Position numbers and translations under genes: made by a program
Assembly: GCA_000004695.1 (NCBI GenBank)
Contig: CM000153.2
Location: forward strand, 1,056,001-1,120,000
DNA length: 64,000 nucleotides
From: Dictyostelium discoideum
Taxonomy: Eukaryota
Reading direction: 5' to 3'
Shown: piece by piece, positions 1-64,000 of the stretch
How positions within the stretch are numbered: position 1 is the stretch's first letter
Layout: each line of letters starts with the position of its first letter
Notes under the pieces: model-generated
The model's database searches: none
What the model was told of the DNA's origin: nothing
The model's input: the letters and a program-made list of their open reading frames with translations, nothing else

Positions 1-325
1 TATTATTATTACTACTTGTAGTGGTACTATTTAAGGTTTTGGTTTGAATTTTTAATGGAAAACTATTAACATTACTATTAATATTTGACTGGTTTATACT
101 ATTTTCTTTATTTGATTCGATATCAAAATTGGAATTAAATTTATTGTTATTATTATTATTATTATTATTATTAATATTATTAATATTATTATTAGCAGGA
201 GTAAAGGTAATGGTGGCAGCAGTGGTGGTATTATTATTTATGGCAGTGGAGATACTGTTAGCAGCAGCGGTGTTTGAAGAATTTGGAAATTCAATCTCAA
301 ATGATTGATTTTCTGTTGGTCCCAT
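1..325 (-). CDS. 5' end of an Asn/Thr-rich protein-coding gene that runs off the left edge of the window (partial)
   Basis: ATG at complement of 323-325 opens MGPTENQSFEIEFPNSSNTAAANSISTAINNNTTTAATITFTPANNN... and stays open to position 1. A-rich start context; AT-rich promoter-like DNA lies beyond it. Confidence 0.4.
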   Translation of the reverse strand, partial: MGPTENQSFEIEFPNSSNTAAANSISTAINNNTTTAATITFTPANNNINNINNNNNNNNNNKFNSNFDIESNKENSINQSNINSNVNSFPLKIQTKTLNSTTTSSNNN

Positions 326-346
326 GTTTTATTTTTCTTTTTCTTT

Positions 347-389
<43 letters not shown>

Positions 390-861
390 ATAATTATTAT
401 TAGTTTACTAGTTTATTATTATTATGATATTTTTATTAGGAAATGTAAAAAATAAAAAATAAAAAATAAAATTTATTTTATTTTATTTTTTTTTTTTGAT
501 ATTTGTGGAAAAAAAAAAAAAACTAAAAGTAATTAATTAATTATTTATTTATTCAATAAATATTTGGTAATAAAAAAAAAAAATTAGTATATATTTTTTT
601 AAATTTTTTTATGTTAATTTTTATTAATTTATTAATTTATTTATATTTATTTATTATTATCTGGATAAAATTTAATAAAAATTTAATGGGATTGAGAAAT
701 ACGAAAATAACTCTTTGGTGGTTGTTGTTATTTTTATATGGAGTTTTATGTGTGTGTGATTTGACTTTACAAAATAATTAAAATAATTAAAATAGATATA
801 AATTTAATTTAAATTAAATATGAACACAACTAATATTTTTTTTTTTTTTTTATTATTTAAA

Positions 862-897
<36 letters not shown>

Positions 898-1425
898 CTT
901 TTTTTATATCGATAACAATAAATTGATAAAAAACACTTTCAAATAATTAAGTGCTATTTTTTTTTTATTATTGTTATTTTAATCAATTAAAGATACAAAC
1001 AAAGGGGTTATGAAGTTGTGTGCTAAAAAAAAAATGAAAAAAAAAAATAAAAAAATAAAAATTTTCACAAAACATCCACACAAAATTTAAATTCCAGGTT
1101 TTTCAAAAAAAAAAAAAAAAAACAACGGCTAAATTGAGATCTAAAAAAGTGGGTAAATTCTTTTTTGCTATTGTTTCCATTTTTTTTTTTTTTTAATTTT
1201 TTTTTTTATGCATTTGATGTGAATGTACTAGTAAAAAACATATTTTAGGAATGGGTGCAAAGACGATCCAAAAAAAAAAAAAAAAAAAAAAAAAAATGAA
1301 TTAAAAAAAAAAAATGAATTAAAAAAAAAAAAGATATGCAACCCAATGTTTAATAACATACTTTGTGTTGTTGCATAGGAAATTAAATTAAATTAAATAA
1401 ATTAAATTAAATAGAATAGTAGAAA

Positions 1426-1485
<60 letters not shown>

Positions 1486-1924
1486 CAGTTAAAAATGATG
1501 AAACTGATTATTTTATAATATTATTAAGTTACAGCTATTATTATTACTACTATCATTAATATTATTTTTTTTTTTTTTTTTATTTTTATTTTTTTTGAAA
1601 TTTGGTAAATACAATAATTATGCACACAATAAAATATTTTTTTTTTATTAAAATTGAAAGGAAAAAAAAAAAAAAAAACCAAAAAAGCACAATATTATTT
1701 TTTTAAAAATTAATGGAATGATTGGGATAATAAATCTGATTAAACACTACTTTATGTTTATATATATATATATATATATAAATATTTAATTTTTAATTTT
1801 TTTTTTTTATAAAAACTTGCAACACATACTTTTTTTTTAAAAAAAACAAAACATGATCTTCAAAAAGAGAAAAGAAAAAGAGAAAAAAAAAAAAAAAAAA
1901 AAAAAATTAAAAAACAAGCCGTAG

Positions 1925-1958
<34 letters not shown>

Positions 1959-2090
1959 AAAATAAAAAAAAAGTTTTTTTTTTTTTTTGAAGTTTAAGAA
2001 ATAAAAAAAATGGCCCGGGGTTTTTAAAAAAAAAAATCCCATAGTTTTAATGGGCGAAAAAACCCCCTTTATAAATTTTTTGGGGGGAAG

Positions 2091-2129
<39 letters not shown>

Positions 2130-2499
2130 TTTGTGGGGATGTGGTTATAAAAAAAAAAAAAAAATAATTAAGTGATAGACAATGAAAATGGGAAAAGAAA
2201 AAAAAAAAAAAAAAAAAAAAAGAGATCGCAGAGGAAATGGTGCTTACCTGATCTTAAAAAAAAAAAAAAAAAAAAATAAAATTAAAAATAAAATAAAATT
2301 AAAAATAAAATTAAATTAAAAAAATATATATCTTTTTTTAATTGAAAATGAAAAGTGATCGAAAAAAAAAAAAAAAAAAATCTGCAAAAATGACAAGTTT
2401 CATAAAAAAAAAAAAATTCCACAAAAACCAAACGACAAAAAAAAAAAAAATTTTTAAAAAAAGAGATATTATTGGCTCCCAATTTATTTTACCTAAAAA

Positions 2500-2599
2500 N
2501 NNNNNNNNNNNNNNNNNNNNNNNNNNNNNNNNNNNNNNNNNNNNNNNNNNNNNNNNNNNNNNNNNNNNNNNNNNNNNNNNNNNNNNNNNNNNNNNNNNN
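2500..2599. other. Assembly gap (100 N)
   Basis: Run of exactly 100 n characters. Flanking sequence shows G/C homopolymer blips typical of low-quality read ends. Confidence 0.95.
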
Positions 2600-2996
2600 G
2601 GGAATTTTTTTTTTTTTTTTTTTTATATTTCTTTTTCTTTTTTTTTTTTTTAGGTTTTTTTTTTTATATTATTTTTTTTGTTTCATGTGCAAAAATAATT
2701 ATTATAAACATGATCACCAAACTCTACTTACTATTTAATTATAATTGATTTTAGTGTTAACCAGGTGTAAAGAATTGAAGCATCAGATAAATAATTTATA
2801 ACAATAAAATTTTTTTTTTTAATTTAAAAAGAAAGGAGAAAAAAAAAAAAAAAAAAGTTATGATCATTTTTTTTTTATTCCAAATTTATTATTAATTTTT
2901 TTTTAATTTTATTTTTTTTTTTTATTTTTTTTTTCTTAGTTATTGTGTCATATGAGACTGCGCACCCCTATAAACTCAATAGTTTTTTTTTAATGG

Positions 2997-3030
<34 letters not shown>

Positions 3031-3472
3031 TTTAAAAAATAATATTTGCAATGATTTCAAAAATAGTTTAAGCGCATCTCTTTTTTTTTTTCACCATTTC
3101 GATTTTTATTTGTTTTTTTTTTTTTTTTTTTTTTTTTTTTTCTAAACATCATATTTTCTTAATTTATGTTCAATGAAACAATTTGTTTTTTTTTTTTTTT
3201 ATTATTAATTTAATTAAATTAATTATACCATTTTTTTTTTTTTTTTCTAAAGCACTAATACCAAATTTTAATCAATAGCCACCAATTTTAATGGATTCCA
3301 AAATTCAAATCTTTTTTTTTTTTTTTTATTTTTTTTTTCCAAAAAATTTTGATTTCAATTAATTATCGAAGAAAAATCCCAATTTTATTTGTTATTGGTT
3401 TAAAATATAAAAAAAAGTTCGGAACCAAGTTTATTAACGACTAAAAAAATAAATTCAAGTAATGGGTAGATA

Positions 3473-3522
<50 letters not shown>

Positions 3523-4449
3523 TTTAAACCTTTTCCAATTTTATTTTGGTTAAAAAAATTATCCCAAAATAAAAAGTTCCCTTTGGGAAAAAAAAAAAAT
3601 CCGGGAACCCCAAAACCAACCAAAAGGTTTTTTTTTTTTTAAAAAAAATCCCCAAATTAAAAATTTAAAAAAAAAAACGGGGCAAAAAAAAAAATTTTTT
3701 TTTTTTTCTTTTATTTAAAAGCCAATCATTCGGTTGTTAATTAAAAATAATAATTTAGTAGGGCAGAAACATAACCCAGAGGATATATTTTTTATTTTTT
3801 TTATTTTTTTTTATTTTTTTTATTTTTTTTTTTATACCAATTTTCAAGAATATCTTGGAACTGGAAAAAAAAAAAAAAAAATAAAATTCAAAAAAAAAAT
3901 TCAAAAAAAAAATTCAAAAAATAAAAACAATCATAGCACCACTTCACACAGCATCAAATAAATTAATTATACTTTTTACAATAAAAACCATGTAGAATGA
4001 CATTTTAGTATAAACCAATTAATGGTGTCAAATCACCCCCTTTCTAACGTAGCAATTGTCTGTTCATCTGCAAATTCAATAAAAAGCGAAAATAAAAAAA
4101 AAAAAAAAAAAAAAAAAAAAATAAAAATAAAAAAAAAAAAAAAAAAAAAAAAAATATCTAAATATCAAACGATTCCATTTTTAATTTATGATAAAATAGT
4201 TTTATAATTATTATTATTATTATTTTCATTTTTTTACTTTTTTTATTTTCATTTTATTTTATTTCATTTTTTTTTTTTTATTTTATTTTTACTTTTTTTG
4301 GTCTTTTTCTTATTTCCTAAATTATTATTTTTATTTTTTTATTTTTTTCTATTTTTTTTTATTTTTTTTTAATTTTTTTAATTTTTTTAATTTTTTTTTT
4401 TTTATTTTTTTTTATTTTTTTATTTTTGAAAAATTTTAATATGTAATAA

Positions 4450-6283
4450 ATGGACACATTTACAATTGAAGAAATAGTGAAATTTGATGGTGGTGGTGGT
4501 GGTATATCAACAATTAATAGTAATAATGACAATATTGGTATACCAAGTAATACCTTTGAAATGATAATATCAACTATTCAACACTTTTTAGATAGATCAT
4601 CATCAGTAGCATCAACGATTGCAGTATTTGTATTATCATTTATATTATTTTTTATGTTTGGTTGGTTTTATTTCTTAAAGATATTATTTAGAGATTATGA
4701 AGTTAAAAAAGTTTTTGTTCAATTATCATTCTCAATTACTTTTGCATTATCATTAACATTATTTGAACTTATTTTCTTTGAAATTATGGATTTTATGGAT
4801 AGAGAGTAAATTTTTTTTTAAAAATCACATAAAAAAAAATATATTTATATTAATTTTATTAATTTTTTTTTTTTTTTATTTTTTTTTTTTTTAAAAAAAA
4901 AAAAGATGGAGATATAGATTTTGGGAATTTGATTTAACATTAATGTCAATTAATTTAATTTTAGTATTACCATATTATCAATTTTATTTATTAGTTTTAG
5001 CATATGGATTTAGTAAGAGGAAAACATTATTTTTTAGTTTAGTACTATTGGTATTATATTTAATTTTATTTTGGAAGATTGGTGATCCATTCCCTATTCT
5101 AAAGGAATATACAGGTTTAGTTTCTTTAGAAATGGGTATTGGTAGAATTGGTATTGTAGGTTGTACTGTAATGTCATTACTATCGGGCTATGGTGCAGTT
5201 TATGTACCTTATAGTTATATCACTTATTTTTTAAAACCTGTAAAAGATGTTACAATTACAAAATTAGAAAAACAATTCAATCATGCTTTAGATAAAATTT
5301 TTAATAAAAAAAAAAGAGTTGTATTATTAAAACGAGAATTAACAAGAAGAAATGTAAATAATAATAATAATAATAATAATAATTATGATACATATAATTA
5401 TAATAACAATTATAATAATAATAGTAATAATAATAATAATAATAATAATAGTAATAATAATAATAATAATAATTTACCAATTATTGGGCCAATATTTTCA
5501 AAAATTTATAATTTATGGAATGTTGGATATCATCATCAATTAAGTAGACCAATTGATGATATTAAACAATTGGAACGAGAAATTAAACAATTAGAAGATT
5601 TAAATCGTGACTTATTCACTCAAATACACGAGTTAAAATTAGAGAGATTAAGAATCCAATTCTCAACAACGCTTCGTGGTAAATTTTATAATTGGTTAGG
5701 TTACTTCTTTTCAATTTATTGTATATATAAAGTAATAATGGTAAGTAGTATATTAACTAAATTGATTATATGTGTATATTAAAAATGTAAATATTTACTA
5801 ACTATTGGAGGGAAAAAAAAGAGTGCATTAAATATAGTTTTCGATAGAAGAGGTGGTATGGATCCAGTTACAAGAGGATTGGATATTGCTTTAAGATATT
5901 TTCATTTTCAAGTTGATGTAACATTTTGGTCTCAACATATATCATTCATTTTGGTTGGTTTAATGACAGCTTCAAGTATTCGTGGTTTTTTAAATCAAAT
6001 TTTAAAGGTATTTCATGAATATTCCAGTAGTTTATCTTCAAATAATATAGTTTTAATATTGGCTCAAGTAATGGGAATGTATTTCATTTCATCAGTTTTA
6101 ATGATGAGAACATCTATGCCTGAAATTTATACAAGATTTATAGTCACTCAGATATTGGGTGATATAGAATTCAGTTTCTATCATCGTTGGTTTGACTTTA
6201 TTTTTATACCAAGTGCAATTATCACAACATTAGCATTGATATTCATGTCTAAATCAAGTACTTTCCACTTAAATGATGAATAA
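4450..6283 (+). CDS. Golgi pH regulator / GPR89 (ABA_GPCR family) multi-pass membrane protein; 3 exons approx 4450-4805, 4915-5740, 5822-6283
   Basis: The three ORFs 4450-4809, 4943-5782 and 5858-6283 join through GTAAAT...TATAG and GTAAGT...AAAAG introns. The product includes ...YFLKILFRDYEVKKVFVQLSFSITFALSLTLFELIFFEIMDFMDRE/FCWEFDLTLMSINLILVLPYYQFYLLV...GYGAVYVPYSY...LERLRIQFSTTLRGKFYNWLGYFFSIYCIYKVIM/SALNIVFDRRGGMDPVTRGLDIALRYFHFQVDVTFWSQHISFILVG... This is collinear with human GPR89 (...NIVFDRVGKTDPVTRG...FWSQHISFILVG...FYHRWFD). An Asn-rich insert ([17 protein letters not shown]...) is typical of Dictyostelium. Confidence 0.8.
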
Positions 6284-6603
6284 TTGGAAATTACCTTTTT
6301 TTTTTATGTTCTTTTTCATTTTTTTTTTTTTTTAAATAAACACCAAGTAAATTATAATTTCCAAAAAAAAAAAAAAAAAATAAAAATCTAGACTTCCTTT
6401 TCTAAGAATATTTTTATTTTTTTTAAATTTAATTTTTCAATTTTTCAATTTTTTTTTTTTTTTTTTTTTTCAAAAGTTTTTTTTTTTTTTTTTTCAGTAT
6501 CCATAAAAAAAAAAAAAAATATAAAAGTATAGATATTATTTCTTACTTGTAATAATAATAATTTATTAATTAAATAATTAATAAAAGTAGTAATAGTTTT
6601 AAA

Positions 6604-6763
6604 ATGTCAGAGGATAAATCAGGATCATTTTACTCAATGTATAAATTATGTGGTCAACTTGAGAAAGAGTCATCACATTCTGGTAAAACACAATTGATAA
6701 AATCATTTTGTAATGTTTTTAAGTATGTTGATTAAAATTATATTTTTATTAATTTAATAATTG

Positions 6764-6802
<39 letters not shown>

Positions 6803-9800
6803 TAACTATTTATTATTATTATTTTTATAAAATAAAAAAAAAAAAAAAAGAGGGGATTTATATCTATTAGCAAAATTAATGTTATGTAAAGAAGATAAAA
6901 GAGTATTTAGAATAAAAGATAAGGCAATGTTAAAAATTTGTTCACATATTTGGGATTGTGATTTAGATGATATGATTGAAGATTTAGATAATGGTGATTT
7001 CACTGAAACTTGTAAAAAAGTAAAATACTTTCAATTCTTTTTTAAAATTTTTTTAAATTTATTTTTTAAATATATTAATATTAATATTTTTTTTTATTTT
7101 TTTTTTTAGTTTTATATAGAATATGGTAAATATCCAGAAAAAAGTACATTAACATTAAAAGAAGTTGACCAAGTATTGGATTCTTTAACAGTATCAGGTA
7201 AATTTGAAGATCAAGTAAAAATTATAAATAAATTATTGAAAAGATGTACACCATTCGATTTTAGATTAGTTTGTAGAATTATTGATAGTGATTTAAAAAT
7301 AAATACTGGTGCAAAATTCTTTTTAGATGCATTTCACCCCCAAGCATATGATGCATTTAAAAAAGCAAATAATTTAAAAGGTGTAATTGAAAAAATTCAA
7401 CAACATGATTTTGATAATGATAATGGTGATGGCGATGATGGTGATGGTGATGACAATGATGATGATGATGGTGATGGTGATAGTGATAGTGATAAAAAAA
7501 AGAAAAAATCAAGTGGTGGTAGTGGTAGTGATAGTGGTAGTAAGAAAAAAAGCAAATCATTTGAAGTTGCAATTAAATTAATGACACCAATTAAACCAAT
7601 GTTACCAAAAGCAGTTAAAACTGTTGAAGGTGTTGTAAAGAGTAGTGAATGCTTTTATGCAGAGATTAAATATGATGGTGAACGTATTCAAATTCATAAG
7701 GATGGTAATCAGTTTAGTTGTTATTCTCGTAATCTTAAACCATTAATGCCATGGAAAGTGGATGAAGTTAAACCATATATTCCAAAATCAACCAAAGCTC
7801 AACAGATGATATTAGATGGTGAAATACTTTTAATGGATACTAAAACCAGCCAACCTTTGCCATTTGGTACATTAAGTGCCCATAAAAAGAATGGGTTCAA
7901 AGATGCAACGGTTTGTGTGTTCCTATTCGATATTCTATATCTAAATGGTAAGTCATTGATTCATTTACCACTTAAAGAGAGAAGAGAAATCTTGGAAAAG
8001 AATGTAATGGTGGTTAAAAATCGTATTGAGTTCTCTGAGGTGACAATTGTTAATGGTGCCTCTGAGAAATCAAAATTGACGGCATTGTTGAACAGAGTAT
8101 TTAAAGAGAAACTTGAGGGTTTGGTAATCAAAGATGCAATGTCAGAATATGAGCCAGGTTGTAGACATTGGATAAAAATTAAAAAGGATTACATTCACGG
8201 TATGGCTGATAGTGCAGATTTAATTGCAGTTGGCGGTTACTATGGTTCTGGTTCGATGGGTGGTTTGGTAACGGTTTTTTTGATGGTATGTTATGATAAA
8301 CAAAATAAAATCTATAAAACAGTGGTCAAAGCAAGTGGTGGTTTGGATGATAATATGATTGCCAAACTTCAACCAAAAGTCACAAGTACAATGACAAAAA
8401 TTTCAAAAGAAGTTTCAAAGATTCCTTATTGGTTAGATTGTCCAAAGCAATATGCGCCAGATTTCATTGTAAAAGATATTAAACAAGCTATGATATTTGA
8501 AATTGAGTCAGCTGAATTCACTAAAAGTGATCATCATACCACTGGTTATTCAATGCGTTTCCCACGTATTCTCAAAATTAGACATGACAAAGATTATAAA
8601 ACTGCAACAACCCTTGAAGAATTGGTTGAAATTGGTAAAGATATTAAAATTGTTCCAGTTGGTAAAGGTGATAATAATTCACCAACAACTACTACTACAA
8701 CAACTACTACAACAACAACAACTACTTCATCAAAATTAATTAAAAAACAACAATTATCAGATGATGATGATGATAATGATAAAGACTCTAAACAGCAACA
8801 ACAAGAACCATCAAAATTAAAATTTGTTAGTGATGATTTATTAGATCCATTTAATGACAAGTCAGATGATGAATCAAATAAAATATTTATATTGAATTAT
8901 GTTGATAATTCAGGTATTTGGAATGAAAAGGGCTTATCAGGTGCAATTGGTAAGAAATGGCCATCAATCCCAAAATCATTTTCTCAAGGTGATTCAAACA
9001 TTATAAAGAGTGGTGAAATTCGTGTTGAAAAGGTAAAAGATGATTCAATATCAACAAATAAAAAAGTTTTTATTTGTAATCTTTCTTGTATTATCCCACC
9101 AAAATCTAAAAAAGAATCTTATACTTTCTCATTAAAAGAATTTAAATCTGCAATTAAAGAAGCAAAAGGTGCGATCAATCAAAAAAAAGCTTCAGTTCAT
9201 TTAGCAAAACCACAATTCACTTCACCATCTTGGTCTGAACTTGATGAAGTACTAACAAAAGAATTATATAATAGTGGTATTAAAGTATTTGTACATTCAA
9301 TTTCAAAATCATCACCAACTACAACATCACCAACTACAACTTCACCAACTACAACATCACCAAAAATAACATCACCATCATCATCATCATCACCTTCAAA
9401 TAAATTAAGCCCATTAAAAAGAGGAAGAGATGAAAAATTAGAACATGAAATCATTAAAGATATTGAACCATCTTTACCAATATTTGAGGATGTTAATGCT
9501 GTAATTGATAGTAAAACCATTGACCAAGTTGATGTAAAGAGATTAATAAATTCAATTAAAACTATGGGTGGTCGTGTATCAGATAAATGGCAACAAGTTG
9601 GTATTGGGAAAACAACCCATTTAATTTGCAATGGTATGAGCGATCTTTATTTACATGTCGATCGTTTAGGTGGTACAATTGTTTTACCAAATTGGGTTGA
9701 TCAATGTTTTGGTTCAGATAAATTATTACCATTACATGAGGATTATATTTATTTCAATAAAAAAGATCATCCAGATTATTCACAATCATCATCATCATCC

Positions 9801-10349
9801 TCAATGTCAATTGAAGAAGAGAAAATAGTAGTAACTACCACCTCTGATGATCCATCAGAGGGTAATCAACAACAACAGGATAAAAAGGTTATAAAAGAAT
9901 CAAAAATAATTCAATCAAAAGATCATTCTTCAACAACTACTATTGATACAAAAATAACAATTACTTCAACCAATAATAATAATAATGGTAACGATAACAA
10001 CAAAACTAGAAAGAAACAACATCTTTTATCAATTTTCCAAGAATGTATTATATTTTTACATGATAATGTAAATGATAGAGAAACTTTAAAAAGATATATC
10101 ATTGCTTATGGTGGTGATATTTCTGATTCAGTCAATGATAAAACTACTCATTTAGTTGCTTCTCTACCAAATAATTTTTCAAACGTAAAACCAAAAGATC
10201 TTTTTAAATCAATAATTAATAATAATAGTAAAAATAATAATAATAATAATAATAACAATAATAATGGTATAATTGTAAATTCTTTGTGGTTATGGGATTC
10301 AATAAATATGAGTGATCTTTTAGATGTAAAAAATTATAAACTTTTCTAA
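6604..10349 (+). CDS. lig3: ATP-dependent DNA ligase III-like; exons approx 6604-6722, 6851-7019, 7110-10349. DNA-binding domain, adenylation domain (KYDGER), OB fold, a macro-domain-like insert, then two C-terminal BRCT-like domains
   Basis: Exon 1 encodes MSEDKSGSFYSMYKLCGQLEKESSHSGKTQLIKSFCNVF, exon 2 GDLYLLAKLMLCKEDKRVFRIKDKAMLKICSHIWDCDLDDMIEDLDNGDFTETCKK, and exon 3 FYIEYGKYPEK... All are collinear with the human LIG3 DBD (GDVYLTVKLLLPG...NCNPDDMARDLEQGDVSETIRVFFEQ...). The active site ECFYAEIKYDGERIQIHKDGNQFSCYSRNLKP is present. Further conserved motifs are EGLVIKD, RHWIKIKKDY, SMRFPRILKIRHDKD. BRCT-like segments lie near LHVDRLGGTIVLPNWVDQCFGSDKL and at IIVNSLWLWDSINMSDLLDV. No PARP-type zinc finger is found upstream. 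Confidence 0.85.
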
Positions 10350-10742
10350 AAAAAATAAAATAAAATAAAATATAAAAATAGAATTTTAAAATATAAAAAT
10401 AGAATTTCAAAAAATAAAAATAAAAAGGATTTCTAAAAATGTAAAAAAAAAATTGGCGCCAACCATATGGTGCTTACTTTTTGAATTTTTTTTTTTTTTT
10501 TATATTTTTATTTTTTTTTTTTTTTGAATTTTTTTTTTTTGAATTTTTTTTTTTTTTTTAATTTTTTATATTTTTTTTTTTTTTTTAAAATTTTGACACA
10601 ATTTTTTAATTAACACCTAATGTTCAGTGAACAATTTAACATTAGATAGACAATAAAGTTATAACTTTTATAAAAAATAAAATAAAAAAATAAAAAAAAT
10701 ACACACACAATTAAATAAATTTATAACTTTTAAATAGATATT

Positions 10743-10773
<31 letters not shown>

Positions 10774-10870
10774 AAATATTTTTTTTTTTTTTTTTTTATA
10801 AATTATTTTTAATTTTCTATGCATTAAAAAAAAAAAAAAAAAAAAAAATTTAATTTTATAAATAAATAAA

Positions 10871-11056
10871 ATGGTAATGATGGAAGGAGTTACCCCACCC
10901 CCAACAGCAAAAGTAATACCATTTTCATTAAAAAAAAAGAAGCCTGCTGCCTTAGTACCAACTACGGCAACTGTGGCAACAACAACAACAACAACAACAA
11001 CAAATTCAACTACGAATCAAAATTCAAATGATAATACACCAGTTGTAATCGAAACA

Positions 11057-11096
<40 letters not shown>

Positions 11097-11238
11097 TTAA
11101 TAATACAACAGAAACTATAGCAACAACCACAGAAACAACAGAAACAACAGCAACAATAGAAAATGATTCACCGACAATTTCATCAGAGAAAATTAAAACA
11201 TCAACTATGGAACCAATAAATCCTGCATCAATAATTTC

Positions 11239-11323
<85 letters not shown>

Positions 11324-11607
11324 AATAATGATACAATAATGAAAAATATTGAAGACGAGGAAGAGGATTTATATACAGATATTACATTTGTTAGTGGACC
11401 TTCTACGAATGTCGAGGCTGAAGATGAACAAGAGGAAGTAGAAAAACAACCACAACAAACACAACCACAACAACAACAACAACAAAGATTGGATATAAAT
11501 AAAAAAACCGATACGAATATAAATGGTGTTATACAAATGGATACAGATTCGAAATCATTGTCGTCATCATCATCATCATCATCTAGATATCAAAAAACAC
11601 CAAAAAA

Positions 11608-11638
<31 letters not shown>

Positions 11639-14600
11639 TCAATAAATAATAAAGCGAACAATGAAGCATTTTTTGATAAAGATTCATTTAAAATAAAACT
11701 ACAGGTTATTAATCCAGAATCATATTCAGAGGAGGAAATTCAAGATATTAATTTAAATTCAGTTACATCTGAAGTTTATATGAATCCAACAACGTTAGGT
11801 GATAAATTACAGCAGCATCAACAACAGCAACATCAAAAACAACAACAAAAACAAAAAAATAAAAATACCACCACCTCCAATAATAATAATAAAAATAAAA
11901 ATAATAATAAAAATCATCATGATCATGCTGGTAGTAAAGATCAAATTAATTCATTAGAGGATGAAAAGAGGTATACACAAAGATATAGATATTTAAAGAG
12001 TAATGAAGAGATATTAAATAAACCAGTTTTTAAAGAGATTGAAGAGAGTCCAATGGCTCCATATAATAAGCCGTCTGGGTATATCATTTACCAAGAGAAA
12101 TCAAGTGAAATGTTACATGATGAGGTTGAATATGATATGGATAGTGAGGATGAAAAATGGTTAGAAGAATTTAATAAAACTACCAATAATAATTATTCTG
12201 AAGATATTTTTGAATATGTTATTGATCGTTTAGAGAAAGAAACTTTTAAATATGTATGTAAACACTTAAATATATATATATATTATATTATTAGGTTTGT
12301 TTATTTTATACTAATATCATTCATTCATTTATTTGTTTATGTAGAAACAAGAGATTGGAAGTGATATGTTTCCACATTTTAGTTCAGTTGAAGCAGATGA
12401 TGTTTGTGGTGTTTGTTTTGATGGTACATCTGATGATACAAATCAAATTGTATATTGTGATGGTTGTGATATAGCAGTGCACCAAGATTGTTATGGTATA
12501 CTATTGATCCCCGAAGGTCATTGGTTTTGTCAAAAATGTGAATCACCAGATAAAGATTCAATTTCATGTGTTTTATGTTTTAAAAAGAATGGTTCTTTCA
12601 AACAAACTATCGATGGTGAATGGGTTCATTTGGTTTGTGCCTATAATATACCAGAACTATCTCAAATTATAAGTAAGTTAAAAAAAAAAAAATAATAAAC
12701 AAAAAAATATTATAATTATCATTATTACGAAATACTAATTATTAATATTATTTTCTATACAAAAAAGAAAAAGGTAGTGGTAGAGAAAAACTTGGTCCCC
12801 CAGGACTACTTAGTAATATTTTAAAGAAAAGAAAGAAATTAAAATGTATTATATGTAAAAAAATAGGTGGTGCTTGCATTCAGTGTCGTGAAAGACATTG
12901 TTCTGTGGCATTTCACCCTTATTGTATAAAAATGAATCAAAAATCAATGATTGATGAAAACTTAAATCCTCATATAATATTTTGTAAAAAACATGTAAGT
13001 ATATATATGATGGTATTACTTTTAATAAAAAAAATAATTAATTTTTTTTTATTTATTTTAGTTTTTAAGAAATAATAATATAAATGGAAATGTTAAAGAT
13101 ATTTTAGATGATGATGGTAGTAGTAGTGATGGTAGTGAAAAAGAAAATAGTAGTGACGATGATGATTATACAGATAGTAGTGATGAACATGATATATCTG
13201 GTGATGATGATAATGATGATGATGATAATGATGACGATAGTTTCGAGGTAATTAAAACGCCCTCTAAAAAATCTCATATTTCAAATAAATCTTCAAAATC
13301 TACACCATCTAAATCTAATACGAATTTAAAATCAAAACCACAACCACCAAAACCAAAGTTAAAATCAAAATCAAAATCTACACCATCTAAAAAAAAGGCA
13401 AATCATAAAAAGAAAAAAAAAAAAATTGATTCAACTGATGAAGATGAAGATAGCAATAATGAAAAAGAGGATGAGAATGAAGAAGATGAAGATGAAGAAG
13501 ATAGCGAAGAAGAAGAAGAAGAGGAAGAGGAAGAGAAAGAAGAAAAAGAAAAAATAAATAATAAAAATAAAAAGAGAAATAATAAAAATAATAAAAATAA
13601 TAATATTATTATTGATGGTAGAAAAAAGAAGAAATTAAAAACAACAGATAGTAATAATAATAAAGTGGCTACTGTCACAGCAAAAGATACAACAACTACA
13701 ACAACTACAACTACAACAACAACAACTACTACATCAACAACTACTACAGGTATTACAGCAAAGAAAGTAGGTTTAATATCATCATCAAGAGCAGCAAAAG
13801 TAATTAGAAAAGTTCCAAGTACATTTGTTCATGCAGTTTATGATTATTGGGTAAAGAAAAGGATATCAAGAAGTGGTTTAGCATTAATTAAAAGATTCCA
13901 ACCATCGATTCTATTTAGTTTGAGATCAACATTACATGCAAAAGATCCAGGTATTAATTCAGTTTCAGATTATAATAAAATGTTATCAATTCGTGAAGAT
14001 TTGGAAAGAACTAGAACCATCTTGGAGTTGGTAAAGAAAAGAGAGAAACAAAAGAGAGAACTAATTATAAATATACGTAATGAAATCGAGTCTACAATAC
14101 TTAATGATTATTACTTTCTTAGAATGGTTTTAAAGAGTTTGGAATCCATTGAACAATTAAGACCTTTCTATGTACCAGTTTTGGAAGAAGAAGCACCTTC
14201 TTACTTTTTAATCATTAAACAACCAATGTCATTTCAACAAATTAAACAATCTCTAAACACTTATGCCTACGAGAATACTGATGACTTTTGGAAAGATATA
14301 ACTTTGATCTATACAAACGCTCAATTATTTAATTGTTCAAAAACTTCAGTTTATAAAGCCTCTCGTTTACTTCAAGAGATTGCTAATAAACTAGAATCTG
14401 ATTGTCCTCCAAAAGTAACCCCTGAAGAATTGGATGACTTTATAAAGAATATTAAATATCCTTCAAAGAAACTTTTAACAACTAATCACAAAAAATTTTC
14501 AACACCATTAAAATCAGTATCATCATCAGTATCATCATCATCATCATCATCAAATACAACAAATACACAGTCAACACCAATAAAAACTACTCCAACTGAA

Positions 14601-16160
14601 ACACCAAAACCAACAAGTAGAACAAGATCAATGGTAGCTCAAGAACAAGAACAAGAACAAGGAAAAGGAAAGGAAAAAGAACAAGAAAAAGAAAAAGAAC
14701 AAGGAAAAGGAAAAGGAAAGGAAAAGGAAAAAGAAAAAGAAAAAGAAAAAGAAAAAGAAAAAGAAAAAGAAAAAGAAAAGGAAAAAGAAAAGGAAAAAGA
14801 AAAGGAAAAAGAAAAGGAAAAAGAAAAGGAAAATGAAGAACAAGTAATACCAAAGAAACGAAGAGGTTGTCCATCACAACCTGCACCTCGAACAAGACAA
14901 TCAGATTCAAAATTGGCTTCAATCGAACCAACAGAAGATCAACGACTCTCAAAAACACCTCCAACCTCAAAAGCCACATCATCAAAAACTACTCAACCTA
15001 TAACACCAAAAACTCCACAACCTACAACACCAAAAACTCCACAACCTGCAACACCAAAAACTCCACAACCTCCAAGAACTACACCAACATCGTCTTCAAA
15101 AACTCCTAATATTACCTCTCCAATGTCAGCATCTAAAATAATTACAAGATCTTCCACACCATCAAAAACTACCCTCCAAAAAAAAGAAATCCCACCACAA
15201 AAGAAAATTACTGCAAAACAAACTCCTCAAAGAATAATCAAACCAACTCTAAAATCTCAACAAGTAATACCAGCAACAACCTCAACAATATCAAGAACAA
15301 GAAGAAATTTACAAAAACAACTTGAAGAAACATTGGAGAATGACCAAGATCAAAAGGAATTGGTTGAGGAAAATGAAAATGAAAATGAAAATGAAAATGA
15401 AAATGAAAATGAAAATGAAAATGAAAATGAAAATGAAAATGAAAATGAAAATGAAAATGAAGAGGAAGAGATTGAAGAACAGGAAATGAAACAAAAAGAG
15501 GAGAAAGAAGAAGAGGAAGAAGATGATGAAGGAGAAGAACAAAAAGGAATTATTCAAAAAGGTGATGAAATAGATACAGATGTTGAAGATTATGGAGTAA
15601 AGAGAAAAAAGAAATCATTATCACCATTGAAACTAACCATTCCAAATACAAATCAGCTAATGTTATTGGATACAATGAATACCCAGACTGAAAAAAAAAG
15701 TAGAAGTAAATCTATCCTCGATCAAACTACTAAAGATCTTTTCGTTGTTCCTCAAATCATTAAAAGGGTTGCAATTATGTCACAACTCAAGCATATACCT
15801 TTAGAAATAAATTTCTCAAAAGAAATCACTGATGATCTTAGAGAATTACTCTCAATAACTCAAGAAATTCAGTCGATTGAAAAAGGTGGTTTCCTTTCTC
15901 ATGCCAATAGAGCCGTCTCTAGCAAAGAAGGTTTAAAATTCATTGAACATATTGATCTACGTATTTTCAGAGGTACCTATGATCATGACAAAAAATTATT
16001 TTGGTACCATCTTGAAAAAATCGCTCAACGTATCCCCCCTCAATTTTCAAAATCAAAAAAACTAACATTGGAAAAAATTTCTGAACTAAAAGAAAAATAT
16101 GAACAAAACCATCCAGAAATTCTTGATGAAGAAAATAATGAAGAAGAAAACGATGAATAA
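10871..16160 (+). CDS. BRPF/JADE-like chromatin reader: Enhancer-of-polycomb N-terminal-like region, PHD-Zn knuckle-PHD (PZP) and bromodomain; exons approx 10871-12253, 12345-12672, 12774-12994, 13062-16160
   Basis: EPC-N-like segment: EEILNKPVFKEIEESPMAPYNKPSGYIIYQEKSSEMLHDEVEYDMDSEDEKWLEEFN. PHD1: CGVCFDGTSDDTNQIVYCDGCDIAVHQDCYGILLIPEGHWFCQKCE. Zn knuckle: CVLCFKKNGSFKQTIDGEWVHLVCA. PHD2 in exon 3: KCIICKKIGGACIQCRERHCSVAFHPYCIKMN...IIFCKKH. Bromodomain: NDYYFLRMVLKSLESIEQLRPFYVPVLEEEAPSYFLIIKQPMSFQQIKQSLNTYAYENTDDFWKDITLIYTNAQLFNCSKTSVYKAS. Introns are GTATGT...TTATGTAG, GTAAGT...AAAAAG and GTAAGT...TTTTAG. There are long acidic/Ser tracts plus coding (EK)n and (NE)n repeats. Confidence 0.75.
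14640..14830 (+). repeat. Coding hexanucleotide repeat (GAAAAA/GGAAAA)n giving (EK)n/(GK)n in the BRPF-like gene; a second (GAAAAT)n giving (NE)n at about 15369-15470
   Basis: Direct read. It creates spurious antisense ORFs 14587-14985(-) and 15309-15557(-). Confidence 0.9.
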
Positions 16161-16222
16161 TTTTTAAAAAATAAAATGATTTTGTAAAGGAAAATAAGAA
16201 AGAAAGAAAGAAAGAGAGAAAG

Positions 16223-16259
<37 letters not shown>

Positions 16260-16482
16260 TTAATTTATTTTTATTTTTATTTATTAGCTTTTTATTTTTA
16301 TTTATTTATTTTTTGCCAAAATTTTGATCATTTTCGTTTATTTTTTTTTTTATTTTTTTTATTTTTTTTTTTTTTGAATTTTTTTGTTTTTTCATATTTT
16401 TTTTTTTTTTTTTTTATTTTATTTAAATTTTTTTTTCAGACGCTGTAGTACCGTTTAATTTTAACAGATATTACATAAAAAG

Positions 16483-17637
<1,155 letters not shown>

Positions 17638-18073
17638 ACAACAGTAATAATATTTAAAAAAAAAAAAAAAAAACATTAAAAAAAAACATTAAAAAAAAAA
17701 AATATCGTATTATAATAAATATATAAAAGTATAATTAAAAGAATGGTTTTATTTTTGGATTATTTTTTTTTTTTTTTCAGAAAATAGGTTTGACAATTAG
17801 GAAATCAAAAAATATTAAAATCCACAAAACTTTGGGAAAAATTAAAAAAAAAAAAAAAGGAAAACAAAAAAGGTGAAATCATTTTCTTTTTTTTCTAATC
17901 AAATAAATAAAGGAATTTTTTTATTTTATTTTATTTTTTTATTTATTGGTTCATCGATTTACAGGTTAGTTTATATTTACAAATAAAATAAGTTGGATTT
18001 TTTTGTTTTGTTTTTGATTTTGTTTTTGATTTTGTTTTAGTTTTTGTTTTTGTTTTTTTTGTTTTGTTTTTTT

Positions 18074-20134
<2,061 letters not shown>

Positions 20135-20561
20135 AAAAAAAAATTTATTATATATGTATATATTTTATATATATTTTTTTTGTTTTTGTGTTTTTTTTAT
20201 TTTTAAAATTATTTTTTCTTAAAATTTTAATAATGTTTTATTATTATTAAATTTGAAATTTTATATAATGCGGATGTCAAAATACTAATTTTATGTAATA
20301 TATAAAATTATGTTTTTAAATTTACTTATTTATTTATTATATTTTATAAAAGGTGTGGTGTTATTTGTTTTTTTTTTTTTATATTTTTTATTTTTTTTAT
20401 TTTTATTATTATTTTGTTGTTTTATTTTTTATTTTTTTTTTTATTATCTTAAATGTTATTGAAAGTTTTTTATATTTTATTACTATTATTACTAATTTAT
20501 GTTTGTATTTGTTATTTCTTCCTTCGTTATAATTAATGAATTTTTTTGAATCATTTAAATT

Positions 20562-20637
<76 letters not shown>

Positions 20638-20663
20638 AATATATTGGTTAATAAATAGGTTAA

Positions 20664-20696
<33 letters not shown>

Positions 20697-20801
20697 TATA
20701 GTAAAAAAAGAAAATTTAAAAGAAAAAGTAGTATTTGATTTTTTTTATTTGTTTAAATTTAATTATATATAACCTTGGTAGGGTGTTAAAAAAAAATAAT
20801 G

Positions 20802-20834
<33 letters not shown>

Positions 20835-21148
20835 AGTAAAAAAAAATTTCAAAAAAAAAAAAAATAAAAAATAAAAAAAAAAAAAATTAAATTTAAATTA
20901 ATTAAAAAATATTCAAAAATAGCCATGGAATACAATGCTAAAAAATTAGCTTTGCTCTGGTGATTAAATATCATTATTTTTGTAAAATTTTATTCTATGG
21001 TTCTATCTTTTTTTATGATTTAATAAATTATATTTTTTTATTTTTGATTATTATTATTTTTATTATTATTATTTTTATTGTTATTATTTTTTTATTTTTT
21101 TATTTTTTATTTTTTTTATTATTTTTGGTGTGTCTGATTCCAACCCAG

Positions 21149-21189
<41 letters not shown>

Positions 21190-21319
21190 TTTTTTTTTTT
21201 TTTTTTATCTTTGCAGCATAAAAAAATAAAACAAAAAATCTTTTTTTGTTTTTAAAATAAAAGGATATTTACTTGAATTGAAATTTAAAATACAATGATT
21301 TGAAATAAATGAAAATAAA

Positions 21320-21352
<33 letters not shown>

Positions 21353-21531
21353 AATAAAACTACAAACAAAACTAAAACTAAAAAAAAAAAACTAAAAAAA
21401 AAAAAAAAAAAATAAAAAAAATTATTTATAGAAATTGTCCAACCGAATCACCGAAATTTTACATATTTATTTTTTATTTTTTATTTTTATATTTTTTATT
21501 TTTTATTTTAATTTTTAATATTTGAAAAGCT

Positions 21532-22425
<894 letters not shown>

Positions 22426-22745
22426 TTATTTTACTATATATATATATATGTTGTATGTATGTGTGTGTGTGTATTTATTTATTTATAGTTTTATATTATA
22501 TTATATGTTTTCTTTTAAAATTCGTATGTATTTATGTATTTATGGTTTGTGAATGTATGATATTAAAAAAAAAGGTATTAAATCTTGATGGAGGGAAAAA
22601 AAAAAAAATTGATGGATAATTCAAAGAATTCCTTTGAAGTTGAGCCGATTTTTGATTTTTGATCTTTGAAATTTAATTGATGGATATTATTGTCGTTTCC
22701 TGATCAAATTTTTTAATGTAAAGAATGCATAAATGAAAAACGAGA

Positions 22746-22787
<42 letters not shown>

Positions 22788-23547
22788 TTAAAAAAAAAAT
22801 GTCGTTTTTGATGTGTTCATAATAAAATAAAAAAAAAATAAAGGTAAAAAAAAAAAATAAAAAAATTATCGAATGTTATTTATATAAATAACTTAGATTT
22901 GTTTTTTATTTTTATTTTTTATTAAATTTTATTTATTTTTATTTTATTTTATTTTATTTTATTTTATTTTTTATTAAAAAGTTTAAAAAGGAGATTTCTT
23001 TTAAAATCATAATGATATTTTAATATTGTTTTTTTTGGAAATTTAACAAAAAATATATTAAAAAATATATTAAATAGTCAATTTAAATGTTGAAGAATTT
23101 GTAATCATATTTTAAATATTAATCCCTCGACAATAAAATATACAACTGAAATTTCAGAAGGAAAAAAAAAGAGGAATAAAAAAGGAAAAACAAATAAATA
23201 AAAAAAGAATTTTTTTTTAATATTTTGAATTAAAAATATTAAAAAAAAAATTAAAAAAAAAAAAAAATTATTAATTACAAGAATTGATTTGTTTCTCAAA
23301 ATATCTTTTTTAAAAAAAACAAAAAAAAAAAATAATTGGCGCCCAAAAATTATAAATGTTCACCCATTTTTTATTTTTTCCTTTTTTTTTTTTTAATTTT
23401 TAGTTTTTTTTTTTTTTATATTTTTTTTTTTTTCCTCAATTAAATTATTTGTGTGTTTTTGTTTGTTTGTTTTGTTTTGTTTTGTTTTGTTTGTTTTGTA
23501 TTTATTCCTGTAATTAATTATTTTTATTTTATTTTATTTTTTTTAAA

Positions 23548-23960
23548 GATGGTTTTTGAAAATGGGTAAGATTTTTAATTAAAAAAAAAAAAAAAGTGTA
23601 AAAAAAAAAAAAAAATATATTAATATTTAAATAATAATTTCTAGAAATTCAGGTAATGTTAAAAAGACAATCACCTCACCAAATAAATCAATAAATGGCC
23701 AAAATCATTTTAATAAAGTGATTAAATCAACAACATCACCAATTAAAAGTACAATACCAACATTATCAAAAACTCAATCATCAACTTATTTCAAAGATTT
23801 AGATTCATTAAATAAAAAGAATGAAAATTCCTCATCCTCTGAAGTTAAATCATTGGCATCATTTTATGAAAAATTAGCAAATAGTTCAAAACCAAGTACA
23901 CCATCCATCAAAAAGAAATCACCAATTAAATTATCATCATCATCACAAAAATCAACAACA

Positions 23961-23994
<34 letters not shown>

Positions 23995-25769
23995 GTCAAC
24001 CAATTTCAACAGCTAAAAGATTATCAATTCAAAAACAACAACAAAAAAAAGATCAAGAAGAAAAAGAATTCCAAAAGAGACAACAAGAAAAAGAAAAAGA
24101 AAAAGAAGAAAAGGAAAAAGAAATTTTAAAACAAAAGGAGGAATTATTATCATCATTATCATCACCAAAAATAAATGGAACACCAATTAAATCATTACAA
24201 ACATCATTACCAAGAACACCAAATAAGGACTCACCATTAAAACTACAAGATCTTCATCAATCATCATCATCATCATCACCATCACCACTATTATATACAT
24301 CAACTGCAATTGCATCTCCAAAGAAATCTGCTACAACACCAACACCAACACCAACAACTCCAATGCAAGAATTGATGACATCAAAGCTTAGAGATACAAT
24401 TGATACTTATAGATCAAAGATTTCAGGATTAGAAGAGAAATTAGAATTATCAAACTTTGAAAATAATACATTGAAACAAGAGATTCAAGTCTTAAAAGGT
24501 AGATATGCTGTTGATACTTGTGCATTACTTGATATTATTAATGAACATGAAGTCACAATTGATTCTTTAAAAAAACAACTACAACAAAAAGAAACTGTTG
24601 TTCAACAAGAAGAACAAGATAGTATAATTCAAGAAAGGGATCCAATTGAGGAAACAGAAGATAGTGAAAAAGAACAATCAAAAAAATTAAATACTTCTTT
24701 TGAAAAACAAAAACAACAACAACAACAACAACAAAAACAACAACAACAATCATCAGATGATTCAAGTTCTGGAGAAGATGAAGAGGAGGATTCAGGTTCA
24801 GATTCATCAGAATATGATGAAGATGAAAAAATGATGTTAATTGAGAGATTGGAAGAAAAGGTACATGAACTTGAAAATGAAAAAGAAGATCTTCAACAAG
24901 AGATGTATGAATCTGAAGAATATTGTCAAAATTTACGTGAAAATAATAATCAAAAGTTAGAGACCATTGAAAAGTATAAATCAGAATTAAATGAATGCCA
25001 ATCATTGGTTTTATACTACAAGGAACAATTAACTCAAAAATCATTAGATTGTACAATCTATATGAATAAATTGACAGAAAAGAATGAAGAAATCCTTAAA
25101 CATAAGCAAAGAATTCAAAATTTCATTGATATGATGGAATTACAAAAACAATTAAATAATACTGCAAGTGTAATTTATTCAATGGATAATAATAATAATA
25201 ATAATAGTGGTAGTGGTAGTAATCCATCTTCACCATCATCATCATCATCTTTTAATATGTCACATTTTGCTCAACTTTCTCCATTAAGTAGATCAATGTC
25301 AGCAAATTCAAATGTAAATCAAACATTATCAACTACCTCATTATCATCTTCCACAACAACATCAGCATCAACATCAGCATCAACATCAGGAACATCTGCA
25401 ATAGTTGGAAAGAAACCAATACCACGTGGTTTATCAACAACACCAATTAAATCATTATCATCATCATCATTGTTATCATTGGCAGCAAATAATAATGCAA
25501 AGTCAAATGGTAACTCTGGTATTGTAACACCAAATAAATTATCATCATCAACAGTTGCTAAAAGACAATCATCTATTAATACACCAAATAATTCAAATGC
25601 CTTTAAATCACCAGCAATTAAAACACCAACATCAAGATTATCATCAAGACCTTCAAACACTGGTAACAATAATAATAATAGTTCAGTTTATCAAGTTCAA
25701 GCAGTTGGTAAATCTAAAACTCCAAGAAAAGTCATTCAATCACCAGCAACATTTAGTGATTACATTTAA
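23548..25769 (+). CDS. Ser/Thr-rich coiled-coil protein of unknown function; tiny first exon 23548-23564 (MVFEN-G) then 23645-25769
   Basis: An ATG in A-rich context is followed by a GTAAGA...TTTCTAG intron. The long open frame holds a coiled-coil region (LEEKLELSNFENNTLKQEIQVLKGRYAVDT...LKKQLQQKETVVQQEEQD...), an acidic stretch and a C-terminal Ser/Thr/Pro-rich region. No recognisable enzymatic domain. Confidence 0.5.
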
Positions 25770-25882
25770 ATATTTAAATTACTAAATAAAATAATAAAAA
25801 AATAAAAAAATAAAATAATAAAATAATAAAAGAGTGTATACTTTTTTTTTTTTAATAGTTTCATACAATATTAATTTTATTT

Positions 25883-27350
25883 TCAATCATCATTATTATT
25901 ATTATTATTACTATTATTATTATTTGATTGTTCAATAGCAGCAGTTGTAAATTTAATAATATTATTTGATAATGTAATTTCATCAGTTTCACCTAAACGT
26001 TGACCAGTTATACCTTCAGCATATAAATAATATTTATCAAGATCAGGATGTAACATACCTGCAAATTCTCTAACTTGAGTTCCTTGTGGTACTAACATAC
26101 AATCCCTAAGTATGCTACCACCAGATTTATCACATGATAAACTTTTTAAATTTTTAACAGGATAAACTGGTATGAATTTCTTTAATTCTACAGCTTCTTT
26201 TATTGCAGTTTGAATACCAGTTGAACCATATCTAAATAATACTAAATCTCTGAGTTTCTCTAATCTACCTTTTAATTTATCATCAGATTGTTTTAATTTT
26301 GTATTGATTTTCTCATTGTCACTACAATCATCATAGGTTTTAAAATTGTCGTCACCTTCTTTATATTCTATAAATCCTTGAGATTTCATTTTACGTAAGA
26401 AACATTCAGCTAATGCACTGGTTGGTATCATTGAATAGTCTGGATATTTTGAACAAATTCTTGAGATATTTAAATCTGATGTTGATTGATCAACTTTATT
26501 CAATGCTAAAACTGTTGGAAATCTAACATCTAAAAATGAATTTACAAATTTATGAACATCATCATCTGTCCACACTGATAAATTAATTGGTTCCCTTAAA
26601 TCTATATTCTCTAATGATTGTCTAACTACTGATATTCTTGTACCATATCCTGATAATTTCTTTTGTAATATTAAATCTGCTGGACTTTCTATTTATTTAT
26701 TTTTAAAAATTAATTAATTAAATTGAATTTATTTTATAAAAAAAAGGGGGGAGGGTCCATGCATAAAATTACTTTTCACCCCTCCCACTTTTTTTTTGAT
26801 ATTTAAATTTTTATATCCTTTTTGGCCAACTTTATTATTTTTTTTACTTACTTGTTGAAGCTTGTTTTCTAATTATATTACCCCATCTTTTCCAAAGATT
26901 ATTAAAAATCCAAGAATGAATTTCTTCTTTTAACCATTGAATATCATTTATTGGATCATAACCAGTGGTTTCTTCACCTTTTTCATTTGTATTACCAGAT
27001 ACATCAACGACATGAAGGAGTACATGAGCATGACGAAGATCATCGAGGAATTGATTTCCTAATCCTTTACCTTCTGATGCACCTGGTACTAATCCTGCAA
27101 CATCTAACATTTTCACTGGTATATTTCTATTACCATCTTTACATGATCCATATCTTGGTGAACATAATGAACTTTTATCATATTTTTTACATGGACATTC
27201 TGTTAAATAATATGCAACTCCTATATTTGGTTCAATCGTTGTGAATGGATAATTACCAACTTTTGCTGTAGAATCTGTTGCTGCATTTAAAAAACTACTC
27301 TTACCTGCTGATGGTTTACCAATACAACCAATAATTAATTCATGTGACAT
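25883..27350 (-). CDS. Obg/YchF-family P-loop GTPase with a Cys-rich insert and C-terminal TGS (beta-grasp) domain (archaeo-eukaryotic Ygr210-like subgroup); exons 27350-26853 and 26686-25883
   Basis: MSHELIIGCIGKPSAGKSSFLNAATDSTAKVGNYPFTTIEPNIGVAYY (G1 P-loop plus the NYPFTTIEPN switch). CPCKKYDKSSLCSPRYGSC is a Cys-rich insert. MLDVAGLVPGASEGKGLGNQFLDDL matches the YchF G3 region. After a GTAAGT...AAATAG intron (1-nt phase) comes ...LALNKVD (G4) and the TGS-like C-terminus ...MLVPQGTQVREFAGMLHPDLDKYYLYAEGITGQRLGETDEI. Confidence 0.7.
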
Positions 27351-27481
27351 ATTTCTTTTTTTTTTAATCTGAAAATGTTTTTGTGATCGTTTTTAAAAAT
27401 AAATTTTAAAAATAAATTTTTTTTTTTTTTTTTTTTTTTTCCATTTTTTTTTTTTTCTTTTTCTCAACACATTACCAAATC

Positions 27482-27520
<39 letters not shown>

Positions 27521-27585
27521 CTCAACACATTACCAAATCAAACACATTCGCAATTGCTTTTTTTTTTTTTTTTTTTTTAAAAAAA
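27351..27585. promoter_or_regulatory. Bidirectional promoter region between the divergent GTPase gene (-) and the 1218-aa ORF (+); it contains a ~24-bp direct repeat
   Basis: Two start codons lie 235 bp apart on opposite strands. ttctcaacacattaccaaatcaaa occurs twice (around 27463-27485 and 27519-27545), separated by ~35 T. Long oligo(dT)/(dA) tracts are typical of Dictyostelium promoters. Confidence 0.45.
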
Positions 27586-28380
27586 ATGAATAATAAAGAA
27601 TTAAAAAATTTTAATAATGAAAATCAAAATATTTTTTGGAAAGTAATACATAATAAAGTTTTATTTAATTTAATATTTTATTTTATAGAAAATGATGAAA
27701 CAATAAATCAAAATCATTTATTTTATCAACATTTTATTACAAATAATCTTGATTATTCAGATTTAAGAATTAAATTTAAAAATTTAAAAAATTTAAATTG
27801 GTTTGTTGAAAAAAATGAATATTCATTATTATTAGATAAATTAAAACATAATCAATATATAAATGTAACAACAGAATCATTAAAATTATTCCTTTCAAAA
27901 TGTGAAGATATTAAAATCATTGATTTAGTTTATAAATATTTAAATGATAAAAATTTATTACCATTTCAAAATTTAGCAGAAGAATCAATTTTAAGTGGTA
28001 ATAAAATTTCATTTGAATATTTTTATAATTATAATGATAATAATAATAATAATAATGATAATAATAAATTTATATCAATAATAAATCCAACAACTATTTT
28101 ATATTTATATGAAATTTGTTCAGATATTGAAATTATTAAATGTTTAATTAATAATTTAAAAAAAAGAAATCAATTTAAATTAATTTATAATGATTTTGTA
28201 AGAAAGAAAGCAATCTCTTACTCTTATTTAAATAAAAATTTACAAAAGAATATCCTTTTTCAATTCATTTTATCAAATGAAGAATTTTATTTTATTCCAC
28301 CTCAATTAATTCAACCATCAAATATAATTCAATCAAATACACCAATTATTTTACCTTCAAATTTAACAATTCCTCAATTA

Positions 28381-28413
<33 letters not shown>

Positions 28414-31242
28414 ATTAATAAAATTCCATTTGTTTATTATAAAGATTGTAATTATGAAACGAGAAAAAAGATATTACAATTAAATTTAGTTGAAAAAAAA
28501 GTAATTTATAATAGTTCAAAATTTGAAATTAAATTAAATGGTAAAAATCAAGATGAAGAAATTGATGAATTAAAAACAAGTATTCATGAATTTTTTCAAA
28601 TATTTGGTAAAAAGTATTTTCAAACACCAATTCATATATTAAAAAGAATTGAATTGATTGAATGTAATTATGATGGTGTTGGTGGTAGTGATGGTGATGG
28701 TGGTGGTGATGGTGGTTCTATTTCAAAATCTAATCAAATTAAAGAATTGATGGAAATTTTATTAATTGAATGTCAATTTGATTTTAATTTATTTAAAATT
28801 TATTATCAAAGATTTAATGATACAAAAGTATTAGATAAAACAGATTCAATAACTAATAATAAATTTTTATTATACTTATTTCAAACAATGGATTGTAATG
28901 GATTATTATATTTTACAAACAATCATATATCTGTAACATTAAATGAAAGGAATTCATATATAGCATCATCTAATAGTATTACAAGTGGTGGTGATGGTAA
29001 TAATTTAATAATTAAAATATTTAATCAAAATTATCCAATTTTTCAAATTAAATTATTAGAATCATTATTAGAAACTAGTGATGGTAGATATAGAATTATT
29101 GAATTTATTAAATTTTGTAATAATCAAGATTTAATTAAAATTGAGATATGGGATACATTAATTAGATATTTATTATATTCGAATAAATGTGATTGTAAAT
29201 TTTTAGATAAAATTATTTCAATCGATGGTTTCAATAAGAAATTAGTATTATTAAAATTAAAAAAACTGTCAAATCAAATTAGACCATTTGAAAAATATAA
29301 ATGGTATATTGAATCTGTTAAACAATTTATTAAACCACTTGAATATTTTGAATATAACAGTTTTTGGGAACGTAATGAAATTGAATCGATTGAACATGTT
29401 GATTACATTTTTGAAAATAAATTATCATCATTTTATACACAACAAGTTTTAAATGAAACAAATAATAAATTAATTGAAATTAATTTTAAAATCTTGGATA
29501 TCAATACTGCAAATCATTTTCATAATAAATTTCCATTCATATCAAAAGAACAAATTTATACAGATTGTTACATTAATGCATTAATTAATTGCACTGATTT
29601 AAAAACAATAGATTTAATAAATAATTTACAAGTTAATATAAAGTCAATACAATCAAAATTAAATTTTAATTCAAAATTAGAAGACTCAATTCAATTATTA
29701 ATATATTTATGTAATTATTGCAATAATTCATTATCATGGCAACCTGATTTCTTTTTTAATTTCTTTTATTCATTATTAAATTTTATTTTTAAAAATGATA
29801 ATTCAAATCACATCACTCAAGAATTATTAAAAGAAGTTTCATTTAATAATTTTTATTTTGAAAATTATAATTGTGAAATGATTTTATTATTATCAACATT
29901 TATTTTAGAATTAAATTTACAACAAGTTAAATTTTTAATATCAAGTTTTAATTTTAATTTTAATAATCAACAACAAATTCAGCCAATTAATATTTTTAAA
30001 ATATTTCCAAATCAACAACAACAACAACAAGATCATCACCATACTAATGATTTTAAATGTATTGTTGAAATGATGAATTACCTTTTAGATAATGTGGTAC
30101 CACCATCATCATCATCATCATCATTTTCACAAATAATATTATTTGATGAAATTTTTAATCATTTATTTAAAAGATTATTAATATCAAGTGATATTTCATT
30201 TAATGAAATTTTAACAATAAAATCATTTTTAATTTCAAATGGTATAAATTTAATTGATGATACACCATTTCATTTATTTAATTACCTTTTAATTAAATCA
30301 CCTTATTTTTTAAAATATATTTTAAAATCTCATCCAGAGGGTATAGAACTAGGTGAACATATATCAATTCAAAAAATAATGACATCAGAATTATTTAAAC
30401 CAGTTAATAATGATAATAATGTAGAAAATCAATCATTTATTTTTAATTCAAAGTTTTTTACACTCGATTCAATTATAAAAAGTAGTTTTAATCAATTATT
30501 TCAATTATTATCTTCACTATACTATTCAAATTGGTTAAGTAGAGGTTTAGATAGAAATAATTTCGATTTTAAATTTATATTATCGATTGGTAAATTTGAT
30601 TTAATGTCTGAAATGTTATTAAAAAAACAGTTTAAACCATTTCCAATAATGATACCACAAATTTTAAAACTACAAGATATTAAATTAATTAAATTATATA
30701 TAACTAGTTTAATAGAATATTATCAAAATAATGATAATAATAATAACAATATACATGTATATAGATTACTTTTAGAAGCAATCAAAACATCAAATTTATC
30801 AATTACACAAATAATTTTAGAGAATTTTAATGAATTTAATTTGGATATTGAAACATTGGATAAAACAATTAAAGACACCATTAACCTTTTTGAAAAAACT
30901 GATTCTCAACTTATCACCTACATATTTAAACATCATTTACATCTATTTAAATTTAATAATAATAATGATAATAATAATAATACCTCATATAAAAAGATTT
31001 TTGAGCAATTTTTCATCAATGGTTCAATAGAAGTAACTCAACTATTTTTTGAAATGTTCCCTTCTCAATCATCCAAAGATTTAGAAATCACTAAAGATAT
31101 GATATCAATAGCCCTTAATCGTAAAAATATTAATATTATTAAATATTTTTATCAAAATGGTAAAATTTCAAAAATTCCACTTATCAATCATATTAAAGAA
31201 TCTTTAAAAAATGAATTGGATCTTATTGACTGGTTAGAATAA
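27586..31242 (+). CDS. Large (1218 aa) Asn/Ile/Lys/Phe-rich protein of unknown function, single exon
   Basis: A 3.66-kb uninterrupted ORF in roughly 80%-AT DNA cannot arise by chance, since TAA/TAG/TGA are frequent there. ATG sits in an A-rich context. No recognisable catalytic motif. A short GGSDGDGGGDGG tract and homopolymer Asn runs are present. Confidence 0.6.
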
Positions 31243-31507
31243 AAAAAAAAAAAAATGAAAAAAAAAAAATTAATAAGTTTTATTTGTTTTTATTTTTTTT
31301 TTTTTTTTTAATTATCTCTTTATCATATGTCTATAGTAATCAAAAGATATTCCTAATATTATACCTTTATAAATTAAACAAAAAAAAAAATAATAATAAA
31401 AATAATAATAATATTATTATAATTATTTTTTATTGTATTTTTTTTTTTTTATTGTTTTGTTTTGTTTTATTTTTTTTAAAAAAACAGCATGAAATTAATA
31501 AATTTTT

Positions 31508-31756
31508 TTAAAAGTATTTTGATTCTGCGATGTTGTTGGATTTAATGTAATCACCAAAAAGTGTAACTAATTCTGATTTATATGAATCCCATTCTTCATT
31601 ATTTGTTGAGGAAGTTGGGTTTATTCTTTGTGAAATTTCTTTTAATGATTCTTTGATTTGTGGAGTAATTCTAGCACGACTATCAGAGGTGATTAAATCG
31701 AAATGACGAGCAACTTGTACGTTAAATTCTTCTTGTGAGATTGTTGAGTAGTTCAT
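31508..31756 (-). CDS. Small hypothetical protein (82 aa)
   Basis: ORF MNYSTISQEEFNVQVARHFDLITSDSRARITPQIKESLKEISQRINPTSSTNNEEWDSYKSELVTLFGDYIKSNNIAESKYF has non-repetitive composition and higher GC than its flanks. ATG is preceded by an A-rich stretch. No homology recognised. Confidence 0.4.
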   Translation of the reverse strand: MNYSTISQEEFNVQVARHFDLITSDSRARITPQIKESLKEISQRINPTSSTNNEEWDSYKSELVTLFGDYIKSNNIAESKYF

Positions 31757-31815
31757 TTTTGTTATTTTAAAGTTTCTTTTTTTTGATAATAAAATTTTTT
31801 TTTTTTTTTTTTCTT

Positions 31816-31860
<45 letters not shown>

Positions 31861-32092
31861 ATTTAAAAATTGGAAAGGTAATCGAAAATAAATTTCATTG
31901 TTCATTAACTCATAAAAATAGGTTGGAATTTAATCCATTTGCAAAATTGGTACAAAAAAAAATATTTTCCCCCCTTTTCCTGAAAATGTTTTTTGAAAAA
32001 AAAAAAAAAAAAAAAAATTTAAGAAAATCATAATAGTTCATTTTCGTTGTGAATATTTTATATTTTTTTTTTTGAATTATTTTAAAATAATT

Positions 32093-32124
<32 letters not shown>

Positions 32125-32346
32125 CAAAAAGAGATGTTCAATTATTGGATTATTATTATTTTTAAATAATAAAAATTTTAAAAACTAATGAAAAAAAATT
32201 GTTTAGTTAATTTTTTTTTTTTTTTTTTTTTTACTGATTTTGGCTCCACCATCCACCAAAACTTCATAATATTTGATCGAAATATCTTTTTAATTAATCG
32301 CCACTAATAATGATATATTTTAATGAGAATATAATCATATTTTAAT

Positions 32347-32475
<129 letters not shown>

Positions 32476-32741
32476 TATTATAATTATTAAAAAAAAATAA
32501 TTGAATCCCTTAAAAAAATAATATAAAAAAAAAATATATTTACATATCTCGATATCTATTATCATCTCTTTTTTCACCCCATTTTTATAATTAAAAATAA
32601 ACTTTTTTTTTTTTTTTCCCAATATATATTATTTCCTTATTTAATATGTAAATAATATTTAATAATTATAATTATAATTTTTATTGTTGTTATTGCCTTC
32701 ATTACAATAACAATTTTATTGAAAATGGAGTGTGCCGAAGG

Positions 32742-32784
<43 letters not shown>

Positions 32785-33061
32785 AAATTATAAAAAAAAT
32801 TAAAATTAATATATTAAAAAATATATATATATATTTATTATTATAATAAATAAAAAGAGCCTTACAATTATGTCTATGTGTATGCATAAATTAAAACAAT
32901 TAAAAAAATTAAACCTTAAAAAAAAAAAAAAAAAAAATTAAAAAAAAAAAAAAAAAAAAATAAATAACTTTTTTTATTTTTTTTTTTTTTTTATTTTTTT
33001 TTTTTCAGTTTACATAAAACACACCAAAGAAGAAGAGATAGTTTTAATTAATTAAAAAAAA

Positions 33062-33599
33062 ATGGATAATAGTAGCGGAGGAACAAAATTAAATGAAGAT
33101 ATTGATATATTTTCAACATTTACATCTGCAGCAAATCATTTAGCATTATTATATAAACAATCAATTAATATAAAGAAACAATCCTATCTCAAAGGATATA
33201 ACGACTCTTTGGAAAATATATTAGATTTCATAAAAACAAATAATATAGATTCAATATCTTTACTCTTAAATTATATAAATAAAGAAAAAGAAAATTTAAA
33301 AGAGACAAACATTAGCGATCATAATAATAATAATAATAATAATTCATCAAATACTAAAAATACTAAAAATATCAATAACAACAATAACAACAACAATAGC
33401 GATAATAATAAAAATAATATTAACAATAGCGGAATAAATAAAATAGATAATAAATTAGAAAAAACAAAGATTTTATTAAAAAAAGATATAATTGTAAAAA
33501 ATCCATTTGAAAAACAAAATTTAAATATTCAACAAAATAGTGTAAACCCATTCACAACTTCTCTTCATCAAACTCAAAATAATAATAATAATAATGGCG

Positions 33600-33688
<89 letters not shown>

Positions 33689-33884
33689 GTACAACAACAA
33701 TTAATAAACAATAAAAAGAGATTATTACCCAAACTTTATTACCTTAATGGACAGAATCATAATAACATAAATGTATATAACACAATCAATAGCGCACAAC
33801 AACAAAATAATAATACTGTAAATGAAATAGTTTTTGAACAAAATGAACATCACCAAATGCAAGATCAACCCCTTGATCAGCATC

Positions 33885-33946
<62 letters not shown>

Positions 33947-34168
33947 CCGCAACAACAATTATTAAATCAACATATACAAGAACAAGAACATCATCAATCA
34001 CAAATTTATCATAGTTTTAATAGATTTAACCAAAATACAACAAATATATCATTTTCAAATATTATACCACAACCAGATCTTGGTCAAGATTTCATTGGGA
34101 ACAATCAATTGTTTAAAAAATATAAACAATCTTCGGCAATATCGGATCAATTTATGGATCCAAATTAA
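33062..34168 (+). CDS. Poly-Gln/Asn-rich hypothetical protein (368 aa), single exon
   Basis: ORF MDNSSGGTKLNEDIDIFSTFTSAANHLALLYKQSINIKKQSYLKGYNDSLENILDFIKTNN... has two long (CAA)n poly-Q tracts and a non-repetitive N-terminal ~80 aa. Confidence 0.5.
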
Positions 34169-34215
34169 CTTTTATAGAATATAATAATAATAATAATAAT
34201 AAATAATAAATAATA

Positions 34216-34252
<37 letters not shown>

Positions 34253-34620
34253 TATTAATTATTTATAATATAATATAAGTAATTGTAAAATAAATAAATA
34301 AATAATAGAACCATGTAAATAAAATCTTGTTTTTTGTTTTAAAAATAATATATTTTTTTTTTTTTTATTTAATTTTTATCATTGAGAACAAACTATGTAT
34401 AACCTCAATATCTTTTCAAAATTTAAACCTTTGGCAATTTTTTTTTTATTTTTCACTAATTCTTTGATTTGACATACCTTCTAATAATTTGTGTTCTAAA
34501 TAATGTGTACCTGAATTATTTGTTCACCAATAGTTGTTATCTATATCTTGTATTATATTGCACCTAATTGTCCATTTGCATCTGTGTTTTGGCGATTTTT
34601 TTTTTTTTAAAGTAAAGATA

Positions 34621-34652
<32 letters not shown>

Positions 34653-35244
34653 ATTTTTGGGAAAGAACGATTTCTTTAGTTTGGAAGATAAAAAAAAAAA
34701 AAATAAATTAAAAAAATAAAATCTTAAAAATGATTCAGCGAATGGTGTGAATTTTTTAAAATTGGTTAATTCGAATTATATTATTTTTATATTTAATTTT
34801 TTTTTTTTATCTTTCAAACTAATTCATTGGTTTTTTTTGTTTAATGGGCTTTATTAATAACTGATCACTTCCCCAATTTTTTTTTTTTTTTTTTTTTTTT
34901 TTGCTGGCAATATTCCACCAATCTGATTAAAAAAAAAAAAAAAAAAAATTTATAACTTCATCTATTATTAAGGGTTTATTTTTTTAATTTTAAGAATTTT
35001 CATTAATCAAAATTAAAAACCATTAAACGTTTTCTGATTGTATGATAATACCAAAGATTAGAATTTTAAAAATGACCTTTGGTTTTTTTTTTTTTATTTT
35101 TTTTTATTTTTTTTTATTTTTTTTTTTATTTAAAAAATTAATATAAAATAAAGAGCTTTTTTTTTTTTTTTTTTAATTCATCAAAATAAAATCTAAAATA
35201 AAGTAAATAAATAATTACAAAATAATTAATTAAAAAAAAAAAAA

Positions 35245-35694
35245 ATGGTTGTTATTACAGTTAGTTATAAAGTTCATATGACTTATTATTCAGAATCAGC
35301 TGGTTCAATCGGTACTGATGGTATAGGTCCATGTGTTGGTATTATTGCTAAAAAAACAAATGGCACTACTTTCTGTGCTCATATCGCTTCATCTATCCAA
35401 GGAATAGATGCCAATCTACCATCTATTACAAGTAAAACAACAGAATTAATTAATAAATATTTAAAAAATGTAGATTTAGTTGAAATGAGTTGTGTAACTG
35501 GAAATTTAAAAGATAAATCCGCAAATGCAATTTACAAAGGTATCACTAATGCATATGGTGCTAAAGTTAAGGCATTAGTTGAAGGTACTGGTATTTATTT
35601 CAAAGATGGTGCTGTTGGTGTTGTTAAAGCTGAAACAATCAAAGGAACCGTTGAAGGTCCAAACGCCTTTGATGGTCCAATGGATGTCAAATAA
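35245..35694 (+). CDS. Small (149 aa) Gly/Thr/Val/Lys-rich hypothetical protein with strongly biased codon usage
   Basis: MVVITVSYKVHMTYYSESAGSIGTDGIGPCVGIIAKKTNGTTFCAHIASSIQGIDANLPSITSKTTELINKYLKNVDLVEMSCVTGNLKDKSANAIYKGITNAYGAKVKALVEGTGIYFKDGAVGVVKAETIKGTVEGPNAFDGPMDVK. Start context is AAAAAAAAATGG. Codons are dominated by GGT/GTT/ACT/GCT/AAG-type choices. GC is clearly above local background. Confidence 0.55.
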   Translation: MVVITVSYKVHMTYYSESAGSIGTDGIGPCVGIIAKKTNGTTFCAHIASSIQGIDANLPSITSKTTELINKYLKNVDLVEMSCVTGNLKDKSANAIYKGITNAYGAKVKALVEGTGIYFKDGAVGVVKAETIKGTVEGPNAFDGPMDVK

Positions 35695-35923
35695 AATAAT
35701 TCATTGACCCAATGGATATTAAATAAAATAATAAAAATAATCTAATAATAATTAAAAAATAAAATTTTCATTTTCCGTTAATTTTTAAACTATAAAAAAA
35801 TAAAAATAAAAAAAAACAGAATGGTTACATTCATTTTATTTTTATATTTTATATCATTTTGTATTTTTGAGTGCTCTATATTTATATACTAAATTCATAT
35901 TAAAACTAAATAAATTAAATCTT

Positions 35924-35996
<73 letters not shown>

Positions 35997-36737
35997 AAAT
36001 AAAATGAAAAAAAAGAAAATATTTTTATATATTTTTAAGTGGCAAATAAGAATGTTTGTTAATAAAAAAAATAATAAGATCAGAATAATAACTGATTCCT
36101 TAATAATAAAATAAAAATTAATAATAAAATAAAAATTAATAAAAAATTAAAAAATAAAAATAAATTTTATTAAAAGTTATAACCATTAATCCTGGGGGAT
36201 ATATTAAATTTTTAATTTTACAATGTTTTTATTTATTTTTTTATTTTTTGTTTTATTTTATTTTTTTATTTTTTTATTTTTTTTTTTTTTTATTTTTTTT
36301 TATTTTTTTTTATTTTTTTTTTATTTTTTTTATTTTTTTTATTTTTTTTATTTTTTTTTATTTTTTTTGGTGGGTTGAATATCTCAAAATTTTGGGAAAT
36401 TAATTATTTTTAATTTATTTTACCAGGATTAAAAAAAGAATTCGTTTAAAATTGGTATTCGATGAGTTTAAAGATAGTTACAATTTTTTGTACACATGAC
36501 CAGAATTATCATTTAACTATTCATTTGAATTTTCCTGTTTAATTTAATTTAAAATTATTTAATTTAACAAAAAAAAAAAAGAAAAAAAAAAATGTTTAAA
36601 AGGGAAGAAATATTTTTTTTTTTTATTTTTTATATATTCAATAATTAACAATACTCAATAATAATTAAAATTTTTTTTTTTTTTTTTCACTCAATAATTT
36701 TATAAATATCCAATTTTTTTTTTTCCTTAAATATTAA

Positions 36738-38270
<1,533 letters not shown>

Positions 38271-38706
38271 CCATTTTTATATGTATAGATATATATATAT
38301 ATAAATACTCTTCAAACCTGTATAAATTTGTATATTCTTTATCTTTTTTTTTTCTTTTTTTTTTTCTGTTTATTCTTTTTTAAAAAAAAAAAAAAAAAAA
38401 AACAAATTATAATTAAAATAATTTAAATAAATTTCTTATTCAATTTTCCTAAATTAAAAACTATTTAATTTAAAAAAAGGTAACATTTATTAGAAGTTTC
38501 CAAAAAAAAAAAATTTTTATTTTGATTGTTGCTTGGTGTTTGGGCGATCAAAAAAAATATCTAAAAATAATTTTTTTGAATTTTTGTTTTTATTTTTTTT
38601 TTTTTTTTATTTTTTGATGGGGTTTTTTTGGATGTTTTATTTTTTTTTTTTACTTTTTTCCTCTTTTTTTGAAAATAATATCAAAAGTTATCAAAACAAC
38701 AAAAAA

Positions 38707-39472
38707 ATGAAAATTATAAAGTATTTTTATACTTTCATACTCTATTTTTTATTTTTATTTAATTGTTTGGCGTTTGTTAAAAGTGGTGACCTGGAATGTA
38801 AAAATAATTTATTATTAAAATATCAAGTATTTGCAAATACTTTGTGCGATTCAGCAGAAGTTAATACCACAACAATCACTTTTCGTGCAACTTGTATAAA
38901 TAATATTCTTTACACTTTGTAAATATCAACTTGAAGTAATAATAATAATAAAAATAATAATAATTAATAACTAATTTTAAAAATTAATTTAAAATAGCCA
39001 TATTACTCCAACTGCTAGCGCACCAAATGTTACATTGACTTATGATGATTTGAATTGCTTCACAGATCTTTCTGATATGTAATTATTTAAAATATATAAT
39101 TAATTATTTTTTTTTTTAAAATAAAAAAAAAAAAAAAAAAAAACATGGATTTTAATAGTGTACAATAATTAAAAAAAAAAAAAAAAAAAAAAAAGGGTTT
39201 TCACAAATGTTAGATTCAATGGAAATGCATTTGGACAGGAGAATCAACAACAGGTAGCAAAAAGACTTTATTTTATTAATTGTACATTTGAGTCTGGTGA
39301 AATTGGTGATTCCCTTTCAAAAAACACAACTCTAGTTTGGATTGAATTTAATGAGAATTCAAATTTAAAAAATATTTATTTTTTAAATATTAAACATTTA
39401 GAAACATTGTAATTATAATTTAATATTATTTCCTATGGCCTATAAGTTTCAATTTTAACTAACTTTTTGGTG

Positions 39473-39512
<40 letters not shown>

Positions 39513-42500
39513 AATAAATAAACTTTAATAGTATACTAACTAGAATAGGCGATTTGGCTAAAATTCCATATATTGATAATAATCTTCAAAATCCTTCATA
39601 TCATTTTAAAGAAATGTTTGTATAAATTAATATTATTATTATTAAAATTTTCTTTCCAAATATTAATTTCAGTTTGGAAAAAAAAAAAAAAAGAATATTA
39701 GTTACAGAACAATTAATGTCATTTAATGGTTTAAATTGTTCAAGAATGACTATTACACTTATAAATGCAACAGAACAACATAGTGGATTAGATTTTTTAA
39801 ATACCATTAATAGTATTGATGAATTGAATTTAGATTTTGGTGATAATTTAATTGCCTTTCCAGGTATAATAGGTTCAAACAATAATAAATTAAAAACTCT
39901 TTCAATTTCAGGTAAATTTAAAAAACCATCAATTATAGGATTAACTATTCAAGAAGGCCTTCAAGAGTTTTCAATTAATGGTGGTGGTGAATTATTTAAT
40001 ATTAATGGTGCTTTACCATTCTTAACTATTCCATCTTCATTAAAGTTATTTTATATTGCTGATATTGGTTTAACCACTTTTCCAACCTTTCCACTTAATA
40101 TTGAAACAATGTAAATATATATATATATATATAGTTTAATTTTTTTTTAATTTTTTTTTTAAATACTAATTTTAAAATTTTTTTTTATTAATTTATTATT
40201 ACTATTATTATTATTAAAAAAAACTATTAGATTAATTTATAAAAATAATTTTGGAGGCATTTTACCAGATTTGTCAAGTTATAAAAAATTATCACATGTT
40301 TCTTTAGCAGAGTGTGGTTTCACTGGTACAATTCCAGAAAGTTATTGTATGTTTACTGGTACTTTAAATAATAATTCACTTACTGGTTTTTGGCCCCAAT
40401 GCAAAATATGTTATTTTGATAATTTTGAAGAAAGTTTTGATGGTAATCCATCACTAGAGAAAGGAAATTGTGGTATGTATTATAAATTAAAAATAAAAAA
40501 TAAAATATATATGATTTTATATTAATATTAATATTAAAAAATTTAGAACCAGGATCAATTGTTCCAAATTTAGAATATTATAATGTTTCAAATGAAATAA
40601 CATTATATGGAGAGAATTTAGGCATTTTCGGTCCAGGTAATATTTATAATATAGGATTTAAAGTAATAAATAGACAATCATTATTTAAAGCAATTTGGAA
40701 TGAAACAGCCAATGGTATAATTCCAAATATTATTGAACTTAATTTTGGTGGTACTAATTTTAAATTAGCAACTAAATCTTTAAAACCAATAGTTCAATCT
40801 ATTACAAAGCTTGGTTCTAATTATGCTTTTAAAGGTGAAAATTTCTCTTATAATAAAGAACATTTTGAAGTTAAAATTGGTGGTGTACCATGTGAAATTA
40901 ATTATATTGCTTTTGAAATTATTAAATGTAGTTTCAAAACATCAATATTACCAAATAATGGTATAGATATCAAATCAACAATTCAAAATTTTAATATAGA
41001 TCAAATAATTTCATTCACTGTAAATACAATTGATAATAAAACAACAGATATTTTAACATGTGCATCTGAATGTCTTAATGGTGGTTTTTGTAGTTCAACA
41101 AGTGGTAATTGTATTTGTGGTGAAATATATAAAGGATCTGATTGTGCTATTTTAAAGACATGCCAAAACAATTGTATAGATTCAAATCATGGATATTGTA
41201 ATTATACAAGTGAAAGTTGTGTTTGCGTTAATGGTTGGTCTGGTAATGATTGCTCAACTATGGTTTGTACTTCTGATTGTAGTGAACCTTTAGGTAATGG
41301 AAAATGTGATACAACCACTGGAATTTGTAAATGTTCTCAACAATATACCAGTGATGATTGTAGTTTACCAAATCAATATATTTCATCAGTATCATCAGTA
41401 CCAACAAGCGGTGGTGTTGTAAATATCTGGGGTTGGTTTGGTACAATACATTCAGGATTATCAATTATGATTGATCAACAAGTTTGTCAACATGATGTTA
41501 ATTCAATTACTAGTAGTTTTATAAATTGTACAGTTGGTGCTGGTAGTGGTACACAATCAATTACTCTCACTCAAAATGGTATTACATATACTGGTAATAA
41601 TATGTTCCATTATACTGAATTAACATATAGTTGTCCAAAAGATTGTTCAAATAATGGTAAATGTAATACAAATACAGGTCAATGTAAATGTAATAGTGGA
41701 TGGGGTGGTTATGATTGTAATTCAAAAAAAACAACTCAACCATCAACATCATCATCATCATCAACAACAACTACAGCATCCTCTTCAACAACTGGTTCTA
41801 CTGAGACACCAACACCAACTTCAACACCAGTAGTTGAAATTCCAAAATCAAATACTACAATCAATGAAGATTTAGGTTCAGCAGTTATCAATAATCAACA
41901 GACAACATATGAAATTTCAATTTTATCATTAATTGAAACTGATTTTTCAAATAATATTGTAAATACATTTAATTTATCAAAGAAATGGACAGCTTCAGTA
42001 AGCACAGATAATATCTATAAATTTACTCAAACAATTCAAGAATCATGTAATATCACATACACTATTGAAGAGATTAAAACAGAAAGAGATTATCAATGGG
42101 CAGGTTTAGATTTAACATTGGATAAAGATTCAATCAAAATTTCAGTCTCAATTAAAAATTACACTTTTAATAGTGTTTTAAATAATCTTCAATTAAGATT
42201 TGAATCATTAGTAGGTGATAATAATAAAAATACTCAAGATAATAATGAATGTAATAATAAAGATACTCAAGTTGATACAAGTGAAATCGATAAAAATCAA
42301 TTATTAAATTATGTAACAATATCAAGAAATCAAAAAGTTTTATATGGTCGTTTCATTAATAGAGTTATTAGTGATTCAAGACAAACTTTTATAACAACCT
42401 CTGTAATTCCAAATAATAATAATAATAAACAATCAGTGATCATTGGATTAAATCTTCCACATTGCACGCATGAATGTTTAATTGATCCTGATTTCTCTGT

Positions 42501-42702
42501 TTTGGTTTCACCATCATATCAAGAATGTTCTAGTGATTTAAATAATGGTCGTGCCAGTTGGGTATTACCTGTTGCTATCGTTGTACCTTGTGTTGCTGTT
42601 GCTGCCATTATTATTATTAGTGCGGTATTGTATAAAAAGAATCGTTTATCTTTTTTGATTGTCAAAAATAAGTTAAATAATATAAAACTTTCCAAAAAAT
42701 AA
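38707..42702 (+). CDS. Paralog A of a tandem family of type I membrane glycoproteins (signal peptide, LRR-like segments, IPT/TIG domains, four tenascin-type EGF modules, Ser/Thr stalk, TM helix, short cytoplasmic tail); 7 exons approx 38707-38918, 38998-39078, 39196-39408, 39532-39615, 39673-40110, 40231-40472, 40547-42702
   Basis: Signal peptide MKIIKYFYTFILYFLFLFNCLAFVKS. LRR-like exons such as ...LNIETM / ...LSHVSLAECGFTGTIPESYC...NSLTGFWPQCKICYF match the plant-LRR-like LxxNxLxGxIP pattern. The 2.16-kb last exon holds IPT-like KGENFSYNKEHFEVKIGGVPCEINYIAFEIIKC. EGF modules are CASECLNGGFCSSTSGNCICGEIYKGSDC, CQNNCIDSNHGYCNYTSESCVCVNGWSGNDCS, CTSDCSEPLGNGKCDTTTGICKCSQQYTSDDCS, CPKDCSNNGKCNTNTGQCKCNSGWGGYDCN. 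Then a Ser/Thr stalk and TM helix WVLPVAIVVPCVAVAAIIIISAVLY plus tail KKNRLSFLIVKNKLNNIKLSKK. Phase-consistent GT...AG introns were derived by eye. Confidence 0.7.
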
Positions 42703-43058
42703 AAAAAGTAAAATTGTGAATAGAAAAAAAAAAAAAATTAAAAAAAAATTAAAAATAAAAATAAAGAAAAAAAATAGAAAAAAAGAAAATTTAATTTAAT
42801 TTAAATTAATAAACATATCCGAATACCATTTGTAACACTCACATTTGATTGTGTTGATCAAAAAAAAAAATTTTTAATCAAACCTTGAATTGTGAAAGGT
42901 CAGAAAATCTTAAATTACTTGAAATTGAGAAAATAAAAAAAAAGGTTGGATATCCTAAATGAGAGTCCAAGGTGGTTAAAAAAAAAAAAAAAATAAAAAA
43001 TAAAAATTAAAAATTTTCAAAAGAAATCGTGGTCACAAATAACAATCAAAAAAATAAA

Positions 43059-46000
43059 ATGAAATCAAATTTTTTATTTAATTTCTTTTTACTATTATTT
43101 TTTATTAATATCCTAAAATTTGGTATTGTAAAATCAAGTAATTTGATATGTTTAAATAGTATTTCAACAAAATTGGCAGGAAGCACAATTTCAGATTATT
43201 GCACTAATGAATTAACAGTAAATTTATATTCATTTTCATATAGCACAGTATGTAATGGAACAACTCTAACTCAACTGTATGTAGAGTTCATTCTTTTTTT
43301 TTTAATTTTCTAAAAAAATTAATACTAATTATTTTTAACTTCTTTTTTATAGAACTCTTAGTACCATTTTATACAATAATAAAAGTTTGTCATATACTGA
43401 ATTAAATTGTTTTGAAACAACATTAGAATCACTGTAAAATACCAAAATTATATTATATTATTACAATTTTTTTTATTTTTTTTATTATTATTATTATTTT
43501 TTATATTAATATGATGATGATTTTTTTTTTTTTTTTTTTAATTTTTAGAATTTTAAATAGTATTTTAATACATGAAGATTCCTTTGGAGTTGAAAACCAA
43601 CCAGCAATTGCTGATACAATTACTTTAAGTAATGTTACATTCATAGGTAATTAATTTATAATAATAATTTTTTAATTTTTTTAATATTTCTCGAAAATAA
43701 TATTAATTCATAATTAAATAGATGGAAGATTTACATCTCTTGGAAATTCTTTACCATTTAATACAAGCACTTTAAACATTTTTAATCTTGGAACATCAAA
43801 TTTACTCTTTATTGATTTTTTAGCTATTAAAAACCTAAAAACATAGTTTGTATAATTAGTGATATTAAAATTAAATATTATTTTTTTTTTTTATTAATTT
43901 TTTTTTTTTTTTTTTTTAAAAATTTGAAAAAAGCTATACAATTAATTTTAATTCTTTAGAACCTTATCCAACATATACCAATAGTTTAACTAGCCCAGAC
44001 TTTAAAATGGAAAAAATGTAGGTACTTTTATTATAAATTAAAAAAAAAAAAAAAAATTCTAATATTATATATAAACAGAACAATGGCTTTATCAAACATT
44101 CCTTCTTTTTTAAATGTTGTAGTTGACTATCTAGAATTGCTATTAGTTGGAACATCATTTTCTTCATCACAATTATCAAATTTAGGAACAATGACTCATG
44201 TTTCAGCTTTGGCTTTTAAATCGAATTCTGCTATTGAATATCCAACAGAGTTAGGTTCAGCAAATAACAGCATTACTACTTTAACGTTGACAACACCACT
44301 TCTTGCATATGCTAATTATGCTCTCCCTCCAAACCTTGCCCTGCTTTATGTTAGTGCAGGTTCAAATTTCAATTTTAACAAAAGGCTCCCATTCAGTGTA
44401 TTCCCGTCTTCTTTAAAATCTATATTTATTGGAGCTATTGGTATTGATTCTTTTAGTCAGGTCCTTCCTCAAACAATTGAAGCTATGTAAGTATTATTTT
44501 TATATATATTATTATTTTTACCATTATTAGAATAAAAAATATTAATTGTAGAAAATTTCAATCAATTCAAATAGAACAATTTCAAATAATCCTATGGGAC
44601 CAAGAAATTTACCAAGTTTTGAGCATTACACAAACTAACTCAACTTACCCTAACAGGATGTGGATTTACTGGAACAATTCCAGAATCATATTGTTTATTT
44701 GATTGTGTGTTAAGTTCAAATAATTTAAATGGTACATTACCTCAATGTAAGATTTGTCATGCTGAAGAAAATTATGGTAAATTTGAAAGTAATCCAAATT
44801 TAACTCAAGGAATATGTTGTAAGTATAGTAATTTAAAAATTAAAAACTAAATGGTAATTCTAATTATAAACTTTATTAGATCCAGGATCAATCGTTCCAA
44901 ATTTAGATTATAATAATATTACCAAGAGTTTAGAATTATATGGAACCAATTTAGGTTTACATGGTCCATTAATAAAAGAAACAAATCAAACATTTGCAGT
45001 TAATCTTCCACAATCTTCATTCAAATTAAATTGGAATGAAGTTGTTTATGGTACAATTCCTAATACAATTGATATAAAAATTTCAACAAAATACTATACA
45101 TTGGCAACTAAATATTTAAAACCAACAATTTTTGAAATTACAAGGTCTGGTAATACCTTTACATTCAAAGGAAAAAACTTTTCTTACAATATCAGTGTTA
45201 TTGAAATTAAAATTTTAGATATTGAATGTCCAATAAGTTATAGTGAATTTACTATTATTAATTGTAAATCTAATAAAACTCAATTGGGTAATTCAATCCA
45301 AGGAACAATTCAAAATAAAATGTCTACTGAAATTATTCCATTTTATCTAAATACAAATGATAATTCAACATCAATACAATGTAGTACTGATTGTAATGAA
45401 CCTTTAGGTAATGGAAAATGTAACATCGCAAATGGAATTTGTAAATGTATCAATGAATTTATTGGTAATGATTGCTCTATACCAAATCAATACATTTCAT
45501 CAGTATCATCAGTATCAACAAGTGGTGGTGTTGTAAATATCTGGGGTTGGTTTGGTACATTACATTCAGGATTATCAATTATGATTGGTCAACAAGTTTG
45601 TCAACATGATATTAATTCAATTACTAGTAGTTTTATAAATTGTACAGTTGGTGCTGGTAGTGGTACACAATCAATTACTCTCACTCAAAATGGTATTACA
45701 TATACTGGTATTAATATGTTCCATTATACTGAATTAACATATAGATGTCCAAAAGATTGTTCAAATAATGGTAAATGTAATACAAATACAGGTCAATGTA
45801 AATGTAATAGTGGATGGGGTGGTTATGATTGTAATTCAAAATCATCAACTGATGGTGGAACTACAACAACAATATCATCATCATCATCAACCACAGGTAC
45901 AACTCAAACACCAACACCAACAAAGGAAATTCCAAAATCAAATACAACCATTAATGGAACTGATGGTTTAACTGTTTTGAATAATCAACAAACAACATAT

Positions 46001-46810
46001 GAAATTTCAATTGTATCATTAATTGAAACTGATTTTTCAAATAATATTGTGAATACATATAACTTATCAAAGAAATGGACACCTGTAAACCATACCAATA
46101 TAAATATCTATAAATTTACTCAAACAATTCAAGAATCATGTATTATCACATACACTATTGAAGAAGTTAAAACAGCAAGAGAATATCGATGGGCAGGTTT
46201 AGATTTAACATTGGATAAAGATTCAATCAAAATTTCAGTCTCAATTAAAAATTACACTTTTAATAGTGTTTTAAATAATCTTCAATTAAGATTTGAATCA
46301 TTAGTAGGTGATAATAATAGAAATACTCAAGATAATAATGAATGTAATAATAGAGATACTCAAGTTGATACAAGTGAAATCGATAAGAATCAATTACTAA
46401 ACTATTTAACAATATCAAGAAATCAAAAAGTTTTATATGGTCGTTTCATTAATAGAGTTATTAGTGATTCAAGACAAACTTTTATAACAACCTCTGTAAT
46501 TCCAAATAATAATAATAATAATAAACAATCAGTGATCATTGGATTAAACCTCCCACATTGTAAAAATGAATGTTTAATTGATCCTGATTTCTCTGTTTTG
46601 GTTTCATCATCTTATCAAGAATGTTCAAGTGATTTAAATAATGGTGGTCGTGCCAGTTGGGTATTACCTGTTGCTATCGTTGTACCTTGTGTTGCTGTAG
46701 TTTTAATAGCAATTATTGTTGCAATTTTATACAGAAAGAATCGTTTGGCATTTTTAATTGCAAAAAGTAAAATTAATGATATTAGATTATCAAAGAAAGA
46801 ATTAAAATAA
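43059..46810 (+). pseudogene. Paralog B of the same family; 3' terminal exon (about 44881-46810) intact and nearly identical to paralog C, but 5' exons carry an in-frame TAG, a splice-phase inconsistency and a 1-nt frameshift. Likely pseudogene, or sequencing errors
   Basis: Exons approx 43059-43276 (MKSNFLFNFFLLLFFINILKFGIVKS...), 43353-43433, 43549-43646, 43721-43848, 43960-44017, ~44077-44487, ~44555-44828, 44881-46810. Exon 4 reads ...FIDFLAIKNLKT-TAG (TAG at about 43843-45) where paralog C has ...FVDFYSIKYLTYL. Exons 4 and 5 cannot be joined in frame. In exon 7 the homologous frame runs NLPSFEHYTN-TAA, then resumes in another frame as KLTQLTLTGCGFTGTIPESYC; one A is missing from an A-run near 44630. 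The terminal exon encodes IPT, two EGF modules, stalk, TM (WVLPVAIVVPCVAVVLIAIIVAILY) and tail RKNRLAFLIAKSKINDIRLSKKELK. Confidence 0.45.
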
Positions 46811-46968
46811 TTAAATGTGACATATACGCTTTTTGAGTGCCATTCGAATAAAAAAATAAATTCGAATAAAAAAATAAATTTGAAAAAAAAAAAATCATTT
46901 TCTAAAAACACTTCGCTAAAAATAAAAAACATGCGGTTTTTCTTGAAATATAAATATCTAGGTAAACA

Positions 46969-47004
<36 letters not shown>

Positions 47005-47071
47005 TTTTTTTTTTTTTTTATCACTGCAAAGAAAAATAAAAATAAAAAAATATTAAGATAATTAAAATAAA

Positions 47072-48871
47072 ATGAAATCAATTTTTTATTATTTTTATTT
47101 ATTGATTTTTATTGTCTCACTCAAGTTAACCATTGTTAAGTCAACAGATGAAATATGCTTAAATAATTTATTAATTAGTTTCTTTGGAGAAAAAACTAAT
47201 CAGTATTGCACAGGTGGCGATATAATAAATTCTACTGGGAATTTATCTTCTATAAGTGTTGTTTGTAATGCACAATATAATATTGTGGAATTGTAGGTTA
47301 ATTATAATATTAAAAAAAAAAAAAAAAAATAATAATAATAACGATTAAAATAATTTAGAAAACTTTTTAATAATATTTATTTTTGTATAGATATATTGAA
47401 AATAATGGTGTACTTGTTACAAAAAGTTTAAATTACAATGATTTTAATTGTTTTTCAGGTTCTCTTAATACTTTGTAAGAAAATGAATTAAATATATTTA
47501 TTTTTTATTATTATAAAATGATTTAATGATTAACCTTTTATTATTATCATTTAATTTAGAAAAATCAATGGTTTACCTATATCAGCTGATGCATTTGGAA
47601 CTGATATGCAAACAAAGGTTGCACAACGTATAGAATTAACCGATTGCACATTCCCAGGTTGGTATTTATAATTAGTATTATTAATTCAAATCACCCACAA
47701 AATTATTAATTAATATTTAAATTTTAAAACTAGATGGTAGATTTTCCTCAGTTGGAAATGCTTTAGCAAATACTACTAAATATATTTCAATTAAAATCAA
47801 TGATAATTCCAATTTAAATTTTGTAGATTTCTATTCAATCAAATACCTTACTTATTTGTATGTTTTGATATTATTATAATACTTTTATTATTTTATAATG
47901 ATGCTAACTCTAATTAAAAAAAAAAACAAAAAAATAGTCATGTAACTCTTAATAATTCAAATGTTGAGCCTCCAACCTTTTCTAATACTCTTCAAACTAG
48001 TGATAAGCCTTCTCTTTCAGAAGTGTATGTTTTTTTTAAAAAAAAAAGAAAAAAAAAAAAAACTATAAATAATAATAAAATACTAATATTAAATTTAATA
48101 GGAATTTACCTTTAAAAAATATTCCATCATTTACGTATCTTTTGATAAACTCACTCTCAATAAGTTTGGTTGGAAATTCATTCACTGAAGCCGAATTATT
48201 AAATTTAGGTACATTAAATGTTACTTATTTAGCATTAAAAAAAGAAAACCTTGCAATGGATTATCCAAATTCAATTTCAAGTATTACCAAAGTTATTGGT
48301 CTAACTGTATATGGTTCTTTTACAGCAAGAGCCAGTGGTTATTCTCTCCCACCTAATTTAAATAATCTAGTACTTGCACCAGATGTAAGTTTCAATTTTA
48401 ATGGTAAATTTCCATTCCTTGGTACATTACCACTCAAATTGACCTCTATTTCTATTGGTTCAATAGGTCTTACAACATTTCCTGATAATTTTCCTCCAAA
48501 TATTGAAAAACTGTAATTATTATTATTATTATTTTTATTATTATTTAATATTATTATTTATTTATTTTTACTATTTTGAATAATTTGATTTTTAATACTT
48601 TAAAATAGATCTTTAAATTATAACAAAATGGATCCACAAACAAATTTACCAGATCTTTCATCTTTTTCTAAATTAAAAGAAGTTTTATTAATATCAAATC
48701 AATTCACAGGTCCAATACCCAATTCTTATTGTTTATTCAAGGTCTCATTAAATTCAAATAATTTAACTGGTGATTGGCCTCAATGTTTAATTTGTTTCCC
48801 ATATTATAATGTAAATAATTTGAACGGCAATCCATTTTTAAATAGGGGAACTTGCAGTATGTTTTATTATT

Positions 48872-48936
<65 letters not shown>

Positions 48937-50881
48937 CTAATTACTTTTCAAACTTTTAGATCCAGGATCAGGGGTTCCAAATTTAGAATATGAAAGTAGT
49001 TCAAAATATTTTGAACTTTATGGAGAAAACCTTGGTTTGGCTCCCCCAACCATTGAAAATCAAGCATTTAAAGATATAATCATACCAAATTCAAGATTTG
49101 GATATAGTTGGAATGAAGGGCTATTAGGACCAGTTCCAGATATAGTAAAAGTAAATATCTCTTCAAAAATCTATTTGATGGCTACCAAATATTTAACACC
49201 TCAAATAAGTACCATTACAAAAGCTGGTAATGATTTCACTTTTAGAGGTATTAATTTTTCTTATAACAAAAACCAATTTACTATAAAAATTGCTGGTGTT
49301 GATTGTGTAATAAGTTATATTGAATATGGTATTATAAATTGTAGTAATATCGATTCCGTTCCGTTAGGTCATTATGTTCCAGGTACATTGGAAAGTCAAA
49401 AATCAACAGAAATCATTACATTCTACATTAATACAATTGATAATAAAACATCTGACATTATTAAATGTAATTCTGATTGTAATGAACCTTTAGGTAATGG
49501 AAAATGTAATACTACCAATGGAATTTGTGAATGCACTCAACAATATACCAGTGATGATTGTAGTTTACCAAATCAATTCATTACATCAGTATCATCAGTA
49601 CCAACAAACGGTGGTGTTGTTGATATCTGGGGTTGGTTTGGTACAATACATTCAGGTTTATCAATTATGATTGGTCAACAAGTTTGTCAACATGATGTTA
49701 ATTCAATTACTAGTAGTTTTATAAATTGTACAGTTGGTGCTGGTAGTGGTACACAATCAATTACTCTCACTCAAAATGGTATTACATATACTGGTAATAA
49801 TATGTTCCATTATACTGAATTAACATATAGTTGTCCAAAAGATTGTTCAAATAATGGTAAATGTAATACAAATACAGGTCAATGTAAATGTAATAGTGGA
49901 TGGGGTGGTTATGATTGTAATTCAAAATCATCAACTGGTGGCGAAACTACATCAACATCATCAACCACAGGTACAACTACACCAACCTCATCACCAGTAA
50001 TTGAAATTCCAAAAACAAATACAACCATTAATGGAACTGATGGTTCAACTGTTTTGAATAATCAACAAACAACATATGAAATTTCAATTTTATCATTAAT
50101 TGAAACTGATTTTTCAAATAATATTGTGAATACATATAACTTGTCAAAGAAATGGGATCCTGTAAATATTACATCAAATAATATCTATAAATTTACCCAA
50201 ACAATTCAAGAATCATGTATTATCACATACACTATTGAAGAAGTTAAAACAGCAAGAGAATATCGATGGGCAGGTTTAGATTTAACATTGGATAAAGATT
50301 CAATCAAAATTTCAGTCTCAATTAAAAATTACACTTTTAATAGTGTTTTAAATAATCTTCAATTAAGATTTGAATCATTAGTAGGTGATAATAATAGAAA
50401 TACTCAAGATAATAATGAATGTAATAATAGAGATACTCAAGTTGATACAAGTGAAATCGATAAAAATCAATTATTAAATTATGTAACAATATCAAGAAAT
50501 CAAAAAGTTTTATATGGTCGTTTCATTAATAGAGTTATTAGTGACTCAAGACAAACTTTTATAACAACCTCTGTAATTCCAAATAATAATAATAATAATA
50601 AACAATCAGTGGTCATTGGATTAAATCTTCCACATTGTACACATGAATGTTTAATTGATCCTGATTTCTCTGTTTTGGTTTCATCATCTTATCAAGAATG
50701 TTCAAGTGATTTAAATAATGGTGGTCGTGCCAGTTGGGTATTACCTGTTGCTATCGTTGTACCTTGTGTTGCTGTTGTTTTAATCATTATCATTGGTTTT
50801 ATTTTATTTAAAAAGAATCGTTTGGCATTTTTAGTCGCCAAAAATAAGATGAAAGGTCTCAAATTAAAAGGATTATCATAA
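47072..50881 (+). CDS. Paralog C of the same family, apparently intact (about 1064 aa); 8 exons approx 47072-47292, 47391-47474, 47560-47657, 47724-47847, 47938-48024, 48102-48512, 48609-48856, 48960-50881
   Basis: All junctions are phase-consistent: MKSIFYYFYLLIFIVSLKLTIVKS...NIVEL / YIENNGVLVTKSLNYNDFNCFSGSLNTL / KINGLPISADAFGTDMQTKVAQRIELTDCTFPG / DGRFSSVGNALANTTKYISIKINDNSNLNFVDFYSIKYLTYL / FHVTLNNSNVEPPTFSNTLQTSDKPSLSEV / VNLPLKNIPSFTYLLINSLSISLVGNSFTEAELLNLG...NIEKL / SLNYNKMDPQTNLPDLSSFSKLKEVLLISNQFTGPIPNSYC...NRGTC / NPGSGVPNLEYESS... Then IPT (ATKYLTPQISTITKAGNDFTFRGINFSYNKNQFTIKIAGVDCVISYIEYGIINC), EGF (CNSDCNEPLGNGKCNTTNGICECTQQYTSDDCS), second IPT, EGF (CPKDCSNNGKCNTNTGQCKCNSGWGGYDCN), stalk, TM WVLPVAIVVPCVAVVLIIIIGFILF, tail KKNRLAFLVAKNKMKGLKLKGLS. 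Confidence 0.75.
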
Positions 50882-51058
50882 TAACCAAAATGTGTTTGTC
50901 TATTTAATAAAATTTCACAATGTATTGTATTAAATCTTAAATAAACGAAAAATTTAAAAAAACACCTGAAAAAATTATTACCAATTTTATTTAACCTCTT
51001 TATTAAGTGCTGATCACACCAGAATTAATTTTGTTTTTAAATTATCTCTGGGCTTAAG

Positions 51059-51098
<40 letters not shown>

Positions 51099-51189
51099 TA
51101 ATACCTTTAAAAAATATTTAAATTTATTTTAATACAAATAAATAATAAAAAAAAAAAATTTTAATCAAAAAAAAATAAAATAAATAATA

Positions 51190-51258
51190 TAAGTAAAATA
51201 AAACAAAATAAAACAAAATAAAATAAAATAAAATAAAATAAAATAAAATAAAATATTT
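51190..51258. repeat. (AAAAT)n/(AAAAC)n pentanucleotide repeat, intergenic
   Basis: aaaacaaaataaaacaaaataaaataaaataaaataaaataaaataaaat read directly. Confidence 0.85.
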
Positions 51259-51531
51259 ATATAAATAATTTAAAATACTAGCCTAATTATTAAAAAAAAA
51301 AAAAAAAATTGGTTGCTAAAAGTAAAATCAATGTCTCAAACTAAAAGATTAAAAAAAAAAACACCTAAAATTACAATTTTAAATTTGAAAGATATTTATA
51401 AATAGCTATTTCAGTTTTTTATGCGAAAGTAATTAAAAAAAAAAAACAAAAAATAAAAAATAAAAAATAAAAAAAAAATAAATTTTTGGGAAAAAAAAAA
51501 AAAAAAAAAAAAAAAACGGAGCCGAGGGGGG

Positions 51532-51564
<33 letters not shown>

Positions 51565-51654
51565 ACATCAAATATTGTAAATAGTAAATAAAGGTAATAA
51601 CAACAATAATAATAATAAACAGTTTAATAAATAAGAAAATAATAAAGATATAAA

Positions 51655-53115
<1,461 letters not shown>

Positions 53116-53468
53116 ACAAATAAAAAAAAAAAAAAAATAAAAAATAAATAAAAAAAAATAAAAAAAAAAAATAAATAATAATAAAAAAAAAAAAATGTAT
53201 AAAAAAAAAAAATATGGATTTATATTTTGCAACAATAAAGTAAATCAACCTTTTTTTTTATTTTTATACCCAGTGTAATACGTGTAAAAAAAAAAAAAAA
53301 AAAGAAATAAAAGAAAAAAAAAGAAAGAAAAGGTTGTTTTTTTTGGTTGTTTTTTTTTTTATAAAAATATTATTTACAAAATATTTGTTTGATTTTTATT
53401 TTATTTATTATATATTATTTGCTTTTTTTATTTTTTTATTTTTTTTATTTTTTGTTAAAAAATAATAT

Positions 53469-54788
53469 TTAAGCAAAGAATAATTTTTGATTATTATTAC
53501 AATTATTTTTTGGGGTTTGAGCTGGAATTGGTGAGTTTGATCTTGAAACATCAGTTGATTGTGATGGTGAAGATGGAATTTGTTGAGATGGTGAAGATGG
53601 TTCGCTATAATTATTTATATTAAATGATAATTTATTTGAAACTGGAAATGGTGAAAATGGAAGAGTGATTCTAAAAGATTCTTTTTCTTTCTCTAAAATA
53701 TTTAATCTATTTTCATATTGAGATAATTTCAATTGAATTGAAACTAAAATTTCTTTTGTTAAACTTTGATCATTTTTCAATGATGGTAATAATTTAAATA
53801 ATTTTTTAGTTTCATTTCTAATTGATTGAATTTCTTTTCCAAAAATATTATCAATTGATTCTAATTCTGGTGTAGATTGATCATTTGTTGTTGTTGTTGT
53901 TGATGATGAAGATGATAATGATGGTGATGAAATTGGTGTAAATAATGGTGTTTTTAATTTTTTATTATTATTATTATCGCTAAAATTATTATTATTATTA
54001 TTATTATTATTATTTGATTCATCTTCAAATGATCTTTTCTTTTTCCATTGATTACTATTAATTATTGGTGATGATTCAGCTGAGGAAGATGAAATTTTAT
54101 TTTCATTTATAACCCATGGATCAACTATATTTCTTAATTTCCAAAAACCATTTTGTTTTAATTTTTCTAAACCGCTTTCAAAAACATTCTTGCTATGACT
54201 TAACATATCTTGAATTTGTTTTCTCCAATTATCTGTTCTTTTTCTATTTATACATAATCTTTCCCAATGAGAAGTCATAAATTCATATACTTCTGTCTTT
54301 AATGAAAAATATTGTTTTTCTGGATATTCATTATGGAGTGTAAAAAATACAACTCTCATAATTGAACTCCATGTTGGGGTTTTTAATAAAAGTGCTGGTT
54401 GACCACGTTCACATAATTCACATTTTTTCAATGAACAATATTGTGGAAATTGTGGTACTGATGATGATTCAACGCTAGATGATGATGGTGATGATACTAT
54501 TTGTTTTTGTGGTAATGATAATAATTCAACGCTTGCGATTTGTGGTGACAATGTTGGAACGTCATATTCAACATTATTTATAATATTATTATTATTATTA
54601 TTATTTATATTATTATTAATTAAAATTTCATCTTTTTTATTTTGATTATTATTAAAAAATTTATTTGTATATGGCAATCTGTTTGTAAGTGGGATTGGAA
54701 TATTTGCGTTATTATTAAAAAATATAAAATTATTATTATTTATTAAAAAATCTGGGGTTGCGTTATTATTAAAAGTTGATGAAATCAT
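53469..54788 (-). CDS. Asn/Ser-rich hypothetical protein (439 aa) with one conserved-looking globular region
   Basis: Single ORF MISSTFNNNATPDFLINNNN... Its non-repetitive core is ...CSLKKCELCERGQPALLLKTPTWSSIMRVVFFTLHNEYPEKQYFSLKTEVYEFMTSHWERLCINRKRTDNWRKQIQDMLSHSKNVFESGLEKLKQNGFWKLRNIVDPWVI... It is flanked by poly-N, poly-S and a C-terminal coiled-coil-like stretch (SIRNETKKLFKLLPSLKNDQSLTKEILVSIQLKLSQYENRLNILEKEKE). I do not recognise the domain. Confidence 0.5.
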   Translation of the reverse strand: MISSTFNNNATPDFLINNNNFIFFNNNANIPIPLTNRLPYTNKFFNNNQNKKDEILINNNINNNNNNNIINNVEYDVPTLSPQIASVELLSLPQKQIVSSPSSSSVESSSVPQFPQYCSLKKCELCERGQPALLLKTPTWSSIMRVVFFTLHNEYPEKQYFSLKTEVYEFMTSHWERLCINRKRTDNWRKQIQDMLSHSKNVFESGLEKLKQNGFWKLRNIVDPWVINENKISSSSAESSPIINSNQWKKKRSFEDESNNNNNNNNNNFSDNNNNKKLKTPLFTPISSPSLSSSSSTTTTTNDQSTPELESIDNIFGKEIQSIRNETKKLFKLLPSLKNDQSLTKEILVSIQLKLSQYENRLNILEKEKESFRITLPFSPFPVSNKLSFNINNYSEPSSPSQQIPSSPSQSTDVSRSNSPIPAQTPKNNCNNNQKLFFA

Positions 54789-57700
54789 TTTTTTTTTTTT
54801 TTTTTTATTTTTTTTTATTTTGTTTTATTTTATTTTTTTTTTTATAAATATCTTGCACGAAAATAAATTTTGGATATTTTTAAAAAATTATTGAGAGAAA
54901 AAAAAAATTATTATTTATTGTTATTATTATTTGAAAAATTTATATGAGAAAGTTGCGGTTGTATATTAAAAAAAAAAAAATTATTGTGAGGAAAAAATAT
55001 TAAAATAATTTATATGGTAATTAAAAAAAAAAAAAAAAAAATAAATAAATAATTGAATAAAAAAAAATTGTTTATATATATTGAAACAAATAATTAATTA
55101 TATTTATAAGTGAATGTATATTTATTTATTTAATTGTATATTATTATTTATTATTATTATTACTTAATACTGTTTGTATTTGGATTGAAATGAAAAAAAA
55201 AAAAAAAAAATTTTAATTTATAGGCAACTCAAATTTGAAGAGTAAATTTTCATTTTTATCACAGGTCTATTATTGACTTATTTTTGGTTCCATACAACTA
55301 AAAATAAAAAAGAGATTATAAAAGAATTTATAAGTGTTCCATGTTTAGAAAGAGTAGCACATTAAAAATAACCCAACTCGATTATGATATATCCTCATTT
55401 TGATAAGATTTCAAGTTGGAATAATAATAGAAACACACCATTGTTTTTATAATATCTTAATGTAATCTTATCATATATCGTTTTTGTGATGATTTATGAG
55501 GTTTTTTTTTTTTTTTATATTATTATACAAATTTTTTTTTTTTTTTTTTTTTTTGGTGGGTGGTTATTGTGTGTTTTCTAAATAATAGTTTTAATATTTG
55601 TGTGGAGTTTTTTTTTTTATGAGTCAACTGACAAAATATAAAACCCCAAAATAATAGTTTGCATATTTTCGACAACAACTTGAGAGTTTCTTTTAATTTA
55701 AAGAATTTTGATTGGGGGTTGTATAATAATTTTATTATTTTTTTTTTTTATTTTTTCATATACCCAAAAATATTAAAAAACCCCACGAAATATTAATCAT
55801 GCAAATATATTTGTGATGAAAATCTGGATTTTTAATTTTTTTTAATTTTTTTTTAATTTTTTTTTTTTTTTTTTCTAATGGGATCTGTTTTGGTGTATTG
55901 TTTTTTTTTTTTAATTTACAAATTTTTTTTTTTTTTCATATAATTAAGTTTATAATGATTAGTTGATATTTTGTTTGATTGATTATTTAATTTAATTTTT
56001 ATTTTTTTTAATTTTTTTTTTTTTTTTTTTATAAATATTTGCAGACTATAATCATTTTCAGTGATTTAATATAAGAATCTATTATATTCAATTTCTTCTC
56101 CTTCAATCATTTGATATTTTTTTCAATCACAATGATTACATATTTAATGGGGACTATAATATGAAACTGTTGCAATAAACTACAACTAACTACCACAACA
56201 AATAATCTCAAATTAATTTGAAAAAATTCATTTTTAATTAAAATTTATAAAAATTATAATAATAATAATATTTGAACAATTGAATCTCTAAGTTCACCCA
56301 TAAACATCTAAATGTTTCAAATAATTTTAAAAAAAAAAAGTGGAAAAGGAAAAAATTAAACTTTTCAATTTTTAAAATAAATTTTAACCGTTAACATTAT
56401 GTGCATATAATGTGTAGGATGAAAAAAAAAAAAAACTAAACAAAAAAAAAAAAAAACCAATCAACACCCCCATTTGGAGGCTTGGGTATTGTTTTTTTTT
56501 TTTTTTTTTTTTTTAATAAACTCCTTTTTTTTTTTTTTTTTTTACCACCAGCAAATATACTCCATCTCTTTTTTTTATTATTATTTTTTTTTTTTTTTTT
56601 TTATTTTTCTTCCAAAAATCTCATGTCTGAGTTATCTCAATGACAAAAAAAAAAAAAAAAAATTGAAAAAAAAAAATACCCGTTCTGCAGATTATTCCTA
56701 TGAAAAAGAGAGAAAGATTTAGATATTATCATAATCAATTGATTATTGAAAATTTTTATAATAAGCCAGTCTATGTTTTTTTTTCTTATAGATTTTAATT
56801 AATATCAAAAAATGAATTTACTTTTTTTCAAATAAAAATTTTAATAGACAAAGTAGTTTACTATCAATTTTTTGACAATAATATATCTTTCTTCGGTTAT
56901 CATGATGAATTAATCAGTTTTTTTAATAAAAAAAAAAAGATTAAAAAAAAAAAAATTAATCAGTAAATAAAAAATAAAATATCCAAATAAATGAAAGGGT
57001 GGTAGGAAAATATTAATCAAAAAAATTAAAAATTAAATATTAGATTTTCGTTGGTATATAATTTGATATTTGGCATAATTTAACTTTTATTATTATTGTT
57101 TTTTTTTTTAAATAACAATATAACATATATTTTATTTTATTAATTCCTCTCAATCAATAAATCTATCAACTAAAATGATATTTTTGGTATTATAATTTCA
57201 TTTTTTATTTAATAAAAAATTGATCTTAATTTTATTAACTTTATGATTTTTTAAATTAATTTTTTTTTATTTCGATTTTATAGTGTTTCTCTTTAATTAA
57301 TTTATTATTTTTATTATTAAATTCTAAGATCACTTTTTTTTTTTTTTTTTTAAAAAACAAATTAAAAAAACCTACCAATCTTGTTTTTTATTTTCTTTTA
57401 TCTCAAATGACCCATTTTTTTTTAAAAAAAAAAAGGACGATTTATTTTAATCAAATAAATAATCACCTTCATTTTTTGATCAAAAATGATTTCAAAACTG
57501 ACGAAATAAAAAATACAAAAAGATTGAATAAAATAAAAACAAAAAACAAAAAACACCAAAAAATTCATATGTTCAAAATAATTATGGTATTCAACTCAAA
57601 TATTATTTTACGAATAAACTCAAATGAAATGAATTTTCATTAAAATTCTAATATAAAAAATCAATTTTGTTTTCTGTGTTTATGTGTTGTTAATGTTTCC

Positions 57701-58385
57701 AACCACCAATAATTTATTTGTAAATTATAAAATTTAATTTATAAATATTCTTTATTTTTTTTTTTTTTGTTTTTTTTTAATAATCATTAACATAGAAGAT
57801 TTTTTTTTTTTTATTTTTCAAAAGTTCCAAAATCATGGCTTTAGGGATTAGTTTTTTTTTTTTATTTTTTTTTTTTTAAAAGCTTTTATTTTTAACATTT
57901 TATTATTACAATTGTAATTATTGTTTTTTTGGACATATCCAACCAAGAAAACAGTGTCTTGATATTTTTTATTTTTTATTTTCAAAAAAAAAACCTCCAG
58001 TTGTTGGTTGAATTACAAAAATTTGATTAGATATTTTTTTTTATCATCAAAAAATTGAAGTTTTGTGTGTGGTTAAAAATTTATTATTAATTATTTTAAT
58101 TTTATTATAATTTTTTTTTTTTTTTTTATTATTTTATTGATTTAGGGTTAAAAAAAAAAAAAAAAAGTGATTGGAAAAACTAAAATAAAAAAAAATAAAA
58201 ATGAAAATAAAAATAAAAATAAAAATGTGATTGAAACATTTAATTTCATCCAATAAAATTACTATAATCTCTAATTTAAATAAATTCCTACCTCTATTAT
58301 TAAATATTTTAACAAAAAAAAAAAAAAAAAAAAAAAAAAGGATTTTTTATTTTTTTTTATTATTATTATTTTTTTTTTTTTTTTT

Positions 58386-60616
58386 TTATTCTTCTGCAGG
58401 TTGATTACATTCATCTAATTCCTTTTGCATAATCTTCATACGTTGCATTATTTTCAAAGCTAAATCTTTTCTGCCCTTTGTAGATAATTGTAATGCTAAT
58501 TTTTTATCCTCTCCAATAGCTACTTCAAGTTGCTTTAAATAATCTTCTAATGACAACAATCCAGTTGAGACATTAGTTTCCAAAAGCATGAGTTTAATAT
58601 CAATTGCTTGTTTTCTATCTAATAACTCTGGTTTTGCTCCTTGTGTTGCTATTTGTTGATTGATTGTCTCTTGCATCCATTCAAATACATTATTTGATAC
58701 TACTCTATCTAAATCTTCTACCATTTCATCCAAATCTTCATCTGTTACATCATCTGTTTTTACTGAAGCTTTTGTTGCTGTTGTTGTTGTTGCAGCTGTT
58801 GTTGTTGTAGTTTTTTCTACTGTTGTTGCTGGTGTTGGTGTTGGTGTTGGTGTAGGTGTAGGTGTAGGCTTTGATGGTGTTTCTGTTGTTGTTTTTGTTG
58901 TAGTTGTGGTAGTTATAGAAGTTTCTGCAGCAGGAGTTGGTGCTTGAGTTGGATTTGATGTTGATTTTGATGATGTTGTTGTTGTTGTTGTTGTTGTTGA
59001 TTTTTCAGTTATAGTTATTGGAGTATCTAAAACTAAAACTTTTTCTTTAACAACTTTTAATTCTTTACCTAATAATGGTGTTCTCATTTTAATGTTTACA
59101 TTTAAAAAGCTACCAGTTTCTTTTTTTGAACCTTCTTTTAAGATTGGTACTTTTTCATTGATTTCACATTTATTTAAAAGATCGGATAATTTGATTTCAC
59201 ATTTACCCACTACAGATTTCATAAAGAACATTCTTGAGGAATAGAATACTAATGAGATTTTCTTCTTTTCTAAACATCTTTGAAGTGTTTTCTTTCTTTC
59301 AATTTGAAGTTTAGTTACATATGAAAATGAACTATCAGAGAGGGAGATTGTAGAAGTTTGAAATTTAGTTGGTTGTTCAGGTGATGGGTATGGTAATTCA
59401 CCGTAGATGGTGAAATCAGTTGATAATGCCTTTTGTAATTCTTGTCCATTCGATAGTTTTATAACAAATTCATTTTCTTTGATATCAGGGAACGAAATCT
59501 CAGTGGAGTTTACTTTCTCTTCGAAATGAAATGATGGTGGTGGTAAACCTTGGTCACGATTAACGAGTATTTGGTCAATGATTGCATGAACACCTTTACT
59601 CTCCTTTAATAAATGAATTGCTGCAACCTTATCAATATCTCTTAATCTAACAGCCTCTGATGTAAGTTTCAAATGTTTTCTTCTAAAATCCTCTTCAATT
59701 AAATCCCATGTTTGAATTCTCTCCTCTGCTTCAATAGTTTCTCTAGATAAAATTTGAGTTTTTGGTGATACCATTGATGATGGTGTTGCTGTTGGTGATC
59801 TATTATTTGGTGTTTGAGATCTTGTTGGTGTTTGAATTTGTTGTAATTGTGCTTGTGCTTGTTGTTGTACTTGTTGTAATTGTGATACTGAAATATGTGG
59901 TGGTAAAATTGAAGTTTCAATTGGTAAACCTTCCTTTAAATTCTCTAATGCTTCTGATATAACTTTTGCACCCTTCATATATTGTAATGCTTCTGTTTTA
60001 TTATCTTGTTGTTTCGCCACTAATGCTAATTTTTTATAAATAATTAATCTTTCTTCTAATTTTTTAATTAATTCCTTTAAAAAAATAAAAAATGAAAAAA
60101 TAAAATATATATATATATTAATATCATCATAATAATATGTCACAAACAGTATTGATTTGATAATCTTACATGATCAATATAATCAGTTTGATTATTACTA
60201 TCTTTATTATTGCTATTATTATTATTATCATCATCAAAATCCATTAAATCTTTTAATTCATCTTCTTCAGTTTTTACAGGTTTTGGTAATGGTTTGGGTA
60301 TAACTTGTGTTTTAATAGTGGTTGTAATAGTTGAGGTTGTAGTTTGTTGTTGTTGTAGTGATTGTTTTTTAAGTGGTTCTGGTTTCTTTAGAGTTTCACC
60401 ACTTTCAATTTGGCTTAGTTGAGATAATAATTCAGGATCCTCTAAATCTGCATCTGTCAATTCAACATCATCTTCATTGATTTCTGTATTTAATAATTTA
60501 TCAATTTCTTTAAAATTAATATCTGGTATTGGTTCATCTGTATATTCATCCTCAACTGGTGGTTTACCATTATTACCACCACCACTTGGTTTTTTATTTT
60601 TACTTGATCCAAACAT
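58386..60616 (-). CDS. Coiled-coil and C2 domain-containing protein 1 (CC2D1A/B, Lgd/Freud-1) homolog: DM14 repeat(s) plus C-terminal C2 domain; exons 60616-60179 and 60074-58386
   Basis: Exon 1 (MFGSSKNKKPSGGGNNGKPP...DYIDH) joins through GTAAGA...TTAAAG to ELIKKLEERLIIYKKLALVAKQQDNKTEALQYMKGAKVISEALENLKEGLPIE, a DM14-type motif. A C2-like region follows (KCEIKLSDLLNKCEINEKVPILKEGSKKETGSFLNVNIKMRTPLLGKELKVVKEKVLVLD). Then a Thr/Pro-rich linker (TPTPTPTPTP) and a terminal helical region ...DRKQAIDIKLMLLETNVSTGLLSLEDYLKQLEVAIGEDKKLALQL... as in Lgd. Confidence 0.6.
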
Positions 60617-60835
60617 TCTTTATTATTATTAATAATAGTAGTTATTAAATTAAATAAAATTAAAAAAAAATATATATATATATATAAATGAAGTATTTAG
60701 TTTTTCTTTTTTTTTTTTTTTTTTTTTTTTTTTCTTTCTATTATATTATGTCAAACTTGATTTTAAAATCCACAAAAGTGTTATAATACAATTTTATTGT
60801 AGTTGTAGTTGAAAAAAAAAAAAAAATGAGTCTGT

Positions 60836-60869
<34 letters not shown>

Positions 60870-61144
60870 TTTACAATTTTAATTTTTTTTTTTTTATTAT
60901 TTTTTTTTATTTTTTTTTTTAAAAAATCTTTTTTTTTTGCGATAAAAAGGGGGTGGCCAAATATAAAAAAAAAAAAAATTTAATAAAAATAAAATAAAAT
61001 AAAATGATTAGAAAAATAAATTATTCAAATAATAAAAAATAAAAAAATATTATTAAAATAATAAAATGAAAAAAAAAAAAAAAAAATACATAAAGAATAA
61101 GTAAAATATATTTACAAAAATATTATTATTTATTTTATTTTTTT

Positions 61145-61183
<39 letters not shown>

Positions 61184-61215
61184 ATAATAAGACACTATTT
61201 TTGATTTTATTTGAT

Positions 61216-61593
61216 TTAAGATTTTATAGAAGATCTCTCAATTTGTTTTTGAGCATCTCTAAGTTTAAATACTAAATCTTGTAATTGATCTAAAGTTGCA
61301 GCGAATTGAACTTTACCTTTAACATTTTCTTCTTGTTCAGTAGTTAAATTAATTAAATAAACTGGTGTATTTAATTTCTCTACAGCATTTGATTTCATGA
61401 ATAAATCCAATCTCCAATTTACATCAATAATATGAGGAAAATGAAAGTTTGTTACTGATAAATGTTTTCTAATTGCAACTCTATATTCTTTAAAATAATT
61501 TGAAATGAAATCAATTCTACTACTTGATAATTTATGTTCTTCCAATAAATCACTATCATAATATTTAATTATTTATTAATTTATTAATTAATC

Positions 61594-61631
<38 letters not shown>

Positions 61632-62052
61632 CTCTTCCTTTCTTAAAATAATAATAGTAATAATAATAATAAAAAAGACAAACCTTATTGATGATTGATC
61701 ATAATTTATTTTCATTGATTCTAAAATAAAAACGATGAATGCTGAAAAAGTTTGTTTTAATGCAATTGTATCAACACTTGATACAGCTTTATTATCTAAT
61801 TGATTTAATAATGAATGAAATTATTTTATTTTGGATGATGTTAGAATATGAAGAAAAAGGAGAAGAAAAAAAGGTATGGCAAGAGGTGTGTGTGTGTATG
61901 TGAAATAACTTACCAAATAAATCAGATTCAGTTTTTTTCTTTAATATTACTAAAAAACAAGTATCGATAATATGTTTAAATACACTATCATTTATTAATT
62001 TTTCATCTGATAGAGTTTCTATTCCTTTTAAAACATCCTCACTTAAATTCAT
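61216..62052 (-). CDS. COMM domain-containing protein (COMMD family); exons 62052-61914, 61795-61684, 61552-61216
   Basis: MNLSEDVLKGIETLSDEKLINDSVFKHIIDTCFLVILKKKTESDLFG/DNKAVSSVDTIALKQTFSAFIVFILESMKINYDQSSIR/SDLLEEHKLSSSRIDFISNYFKEYRVAIRKHLSVTNFHFPHIIDVNWRLDLFMKSNAVEKLNTPVYLINLTTEQEENVKGKVQFAATLDQLQDLVFKLRDAQKQIE. The C-terminal ~70 aa (IDVNWRLD...LxxLxxxLxxA) match the COMM domain. Introns are GTAAGT...AATTAG and GTTTGT...GATAG, both phase-consistent. Confidence 0.6.
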
Positions 62053-62104
62053 TGTATATGTATAAGTATATGTATAAGTATATGTTGGGAATTAAAAAAA
62101 TAAA

Positions 62105-62143
<39 letters not shown>

Positions 62144-62345
62144 AAATTAAAAAATCAAAAAAAAAAATCCAACGAAGTCTCTTTTTTAAAATAAATTTAG
62201 GAAAATCCTTTCAAAATCTTTGTCAAATCTTCCAAGTTTTATGGAAAAAAAACATCAAACACTTTCAATTTTTTTTAATAAAATAAATAATAATAAAAAT
62301 TAAAATGGAAAAAATTCCTAGTTTAAAAAATAATAAATTTATTAT

Positions 62346-63815
<1,470 letters not shown>

Positions 63816-64000
63816 TTTTCTTTCTTTTTTTTTTTTTTTTTTTTAAAAAAAAGAGAAAATGAATATATAATTTTTTTCTTTTTTTTTTCTCTTCTTTATT
63901 GGTTTTTTTTTTTTTTTTTTTTTTTTTATTTATTTGTTAATGGATGAATTTCCCCTATTTATTAAAAAAATATAAAAAATAAAAATTATTATTTTTGGTC

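Follow-up and report, generated by a model that had tools for sequence, protein, structure and literature searches.

The window, which is the whole 64,000-nucleotide stretch of Dictyostelium discoideum DNA that was analyzed, contains the lig3 gene (DNA ligase III) at positions 6604–10349. This gene and all features described below are on the + strand unless stated otherwise. It consists of three exons (6604–6722, 6851–7019, and 7110–10349) separated by two GT..AG introns (6723–6850 and 7020–7109), and the spliced coding sequence is in frame and specifies a product of 1175 amino-acid residues. The exon-junction peptides are the same as those of the Dictyostelium purpureum orthologue (P0001). 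Because the D. discoideum Lig3 protein itself is absent from all match lists of the protein searches, the identity of the gene was fixed via published primers. All four lig3 knockout primers have exact matches in the window, at 5854–5877, 6620–6652 (− strand), 8791–8812, and 9694–9715 (− strand), and the distances of these sites from the lig3 ATG agree with the published offsets. This locus is thereby identified as the published D. discoideum lig3. Upstream lies a gene for a Golgi pH regulator homologue, which stops at 6283, and a 320 bp A/T-rich spacer separates it from lig3. An opposite-strand open reading frame at 9197–9631 lies inside the lig3 coding region, lacks support, and is considered spurious. 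A tRNA scan of the whole window yields no tRNAs.

Lig3 has the ATP-dependent ligase core (DNA-binding, nucleotidyltransferase, and OB-fold domains), which is closest to that of LIG3, and the C-terminal LIG3-type BRCT domain that identify it as a DNA ligase III. The DNA-binding domain (DNA_ligase_A_N; residues 9–172; Pfam PF04675, E = 9e-32) is encoded across both introns (6628–7337), and the protein opens directly in this LIG3-type domain, as the earlier note on this DNA had read. The nucleotidyltransferase (adenylation) domain (DNA_ligase_A_M; residues 259–454; 7596–8183; PF01068, E = 3e-55) includes the motif I lysine, Lys283, within the sequence EIKYDGER (KxDG motif), and is followed by the OB-fold domain (DNA_ligase_A_C; residues 481–590; 8262–8591; PF04679, E = 2.2e-11). 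In a tblastn search of the window, insect LIG3 aligns with the core over 528 residues with 38% identity (E = 3e-105). Two BRCT domains occupy the C-terminal region, in agreement with the earlier reading that a BRCT pair follows the insert described below: BRCT domain 1 (residues 886–963; 9477–9710) is detected by PF00533 in the isolated segment (E = 5.9e-7), and BRCT domain 2 (residues 1068–1173; 10023–10340), which is of the LIG3_BRCT type and is broken up by a poly-Asn run, is detected in the protein by both PF16759 (residues 1068–1162; E = 3.3e-14) and PF00533 (E = 2e-15).

The N-terminal PARP-type zinc finger that characterizes metazoan LIG3 is absent from D. discoideum Lig3, as previously noted. 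Pfam does not find zf-PARP (PF00645) in the 1175-residue protein, and the insect LIG3 zinc finger, used as a tblastn query, finds nothing in the whole window. Insect LIG3 (P0007) has PF00645, and its alignment to the window begins at residue 207, past the zinc finger. Lig3 starts only eight residues ahead of its DNA-binding domain and is therefore without this finger. A zf-PARP exon hidden upstream, which would have overturned the claim, was found neither in the A/T-rich spacer nor elsewhere in the window by a six-frame scan for CxxC...HxxC; the lone match of that scan, at 12405, is the PHD-type finger of a downstream gene. The precomputed Pfam lists of six dictyostelid orthologues likewise contain no PF00645 (0/6). 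In five of these six, a short leader is followed directly by the DNA-binding domain, and the Cavenderia model is extended by about 35 residues at its N terminus. The D. discoideum gene is treated as a LIG3 orthologue in the literature (PMC5087659).

The insert between the OB fold and the BRCT pair is an ALC1-class macrodomain, located in exon 3 and spanning residues 665–826 (8814–9299). It is preceded by a low-complexity linker with poly-Thr, acidic, and poly-Gln tracts (residues 612–664; 8655–8813) and followed by a Ser/Pro/Thr-rich linker with SPTTT repeats (residues 827–860; 9300–9401). The earlier note had recognized a macrodomain here from signature residues and had placed it at 8875–9310. 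The peptide is indeed encoded in that interval, on the + strand of exon 3, and corresponds to residues 685–830 of the spliced protein instead of the estimated 560–730 or so. The onset of the domain is about 60 nt upstream, at about residue 665 (nucleotide 8814), and a start at 8875 therefore leaves out strand β1 and, with it, the key Asp. This β1 strand, KLKFVSDDLLDP, is aligned to SLKYVSGD723VTHP of ALC1.

Evidence for the macro fold comes from profile searches and from structure comparison, and the similarity is far above chance in both. A profile built only from dictyostelid inserts and compared with the PDB matches BT1257 (E = 5e-7), CHD1L/ALC1 (E = 6e-6), and SCO6735 (E = 0.029), and the single Lig3 sequence including β1 matches CHD1L residues 713–878 (E = 5.6e-4). 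Alignment-based AlphaFold2 modeling of the insert gives a pLDDT of 91.6 and a pTM of 0.88, for a model that is partly dependent on ALC1 because the input alignment holds ALC1-like environmental sequences, and that lacks β1 because the query started at Asp672. In Foldseek, the best matches of this model are SCO6735, BT1257, and ALC1 (E = 8e-10 to 7e-8), with a TMq to ALC1 of 0.73–0.75. Structure prediction and comparison, which had been suggested as a check, thus returns the three-layer α/β/α macro fold with a central mixed β-sheet. The insert is closer to ALC1, TARG1, DarG, SCO6735, and BT1257 than to the MacroD, macroH2A, and PARG classes.

The other suggested check, Pfam Macro (PF01661), is negative for both the full protein and the isolated domain, and the ALC1-class domain is visible only to profile and fold comparison. 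Against 12 relatives, PF01661 gives no significant match (one of the 12 reaches E = 0.065). This profile missed the ALC1-type sequences tested here, so its failure does not count against the fold. The Pfam result, together with a single-sequence AlphaFold2 run that was unusable (pLDDT 39.6) and was replaced by the alignment-based model, might be taken to favor an unrelated α/β linker with a chance resemblance to the macro signature; this reading is refuted by the dictyostelid profile and by Foldseek, and its probability is negligible.

The macrodomain is present in all six of the dictyostelid Lig3 orthologues found (6/6). With D. purpureum, the insert shares 62% identity and the whole C-terminal 656 residues share 47%, whereas the low-complexity flanks of the insert have no conserved sequence across dictyostelids; the stretch upstream of the domain differs in each orthologue and is always Thr/Ser- or acid-rich. 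An exhaustive search of representative proteins with the domain recovers six relatives, and a word-indexed protein search with either the domain alone or the dictyostelid alignment as the query finds no match. Architectures combining macro and LIG3-BRCT domains and related to Lig3 also occur in environmental eukaryotes, and environmental sequences with a Snf2-macro-BRCT arrangement are seen as well.

Certain residues in the domain correspond to ligand-site positions of known macrodomains. Asp672 (codon 8835–8837) is aligned with ALC1 Asp723 and TARG1 Asp20, the Asp that follows β1 in the GD motif, and the conserved Asp is thus retained in the context FVSDDLLDP, compared with YVSGD723VTHP in ALC1. 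ALC1 D723A is unable to bind PAR (PMC7708043). Gly704 in loop 1 (EKGLSGAI; codon 8931–8933) is aligned with ALC1 Gly750 and does not vary among the aligned relatives (12/12). PAR binding by ALC1 is likewise abolished by G750E, for which the mutagenesis primer fixes the position as GRG[G>E]LFTA (PMC7895907). Conservation of the Asp is less strict: Cavenderia Lig3 has Ser at this position, and the most divergent orthologue (P0006; 19% identity) has no residue in this column. Loop 2 of Lig3 (AKPQFTSPSW) is two residues shorter than that of ALC1 (PRIGHATKGFNW) and is without the glycines of bacterial relatives (PRIGCGLAGG). The Lys84/Asp125 dyad of TARG1-type hydrolases is absent from Lig3 (TARG1 reference sequence checked against PDB 2lgr; mechanism from PMC7050489). 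The position of the catalytic Lys84 is Ile757 in D. discoideum (codon 9090–9092), Ile in all dictyostelid Lig3 proteins, and Gln in ALC1, and that of Asp125 is occupied by Thr in D. discoideum and by Ser or Pro in the orthologues.

These features are probably best explained if the ALC1-like macrodomain of Lig3, a ligase that lacks the zinc finger, is a non-catalytic reader of ADP-ribose or PAR. ADP-ribose or PAR would be made at DNA breaks by Dictyostelium ADP-ribosyltransferases, the Lig3 macrodomain would bind it without catalysis, and this binding would concentrate the ligase at the breaks, while the LIG3-type C-terminal BRCT presumably retains an XRCC1-type partner interaction. Residue correspondence with ALC1 suggests that the macrodomain may bind ADP-ribose/PAR; it may also have a role in recruitment and make up for the missing zinc finger in PAR-dependent recruitment.

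A pseudo-macrodomain, in which the fold is kept but ADP-ribose binding is lost and the domain serves either to contact other proteins or as a structured spacer that separates the core from the BRCT pair, is the less likely interpretation. The short, glycine-free loop 2 (in comparison with ALC1 and BT1257), the Asp-to-Ser change in Cavenderia, the empty Asp672 column in the diverged P0006, and the negative Pfam Macro result are in its favor. However, D. discoideum and most orthologues retain both Asp672 and Gly704, and Gly704 occurs in all 12 relatives; the insert is under clear constraint, as seen from its identity to D. purpureum between flanks without conserved sequence; and loop 2 of ALC1 is also non-canonical, yet ALC1 binds PAR. 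An eraser function, by which an ADP-ribosylhydrolase like TARG1, DarG, or SCO6735 would clear DNA ends, bases, or proteins for sealing, could be proposed because the closest structural relatives include hydrolases of ADP-ribosylated DNA (DarG, SCO6735) and nucleic-acid ends (TARG1). Absence of the TARG1 dyad makes the reader role likelier than that of a hydrolase; SCO6735 is active without either TARG1 catalytic residue (PMC7050489), and the missing dyad is therefore not decisive. Against hydrolysis, every dictyostelid Lig3 has Ile at the TARG1/DarG catalytic lysine position, the Asp125 position is Thr, Ser, or Pro, and the nearest sequence relative whose function has been described is ALC1, which is a reader and for which hydrolase activity has not been reported. 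The eraser function is highly improbable. Another idea, drawn by analogy with ALC1 and rather improbable, is that the macrodomain might dock on the ligase core via its long flexible linkers and hold it closed or inactive until oligo-ADP-ribose binds, or might strip ADP-ribose from DNA ends before ligation. The end-stripping variant is disfavored because the TARG1 dyad is missing; allosteric docking, if true, would mean that sealing is gated by ADP-ribosylation.

The Lig3 macrodomain arrangement is correct and has been known since 2016, although the earlier note took it to be undescribed. Lig3 was listed among six Dictyostelium macrodomain proteins found in a search seeded with ALC1-type macrodomains, and this previously unannotated macrodomain protein was stated to be the DNA ligase III orthologue, vertebrate LIG3 being without a macrodomain (Gunn et al., 2016, J Cell Sci 129:3845; PMC5087659). 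Because that paper describes this very gene and domain, and a 2021 review repeats the statement (gene DDB_G0283857; PMC8529158), the finding is not new. Binding assays in that study were confined to APL (Gunn et al., 2016; PMC5087659), and no published test of ADP-ribose/PAR binding by the Lig3 macrodomain was found in the literature. The present analysis adds the domain boundaries (residues 665–826), the fold-based placement in the ALC1-like class, the equivalences of Asp672 with Asp723 and of Gly704 with Gly750, the absence of the Lys84/Asp125 dyad, the six dictyostelid orthologues, and the environmental macro and LIG3-BRCT architectures. Mapping of Asp672 and Gly704 supplies point mutants for a tractable organism in which a lig3 knockout strain exists.

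Among known systems, the human ALC1/CHD1L macrodomain (PDB 7enn, 7epu, 7otq, 9t4v) is the best single-sequence PDB match, over its full length with about 20% identity. ALC1 and Lig3 share the Asp723 and Gly750 equivalents and a non-catalytic residue (Gln and Ile, respectively) at the TARG1 Lys position. They differ in their host proteins, which are a Snf2 remodeller whose ATPase is auto-inhibited by the macrodomain and a DNA ligase, and in that PAR binding has been demonstrated for ALC1 and Lig3 has two residues fewer in loop 2. The ALC1-like class also includes the hydrolases TARG1/OARD1, DarG, and SCO6735; the TARG1 catalytic residues Lys84 and Asp125 are absent from Lig3, and the bacterial relative BT1257 (2afc/2fg1; the PDB entries give no function) and TARG1 have a glycine-rich loop 2 (PRIGCGL), unlike Lig3. 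Human DNA ligase III-α has the same catalytic core and the same C-terminal BRCT family (PF16759). It carries a single BRCT domain and, at its N terminus, a PARP-type zinc finger, whereas Dictyostelium Lig3 has no such finger, an internal macrodomain, and two BRCT domains, the first of which is without a counterpart in human LIG3. In human LIG3, the zinc finger serves mainly to sense nicks, and it is chiefly XRCC1 that mediates PAR-dependent recruitment, so that the macrodomain does not replace the finger one for one. As is proposed for Lig3, the Dictyostelium repair factors Ku70 (PBZ) and APL (macrodomain and PBZ) have fused ADP-ribose readers that are absent in the vertebrate orthologues, and their reader-based link to ADP-ribosylation has been shown experimentally by binding and recruitment data (PMC8529158, PMC5087659). 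Unlike in Lig3, these readers include a PBZ zinc finger and, in APL, a circularly permuted macrodomain. Dictyostelium repair enzymes are thus tied directly to ADP-ribose signaling by fused readers, a principle that is already published together with the Lig3 example, and vertebrates reach the same end via adaptor proteins such as XRCC1.

The D. discoideum lig3 gene comprises three exons on the + strand (6604–6722, 6851–7019, and 7110–10349), which are separated by GT..AG introns and encode a protein of 1175 aa, in a strongly AT-rich window (GC 13–31%) with the coding tracts of poly-Asn, poly-Thr, and poly-Gln typical of Dictyostelium. The splice model is supported by the peptides across the exon junctions ('...CNVFKGDLYLLAK...', '...ETCKKFYIEYGKYPEK...'), which are very similar in the D. 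purpureum orthologue, P0001. Primers for disruption of D. discoideum lig3 have been published (Kolb et al., 2017; PMC5622368), and all four match the window exactly (5854–5877, 6620–6652 on the − strand, 8791–8812, and 9694–9715 on the − strand), at −749, +49, +2188, and +3112 relative to the ATG at 6604, which fits the paper's offsets when added restriction sites are allowed for. The gene in the window is therefore D. discoideum lig3, listed as DDB_G0283857 in a 2021 review (PMC8529158), and Kolb et al. worked with the same start codon, at 6604. The existing lig3− strain has been examined only for PARP-inhibitor tolerance (PMC5622368). D. discoideum Lig3 itself was absent from the results of all protein database searches, in which the top match was always D. 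purpureum (47–63% identity). A word-indexed protein search with the domain alone or the dictyostelid alignment as query returned no match, P0001 included; the exhaustive protein search scored P0001 at E 6e-50.

In the encoded protein, Pfam places DNA_ligase_A_N at aa 9–172 (E 9e-32), DNA_ligase_A_M at aa 259–454 (E 3e-55), DNA_ligase_A_C, the OB fold, at aa 481–590 (E 2e-11), a first BRCT at aa 886–963 (E 5.9e-7), and a BRCT of the LIG3_BRCT type at aa 1068–1173 (PF16759, E 3.3e-14), all encoded on the + strand, as are the features that follow. The motif I lysine, K283, was located in 'KYDGER'. A globular insert is joined to the OB fold by a poly-Thr/acidic linker (aa 612–664) and to the first BRCT by a 'SPTTT' repeat linker (aa 827–860). 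A low-complexity Asp/Gly/Ser/Lys-rich stretch ('DNDNGDGDDGDGDDNDDDDGDGDSDSDKKKKK...'; 7407–7559, +; aa 196–246) separates the DNA-binding domain from the adenylation domain, and at this place the orthologues have similar inserts that differ in length and sequence.

The claim of the earlier note that this ligase lacks a PARP-type zinc finger holds in domain, homology, and pattern searches alike. Pfam detects no zf-PARP in the Lig3 protein; the N-terminal 130 residues of P0007, an insect LIG3 that carries PF00645, yield only noise (E > 2) when searched by tblastn across the 64 kb; and a six-frame scan of the window for CxxC...HxxC gives a single match, at 12405. This sole Cys/His finger pattern ('CGVCFDG...CDGCDIAVHQDCYG...HWFC') is unrelated to lig3 and is the PHD-type finger into which the very Asn/Thr/Gln-rich downstream gene (10871–12364 and beyond, +) continues. 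Alignment of the complete insect protein begins beyond its zinc finger, at residue 207, which falls in exon 2 at window position 6849. An A/T-rich spacer of 320 bp separates the lig3 ATG from the upstream neighbour, a homologue of the Golgi pH regulator/ABA_GPCR family of membrane proteins (4943–6283, +; PF12537, PF12430), which is apparently split by a short intron at ~5783–5857 and contains a long poly-Asn tract. PF00645 is also missing from the precomputed Pfam lists of all six dictyostelid Lig3 orthologues, five of which pass from a short leader directly into the DNA-binding domain. The ~35 extra N-terminal residues of Cavenderia fasciculata Lig3 (P0005) look like a mis-called start.

The globular insert is unambiguously a macrodomain of the ALC1-like class, as defined by Rack et al. 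(2020). The peptide first taken for a macrodomain lies exactly at 8875–9310 in exon 3, which corresponds to aa 685–830 of the spliced protein and not to the proposed aa ~560–730. Pfam Macro (PF01661), suggested as a check, matches neither the Lig3 protein, the isolated domain, nor its relatives. When the isolated segment was searched against PDB sequences by phmmer, the sole match was the human CHD1L/ALC1 macrodomain, aligned end to end (E 0.015, improving to 5.6e-4 once the preceding strand is in the query). The six dictyostelid Lig3 orthologues that were retrieved, among them those of D. purpureum, Tieghemostelium lacteum, C. fasciculata, and Synstelium polycarpum, all carry the insert; between D. 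discoideum and D. purpureum it is 62% identical, compared with 47% identity over the C-terminal 656 aa as a whole, and the sequence of the adjoining low-complexity stretches is not conserved among orthologues. A profile built from seven dictyostelid inserts only, with ALC1 sequences left out, matches BT1257 (2afc/2fg1; E 5e-7), CHD1L (E 6e-6), and the SCO6735 macrodomain (E 0.029). When five environmental relatives obtained in the exhaustive search are included, these matches strengthen to 6e-28, 1e-18, and 3e-14, and TARG1 and DarG are matched as well, a gain that is partly circular because one added sequence is an ALC1-like remodeller. AlphaFold2 gave a pLDDT of 39.6 from the single sequence and 91.6 (pTM 0.88) with the 12-sequence alignment; Foldseek ranks SCO6735, BT1257, ALC1 (TMq 0.73–0.75), and DarG at the top for this model. 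These profile and fold matches place the insert in its class and refute the alternative that there is no macrodomain at all.

The macrodomain spans approximately aa 665–826 (nt 8814–9299) and thus begins upstream of the interval first given. With its start shifted to nt 8814 the observation holds; the interpretation of fold and architecture is likewise supported. The arrangement itself, presented in the earlier note as possibly undescribed, was published by Gunn et al. (2016, J Cell Sci; PMC5087659), whose profile-HMM search of the Dictyostelium proteome started from ADP-ribose-binding macrodomains, that of ALC1 among them, and was restated in the 2021 review (PMC8529158); the observation is thus an independent rediscovery. 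A literature search found no paper with an experimental test of the Lig3 macrodomain. The present analysis adds boundaries, class, residue equivalences, and spread across dictyostelids, and no new kind of thing.

Residues important for PAR binding in ALC1 are conserved in the domain. 'SKLKFVSDDLLDP' (aa 664–676) aligns with ALC1 'TSLKYVSGDVTHP' (aa 715–727), which pairs D672 with ALC1 D723 and TARG1 D20; the D723A mutant of ALC1 has lost PAR binding and shows poor recruitment to damage (PMC7708043). G704, invariant in 12 of 12 relatives, aligns with ALC1 G750, whose replacement in G750E gives a PAR-binding mutant, the position being confirmed by a published mutagenesis primer (PMC7895907). Some caution is nonetheless called for by loop 2 ('AKPQFTSPSW'), which is two residues shorter than that of ALC1 and has no glycines, by C. 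fasciculata Lig3 ('TVLGSLTEP'), in which Ser takes the D672 position in an otherwise well conserved macrodomain, by the most divergent orthologue (P0006; 19% identity), and by the AlphaFold2 model, which lacks strand β1 because the query began at D672. A pseudo-macrodomain that has lost binding is unlikely. In S. polycarpum Lig3 (P0003, EukProt), near 'KINYVINGDDSGKW', the β1 motif abuts the loop-1 motif and the intervening stretch, including β2, appears to be missing, which may reflect a mistake in the gene model or the assembly and not a real deletion.

Still less probable is a hydrolase with ADP-ribosylated DNA or protein as its substrate. In TARG1 (PDB 2lgr, checked identical to the sequence used) the catalytic dyad is Lys84 and Asp125; the former position is Ile in all dictyostelid Lig3 and Gln in ALC1 and BT1257, the latter is Thr, Ser, or Pro in dictyostelid Lig3, and the dyad is thus missing, which disfavors a hydrolase. 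Because SCO6735 is active without it (Rack et al., 2020), a hydrolase keeps a small probability.

The exhaustive search also returned environmental eukaryotic sequences with related architectures. In P0009 (L001:197–1387, +), encoded on a non-dictyostelid eukaryotic contig (ENA assembly ERZ27254754), an ALC1-type macrodomain comes after a Lig3-type OB fold that shares 52% identity with insect LIG3; the ORF ends without BRCT, and a convergent ORF, read by eye, resembles a serine palmitoyltransferase-like aminotransferase. Two JGI metagenome fragments, with N-termini cut by contig ends, have the C-terminal layout of dictyostelid Lig3: macrodomain, BRCT, and LIG3_BRCT in P0008, and macrodomain and LIG3_BRCT in P0012. 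A 654-aa JGI metagenome protein (P0013, from the cluster of P0011) joins a Snf2 helicase C-terminus to an ALC1-type macrodomain and has a LIG3-type BRCT (PF16759, E 1.9e-11) at its own C-terminus; it looks like an ALC1-like remodeller with a ligase III kind of BRCT. This protein hints at the shuffling of a macro-plus-BRCT cassette between remodellers and ligases. From these architectures the fusion of an ALC1-type macrodomain to a Lig3 module is probably not confined to dictyostelids.

The best-supported reading is that the macrodomain is a non-catalytic ADP-ribose/PAR reader, which would bind the modification and concentrate Lig3 at sites where Dictyostelium ADP-ribosyltransferases have acted. 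It would be a replacement for the zinc finger only in a loose sense; human LIG3 uses its zinc finger chiefly to sense nicks and depends mainly on XRCC1 for PAR-dependent recruitment. The proposed reader has two parallels in Dictyostelium itself, the PBZ domain of Ku70 and the APL macrodomain, and in both cases recruitment has been demonstrated (PMC8529158; PMC5087659).

Follow-up and report, generated by a model that had tools for sequence, protein, structure and literature searches.

A conserved tandem array of three ComC-family genes in Dictyostelium discoideum with a candidate role in contact-dependent adhesion or signalling

What do three adjacent surface-protein genes of D. discoideum do, and might they tell self from non-self? 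In the 64,000-nucleotide stretch of AX4 DNA analysed here (the window), three same-strand paralogues, g1, g2 and g3, lie head-to-tail at 38.7–50.9 kb. A preliminary description had proposed a rapidly diverging recognition module of unusual architecture. A literature search for papers naming any of the three found none. In our interpretation the locus contains three uncharacterised ComC-family genes in a conserved tandem array; we give this reading, together with a role in contact-dependent adhesion or signalling, a probability of roughly 60%.

Gene structure and inactivation of g2

All coordinates refer to the window, and all features lie on its forward strand. Splice-aware prediction reproduced the tandem arrangement first proposed. 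Our own splice model places g1 at 38707–42702 in seven exons (38707–38918, 38998–39078, 39196–39408, 39532–39615, 39694–40110, 40231–40472 and 40547–42702) with a product of 1134 aa, the length also annotated in a near-identical assembly. The second gene, g2 (DDB_G0283853), spans 43059–46810 in eight exons (43059–43276, 43353–43433, 43549–43646, 43722–43845, 43934–44017, 44079–44486, 44575–44818 and 44880–46810), a layout that agrees with threaded orthologues, and its frame is broken in exon 7. The third, g3 (DDB_G0283787), at 47072–50881, is intact, with eight exons (47072–47292, 47391–47474, 47560–47657, 47734–47857, 47938–48024, 48102–48512, 48609–48856 and 48960–50881) and 1064 aa; the prediction is identical to the deposited DDB_G0283787 protein (P0001), which the window encodes at 100% identity. 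The lower exon count of g1 reflects a single exon equivalent to exons 3 and 4 of g2 and g3 fused. Its small exon at 39532–39615 is kept between strains, with an adjacent poly-A tract that differs in length, and the D. citrinum g1 orthologue has an 84-nt exon at the equivalent position. The motifs GFTGTIPESYC, NQFTGPIPNSYC, WPQC(K/L)IC and EPLGNGKC, quoted in the preliminary description, all occur in the translations.

That description had treated g2 as an intact reading frame. Alignment with two other assemblies instead reveals a 1-bp deletion in exon 7 (44629–44640), with ACAAA-CTAAC near 44635 here and ACAAACCTAAC in both others. The deletion produces an in-frame premature TAA after 376 codons of the corrected g2 model (the initial exon-3 model gave 372), and restoring one base yields a stop-free protein of 1062 aa. 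Because of this lesion, the AX4 annotation holds only a truncated 628-aa protein (P0004), which maps to 44927–46807 at 100% identity. The same lesion occurs in the independent near-identical assembly (5 mismatches in 23.8 kb), where annotation bypasses it via an artificial intron (P0181), and g2 is intact elsewhere. The gene is thus inactivated by a frameshift in the AX4 lineage, and it is dispensable in the laboratory lineage. Eight-exon structures and reading frames are whole in all other assemblies examined.

Domain architecture and family membership

All three proteins are arranged in one order. A signal peptide precedes an irregular LRR solenoid and two beta-sandwiches; EGF-TIG-EGF comes next, then a mucin-like Ser/Thr stalk, a domain of 220 aa, the TM helix and a short basic tail. 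The g1 product has three more EGF modules than those of g2 and g3. Each has just two hydrophobic segments, one N-terminal and signal-like and one TM helix, both called from hydropathy alone, and each carries a basic tail of ~20 residues after the helix, a Ser/Thr/Pro-rich stalk and 17–20 N-x-S/T sequons. Hydropathy and composition bear out the signal-like N-terminus, stalk, single TM helix and basic tail described previously, and domain searches and topology support type I surface glycoproteins whose ectodomains combine LRR, IPT-like and EGF parts and which lack any signalling domain.

In g3, exons 1–7 (47072–48856) encode the signal peptide (aa 1–24) and the LRR solenoid. The AlphaFold model of this protein has a mean pLDDT of 76.4, rising to 85–93 over aa 1–590, and Foldseek returned LRR proteins and the IPT domains of plexin and MET, so that both folds are supported at the level of a predicted structure. 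The irregular solenoid (aa ~60–425; pLDDT 85–93) comprises ~13 repeats with a Cys-rich cap; it matched SHOC2, LRRC8A, LGR4/5 and ERL1. Two beta-sandwich domains follow at aa 425–590 (48960–49456), recognised from AlphaFold strands, a weak Pfam TIG match and Foldseek matches to plexin/MET IPT, and positioned where ComC has its first and second beta-sandwiches. An EGF, a TIG-like sandwich and another EGF occupy aa 591–747 (49457–49927; Pfam EGF_2, EGF_Teneurin and EGF_TEN). Of the two IPT/TIG-like segments first suggested, the beta-sandwich content stands and the count does not, there being three units, of which two follow the LRR and the third, a TIG, separates the EGFs. The TIG match itself is borderline (20.9 bits in g1 and ~16 in g2 and g3, cut-off 20.9). 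The EGF modules are similarly upheld in kind rather than in type: EGF_2 (39.5 bits in g1) and EGF_Teneurin score at or close to Pfam cut-offs, EGF_TEN matches fall below cut-off, and the EGF_Tenascin model that had been invoked reaches 14.6–17.5 bits against a cut-off of 25.

The stalk covers aa 748–776 (49928–50014), with a Ser+Thr+Pro fraction of 0.50 over the 60 residues at aa 741–800 and pLDDT <50 over aa 748–777. What had been described as a further extracellular domain of ~350 aa is actually ~220 aa long and corresponds to the ComC supersandwich domain (SSD; Pfam PF22933, ComC_SSD), at aa 777–997 of g3 (50015–50677; E 1e-62, full profile covered), for which Foldseek returned the GLMP luminal domain and the YidC periplasmic domain. 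The TM helix (from ~aa 1014; Kyte–Doolittle peak 3.3, model helix 1029–1039), the basic tail KKNRLAFLVAKNKMKGLKLKGLS and the stop codon complete the gene at 50726–50881.

ComC_SSD was matched at E 1e-60 to 1e-63 across all three proteins (1.8e-60 in g1, 1.2e-61 in g2). The other ComC-named Pfam domains are PF24141 (LRR_ComC) and PF24142/PF24143 (beta-sandwiches); comC itself was reportedly studied by Kibler et al. in 2003 (Dev Biol 264:506). LRR_ComC gave 35.5 bits on the g1 exon at 39674–40111 and 39.5 bits (profile positions 2–288) in the D. dimigraforme g3 orthologue (P0006), and neither it nor the Beta-sand_ComC models matched full-length AX4 proteins at E <= 0.1. Scores for LRR_ComC are weak or absent on the AX4 proteins because their LRR is so diverged. 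Homology is nonetheless collinear with P0091, a probable ComC orthologue that at 1513 aa matches the listed length of the ComC orthologue from D. purpureum and carries LRR_ComC (348 bits), TIG, SSD, an EGF array and the two beta-sandwiches of ComC. BLASTP of g3 against P0091 gave 36% identity over 470 aa (E 1e-81), a stretch that includes aa 591–747, and 25% across the LRR-to-EGF region (E 3e-18). By sequence homology g1–g3 belong to the ComC family, and their architecture, previously thought unusual, is the standard, already known layout of a large Pfam-defined dictyostelid family. SSD homologues form 655 cluster representatives at E <= 1e-3, and all 20 of those sampled for taxonomy are dictyostelid, which suggests that the family and these genes are dictyostelid-restricted as far as sampled.

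Ancient LRR regions and homogenised 3' halves

The copies had been characterised as rapidly diverging. Their N-terminal halves are instead old, with paralogue dS of 0.84–1.13; they have 1:1 orthologues throughout the D. discoideum clade, where the trio is syntenic, and the gene order Peptidase_C1, g1, g2, g3, RrnaAD is kept in seven assemblies. Judged from these sequences, the LRR heads represent three separate, ancient orthologous lineages that have stayed neighbours from a time preceding the divergence of D. discoideum, D. citrinum and D. firmibasis. Paralogue dS drops to 0.10–0.18 over aa 591–1000 and is 0.3–0.7 in the TM/tail region. Orthologue dS between species in the same C-terminal segment (0.25–0.54) exceeds that between the older paralogues within AX4, and trees group N-terminal halves by orthology and C-terminal halves by species, the D. 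purpureum pair included. DNA identity, dS and the C-terminal tree delimit homogenised 3' tracts (EGF-TIG-EGF-stalk-SSD) at 41266–42672 in g1, 45380–46770 in g2 and 49459–50848 in g3, the g1 copy being 86–90% identical to those of g2 and g3. The low 3' dS and species-wise grouping indicate that gene conversion has repeatedly evened out this 1.4-kb EGF-to-SSD module among the neighbouring genes, which would keep the 3' halves alike.

Selection is otherwise uneven along the genes. Omega is 0.2–0.4 over most of each gene, and the fastest-evolving segment is g3 aa 25–270, with omega of 0.53–0.79 in all species pairs. Between D. discoideum-labelled lineages it reaches 1.4–1.6 there versus 0.2–0.4 elsewhere in the gene, an excess over 1 that is not significant (bootstrap 95% intervals 0.79–3.2 and 0.91–3.9) and comes from unusually distant lineages (flank dS 0.03–0.09). 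Nonsynonymous to synonymous changes number 40:6 in this segment and 45:30 in the remaining gene (Fisher p = 0.002), polarised changes are split 21 versus 19 between the two lineages, and substitutions are ~2-fold enriched on predicted beta-strand positions (p = 0.03 to 2e-4). Weak constraint would explain an omega near 1 in the g3 N-terminus equally well. As the preliminary description anticipated, the N-terminal exons of g3 evolve faster than the remainder of that gene; in g2 the N-terminal omega is 0.21.

Possible functions

The sequences suggest type I, heavily glycosylatable plasma membrane proteins, and the structural model suggests that a rigid beta-sandwich/EGF stack plus stalk would hold the LRR binding surface off the cell. 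The three LRR heads may represent three different binding specificities, that of g3 changing fastest, preferentially on predicted beta-strand positions. Because the tail has no signalling domain, the common SSD/TM module might couple to a shared partner in cis. The most likely role is contact-dependent cell-cell adhesion or signalling, as ligand, adhesin or co-receptor, not as a kin-discrimination barcode. This proposal draws on analogy with ComC (DDB_G0271692), loss of which blocks aggregation and sporulation non-cell-autonomously (PMC4931340 supplement; PMC8865844), an analogy that spans 25–43% identity.

The locus could alternatively be a kin recognition module like tgrB1/tgrC1, in which ectodomains vary between strains and their match or mismatch drives sorting. 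The fast g3 N-terminal LRR with its strand-enriched changes would favour recognition on one point: between lineages, dN (0.11–0.12) is above both dS (0.07–0.08) and intron divergence (0.06–0.07), with changes symmetric on both lineages, and the family prototype works in cell-cell communication. However, omega is not significantly above 1, the lineages compared are far more distant than the 0.1–0.7% SNPs typical of natural-population genes, g3 differs by 1 aa between AX4 and the near-identical assembly, and the g2 N-terminus is constrained. Orthologues are cleanly 1:1 between species, Tgr proteins have a different architecture, and the strain that serves as reference for normal kin recognition is the very one with the g2 frameshift. 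In one published genome-wide ranking of 6,532 genes by how well protein distances track strain segregation, tgrB1/tgrC1 stand at the head with SNP densities of 9–13%, comC has 0.31% and r = -0.09, and neither DDB_G0283787 nor DDB_G0283853 is among the best ~2,000 (PMC5288501 Supplementary Data 1). With tandem paralogues in place of a partner pair, one copy broken and neither annotated gene among those ~2,000, the Tgr-type allorecognition role advanced previously is unsupported, and we regard it as improbable.

Somewhat less doubtful, though still unlikely, is that g1–g3 sense or adhere to something non-self, such as prey bacteria, a pathogen or the substratum, and do so in the style of plant LRR receptor-like proteins, signalling through a partner and diversifying the LRR face within tandem arrays. 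An LRR-led ectodomain with plant-like xLTGxIP motifs in its last repeats, strand-concentrated substitutions in a fast LRR, gene conversion within a tandem array and the lack of a cytoplasmic domain would all fit, as would the tolerated loss of g2 in an axenically propagated lineage and the reported amoeba-stage specificity of a Physarum gene labelled COMC (PMC8865844). Yet the phenotype of the sole characterised relative, ComC, is developmental rather than related to feeding or immunity, homology to plant proteins is limited to the LRR fold detected by Foldseek, and the g2 frameshift is older than, or independent of, anything tied to axenic culture. A largely redundant or decaying array, in which leftover duplicates of a big surface-protein family retain little individual function in D. 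discoideum, seems as improbable as kin recognition. The g2 stop in the AX4 lineage, the near-neutral g3 N-terminus and the very large family point that way, but frames and exon structures are whole in the other assemblies, purifying selection prevails over most of each gene and at the g2 N-terminus, the trio is syntenic in several species, and nonsynonymous changes follow structure. Contact-dependent adhesion or signalling remains our preferred reading.

Comparison with known systems

ComC is the closest known system, with the same order of signal peptide, LRR, two beta-sandwiches, EGF(s), TIG, EGF, SSD, TM and short tail. It differs in having 14 EGF modules (2–5 in g1–g3) and 1501 aa (about 1060–1130 aa here), and identity is just 25–36% outside the SSD and 43% inside it; g1–g3, moreover, form a tandem trio with 3' halves in concerted evolution. 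TgrB1 and TgrC1 resemble g1–g3 as single-pass surface glycoproteins with Ig-like (IPT/TIG) folds, adjacent genes and N-terminal variability, but they have no LRR, EGF or SSD, all of which are found in g1–g3. They are a pair of different genes, described as ligand and receptor (PMC11088635), rather than tandem paralogues, and 9–13% SNP density with 18 alleles in one population sample contrasts with the modest divergence of g1–g3, where g2 is broken in AX4 and association with segregation is not recorded. The single EGF and IPT folds match those of teneurin/tenascin and plexin/MET proteins, with which modules alone are in common, the whole architectures being unrelated. In plant LRR receptor-like proteins of the Cf-9/RLP type, a single TM helix likewise joins the LRR ectodomain to a short kinase-less tail; their genes form tandem arrays, neighbouring copies exchange sequence, and the strand face of the LRR changes faster. 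The likeness to g1–g3 in layout, arrays, exchange and strand-face change is a functional analogy and not homology; the lineages are unrelated, and beta-sandwich, EGF and SSD modules come after the LRR in g1–g3.

Gene models and protein topology

The head-to-tail paralogues g1, g2 and g3 lie in DNA of ~20% G+C and were modelled with a splice-aware predictor written for this analysis, which combines codon log-odds with GT–AG introns and was cross-checked with orthologues. DDB_G0283787 of D. discoideum AX4 (g3) is encoded in the window at 100% identity, and its deposited 1064-aa protein was reproduced exactly; we therefore trusted the predictor for g1 and g2 after the orthologue cross-check. Eight exons with homologous junctions make up both g3 (47072–50881) and g2 (43059–46810), and these exon lengths are found again in the g2 and g3 orthologues from the other threaded assemblies. 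The seven-exon g1 (38707–42702) has no intron between the counterparts of exons 3 and 4 and encodes three additional EGF modules. Its model of 1134 aa matches the length annotated in a separate, near-identical chromosome-level assembly of the AX4 lineage. No fourth copy was found elsewhere within the 64-kb window. The tandem trio first noticed in the sequence is thus confirmed by gene models, and all motifs quoted in the preliminary description occur in the g1–g3 translations.

Hydropathy reveals just two hydrophobic segments in each protein, an N-terminal signal-like segment and one transmembrane (TM) helix, the latter followed by a basic tail of ~20 residues. The proteins carry 17–20 N-glycosylation sequons and a stalk rich in Ser, Thr and Pro. 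The preliminary description of the locus was correct in outline and needs three corrections: the last ectodomain, put at ~350 aa, measures ~220 aa; there are three beta-sandwich units, where two had been proposed; and g2, read as an open frame, is broken in the window.

Some details of the locus complicate annotation. At the intron 4/exon 5 boundary of g1 (39673–39693), a poly-A run precedes the exon at 39694, with ~15 A in the window and ~19 and 27 in two other assemblies. A small g1 exon (39532–39615) is in frame only via an unusual GTTTGT donor. Several deposited models at homologous loci, labelled here by assembly, are seemingly wrong (L002 3825–9676, L007 890–9595, L003 5960–9679 and L009 5998–9749). 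Apparent errors among deposited models include the protease joined to g1 (1413 aa) and g1 joined to g2 (2258 aa). In two assemblies, D. cf. discoideum among them, g2 is divided into a model of 173 aa and another of 845 or 855 aa.

Neighbouring genes

Genes around the trio are unrelated to it. On one side lies a papain-family cysteine protease gene (I29 propeptide and Peptidase_C1; 36858–37451), upstream, and on the other, downstream, an rRNA adenine dimethylase gene (~51.1–52.5 kb), an order kept across species. Farther off are long ORFs for a BRCT-containing ATP-dependent DNA ligase (7176–10349), an Enhancer-of-polycomb-like (EPL1) protein (10871–12364) and a bromodomain protein (13665–16160). 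Five further long ORFs of 368–1218 aa had no Pfam match at E ≤ 1e-4: 18782–20134 (−), 23718–25769 (+), 27586–31242 (+), 33062–34168 (+) and 53469–54788 (−). The last two are conserved in other strains (omega 0.03–0.3) and are therefore probably real genes.

Membership in the ComC family

The ~220-aa membrane-proximal domain of g1, g2 and g3 is the ComC supersandwich domain (SSD). Pfam PF22933 matched g1, g3 and repaired g2 (its translation after one base is restored in exon 7) over the whole profile at 204.8–212.1 bits (cut-off 24; E 1e-60 to 1e-63). The ComC leucine-rich repeat model (LRR_ComC, PF24141) matched one g1 exon at 35.5 bits (cut-off 27) and, from end to end (profile positions 2–288), the D. 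dimigraforme g3 orthologue at 39.5 bits; full-length AX4 proteins gave no LRR_ComC match at E ≤ 0.1. The ComC beta-sandwich models (PF24142/PF24143) likewise had no match on g1–g3 at E ≤ 0.1. The AlphaFold model of g3 (pLDDT 85–93 over aa 1–590) contains two beta-sandwiches at aa 430–590, and PF24143 is on record for two D. purpureum relatives (P0020 and P0024). A Foldseek search with this model returned LRR proteins, plexin/MET IPT domains and supersandwich proteins. Among smaller modules, EGF_2 scored 25.5–39.5 bits on g1 and g2 and 20.5–26.5 bits on g3, EGF_2 and EGF_Teneurin lying at or near thresholds; TIG was borderline on all three (16–20.9 bits), and EGF_Tenascin did not reach threshold in the Pfam search. 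As in ComC, one or more EGF modules and a TIG domain lie between the sandwiches and the SSD, followed by a single TM helix and a short tail.

The supplement of PMC4931340 lists comC as DDB_G0271692 (1501 aa), with a D. purpureum orthologue of 1513 aa. In place of ComC we used P0091, a D. purpureum protein chosen by length (1513 aa) and Pfam architecture, which carries LRR_ComC (348 bits), both ComC beta-sandwich models, an EGF array, TIG and the SSD. P0091 aligns collinearly with g3: identity is 36% (E 1e-81) across the final 470 aa and 25% (E 3e-18) from the LRR to the EGF region. When 1.84 billion cluster representatives were scanned in full with HMMER, 655 carried the SSD, 297 of them at E ≤ 1e-10, and all 20 representatives looked up came from Dictyostelium, Cavenderia, Heterostelium or Synstelium. 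Further AX4 members of the family include DDB_G0289863, DDB_G0286417 and DDB_G0281459. On the strength of the SSD and LRR_ComC matches and this census, an architecture that had been considered non-standard is typical of a named dictyostelid family.

Age and concerted evolution of the trio

Within AX4 the paralogues share 10–50% identity over the first 590 aa vs 80–100% over aa 591–1000. Synonymous divergence follows the same division, with paralogue dS of 0.84–1.13 (saturated) in the N-terminal half, 0.10–0.18 in the C-terminal ectodomain and 0.3–0.7 in the TM/tail region. Over the same C-terminal segment, g3 orthologues of other species differ by dS 0.25–0.54, more than the paralogues differ within AX4. 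Neighbour-joining trees of the two halves conflict: in the N-terminal tree orthologues cluster together (g1 joins genes of D. citrinum and D. purpureum, and g2 and g3 fall into separate clades that each contain several species), whereas sequences in the C-terminal tree cluster by species, an adjacent D. purpureum pair included. The order protease–g1–g2–g3–methyltransferase is kept in three D. discoideum-labelled assemblies, D. cf. discoideum, two D. citrinum assemblies and D. firmibasis, and D. dimigraforme retains g2 and g3.

Because of the region-wise dS, the tree conflict and the conserved order, we read g1–g3 as old copies whose 3′ 1.4 kb has been kept similar by gene conversion, with tract boundaries predicted close to aa 590 and aa 1000 of g3. 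The trio had been taken for rapidly diverging copies; saturated N-terminal dS, the orthology-wise N-terminal tree and synteny identify old lineages instead. Codon constraint as the source of the low 3′ dS was rejected, since orthologue dS between species there exceeds that of older paralogues within one genome.

The adjacent ComC-family pair of D. purpureum (L008 132–8311; GL871177.1) follows this pattern too, its N-terminal halves being distant in the tree and its C-terminal halves sisters of near-identical sequence. D. discoideum is therefore not the only species in which the 3′ module evolves in concert.

A frameshift in g2

Exon 7 of g2 reads ACAAA-CTAAC in the window vs ACAAACCTAAC in two other D. 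discoideum-labelled assemblies. With canonical splicing, TAA is reached after 376 codons in the corrected model and after 372 under the initial version of exon 3, and one added base restores a 1062-aa protein. The frameshift accounts for the truncated AX4 model DDB_G0283853 (628 aa), which maps to 44927–46807. The independent chromosome-level assembly, with five mismatches to the window in 23.8 kb, has the same deletion, so the lesion is real in the AX4 lineage; an error of the reference sequence was rejected on the same ground, though both assemblies represent one lineage. The annotation of that near-identical assembly bypasses the lesion by an artificial intron. A GT...AG interval at 44456–44623, chosen by our predictor, would splice out the frameshifted stretch in frame with the loss of about one LRR.

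A fast-evolving LRR head in g3

We compared AX4 with two D. discoideum-labelled assemblies, GCA_054859355.1 and GCA_054859385.1 (L001 and L002), which are unusually far from it. Over window positions 33–61 kb, flanking genes differ by dS 0.03–0.09 and dN 0.002–0.027, and the usual gene in a natural population has 0.1–0.7% SNPs in the tabulation of PMC5288501. Since this dS is ~10x the tabulated per-gene SNP densities, L001 and L002 may represent a cryptic lineage.

Against this background, the g3 N-terminus is 86% identical between AX4 and the two lineages. Over aa 25–270, dN is 0.11–0.12 and dS 0.07–0.08, giving omega 1.4–1.7 with bootstrap intervals that include 1; introns diverge by 0.06–0.07 in the same comparison, and the remainder of g3 has omega 0.22–0.28. 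With D. cf. discoideum as outgroup, changes in aa 25–270 are symmetric (21 vs 19 nonsynonymous, 3 vs 3 synonymous), on which account AX4-specific decay of g3 was rejected. The ratio of nonsynonymous to synonymous changes is 40:6 there vs 45:30 in the rest of the gene (Fisher p = 0.002). Omega for aa 25–270 is 0.53–0.79 in all between-species pairs, compared with 0.2–0.4 for the C-terminus. A narrower segment (aa 61–270) gave omega 2.0 with bootstrap P(omega ≤ 1) = 0.02 in one of two comparisons; this window is post hoc and was not relied on. N-termini of the other copies have omega of 0.21 (g2) and about 0.6 (g1).

LRR substitutions in g3 are ~2-fold enriched at AlphaFold-predicted beta-strand positions (odds ratios 1.9–2.35, p = 0.03 to 2e-4), and the strand face is the usual binding face of LRR proteins. 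These substitution patterns point to a fast-evolving, predicted binding head and are compatible with both mild diversifying selection and weak constraint.

Proposed role and alternative explanations

Established for the trio are domain order, hydropathy-based topology, family, age and synteny, concerted 3′-module evolution, the g2 frameshift and a g3 LRR that changes faster, with a bias towards strands. We propose that the three proteins would display three distinct LRR specificities at the cell surface on a shared stalk/SSD/TM module, which would signal, if at all, via a partner protein. By analogy with comC, they probably serve contact-dependent communication or adhesion during development. 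comC is said, in work by Kibler et al. in 2003, to regulate expression of lagC/tgrC1 and lagD. Mutants of comC aggregate aberrantly and on their own make no spores, although they sporulate in chimeras; this non-cell-autonomous role in aggregation and sporulation is known for comC alone (supplement of PMC4931340). PMC8865844 cites comC as important in intercellular communication. A literature search by gene IDs and Pfam names returned nothing specific to the trio.

ComC is among the few genetically defined parts of contact-dependent communication in Dictyostelium development, and its large family is almost wholly unstudied. In the trio, nature has provided three "head swaps" on stalk/membrane modules that are almost the same, and the middle copy is naturally null in the laboratory strain. 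The trio is therefore a compact system for asking what ComC-type LRR heads bind, and whether one partner is common to the SSD/TM modules. The locus also shows clearly how concerted evolution can be confined to particular domains in an array of amoebozoan surface-protein genes.

Alternatively, the proteins might sense prey or pathogens in a manner analogous to plant receptor-like proteins, which we regard as unlikely. Redundancy or decay of the trio is less probable still, and we give it little credence. A bolder and decidedly improbable extension is that the g3 LRR head, and perhaps the whole trio, forms a second recognition system unrelated to Tgr, in which diversifying selection would act on the concave face and the conserved, gene-converted stalk/SSD module would link exchangeable heads to a single signalling partner; such a system could target other Dictyostelium cells (in mating, species or kin recognition) or bacteria.

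That the locus is an allorecognition module, as the preliminary description suggested, also seems very doubtful. In the survey of Gruenheit et al. (PMC5288501), as tabulated for about 20 strains, the strongest correlations with segregation are those of tgrC1 and tgrB1, with 13.45% and 8.9% SNPs and 18 alleles per gene; the values for comC are 0.31% SNPs, 3 alleles and r = −0.09. DDB_G0283787 and DDB_G0283853 are both absent from the best ~2,000 of 6,532 segregation-ranked genes (p ≤ 0.12; Supplementary Data 1 of PMC5288501), which argues against a strong association with segregation but is no measure of diversity, as the genes may be non-significant or unscored. Moreover, g2 is null in the laboratory lineage, and the g3 proteins of AX4 and the near-identical assembly differ at a single residue. 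The earlier interpretation stands only in part: unusual architecture, rapid divergence and a Tgr-like role are not borne out. Useful leads come from gene conversion limited to certain domains, the naturally null g2 and the bias of LRR changes towards strands, but on present evidence these amount neither to a new kind of system nor to a new allorecognition locus.

Compared by architecture rather than direct alignment, the two systems are distinct. Tgr ectodomains consist of Ig-like IPT/TIG repeats without LRR, EGF or SSD, whereas an LRR head, EGF modules and the SSD dominate those of the trio. Tgr proteins are described in PMC11088635 as the products of a linked pair of two different genes, ligand and receptor, in contrast to three head-to-tail paralogues of one architecture. 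The trio comprises new, uncharacterised members of the known ComC family.

Follow-up and report, generated by a model that had tools for sequence, protein, structure and literature searches.

The window, the whole 64,000-nucleotide stretch analysed here, belongs to chromosome 4 of Dictyostelium discoideum AX4 and contains three tandem ComC-like receptor paralogues (genes A, B and C) on the + strand. Gene A (positions 38707–42702; DDB_G0283869, a name taken from a cluster look-up) starts at 38707 and has its last exon at 40540–42699, as located by tblastn with P0025. The gene A product is a ComC-like type I membrane protein that consists of a signal peptide, an LRR part, IPT1, three EGF modules, IPT2, an EGF module, a Ser/Thr linker, the ComC supersandwich domain, a membrane helix and a short tail. 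Gene B (43059–46810; DDB_G0283853) shares this architecture with A and C. In an LRR exon of gene B, the reading frame is shifted by a 1-bp deletion at about 44634, which is also found in the independent assembly L007, and the public gene B model is truncated (628 aa). Gene C (47072–50881; DDB_G0283787) encodes 1064 aa, and its window translation is 100% identical to P0001. The three genes, which are listed without names as ‘hypothetical protein’ entries, are distinct from comC itself, and a literature search found no functional data on them. The nearest other AX4 family member found, P0039, is 34% identical.

Genes A, B and C combine EGF modules, IPT/TIG domains and a single membrane helix, the combination that characterizes the ComC-like receptor family. 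The ComC supersandwich profile (PF22933) is matched over its full length in A, B and C (E=1.7e-61, 3.6e-62 and 3.7e-63, respectively; cutoff 24 bits). The LRR_ComC profile (PF24141) has no match at E<=0.01 in AX4 gene C or in the strain FIR copy of B, and it matches the D. dimigraforme C orthologue (E=6.7e-10, 39.5 bits; cutoff 27). EGF_2 and EGF_Teneurin exceed their cutoffs in A and B. Gene C clears the EGF_2 cutoff only, and does so solely in a scan restricted to its last exon. The TIG match is weak and falls below the cutoff in AX4 gene B. In the AlphaFold2 model of gene C (mean pLDDT of 82.5), residues 60–420 adopt a repetitive strand pattern for which Foldseek finds matches to TLR2, LRRC8A, internalin and LGR4. 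Two β-sandwiches (residues 430–590 and 630–710) are predicted to resemble the IPT domains of plexin and Met, and a helix is modelled at residues 1018–1043. The supersandwich match (E of about 1e-62), the EGF modules, the IPT/TIG domains and a putative N-terminal LRR are features that A, B and C have in common with the ComC family. The Pfam ComC_SSD and LRR_ComC entries take their names from comC, which is listed among the group-4-specific developmental genes and has EGF domains (PMC4931340).

Paralogue identity changes stepwise within the single long last exon, as the first-pass annotation had proposed. The IPT1 part (A 40549–41055, B 44882–45373 and C 48962–49459) exhibits only 60–64% nucleotide identity and 46–51% amino-acid identity, in line with the earlier estimate of about 40–50%; the LRR exons, for which the same range had been given, are more diverged (about 30–37%). 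The IPT1 peptides and cytoplasmic tails quoted by the annotation are correct. Gene A then carries an in-frame insertion (41056–41259) that is missing in B and C, is present in the A orthologues of 7/7 genomes and adjoins the 5′ limit of homogenization. An intron was considered for this A-only stretch of ~200 nt and rejected, given that the stretch codes in frame for two extra EGF modules. EGF1 (A 41260–41369, B 45374–45483 and C 49460–49569) forms a transition zone with identities of 89% (A–C), 74% (A–B) and 77% (B–C), and this short segment yields a mixed tree.

Near-identity is confined to two converted blocks. Block 1 (A 41370–41727, B 45484–45841 and C 49570–49927) encodes IPT2 and EGF2 and is 96.6–97.8% identical between paralogues. 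Block 2 (A 42010–42599, B 46103–46698 and C 50180–50775; 96.4–98.2%) encodes the ComC supersandwich core, the juxtamembrane segment and the N-terminal half of the membrane helix. The two blocks are separated by an island of divergence (A 41728–42009, B 45842–46102 and C 49928–50179) with 75–85% identity and 15–39 gap columns. The C-terminal half of the membrane helix, the cytoplasmic tail and the stop codon (A 42600–42702, B 46699–46810 and C 50776–50881) are only 63–69% identical, and identity drops to 40–55% past the stop codon. The flanks of the two blocks thus range from 60 to 89% upstream (IPT1 and EGF1) and from 63 to 69% downstream.

This map retains the earlier description of similar 3′ and diverged 5′ parts and reduces its extent. 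A 3′ region of ~1.3 kb had been described as 97–99% identical from the first EGF module to the stop codon; across A 41380–42699, the measured identities are 90.4% (A–B), 91.0% (A–C) and 93.0% (B–C). EGF1 lies upstream of the blocks, the island with its indels interrupts them, and the last ~100 nt are diverged. The tails do differ, as was noted, and the break falls in the middle of the membrane helix rather than before it. At the finest scale, the concerted stretches correspond to A 41389–41721, 41881–41970 and 42028–42600, so that each gene contains at least three homogenized stretches instead of a single tract. The 126-nt string reported as shared has exact copies at 42100, 46193 and 50270 only (0 expected by chance).

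The ~280-nt island comprises the Ser/Thr linker, with its indels, and the N-terminal strands of the supersandwich domain. Within the island, a sub-stretch of ~100 nt (A 41890–41988) is homogenized and is followed by a paralogue-specific 8-codon loop (T-ASVSTD in A at 41989–42009, TPVNHTNI in B at 46079–46102 and DPVNITSN in C at 50156–50179). In six genomes, the paralogues share 5–15 of the 21–24 nt of this loop, and its 99-nt and 120-nt flanks are 87–100% identical. The loop is kept between orthologues and is paralogue-specific in 6/7 genomes. In the gene C model, the loop is placed between the strands at residues 813–818 and 833–839. The island tree recovers an A orthologue clade with 100% bootstrap and separate B and C orthologue clades with low values (16–28%). 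The island is not protected everywhere, since it is also homogenized in D. purpureum and in D. firmibasis B and C.

The AX4 triplet was compared with its syntenic counterparts in six genomes of other strains and species (seven genomes in all; one to three genomes per species). In 7/7 genomes, the triplet is flanked by cysteine proteinase 3 on one side and by an rRNA adenine dimethylase gene on the other. Sliding windows reveal the mosaic, not uniform divergence, in all genomes, with a within-genome paralogue identity of 0.95–0.99 in the blocks of each. Orthologue identity to D. citrinum, D. dimigraforme and D. firmibasis is lower in the blocks (0.87–0.93), and the relationship is reversed in the 5′ part. 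The block 1 and block 2 trees group the copies by genome, with bootstrap values of 100/100 for D. citrinum, 100/100 for D. firmibasis, 72/100 for D. dimigraforme and 94/100 for D. cf. discoideum. Orthologue grouping prevails in the island, in the IPT1 tree, which consists of orthologue clades (100% bootstrap), and in the tail tree (76% for A; 93% for B without D. firmibasis). All three copies of a genome carry species-specific residues, for example DYQF, NNNNQENNQC and RAISD in D. citrinum and LRIESL and IKVAR in D. dimigraforme.

The patches differ even among strains. At A-coordinates 42072–42095, AX4 gene C has the B-type haplotype and strain FIW gene C has the A type. Mismatches between AX4 and strains FIR and FIW amount to about 4.8% in the triplet and about 3.1% in the flanks, with both strains divergent everywhere. 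In D. purpureum, the neighbouring genes 155266 and 155267 are 35–38% identical in LRR, IPT1 and EGF1. Their identity reaches 97–99% over the segment that begins with IPT2 and ends with the supersandwich domain, and it falls to 68% in the membrane helix and tail. The outer boundaries of this tandem pair match those of the triplet, and the limits of the homogenized region hold across at least five species.

Synonymous sites follow the same mosaic. IPT1 paralogue dS is saturated (0.5–1.5), and the blocks are 10-fold lower, with AX4 values of 0.03–0.04 in block 1. In block 2, dS is 0.02–0.11 between paralogues versus 0.22–0.45 between orthologues. Sawyer's run test, which asks whether concordant sites form longer runs than overall similarity predicts (our own GENECONV-type implementation; 927 polymorphic sites, 2000 permutations), gave p<=0.0005 in 20 of 21 within-genome pairs and 0.0035 in the remaining pair, D. 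firmibasis B–C. The converted blocks have a GC3 of 0.10–0.11, compared with 0.13 for IPT1 and 0.19 for the tail, and a GC bias from conversion is absent, as GC3 is not higher in the converted blocks than in IPT1. Such a bias often accompanies conversion in many organisms without defining it. Mean orthologue dN/dS is 0.34–0.62 in the LRR part and 0.14–0.30 in the supersandwich core. The stronger purifying selection on the converted core adds to the likeness of the paralogues at the protein level.

Genome clustering, dS, the run test and the shared species-specific residues bear out gene conversion on the 3′ part. The earlier reading of a recent conversion is upheld as to conversion; the process is recurrent and long-running in every lineage and not one recent event. 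We hold with high confidence that ongoing recurrent interlocus gene conversion homogenizes the blocks in each lineage and that the remainder evolves as orthologues. Strong purifying selection alone, acting on the 3′ module of ancient paralogues that never diverged there, would fit the lowest orthologue dN/dS, found in the supersandwich core, and the many core residues that are invariant in the wider family. Constraint by itself, however, is unable to make paralogues younger than speciation, as the block 2 dS values require, and it is also at odds with the substitutions common to all three copies of a species and the grouping of paralogues by genome (100% bootstrap). Selection without conversion is therefore scarcely credible. 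Diversifying selection on the 5′ ectodomain, which the first-pass annotation offered as an alternative, is highly improbable as the main cause of the contrast. Non-synonymous evolution is faster in LRR and IPT1 (dN/dS of 0.3–0.6, with an outlier of 1.3–1.5 for A IPT1 against D. cf. discoideum), but the mean stays below 1 and selection on amino acids cannot produce a 10-fold dS gap between IPT1 and the blocks. Such selection may add to the contrast without explaining it, and it is unnecessary for the observed patterns.

Lineage-wise loss and re-duplication, or chimeras generated by unequal crossing-over, could in principle replace conversion. D. firmibasis offers some material for this explanation, given that its B and C genes resemble a more recent duplicate pair (76–87% identity in the LRR part and pairing in every tree partition) and its B gene contains an internal module duplication. 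Nevertheless, six genomes contain three copies in constant order with the same flanking genes, and A/B/C orthology is kept both in the 5′ parts and in the tails downstream of the homogenized region. A single crossover would swap everything on one side, and the small orthologous islands inside the homogenized zone require short internal patches, which makes birth-and-death or unequal crossing-over very unlikely. An assembly artefact, with one copy collapsed or pasted three times, has next to no probability. Assembling tandem repeats is difficult when a genome has about 22% G+C, and AX4 is represented by an old Sanger reference, but the copies differ by 8–21 scattered substitutions and by codon indels per block. 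Moreover, GCA_054883475, an independent assembly of D. discoideum, aligns collinearly at 99.57% with zero differences in the three 3′ regions, and the mosaic recurs in six further assemblies.

On this reading, duplication produced the triplet ahead of the split among D. discoideum, D. citrinum, D. dimigraforme and D. firmibasis. Non-reciprocal interlocus conversion has since repeatedly overwritten one last-exon cassette in each lineage, spanning IPT2, EGF2, the ComC supersandwich core and the membrane helix as far as its midpoint. Owing to this recurrent conversion within each genome, the copies stay 96–98% identical in the cassette, at synonymous sites as well. Homogenization does not extend to the LRR and IPT1 ectodomain, the Ser/Thr linker, the 8-codon loop or the cytoplasmic tail, all of which undergo ordinary orthologous evolution. 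Conversion events were probably short non-crossover patches from homologous repair between neighbouring copies, because orthology is kept on both sides and in internal islands and copy number is constant at three. Apparent tract lengths and the donor–acceptor direction are read from site patterns. The limits are probably held partly by heterology (the 204-nt EGF insertion of A, the linker indels and the 35–40% prior divergence) and partly by selection that removes copies deprived of their paralogue-specific determinants, for which the loop, the tail and the putative ligand-binding LRR are candidates.

Mosaic interlocus conversion with islands of divergence in tandem paralogues has been reviewed theoretically by Fawcett and Innan (PMC3924837) and is exemplified by the GOT1 paralogues of Tigriopus (PMC3728101) and by HMA4 in Arabidopsis halleri (bioRxiv 10.1101/2025.10.29.685298); in all three reports, diverged islands are read as sites selected for different functions. 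As in these systems, partial near-identity outlasts the age of the Dictyostelium paralogues and short diverged islands persist. The triplet differs in having three copies in a haploid, mostly clonal amoeba, one island of only 8 codons, and limits that are stable across at least five species, the outer ones recurring in D. purpureum. Plant NLR/LRR clusters such as RPP8 likewise consist of tandem variable-LRR genes that swap sequence between paralogues, and exchange there has been portrayed chiefly as generating diversity in highly polymorphic genes (PMC6771003). In the triplet, by contrast, exchange homogenizes a non-LRR membrane-proximal module, the LRR part is without sign of exchange, and strain divergence only modestly exceeds that of the flanks.

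The polymorphic Dictyostelium allorecognition genes tgrB1 and tgrC1 lie next to each other; their single-pass surface proteins carry immunoglobulin-like IPT domains and have a role in multicellular development. Tgr proteins have neither LRR nor ComC supersandwich domains. The triplet resembles them in gene adjacency and in single-pass surface proteins with IPT domains and differs in the LRR and supersandwich domains, which only A, B and C possess. Both tgr genes are listed as IPT/TIG adhesion genes (PMC4931340). The analysis yielded no evidence for unusual polymorphism of A, B and C or for a role of these genes in recognition. Mosaic concerted evolution is a well-known process, to which the A/B/C triplet adds a new, clean but ordinary example.

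The three tandem ComC-like receptor genes A (DDB_G0283869, 38707–42702), B (DDB_G0283853, 43059–46810) and C (DDB_G0283787, 47072–50881) are encoded on the forward strand of the window (G+C content of ~15–30%), which was assigned to D. discoideum AX4 chromosome 4 by protein searches, and are flanked by the cysteine proteinase 3 gene on one side and an rRNA adenine dimethylase gene on the other. All three genes terminate in a single long last exon. A full-length ComC supersandwich domain (E ~1e-62) and EGF modules were matched by Pfam in their products, together with weak IPT/TIG matches. The AlphaFold2 model of the gene C product (mean pLDDT 82.5) consists of an LRR-type repeat region (residues 60–420), two β-sandwich (IPT) domains with an EGF module between them (residues 430–590 and 630–710), a second EGF module after residue 710, a disordered Ser/Thr linker (residues 751–771), a large β-sandwich (residues 778–998) and a membrane helix (residues 1018–1043). 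Foldseek matched the full-length model to the GLMP luminal domain, TLR2, LRRC8A, internalin and the IPT domains of plexin and Met, with TM scores that are low because the query is multi-domain and that served for naming folds only. The products of A, B and C are ComC-family surface proteins with a single membrane pass and a probable LRR head. A literature search on the three gene identifiers and on comC with lagC or tgrC1 yielded no functional study. Gene A alone carries a 204-nt segment (41056–41259), which was rejected as an intron since it maintains an open frame and codes for two additional EGF modules. Every one of the seven genomes retains these modules in its A orthologue; B and C lack them.

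The last exons of the three genes form a mosaic, which was visualized in a three-way alignment using 100-nt windows and quantified from a codon alignment. In forward-strand A coordinates, nucleotide identity among the paralogues is 60–64% in IPT1 (40549–41055) and 74–89% in EGF1 (41260–41369), rises to 96.6–97.8% in block 1 (41370–41727), drops to 75–85% with indels in a diverged island (41728–42009), returns to 96.4–98.2% in block 2 (42010–42599) and falls to 63–69% in the last 100 nt (42600–42699). The near-identity ends midway through the membrane helix, where ASWVLPVAIVVPCVAV is common to the copies and the remainder differs. The mosaic and the location of the identity step within one exon thus agree with the first-pass annotation, as do its quoted peptides and a 126-nt string that occurs exactly three times. 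That annotation overstated both the reach and the level of the near-identity: the 97–99% it claimed between the first EGF module and the stop codon is actually 90–93% over that whole region.

As a check for assembly artefacts, the copies were compared with each other and with an independent D. discoideum assembly (GCA_054883475). Scattered substitutions and codon indels distinguish the A, B and C copies. GCA_054883475 is collinear with 28669–52748 at 99.57% identity and displays zero differences at 39482–46967 and in all three 3′ regions; its other differences are nearly all in homopolymer lengths and noncoding.

The origin of the near-identity was addressed using syntenic triplets from FIR and FIW (‘D. 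discoideum’ strains), D. cf. discoideum (FIZ), D. citrinum, D. dimigraforme and D. firmibasis, together with a second AX4-like D. discoideum assembly. The A-B-C order and the flanking genes are shared by all of these assemblies, indicating that the triplication is older than these species. Across the 21 aligned genes, the 5′ parts exhibit within-genome identities of 0.45–0.67 versus 0.6–0.98 between orthologues. This relationship is reversed in both blocks, where paralogues are 0.95–0.99 identical in every genome and AX4 is only 0.87–0.93 identical to D. citrinum, D. dimigraforme or D. firmibasis. A 60-nt map located the concerted stretches at A 41389–41721, 41881–41970 and 42028–42600. In neighbour-joining trees, IPT1 sequences form orthologue clades with 100% bootstrap values, and blocks 1 and 2 form genome clades (bootstrap values in blocks 1/2 of 100/100 for D. 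citrinum, 100/100 for D. firmibasis, 72/100 for D. dimigraforme and 94/100 for D. cf. discoideum). Orthologues cluster again in the island and tail, with an A clade of 100% in the island. Synonymous sites are homogenised in the blocks: the Nei–Gojobori dS values of block 2 are 0.02–0.11 between paralogues versus 0.22–0.45 between AX4 and the three other species, and paralogue dS values of IPT1 are 0.5–1.5. A Sawyer-type run test on 927 polymorphic sites gave p≤0.0005 in 20 of the 21 within-genome pairs. Moreover, the protein alignment contains species-specific residues common to all three copies, such as DYQF, NNNNQENNQC and RAISD in D. citrinum, LRIESL and IKVAR in D. dimigraforme and GDSNANT, KILYG and CINEC in D. 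firmibasis. At A coordinates 42072–42095, gene C has the B-type haplotype in AX4 and the A type in strain FIW. Because such patches differ among D. discoideum strains, the conversion events are recent and recurrent.

The supersandwich core is more constrained (mean dN/dS of 0.14–0.30) than the LRR part (0.34–0.62), and the 3′ similarity might be attributed to purifying selection alone. Purifying selection, however, cannot account by itself for the genome clades, the homogenised synonymous sites or the species-specific residues shared by the copies. Mean dN/dS values exceed 1 in no region, including the LRR part and IPT1; the exception is one pairwise value, for A IPT1. GC-biased conversion was rejected, as the converted blocks show no increase in GC3. 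The reversed identity, genome clades, synonymous homogenisation and run test instead support the gene conversion proposed in the first-pass annotation, which very probably produced the 3′ near-identity.

The divergence of the island is concentrated in two peaks. In the first, which comprises the Ser/Thr linker plus the initial supersandwich strand, paralogue indels of 3–33 nt physically interrupt the homology. The second consists of an 8-codon loop (A 41989–42009, B 46079–46102 and C 50156–50179, forward strand) located between two strands in the AlphaFold2 model of C. In six genomes, paralogues match at only 5–15 of the 21–24 nt of the loop, and the flanking 99 and 120 nt are 87–100% identical between paralogues. 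The loop peptides are kept among orthologues as T-(A/T)S... in A, (T/A/M)P(V/L/A)N.T.. in B and DPVN(I/V)(T/S).N in C. The simplest explanation for such a small island amid active conversion tracts is that selection acts against losing it, a reading that fits the ‘islands of divergence’ of other converted paralogues (PMC3728101; theory in PMC3924837). At the 5′ side, the 204-nt EGF insertion of A coincides with the limit of exchanges involving A, and the B–C limit lies at the IPT2 start without a comparable indel.

The comparisons show that a defined cassette evolves in concert within stable limits and that all else evolves orthologously. Since orthology is retained both upstream and downstream of the cassette and the number of copies does not change, each exchange was probably a short patch of non-crossover repair involving neighbouring copies. 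Heterology and selection together probably maintain the limits.

The outer limits recur in a distant relative. In an amino-acid comparison only, the adjacent D. purpureum genes DICPUDRAFT_155266 and 155267 (P0015 and P0017 on one contig) share 35–38% identity in the LRR, IPT1 and EGF1, 97–99% over the stretch that starts at IPT2 and closes with the supersandwich domain, and 68% over the membrane helix plus tail. Between D. firmibasis B and C, identity is 97–100% throughout the last exon (loop and tail included) versus 76–87% in the LRR part, which suggests a broader or more recent replacement in that lineage. The D. purpureum and D. firmibasis patterns indicate that some lineages leave the internal island unprotected. 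D. firmibasis B and C (L005, ~7300–9595 and 12159–14081) both resemble C, and B contains an internal tandem duplication of the IPT2–EGF2 module (~118 aa). D. dimigraforme alone has three additional called genes between A and B (L004, 5064–9399), one of which encodes calcium-binding EGF and FXa-inhibition domains; its A gene is still homogenised with B and C across ~5.5 kb of added spacing.

AX4 gene B contains a 1-bp deletion at ~44634 (44621–44645, CACAAA-CTAACTC), where five other genomes have CACAAACCTAACTC or a close variant. The resulting frame shift in an LRR exon accounts for the truncated 628-aa model DDB_G0283853. The deletion is also present in the independent assembly L007 and is therefore probably genuine in the AX4 strain lineage, in which gene B could be a pseudogene or could encode a protein with a shortened N terminus.

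FIR and FIW differ from AX4 by ~3% mismatches in the flanks and 4.8% in the triplet, and a polymorphism hot spot was not supported since the triplet value is not striking against such flanks. The two other assemblies labelled D. discoideum (GCA_054859385 and GCA_054859355) display ~3% mismatches to 33000–61000, even in flanking genes, and many indels. Such divergence is far above that expected within D. discoideum, and these assemblies may therefore represent cryptic relatives. Elsewhere in the window, a tRNA scan found none, and self-comparison detected stretches of ~75–93% mutual identity at 16880–17340, near 19250–19920, and at 21610–21800, 32300–32490 and 52380–52570. Positions 16880–17120 form a long AAT trinucleotide run, typical for this genome and unrelated to the triplet; the remaining stretches presumably consist of runs of the same kind.

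Mosaic interlocus gene conversion in tandem paralogues is already known (PMC3924837, PMC3728101, bioRxiv 10.1101/2025.10.29.685298). The A/B/C triplet is an instance of it, with parallels in LRR gene clusters such as RPP8 (PMC6771003), and leaves the understanding of how gene conversion works unchanged. A literature search on Dictyostelium gene conversion and concerted evolution yielded no such case for this locus or this ComC-like family. The triplet provides a well-resolved natural case, from a social amoeba, of concerted evolution limited to particular domains, with limits stable over several species and an 8-codon island that resists homogenisation. It is conceivable, although unlikely, that selection favours identity of the cassette (IPT2, EGF2, supersandwich and outer half of the membrane helix) perhaps because the paralogues pair, or bind one common partner, via this membrane-proximal module. 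If so, paralogue-specific specificity and signalling would reside in the LRR, the tail and the 8-codon loop of the supersandwich domain, conversion would be a maintained device coupling a common ‘stalk’ to diversifying ‘heads’, and the recurrence of the outer limits in D. purpureum would reflect cassette function and not chance heterology. For the family, gene trees and orthology calls of ComC-like genes mislead if the 3′ cassette is included, and the unconverted LRR and IPT1, the loop at A 41989–42009 and the tail are the likely sites of functional difference among A, B and C.

Follow-up and report, generated by a model that had tools for sequence, protein, structure and literature searches.

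Introduction

The comC gene is developmentally essential and restricted to the group 4 dictyostelids, and its product contains EGF domains, a signal peptide and a transmembrane helix (PMC4931340, Table 3). The phenotype of the comC mutant is recorded as 'aberrant aggregation' (PMC2873529, Table 1). Here we describe three tandem members of the ComC family, designated A, B and C, with emphasis on the middle gene, B. They lie in a 64,000-nucleotide stretch of the Dictyostelium discoideum AX4 reference (GCA_000004695.1, contig CM000153.2, forward-strand positions 1,056,001-1,120,000), which is referred to as the window and to which all positions below refer. B resembles the ComC family in having a full-length supersandwich domain and an EGF-like repeat and, as judged by eye, a signal-like N-terminus and a single C-terminal hydrophobic helix. 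A, B and C differ from comC in that they are unnamed 'hypothetical proteins' whose function is putative.

The locus also resembles two other kinds of described system. Like young unitary pseudogenes in laboratory strains, B carries a single disabling indel without secondary decay, has an intact allele on an identical haplotype, and has intact orthologues under purifying selection. Like tandem genes in which concerted evolution is restricted to part of the gene, the array groups by species in its 3' 1.4 kb and by orthologue in its 5' half, and tracts of complete identity (96-266 nt) lie between blocks that are 14-26% divergent.

Results

Three tandem ComC-family genes lie between cprC and a methyltransferase gene

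Self-comparison of the window revealed three tandem paralogues on the + strand. The array is flanked upstream by the gene for cysteine proteinase 3 (cprC) and downstream by a gene for an RrnaAD-type methyltransferase, so that the genes at the locus are cprC, A (DDB_G0283869), B, C (DDB_G0283787) and the RrnaAD methyltransferase gene. The window is extremely AT-rich (GC 13-31%), with short, AT-rich introns, and no tRNA genes were detected in it by a tRNA scan. Gene models for A, B and C were built with GT-AG introns. The model of A (38707-42702, + strand) has seven exons and encodes an intact protein of 1141 aa that matches XP_638860.1 exactly, and the model of C (47072-50881, + strand) has eight exons and encodes an intact protein of 1064 aa that matches XP_638863.1 exactly. 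Because both models reproduce the official AX4 proteins residue for residue, they validate the choice of splice sites.

Apart from a deletion in exon 7, B is a normal eight-exon ComC-family gene, with all exons on the + strand. Exon 1 (43059-43276, 218 nt) begins with the ATG, encodes a putative signal peptide, ends in phase 2, is identical to the AX4 protein DDB_G0283785 and has the same size in the orthologues. Exon 2 (43353-43433, 81 nt) and exon 3 (43549-43646, 98 nt) each have the same size in all three genomes compared and agree with DDB_G0283785. Exon 4 (43722-43845), which has 124 nt in all three genomes and ends with ...AAA ACA TA in phase 2, is followed by intron 4 (43846-43933, 88 nt, GC 7%, GTTTGT...AAG) and by exon 5 (43934-44017), whose 84 nt are also found in A and in the orthologues. 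The model of exon 6 (44079-44486, 408 nt) agrees with DDB_G0283785 and with the orthologue sizes. Exon 7 (44575-44818) measures 244 nt, compared with 245 nt in the orthologues, and holds the frameshift. Exon 8 (44880-46810) is open and undamaged and encodes an EGF-like domain, a ComC supersandwich domain and a putative transmembrane helix before the stop codon.

Exact spliced mapping of the orthologous proteins gave sizes of 218/81/98/124/84/408/245 for exons 1-7 in the intact orthologue L001 and in D. citrinum; exons 1-6 of AX4 B have these same sizes, and exon 7 alone differs. The junctions of exons 1-6 are those of DDB_G0283785, and all junctions are those of an intact orthologous protein (P0001). 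In the GT-AG model, no stop codon interrupts the reading frame of B between the ATG and the frameshift. The introns of B are 61-115 nt long with a GC content of 7-15%, and those of A, B and C together span 57-123 nt.

We examined the domain content of B after repair of the frame. The ComC supersandwich domain (PF22933, ComC_SSD) was matched with 208.6 bits against a cut-off of 24, covering profile positions 2-222 of 222 and residues 773-993 of the protein. An EGF_2 domain (25.5 bits; cut-off 22.1) lies N-terminal to it at residues 709-737, and EGF_TEN and EGF_Teneurin stayed below their cut-offs. The N-terminal ~590 residues gave no Pfam match at E<0.01. By eye, the N-terminus (MKSNFLFNFFLLLFFINILKFGIVKS) looks like a signal peptide, and the C-terminal part contains one hydrophobic helix, WVLPVAIVVPCVAVVLIAIIVAILY, followed by RKNR. 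A protein search found homologues of B only in Dictyostelium species.

An apparent stop codon and a phase clash are splice-site misassignments

A preliminary description of this DNA had reported three defects in B: an in-frame TAG in exon 4, a phase clash between exons 4 and 5, and a frame break in exon 7. Only the last is real, and the other two vanish when the conserved splice sites are used. A TAG is indeed present in the exon 4 frame at 43844-43846, but its TA is the end of exon 4 and its G is the first base of intron 4. The GT donor on which the earlier model relied was thought to be the only one available; two GTs are present, 4 nt apart at 43846 and 43850, in ACATAGTTTGTATAA. The upstream GT (43846-43847, GTTTGTATAA) overlaps the TAG as TA/GT and ends the exon in phase 2, which is also the phase in A and C. 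The same ten bases, GTTTGTATAA, form the donor of intron 4 in A, for which the model equals the official protein exactly. Since the intact orthologue L001 carries an identical AACATA/GTTTGTATAA, the supposed stop codon is harmless.

The phase clash had arisen from placing exon 5 at about 43960-44017. The true exon 5 begins 26 nt further upstream, at 43934, with the acceptor AG ending at 43933. At the resulting exon 4/5 junction, TA plus C encodes Tyr, giving ...IKNLKT-Y-YTINFNSLEPYPTYTNSL. This junction is also found in AX4 DDB_G0283785 (P0029) and in the intact 1056-aa orthologue from another D. discoideum assembly (P0001), and the D. citrinum orthologue (P0002) has it too, with F in place of Y. 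Exon 7 had likewise been drawn too wide, at about 44555-44830; the true exon uses the acceptor CAAATAG and joins exon 6 in phase. The TAG and the phase clash are therefore products of a wrong GT donor and wrong AG acceptors, not lesions.

A one-base deletion in exon 7 truncates B in the AX4 reference

The frame break near 44630 was confirmed, and the homologous protein goes on in the -1 frame past the TAA. Alignments located a 1-nt deletion between 44635 and 44636 on the + strand, where AX4 reads ACAAAC-TAACT and the intact alleles read ACAAACCTAACT. The frameshift creates a premature TAA (44636-44638, + strand) after 358 codons, and the product is truncated to 358 aa. This break had been attributed to the loss of an A from an A-run. 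Both the orthologues and the short-read contigs that are otherwise identical have ACAAACCTAACT (Asn-Leu-Thr) here, so that what is missing is instead one C of a CC pair. That B is disrupted in this sequence is thus correct, with this deletion as the single real lesion.

We also considered whether the frameshift is bypassed, either by splicing out 44616-44656, which would make the protein 14 residues shorter, or by a -1 ribosomal shift at ACA AAC TAA. In the AX4 annotation, B is divided between DDB_G0283785 (394 aa), which covers exons 1-6 and runs on into a tail in the wrong frame, and DDB_G0283853 (628 aa), which consists of exon 8 alone; a protein search showed that the reconstructed B product is 100% identical to the latter. 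In the annotation of another assembly, GCA_054883475.1, the first model stops at the TAG (173 aa), and the second (P0015, 845 aa) treats the 41-nt GT...AG stretch at 44616-44656 (+ strand) as an 'intron' that skips the frameshift. Removal of this stretch (GTTTTG...AACAG) does restore the frame exactly, with CCA A/GT...AG/GA TGT yielding ...NLPRCGFTG.... However, the stretch is only 41 nt long with a GC content of 37%, compared with 57-123 nt for the introns of the array and a GC content of 7-15% for those of B. Its donor, GTTTTG, is weak, the stretch is coding and conserved (SFEHYTNLTQLTLT) in the intact allele, and gene predictors exploit any GT...AG that rescues an open reading frame. It is therefore probably not a real intron. 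Ribosomal frameshifting, whether -1 or +1, was rejected, since an X XXY YYZ slippery heptamer is absent from the site as read from the sequence. Taken together, a bypass by either route is very unlikely.

The deletion is found in a second assembly and is absent from near-identical contigs

The same deletion is present in GCA_054883475.1, a chromosome-level assembly. Over 16.7 kb, every difference between this assembly and the window falls within a long homopolymer tract, as a change in length or one of a few substitutions, except for one SNP at 48972. The assembly was clearly not copied from the AX4 reference, and it counts as independent evidence for the deletion provided that it was not corrected against that reference. 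The missing C is present in L001 and in two contigs of the Logan short-read collection (L003 from SRR28564542 and L004 from SRR26869268); apart from the C, both match the window with 100% identity over 1.2-1.4 kb, save that a poly-A run in one of them differs by a single A. In total, five Logan contigs carry an intact 85-aa genomic ORF, MGPRNLPSFEHYTNLTQLTLTGCG.... The four Logan contigs with the exon 6 ORF, all of the intact type, appear to be the same set as the contigs with the 85-aa ORF. Searches with the exon 6 ORF and with the 47-aa ORF that follows the frameshift found no Logan contig of the deleted type, in a collection that holds very few contigs of this locus, and a look-up of the AX4 model P0005 gave no record. 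The protein collection searched contained neither the truncated product, nor the repaired full-length B, nor a 155-aa variant. The site is intact in two further D. discoideum assemblies (P0001 and P0012), in D. citrinum (P0002), in D. dimigraforme (P0004) and in two 'D. cf. discoideum' assemblies (P0003 and P0013), the last two being partial models that start from exon 6.

These data bear on whether AX4 truly has the CC, so that B is intact in the organism and the deletion is an error of sequencing or assembly. Several observations point in that direction: the five short-read contigs with the C come from at least two runs, the two that were inspected share the AX4 haplotype in other respects, short-read contigs with the deletion were not found even though AX4 has often been sequenced, and the division of one gene into two models in the reference annotation is a typical symptom of an error or a frameshift. 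Against it stands the identical deletion in GCA_054883475.1, whose own differences from the window are those of long homopolymer tracts plus one SNP. Moreover, the site is a 2-nt run and not an error-prone homopolymer, and the AX4 reference is Sanger-based, which also counts against an error. We thus consider an error of this kind improbable, and the draft-quality homopolymer error proposed earlier is unlikely, given that the site is a CC dinucleotide and that the deletion is shared by a second assembly of this lineage. The data are most simply read as a genuine polymorphism, of very recent origin, among stocks or strains with a common NC4/AX haplotype. Our guess is that the mutation arose in the AX3/AX4 lineage.

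Gene conversion has homogenised the 3' parts of the three genes

We compared the three paralogues along their length. The blastn matches between B and A are 88% identical at the nucleotide level and those between B and C 84.6%; over the last 1.4 kb, the values are 89.4% and 93.0%, respectively. In the first ~590 residues, the paralogues are only ~25-40% identical and synonymous divergence is saturated (dS 0.84-1.1), whereas in the last ~470 codons dS is 0.13-0.23, and two 60-codon windows have a dS of 0.00 for all three paralogue pairs. The 3' zone of B (45389-46807, + strand) is homogenised in a mosaic with A 41275-42693 and C 49475-50866. Its longest completely identical tract is B 46121-46386 (+ strand), which equals C 50198-50463 over 266 nt, and A 41475-41727 equals C 49675-49927 over 253 nt. 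The 3' half of B had been described as near-identical to its neighbours. The 3' part does resemble A and C, but identity of 100% is confined to embedded tracts of 96-266 nt.

Windowed distances showed that near-identical blocks alternate with blocks that are 14-26% divergent between paralogues. Some blocks show only 0-0.8% divergence among the AX4 paralogues, compared with 2.5% between the orthologues of AX4 and L001; in these blocks, AX4 and D. citrinum are 6.7-14% apart and the D. citrinum paralogues differ by 0-1.7%. In a tree built from the 3' 1.4 kb, A, B and C cluster by species, a sign of concerted evolution. In contrast, exon 6 groups by orthologue, the protein sequence of this exon in B being 71% identical to that of D. 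citrinum B but only 29-40% identical to those of its own paralogues. The order cprC-A-B-C-RrnaAD is conserved in D. citrinum. In D. firmibasis, three ComC-like copies lie upstream of RrnaAD, and the one adjoining it (P0006) is the C orthologue by position.

Paralogues are thus closer to one another than orthologues are in the 3' zone, even though the duplication is older than the speciation, and this holds at synonymous sites as well and in a mosaic pattern. Purifying selection alone was rejected as the cause of the 3' similarity, since synonymous sites are affected too and the paralogues of each species cluster together in the 3' tree. These results support the proposal that conversion has homogenised the 3' portion of the three paralogues; this gene conversion is ongoing, lineage-specific and confined to the 3' half. 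Its sharp 5' boundary, which lies near the first EGF repeat that the genes share (B ~45389), may reflect either selection against conversion of the ectodomain or too little identity for conversion to start. A description of partial conversion in these genes was not found in the searchable literature.

The further suggestion that a damaged B could act as a donor for conversion into A and C does not hold for the lesion. The frameshift precedes the conversion zone by ~750 nt and lies in sequence that is only ~65% identical to A. Since it is outside the converted zone, conversion should neither repair nor export it.

B orthologues are intact and constrained, and the lesion in AX4 is young

We estimated the constraint on B by the Nei-Gojobori method. 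Between B orthologues, every segment on either side of the frameshift gave a dN/dS of 0.25-0.42. The dN between AX4 and D. citrinum (0.131) equals that between L001 and D. citrinum (0.131), so that the AX4 lineage has no excess of amino-acid change. In D. discoideum and its sister species, the orthologues of B are intact and subject to purifying selection. An absence of any trace of relaxed constraint in AX4 is what is expected if the lesion is only as old as the laboratory lineage.

These results also bear on the main reading of the preliminary description, in which B is a pseudogene with multiple lesions in its 5' half and a 3' half maintained by conversion from A and C. That reading agrees with the homogenised 3' halves and with the fact that B, as it stands in this sequence, is non-functional. 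But it predicts damage that is not there: B has a single lesion, orthologues are intact in at least six other genomes, dN/dS is as low in the 5' half as elsewhere, the AX4 branch is not accelerated, and an allele that differs by the C alone exists. We regard it as scarcely tenable. To call B a pseudogene is likewise an overstatement, given its intact and constrained orthologues and an allele identical but for the restored C. The features of an old pseudogene are absent, as only one disabling mutation is present, constraint is not relaxed and the lesion is not fixed in the species. That the disruption is young, on the other hand, was borne out by the intact allele on an otherwise identical haplotype, together with the intact orthologues and the unrelaxed constraint. 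On the strength of the intact, near-identical contigs and of the intact orthologues under purifying selection, we therefore conclude that B in AX4 is a very young, strain-specific null allele, and neither an old pseudogene nor a homopolymer error.

Discussion

The explanation that best fits these data, and one in which we have high confidence, is that B is a conserved eight-exon ComC-family gene that has very recently lost one C, that its splice sites were misread, and that conversion acts on the 3' parts across the array. In the lineage of the AX4 reference, loss of one C between 44635 and 44636 shifts the frame and leads immediately into a TAA. The AX4 allele can then yield no more than a putatively secreted N-terminal fragment of 358 residues, or no product at all should the mRNA be degraded; both the loss of function of B in AX4 and the fate of its mRNA are inferred. 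Patchy and repeated conversion homogenises the final ~1.4 kb of A, B and C in each species, and their 5' halves evolve as separate orthologous lineages. B is thus a strain-specific null allele in a tandem ComC-family array with partial concerted evolution, which is a known kind of thing.

The arrangement of the array invites a more speculative reading, in which the three genes form a receptor set, with distinct, slowly diverging and orthologue-specific ectodomains mounted on a shared membrane-proximal and cytoplasmic module that is maintained by conversion and feeds one signalling pathway. We consider this doubtful, though worth stating for what would follow from it. If it were true, the AX4 reference lineage would be a natural null for the middle receptor, and the B null could add to the developmental and cell-communication differences between AX4-type and other NC4-derived strains. 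Every AX4-based expression and mutant screen would also have handled DDB_G0283785 and DDB_G0283853 as two different genes. A search of the searchable literature found no expression or mutant data for DDB_G0283785, DDB_G0283853, DDB_G0283787 or DDB_G0283869.

Returning to the single recent deletion in a conserved gene, the locus illustrates how an overlooked non-consensus GTTTGT donor easily makes an AT-rich Dictyostelium gene look 'multiply disrupted'. The patchy and species-specific homogenisation restricted to the 3' halves illustrates partial concerted evolution cleanly, in a family with a link to multicellular development, although the phenomenon itself is known. The main value of the finding is practical, and lies in the correction of the AX4 annotation and in the reading of strain differences. 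Expression, REMI and knockout data for DDB_G0283785 and DDB_G0283853 should be read as those of one locus, and AX4-type strains may be B nulls where other strains are not.

Annotation of paralogue B in AX4

The AX4 annotation splits B, the middle of the three tandem ComC-family paralogues, into DDB_G0283785 and DDB_G0283853, and both models have artificial ends (window 44533-44702 and 44851-44926, respectively). DDB_G0283785 uses an acceptor upstream of B's own, with the exon starting at 44533, and its tail (IKNINCRKFQSIQIEQ...) is in a non-homologous reading frame. In DDB_G0283853, the first exon seems to consist of just 3 nt (ATG, 44851-53) joined by splicing to 44927, since the protein begins with MSLELYG.

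Variation in the array

Comparison of the window with GCA_054883475.1, a near-identical assembly carrying the same deletion in B, showed that the sole non-homopolymer difference within 16.7 kb was at position 48972, where exon 8 of paralogue C (DDB_G0283787) has a G>T change that replaces Gly (GGG) with Val (GTG). The same gene has ~57 consecutive A residues in its intron 7 (window 48878-48935), a run that was 17 nt shorter in GCA_054883475.1 than in the window. The intergenic DNA 3' of C contains, inside long poly-A tracts, short G-rich and C-rich islands (CGGAGCCGAGGGGGG, CCCCCC; window 51490-51535 and 51835-51845) of a kind unusual for DNA so AT-rich. The greatest disagreement between the window and GCA_054883475.1 was found at these islands.

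Paralogue A (DDB_G0283869) has no counterpart of the intron that B and C carry between their exons 3 and 4 (window 39196-39408). It also encodes ~70 additional residues of EGF-like, cysteine-rich repeat (CASECLNGGFCSS...NDCSTMVC; window about 41060-41260), which are missing from B and C.

In the D. firmibasis locus, the 3' ends of ComC-like copies 2 and 3 differ by only 5%. The ComC-like protein model P0006 is the D. firmibasis C orthologue by position, adjoining RrnaAD. Copies 1 and 2 are combined in the D. firmibasis annotation as one 2258-aa model (L006 1-6595).

The genes cprC and A are joined as one 1413-aa model in the annotation of L001, the GCA_054859385.1 locus with an intact B orthologue. 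This locus, labeled D. discoideum, showed ~4-5% nucleotide divergence from window 37034-52493 across the whole locus and its flanks, with a dS of 0.10 in B. Since this divergence seems high within a single species, L001 may represent a cryptic lineage.
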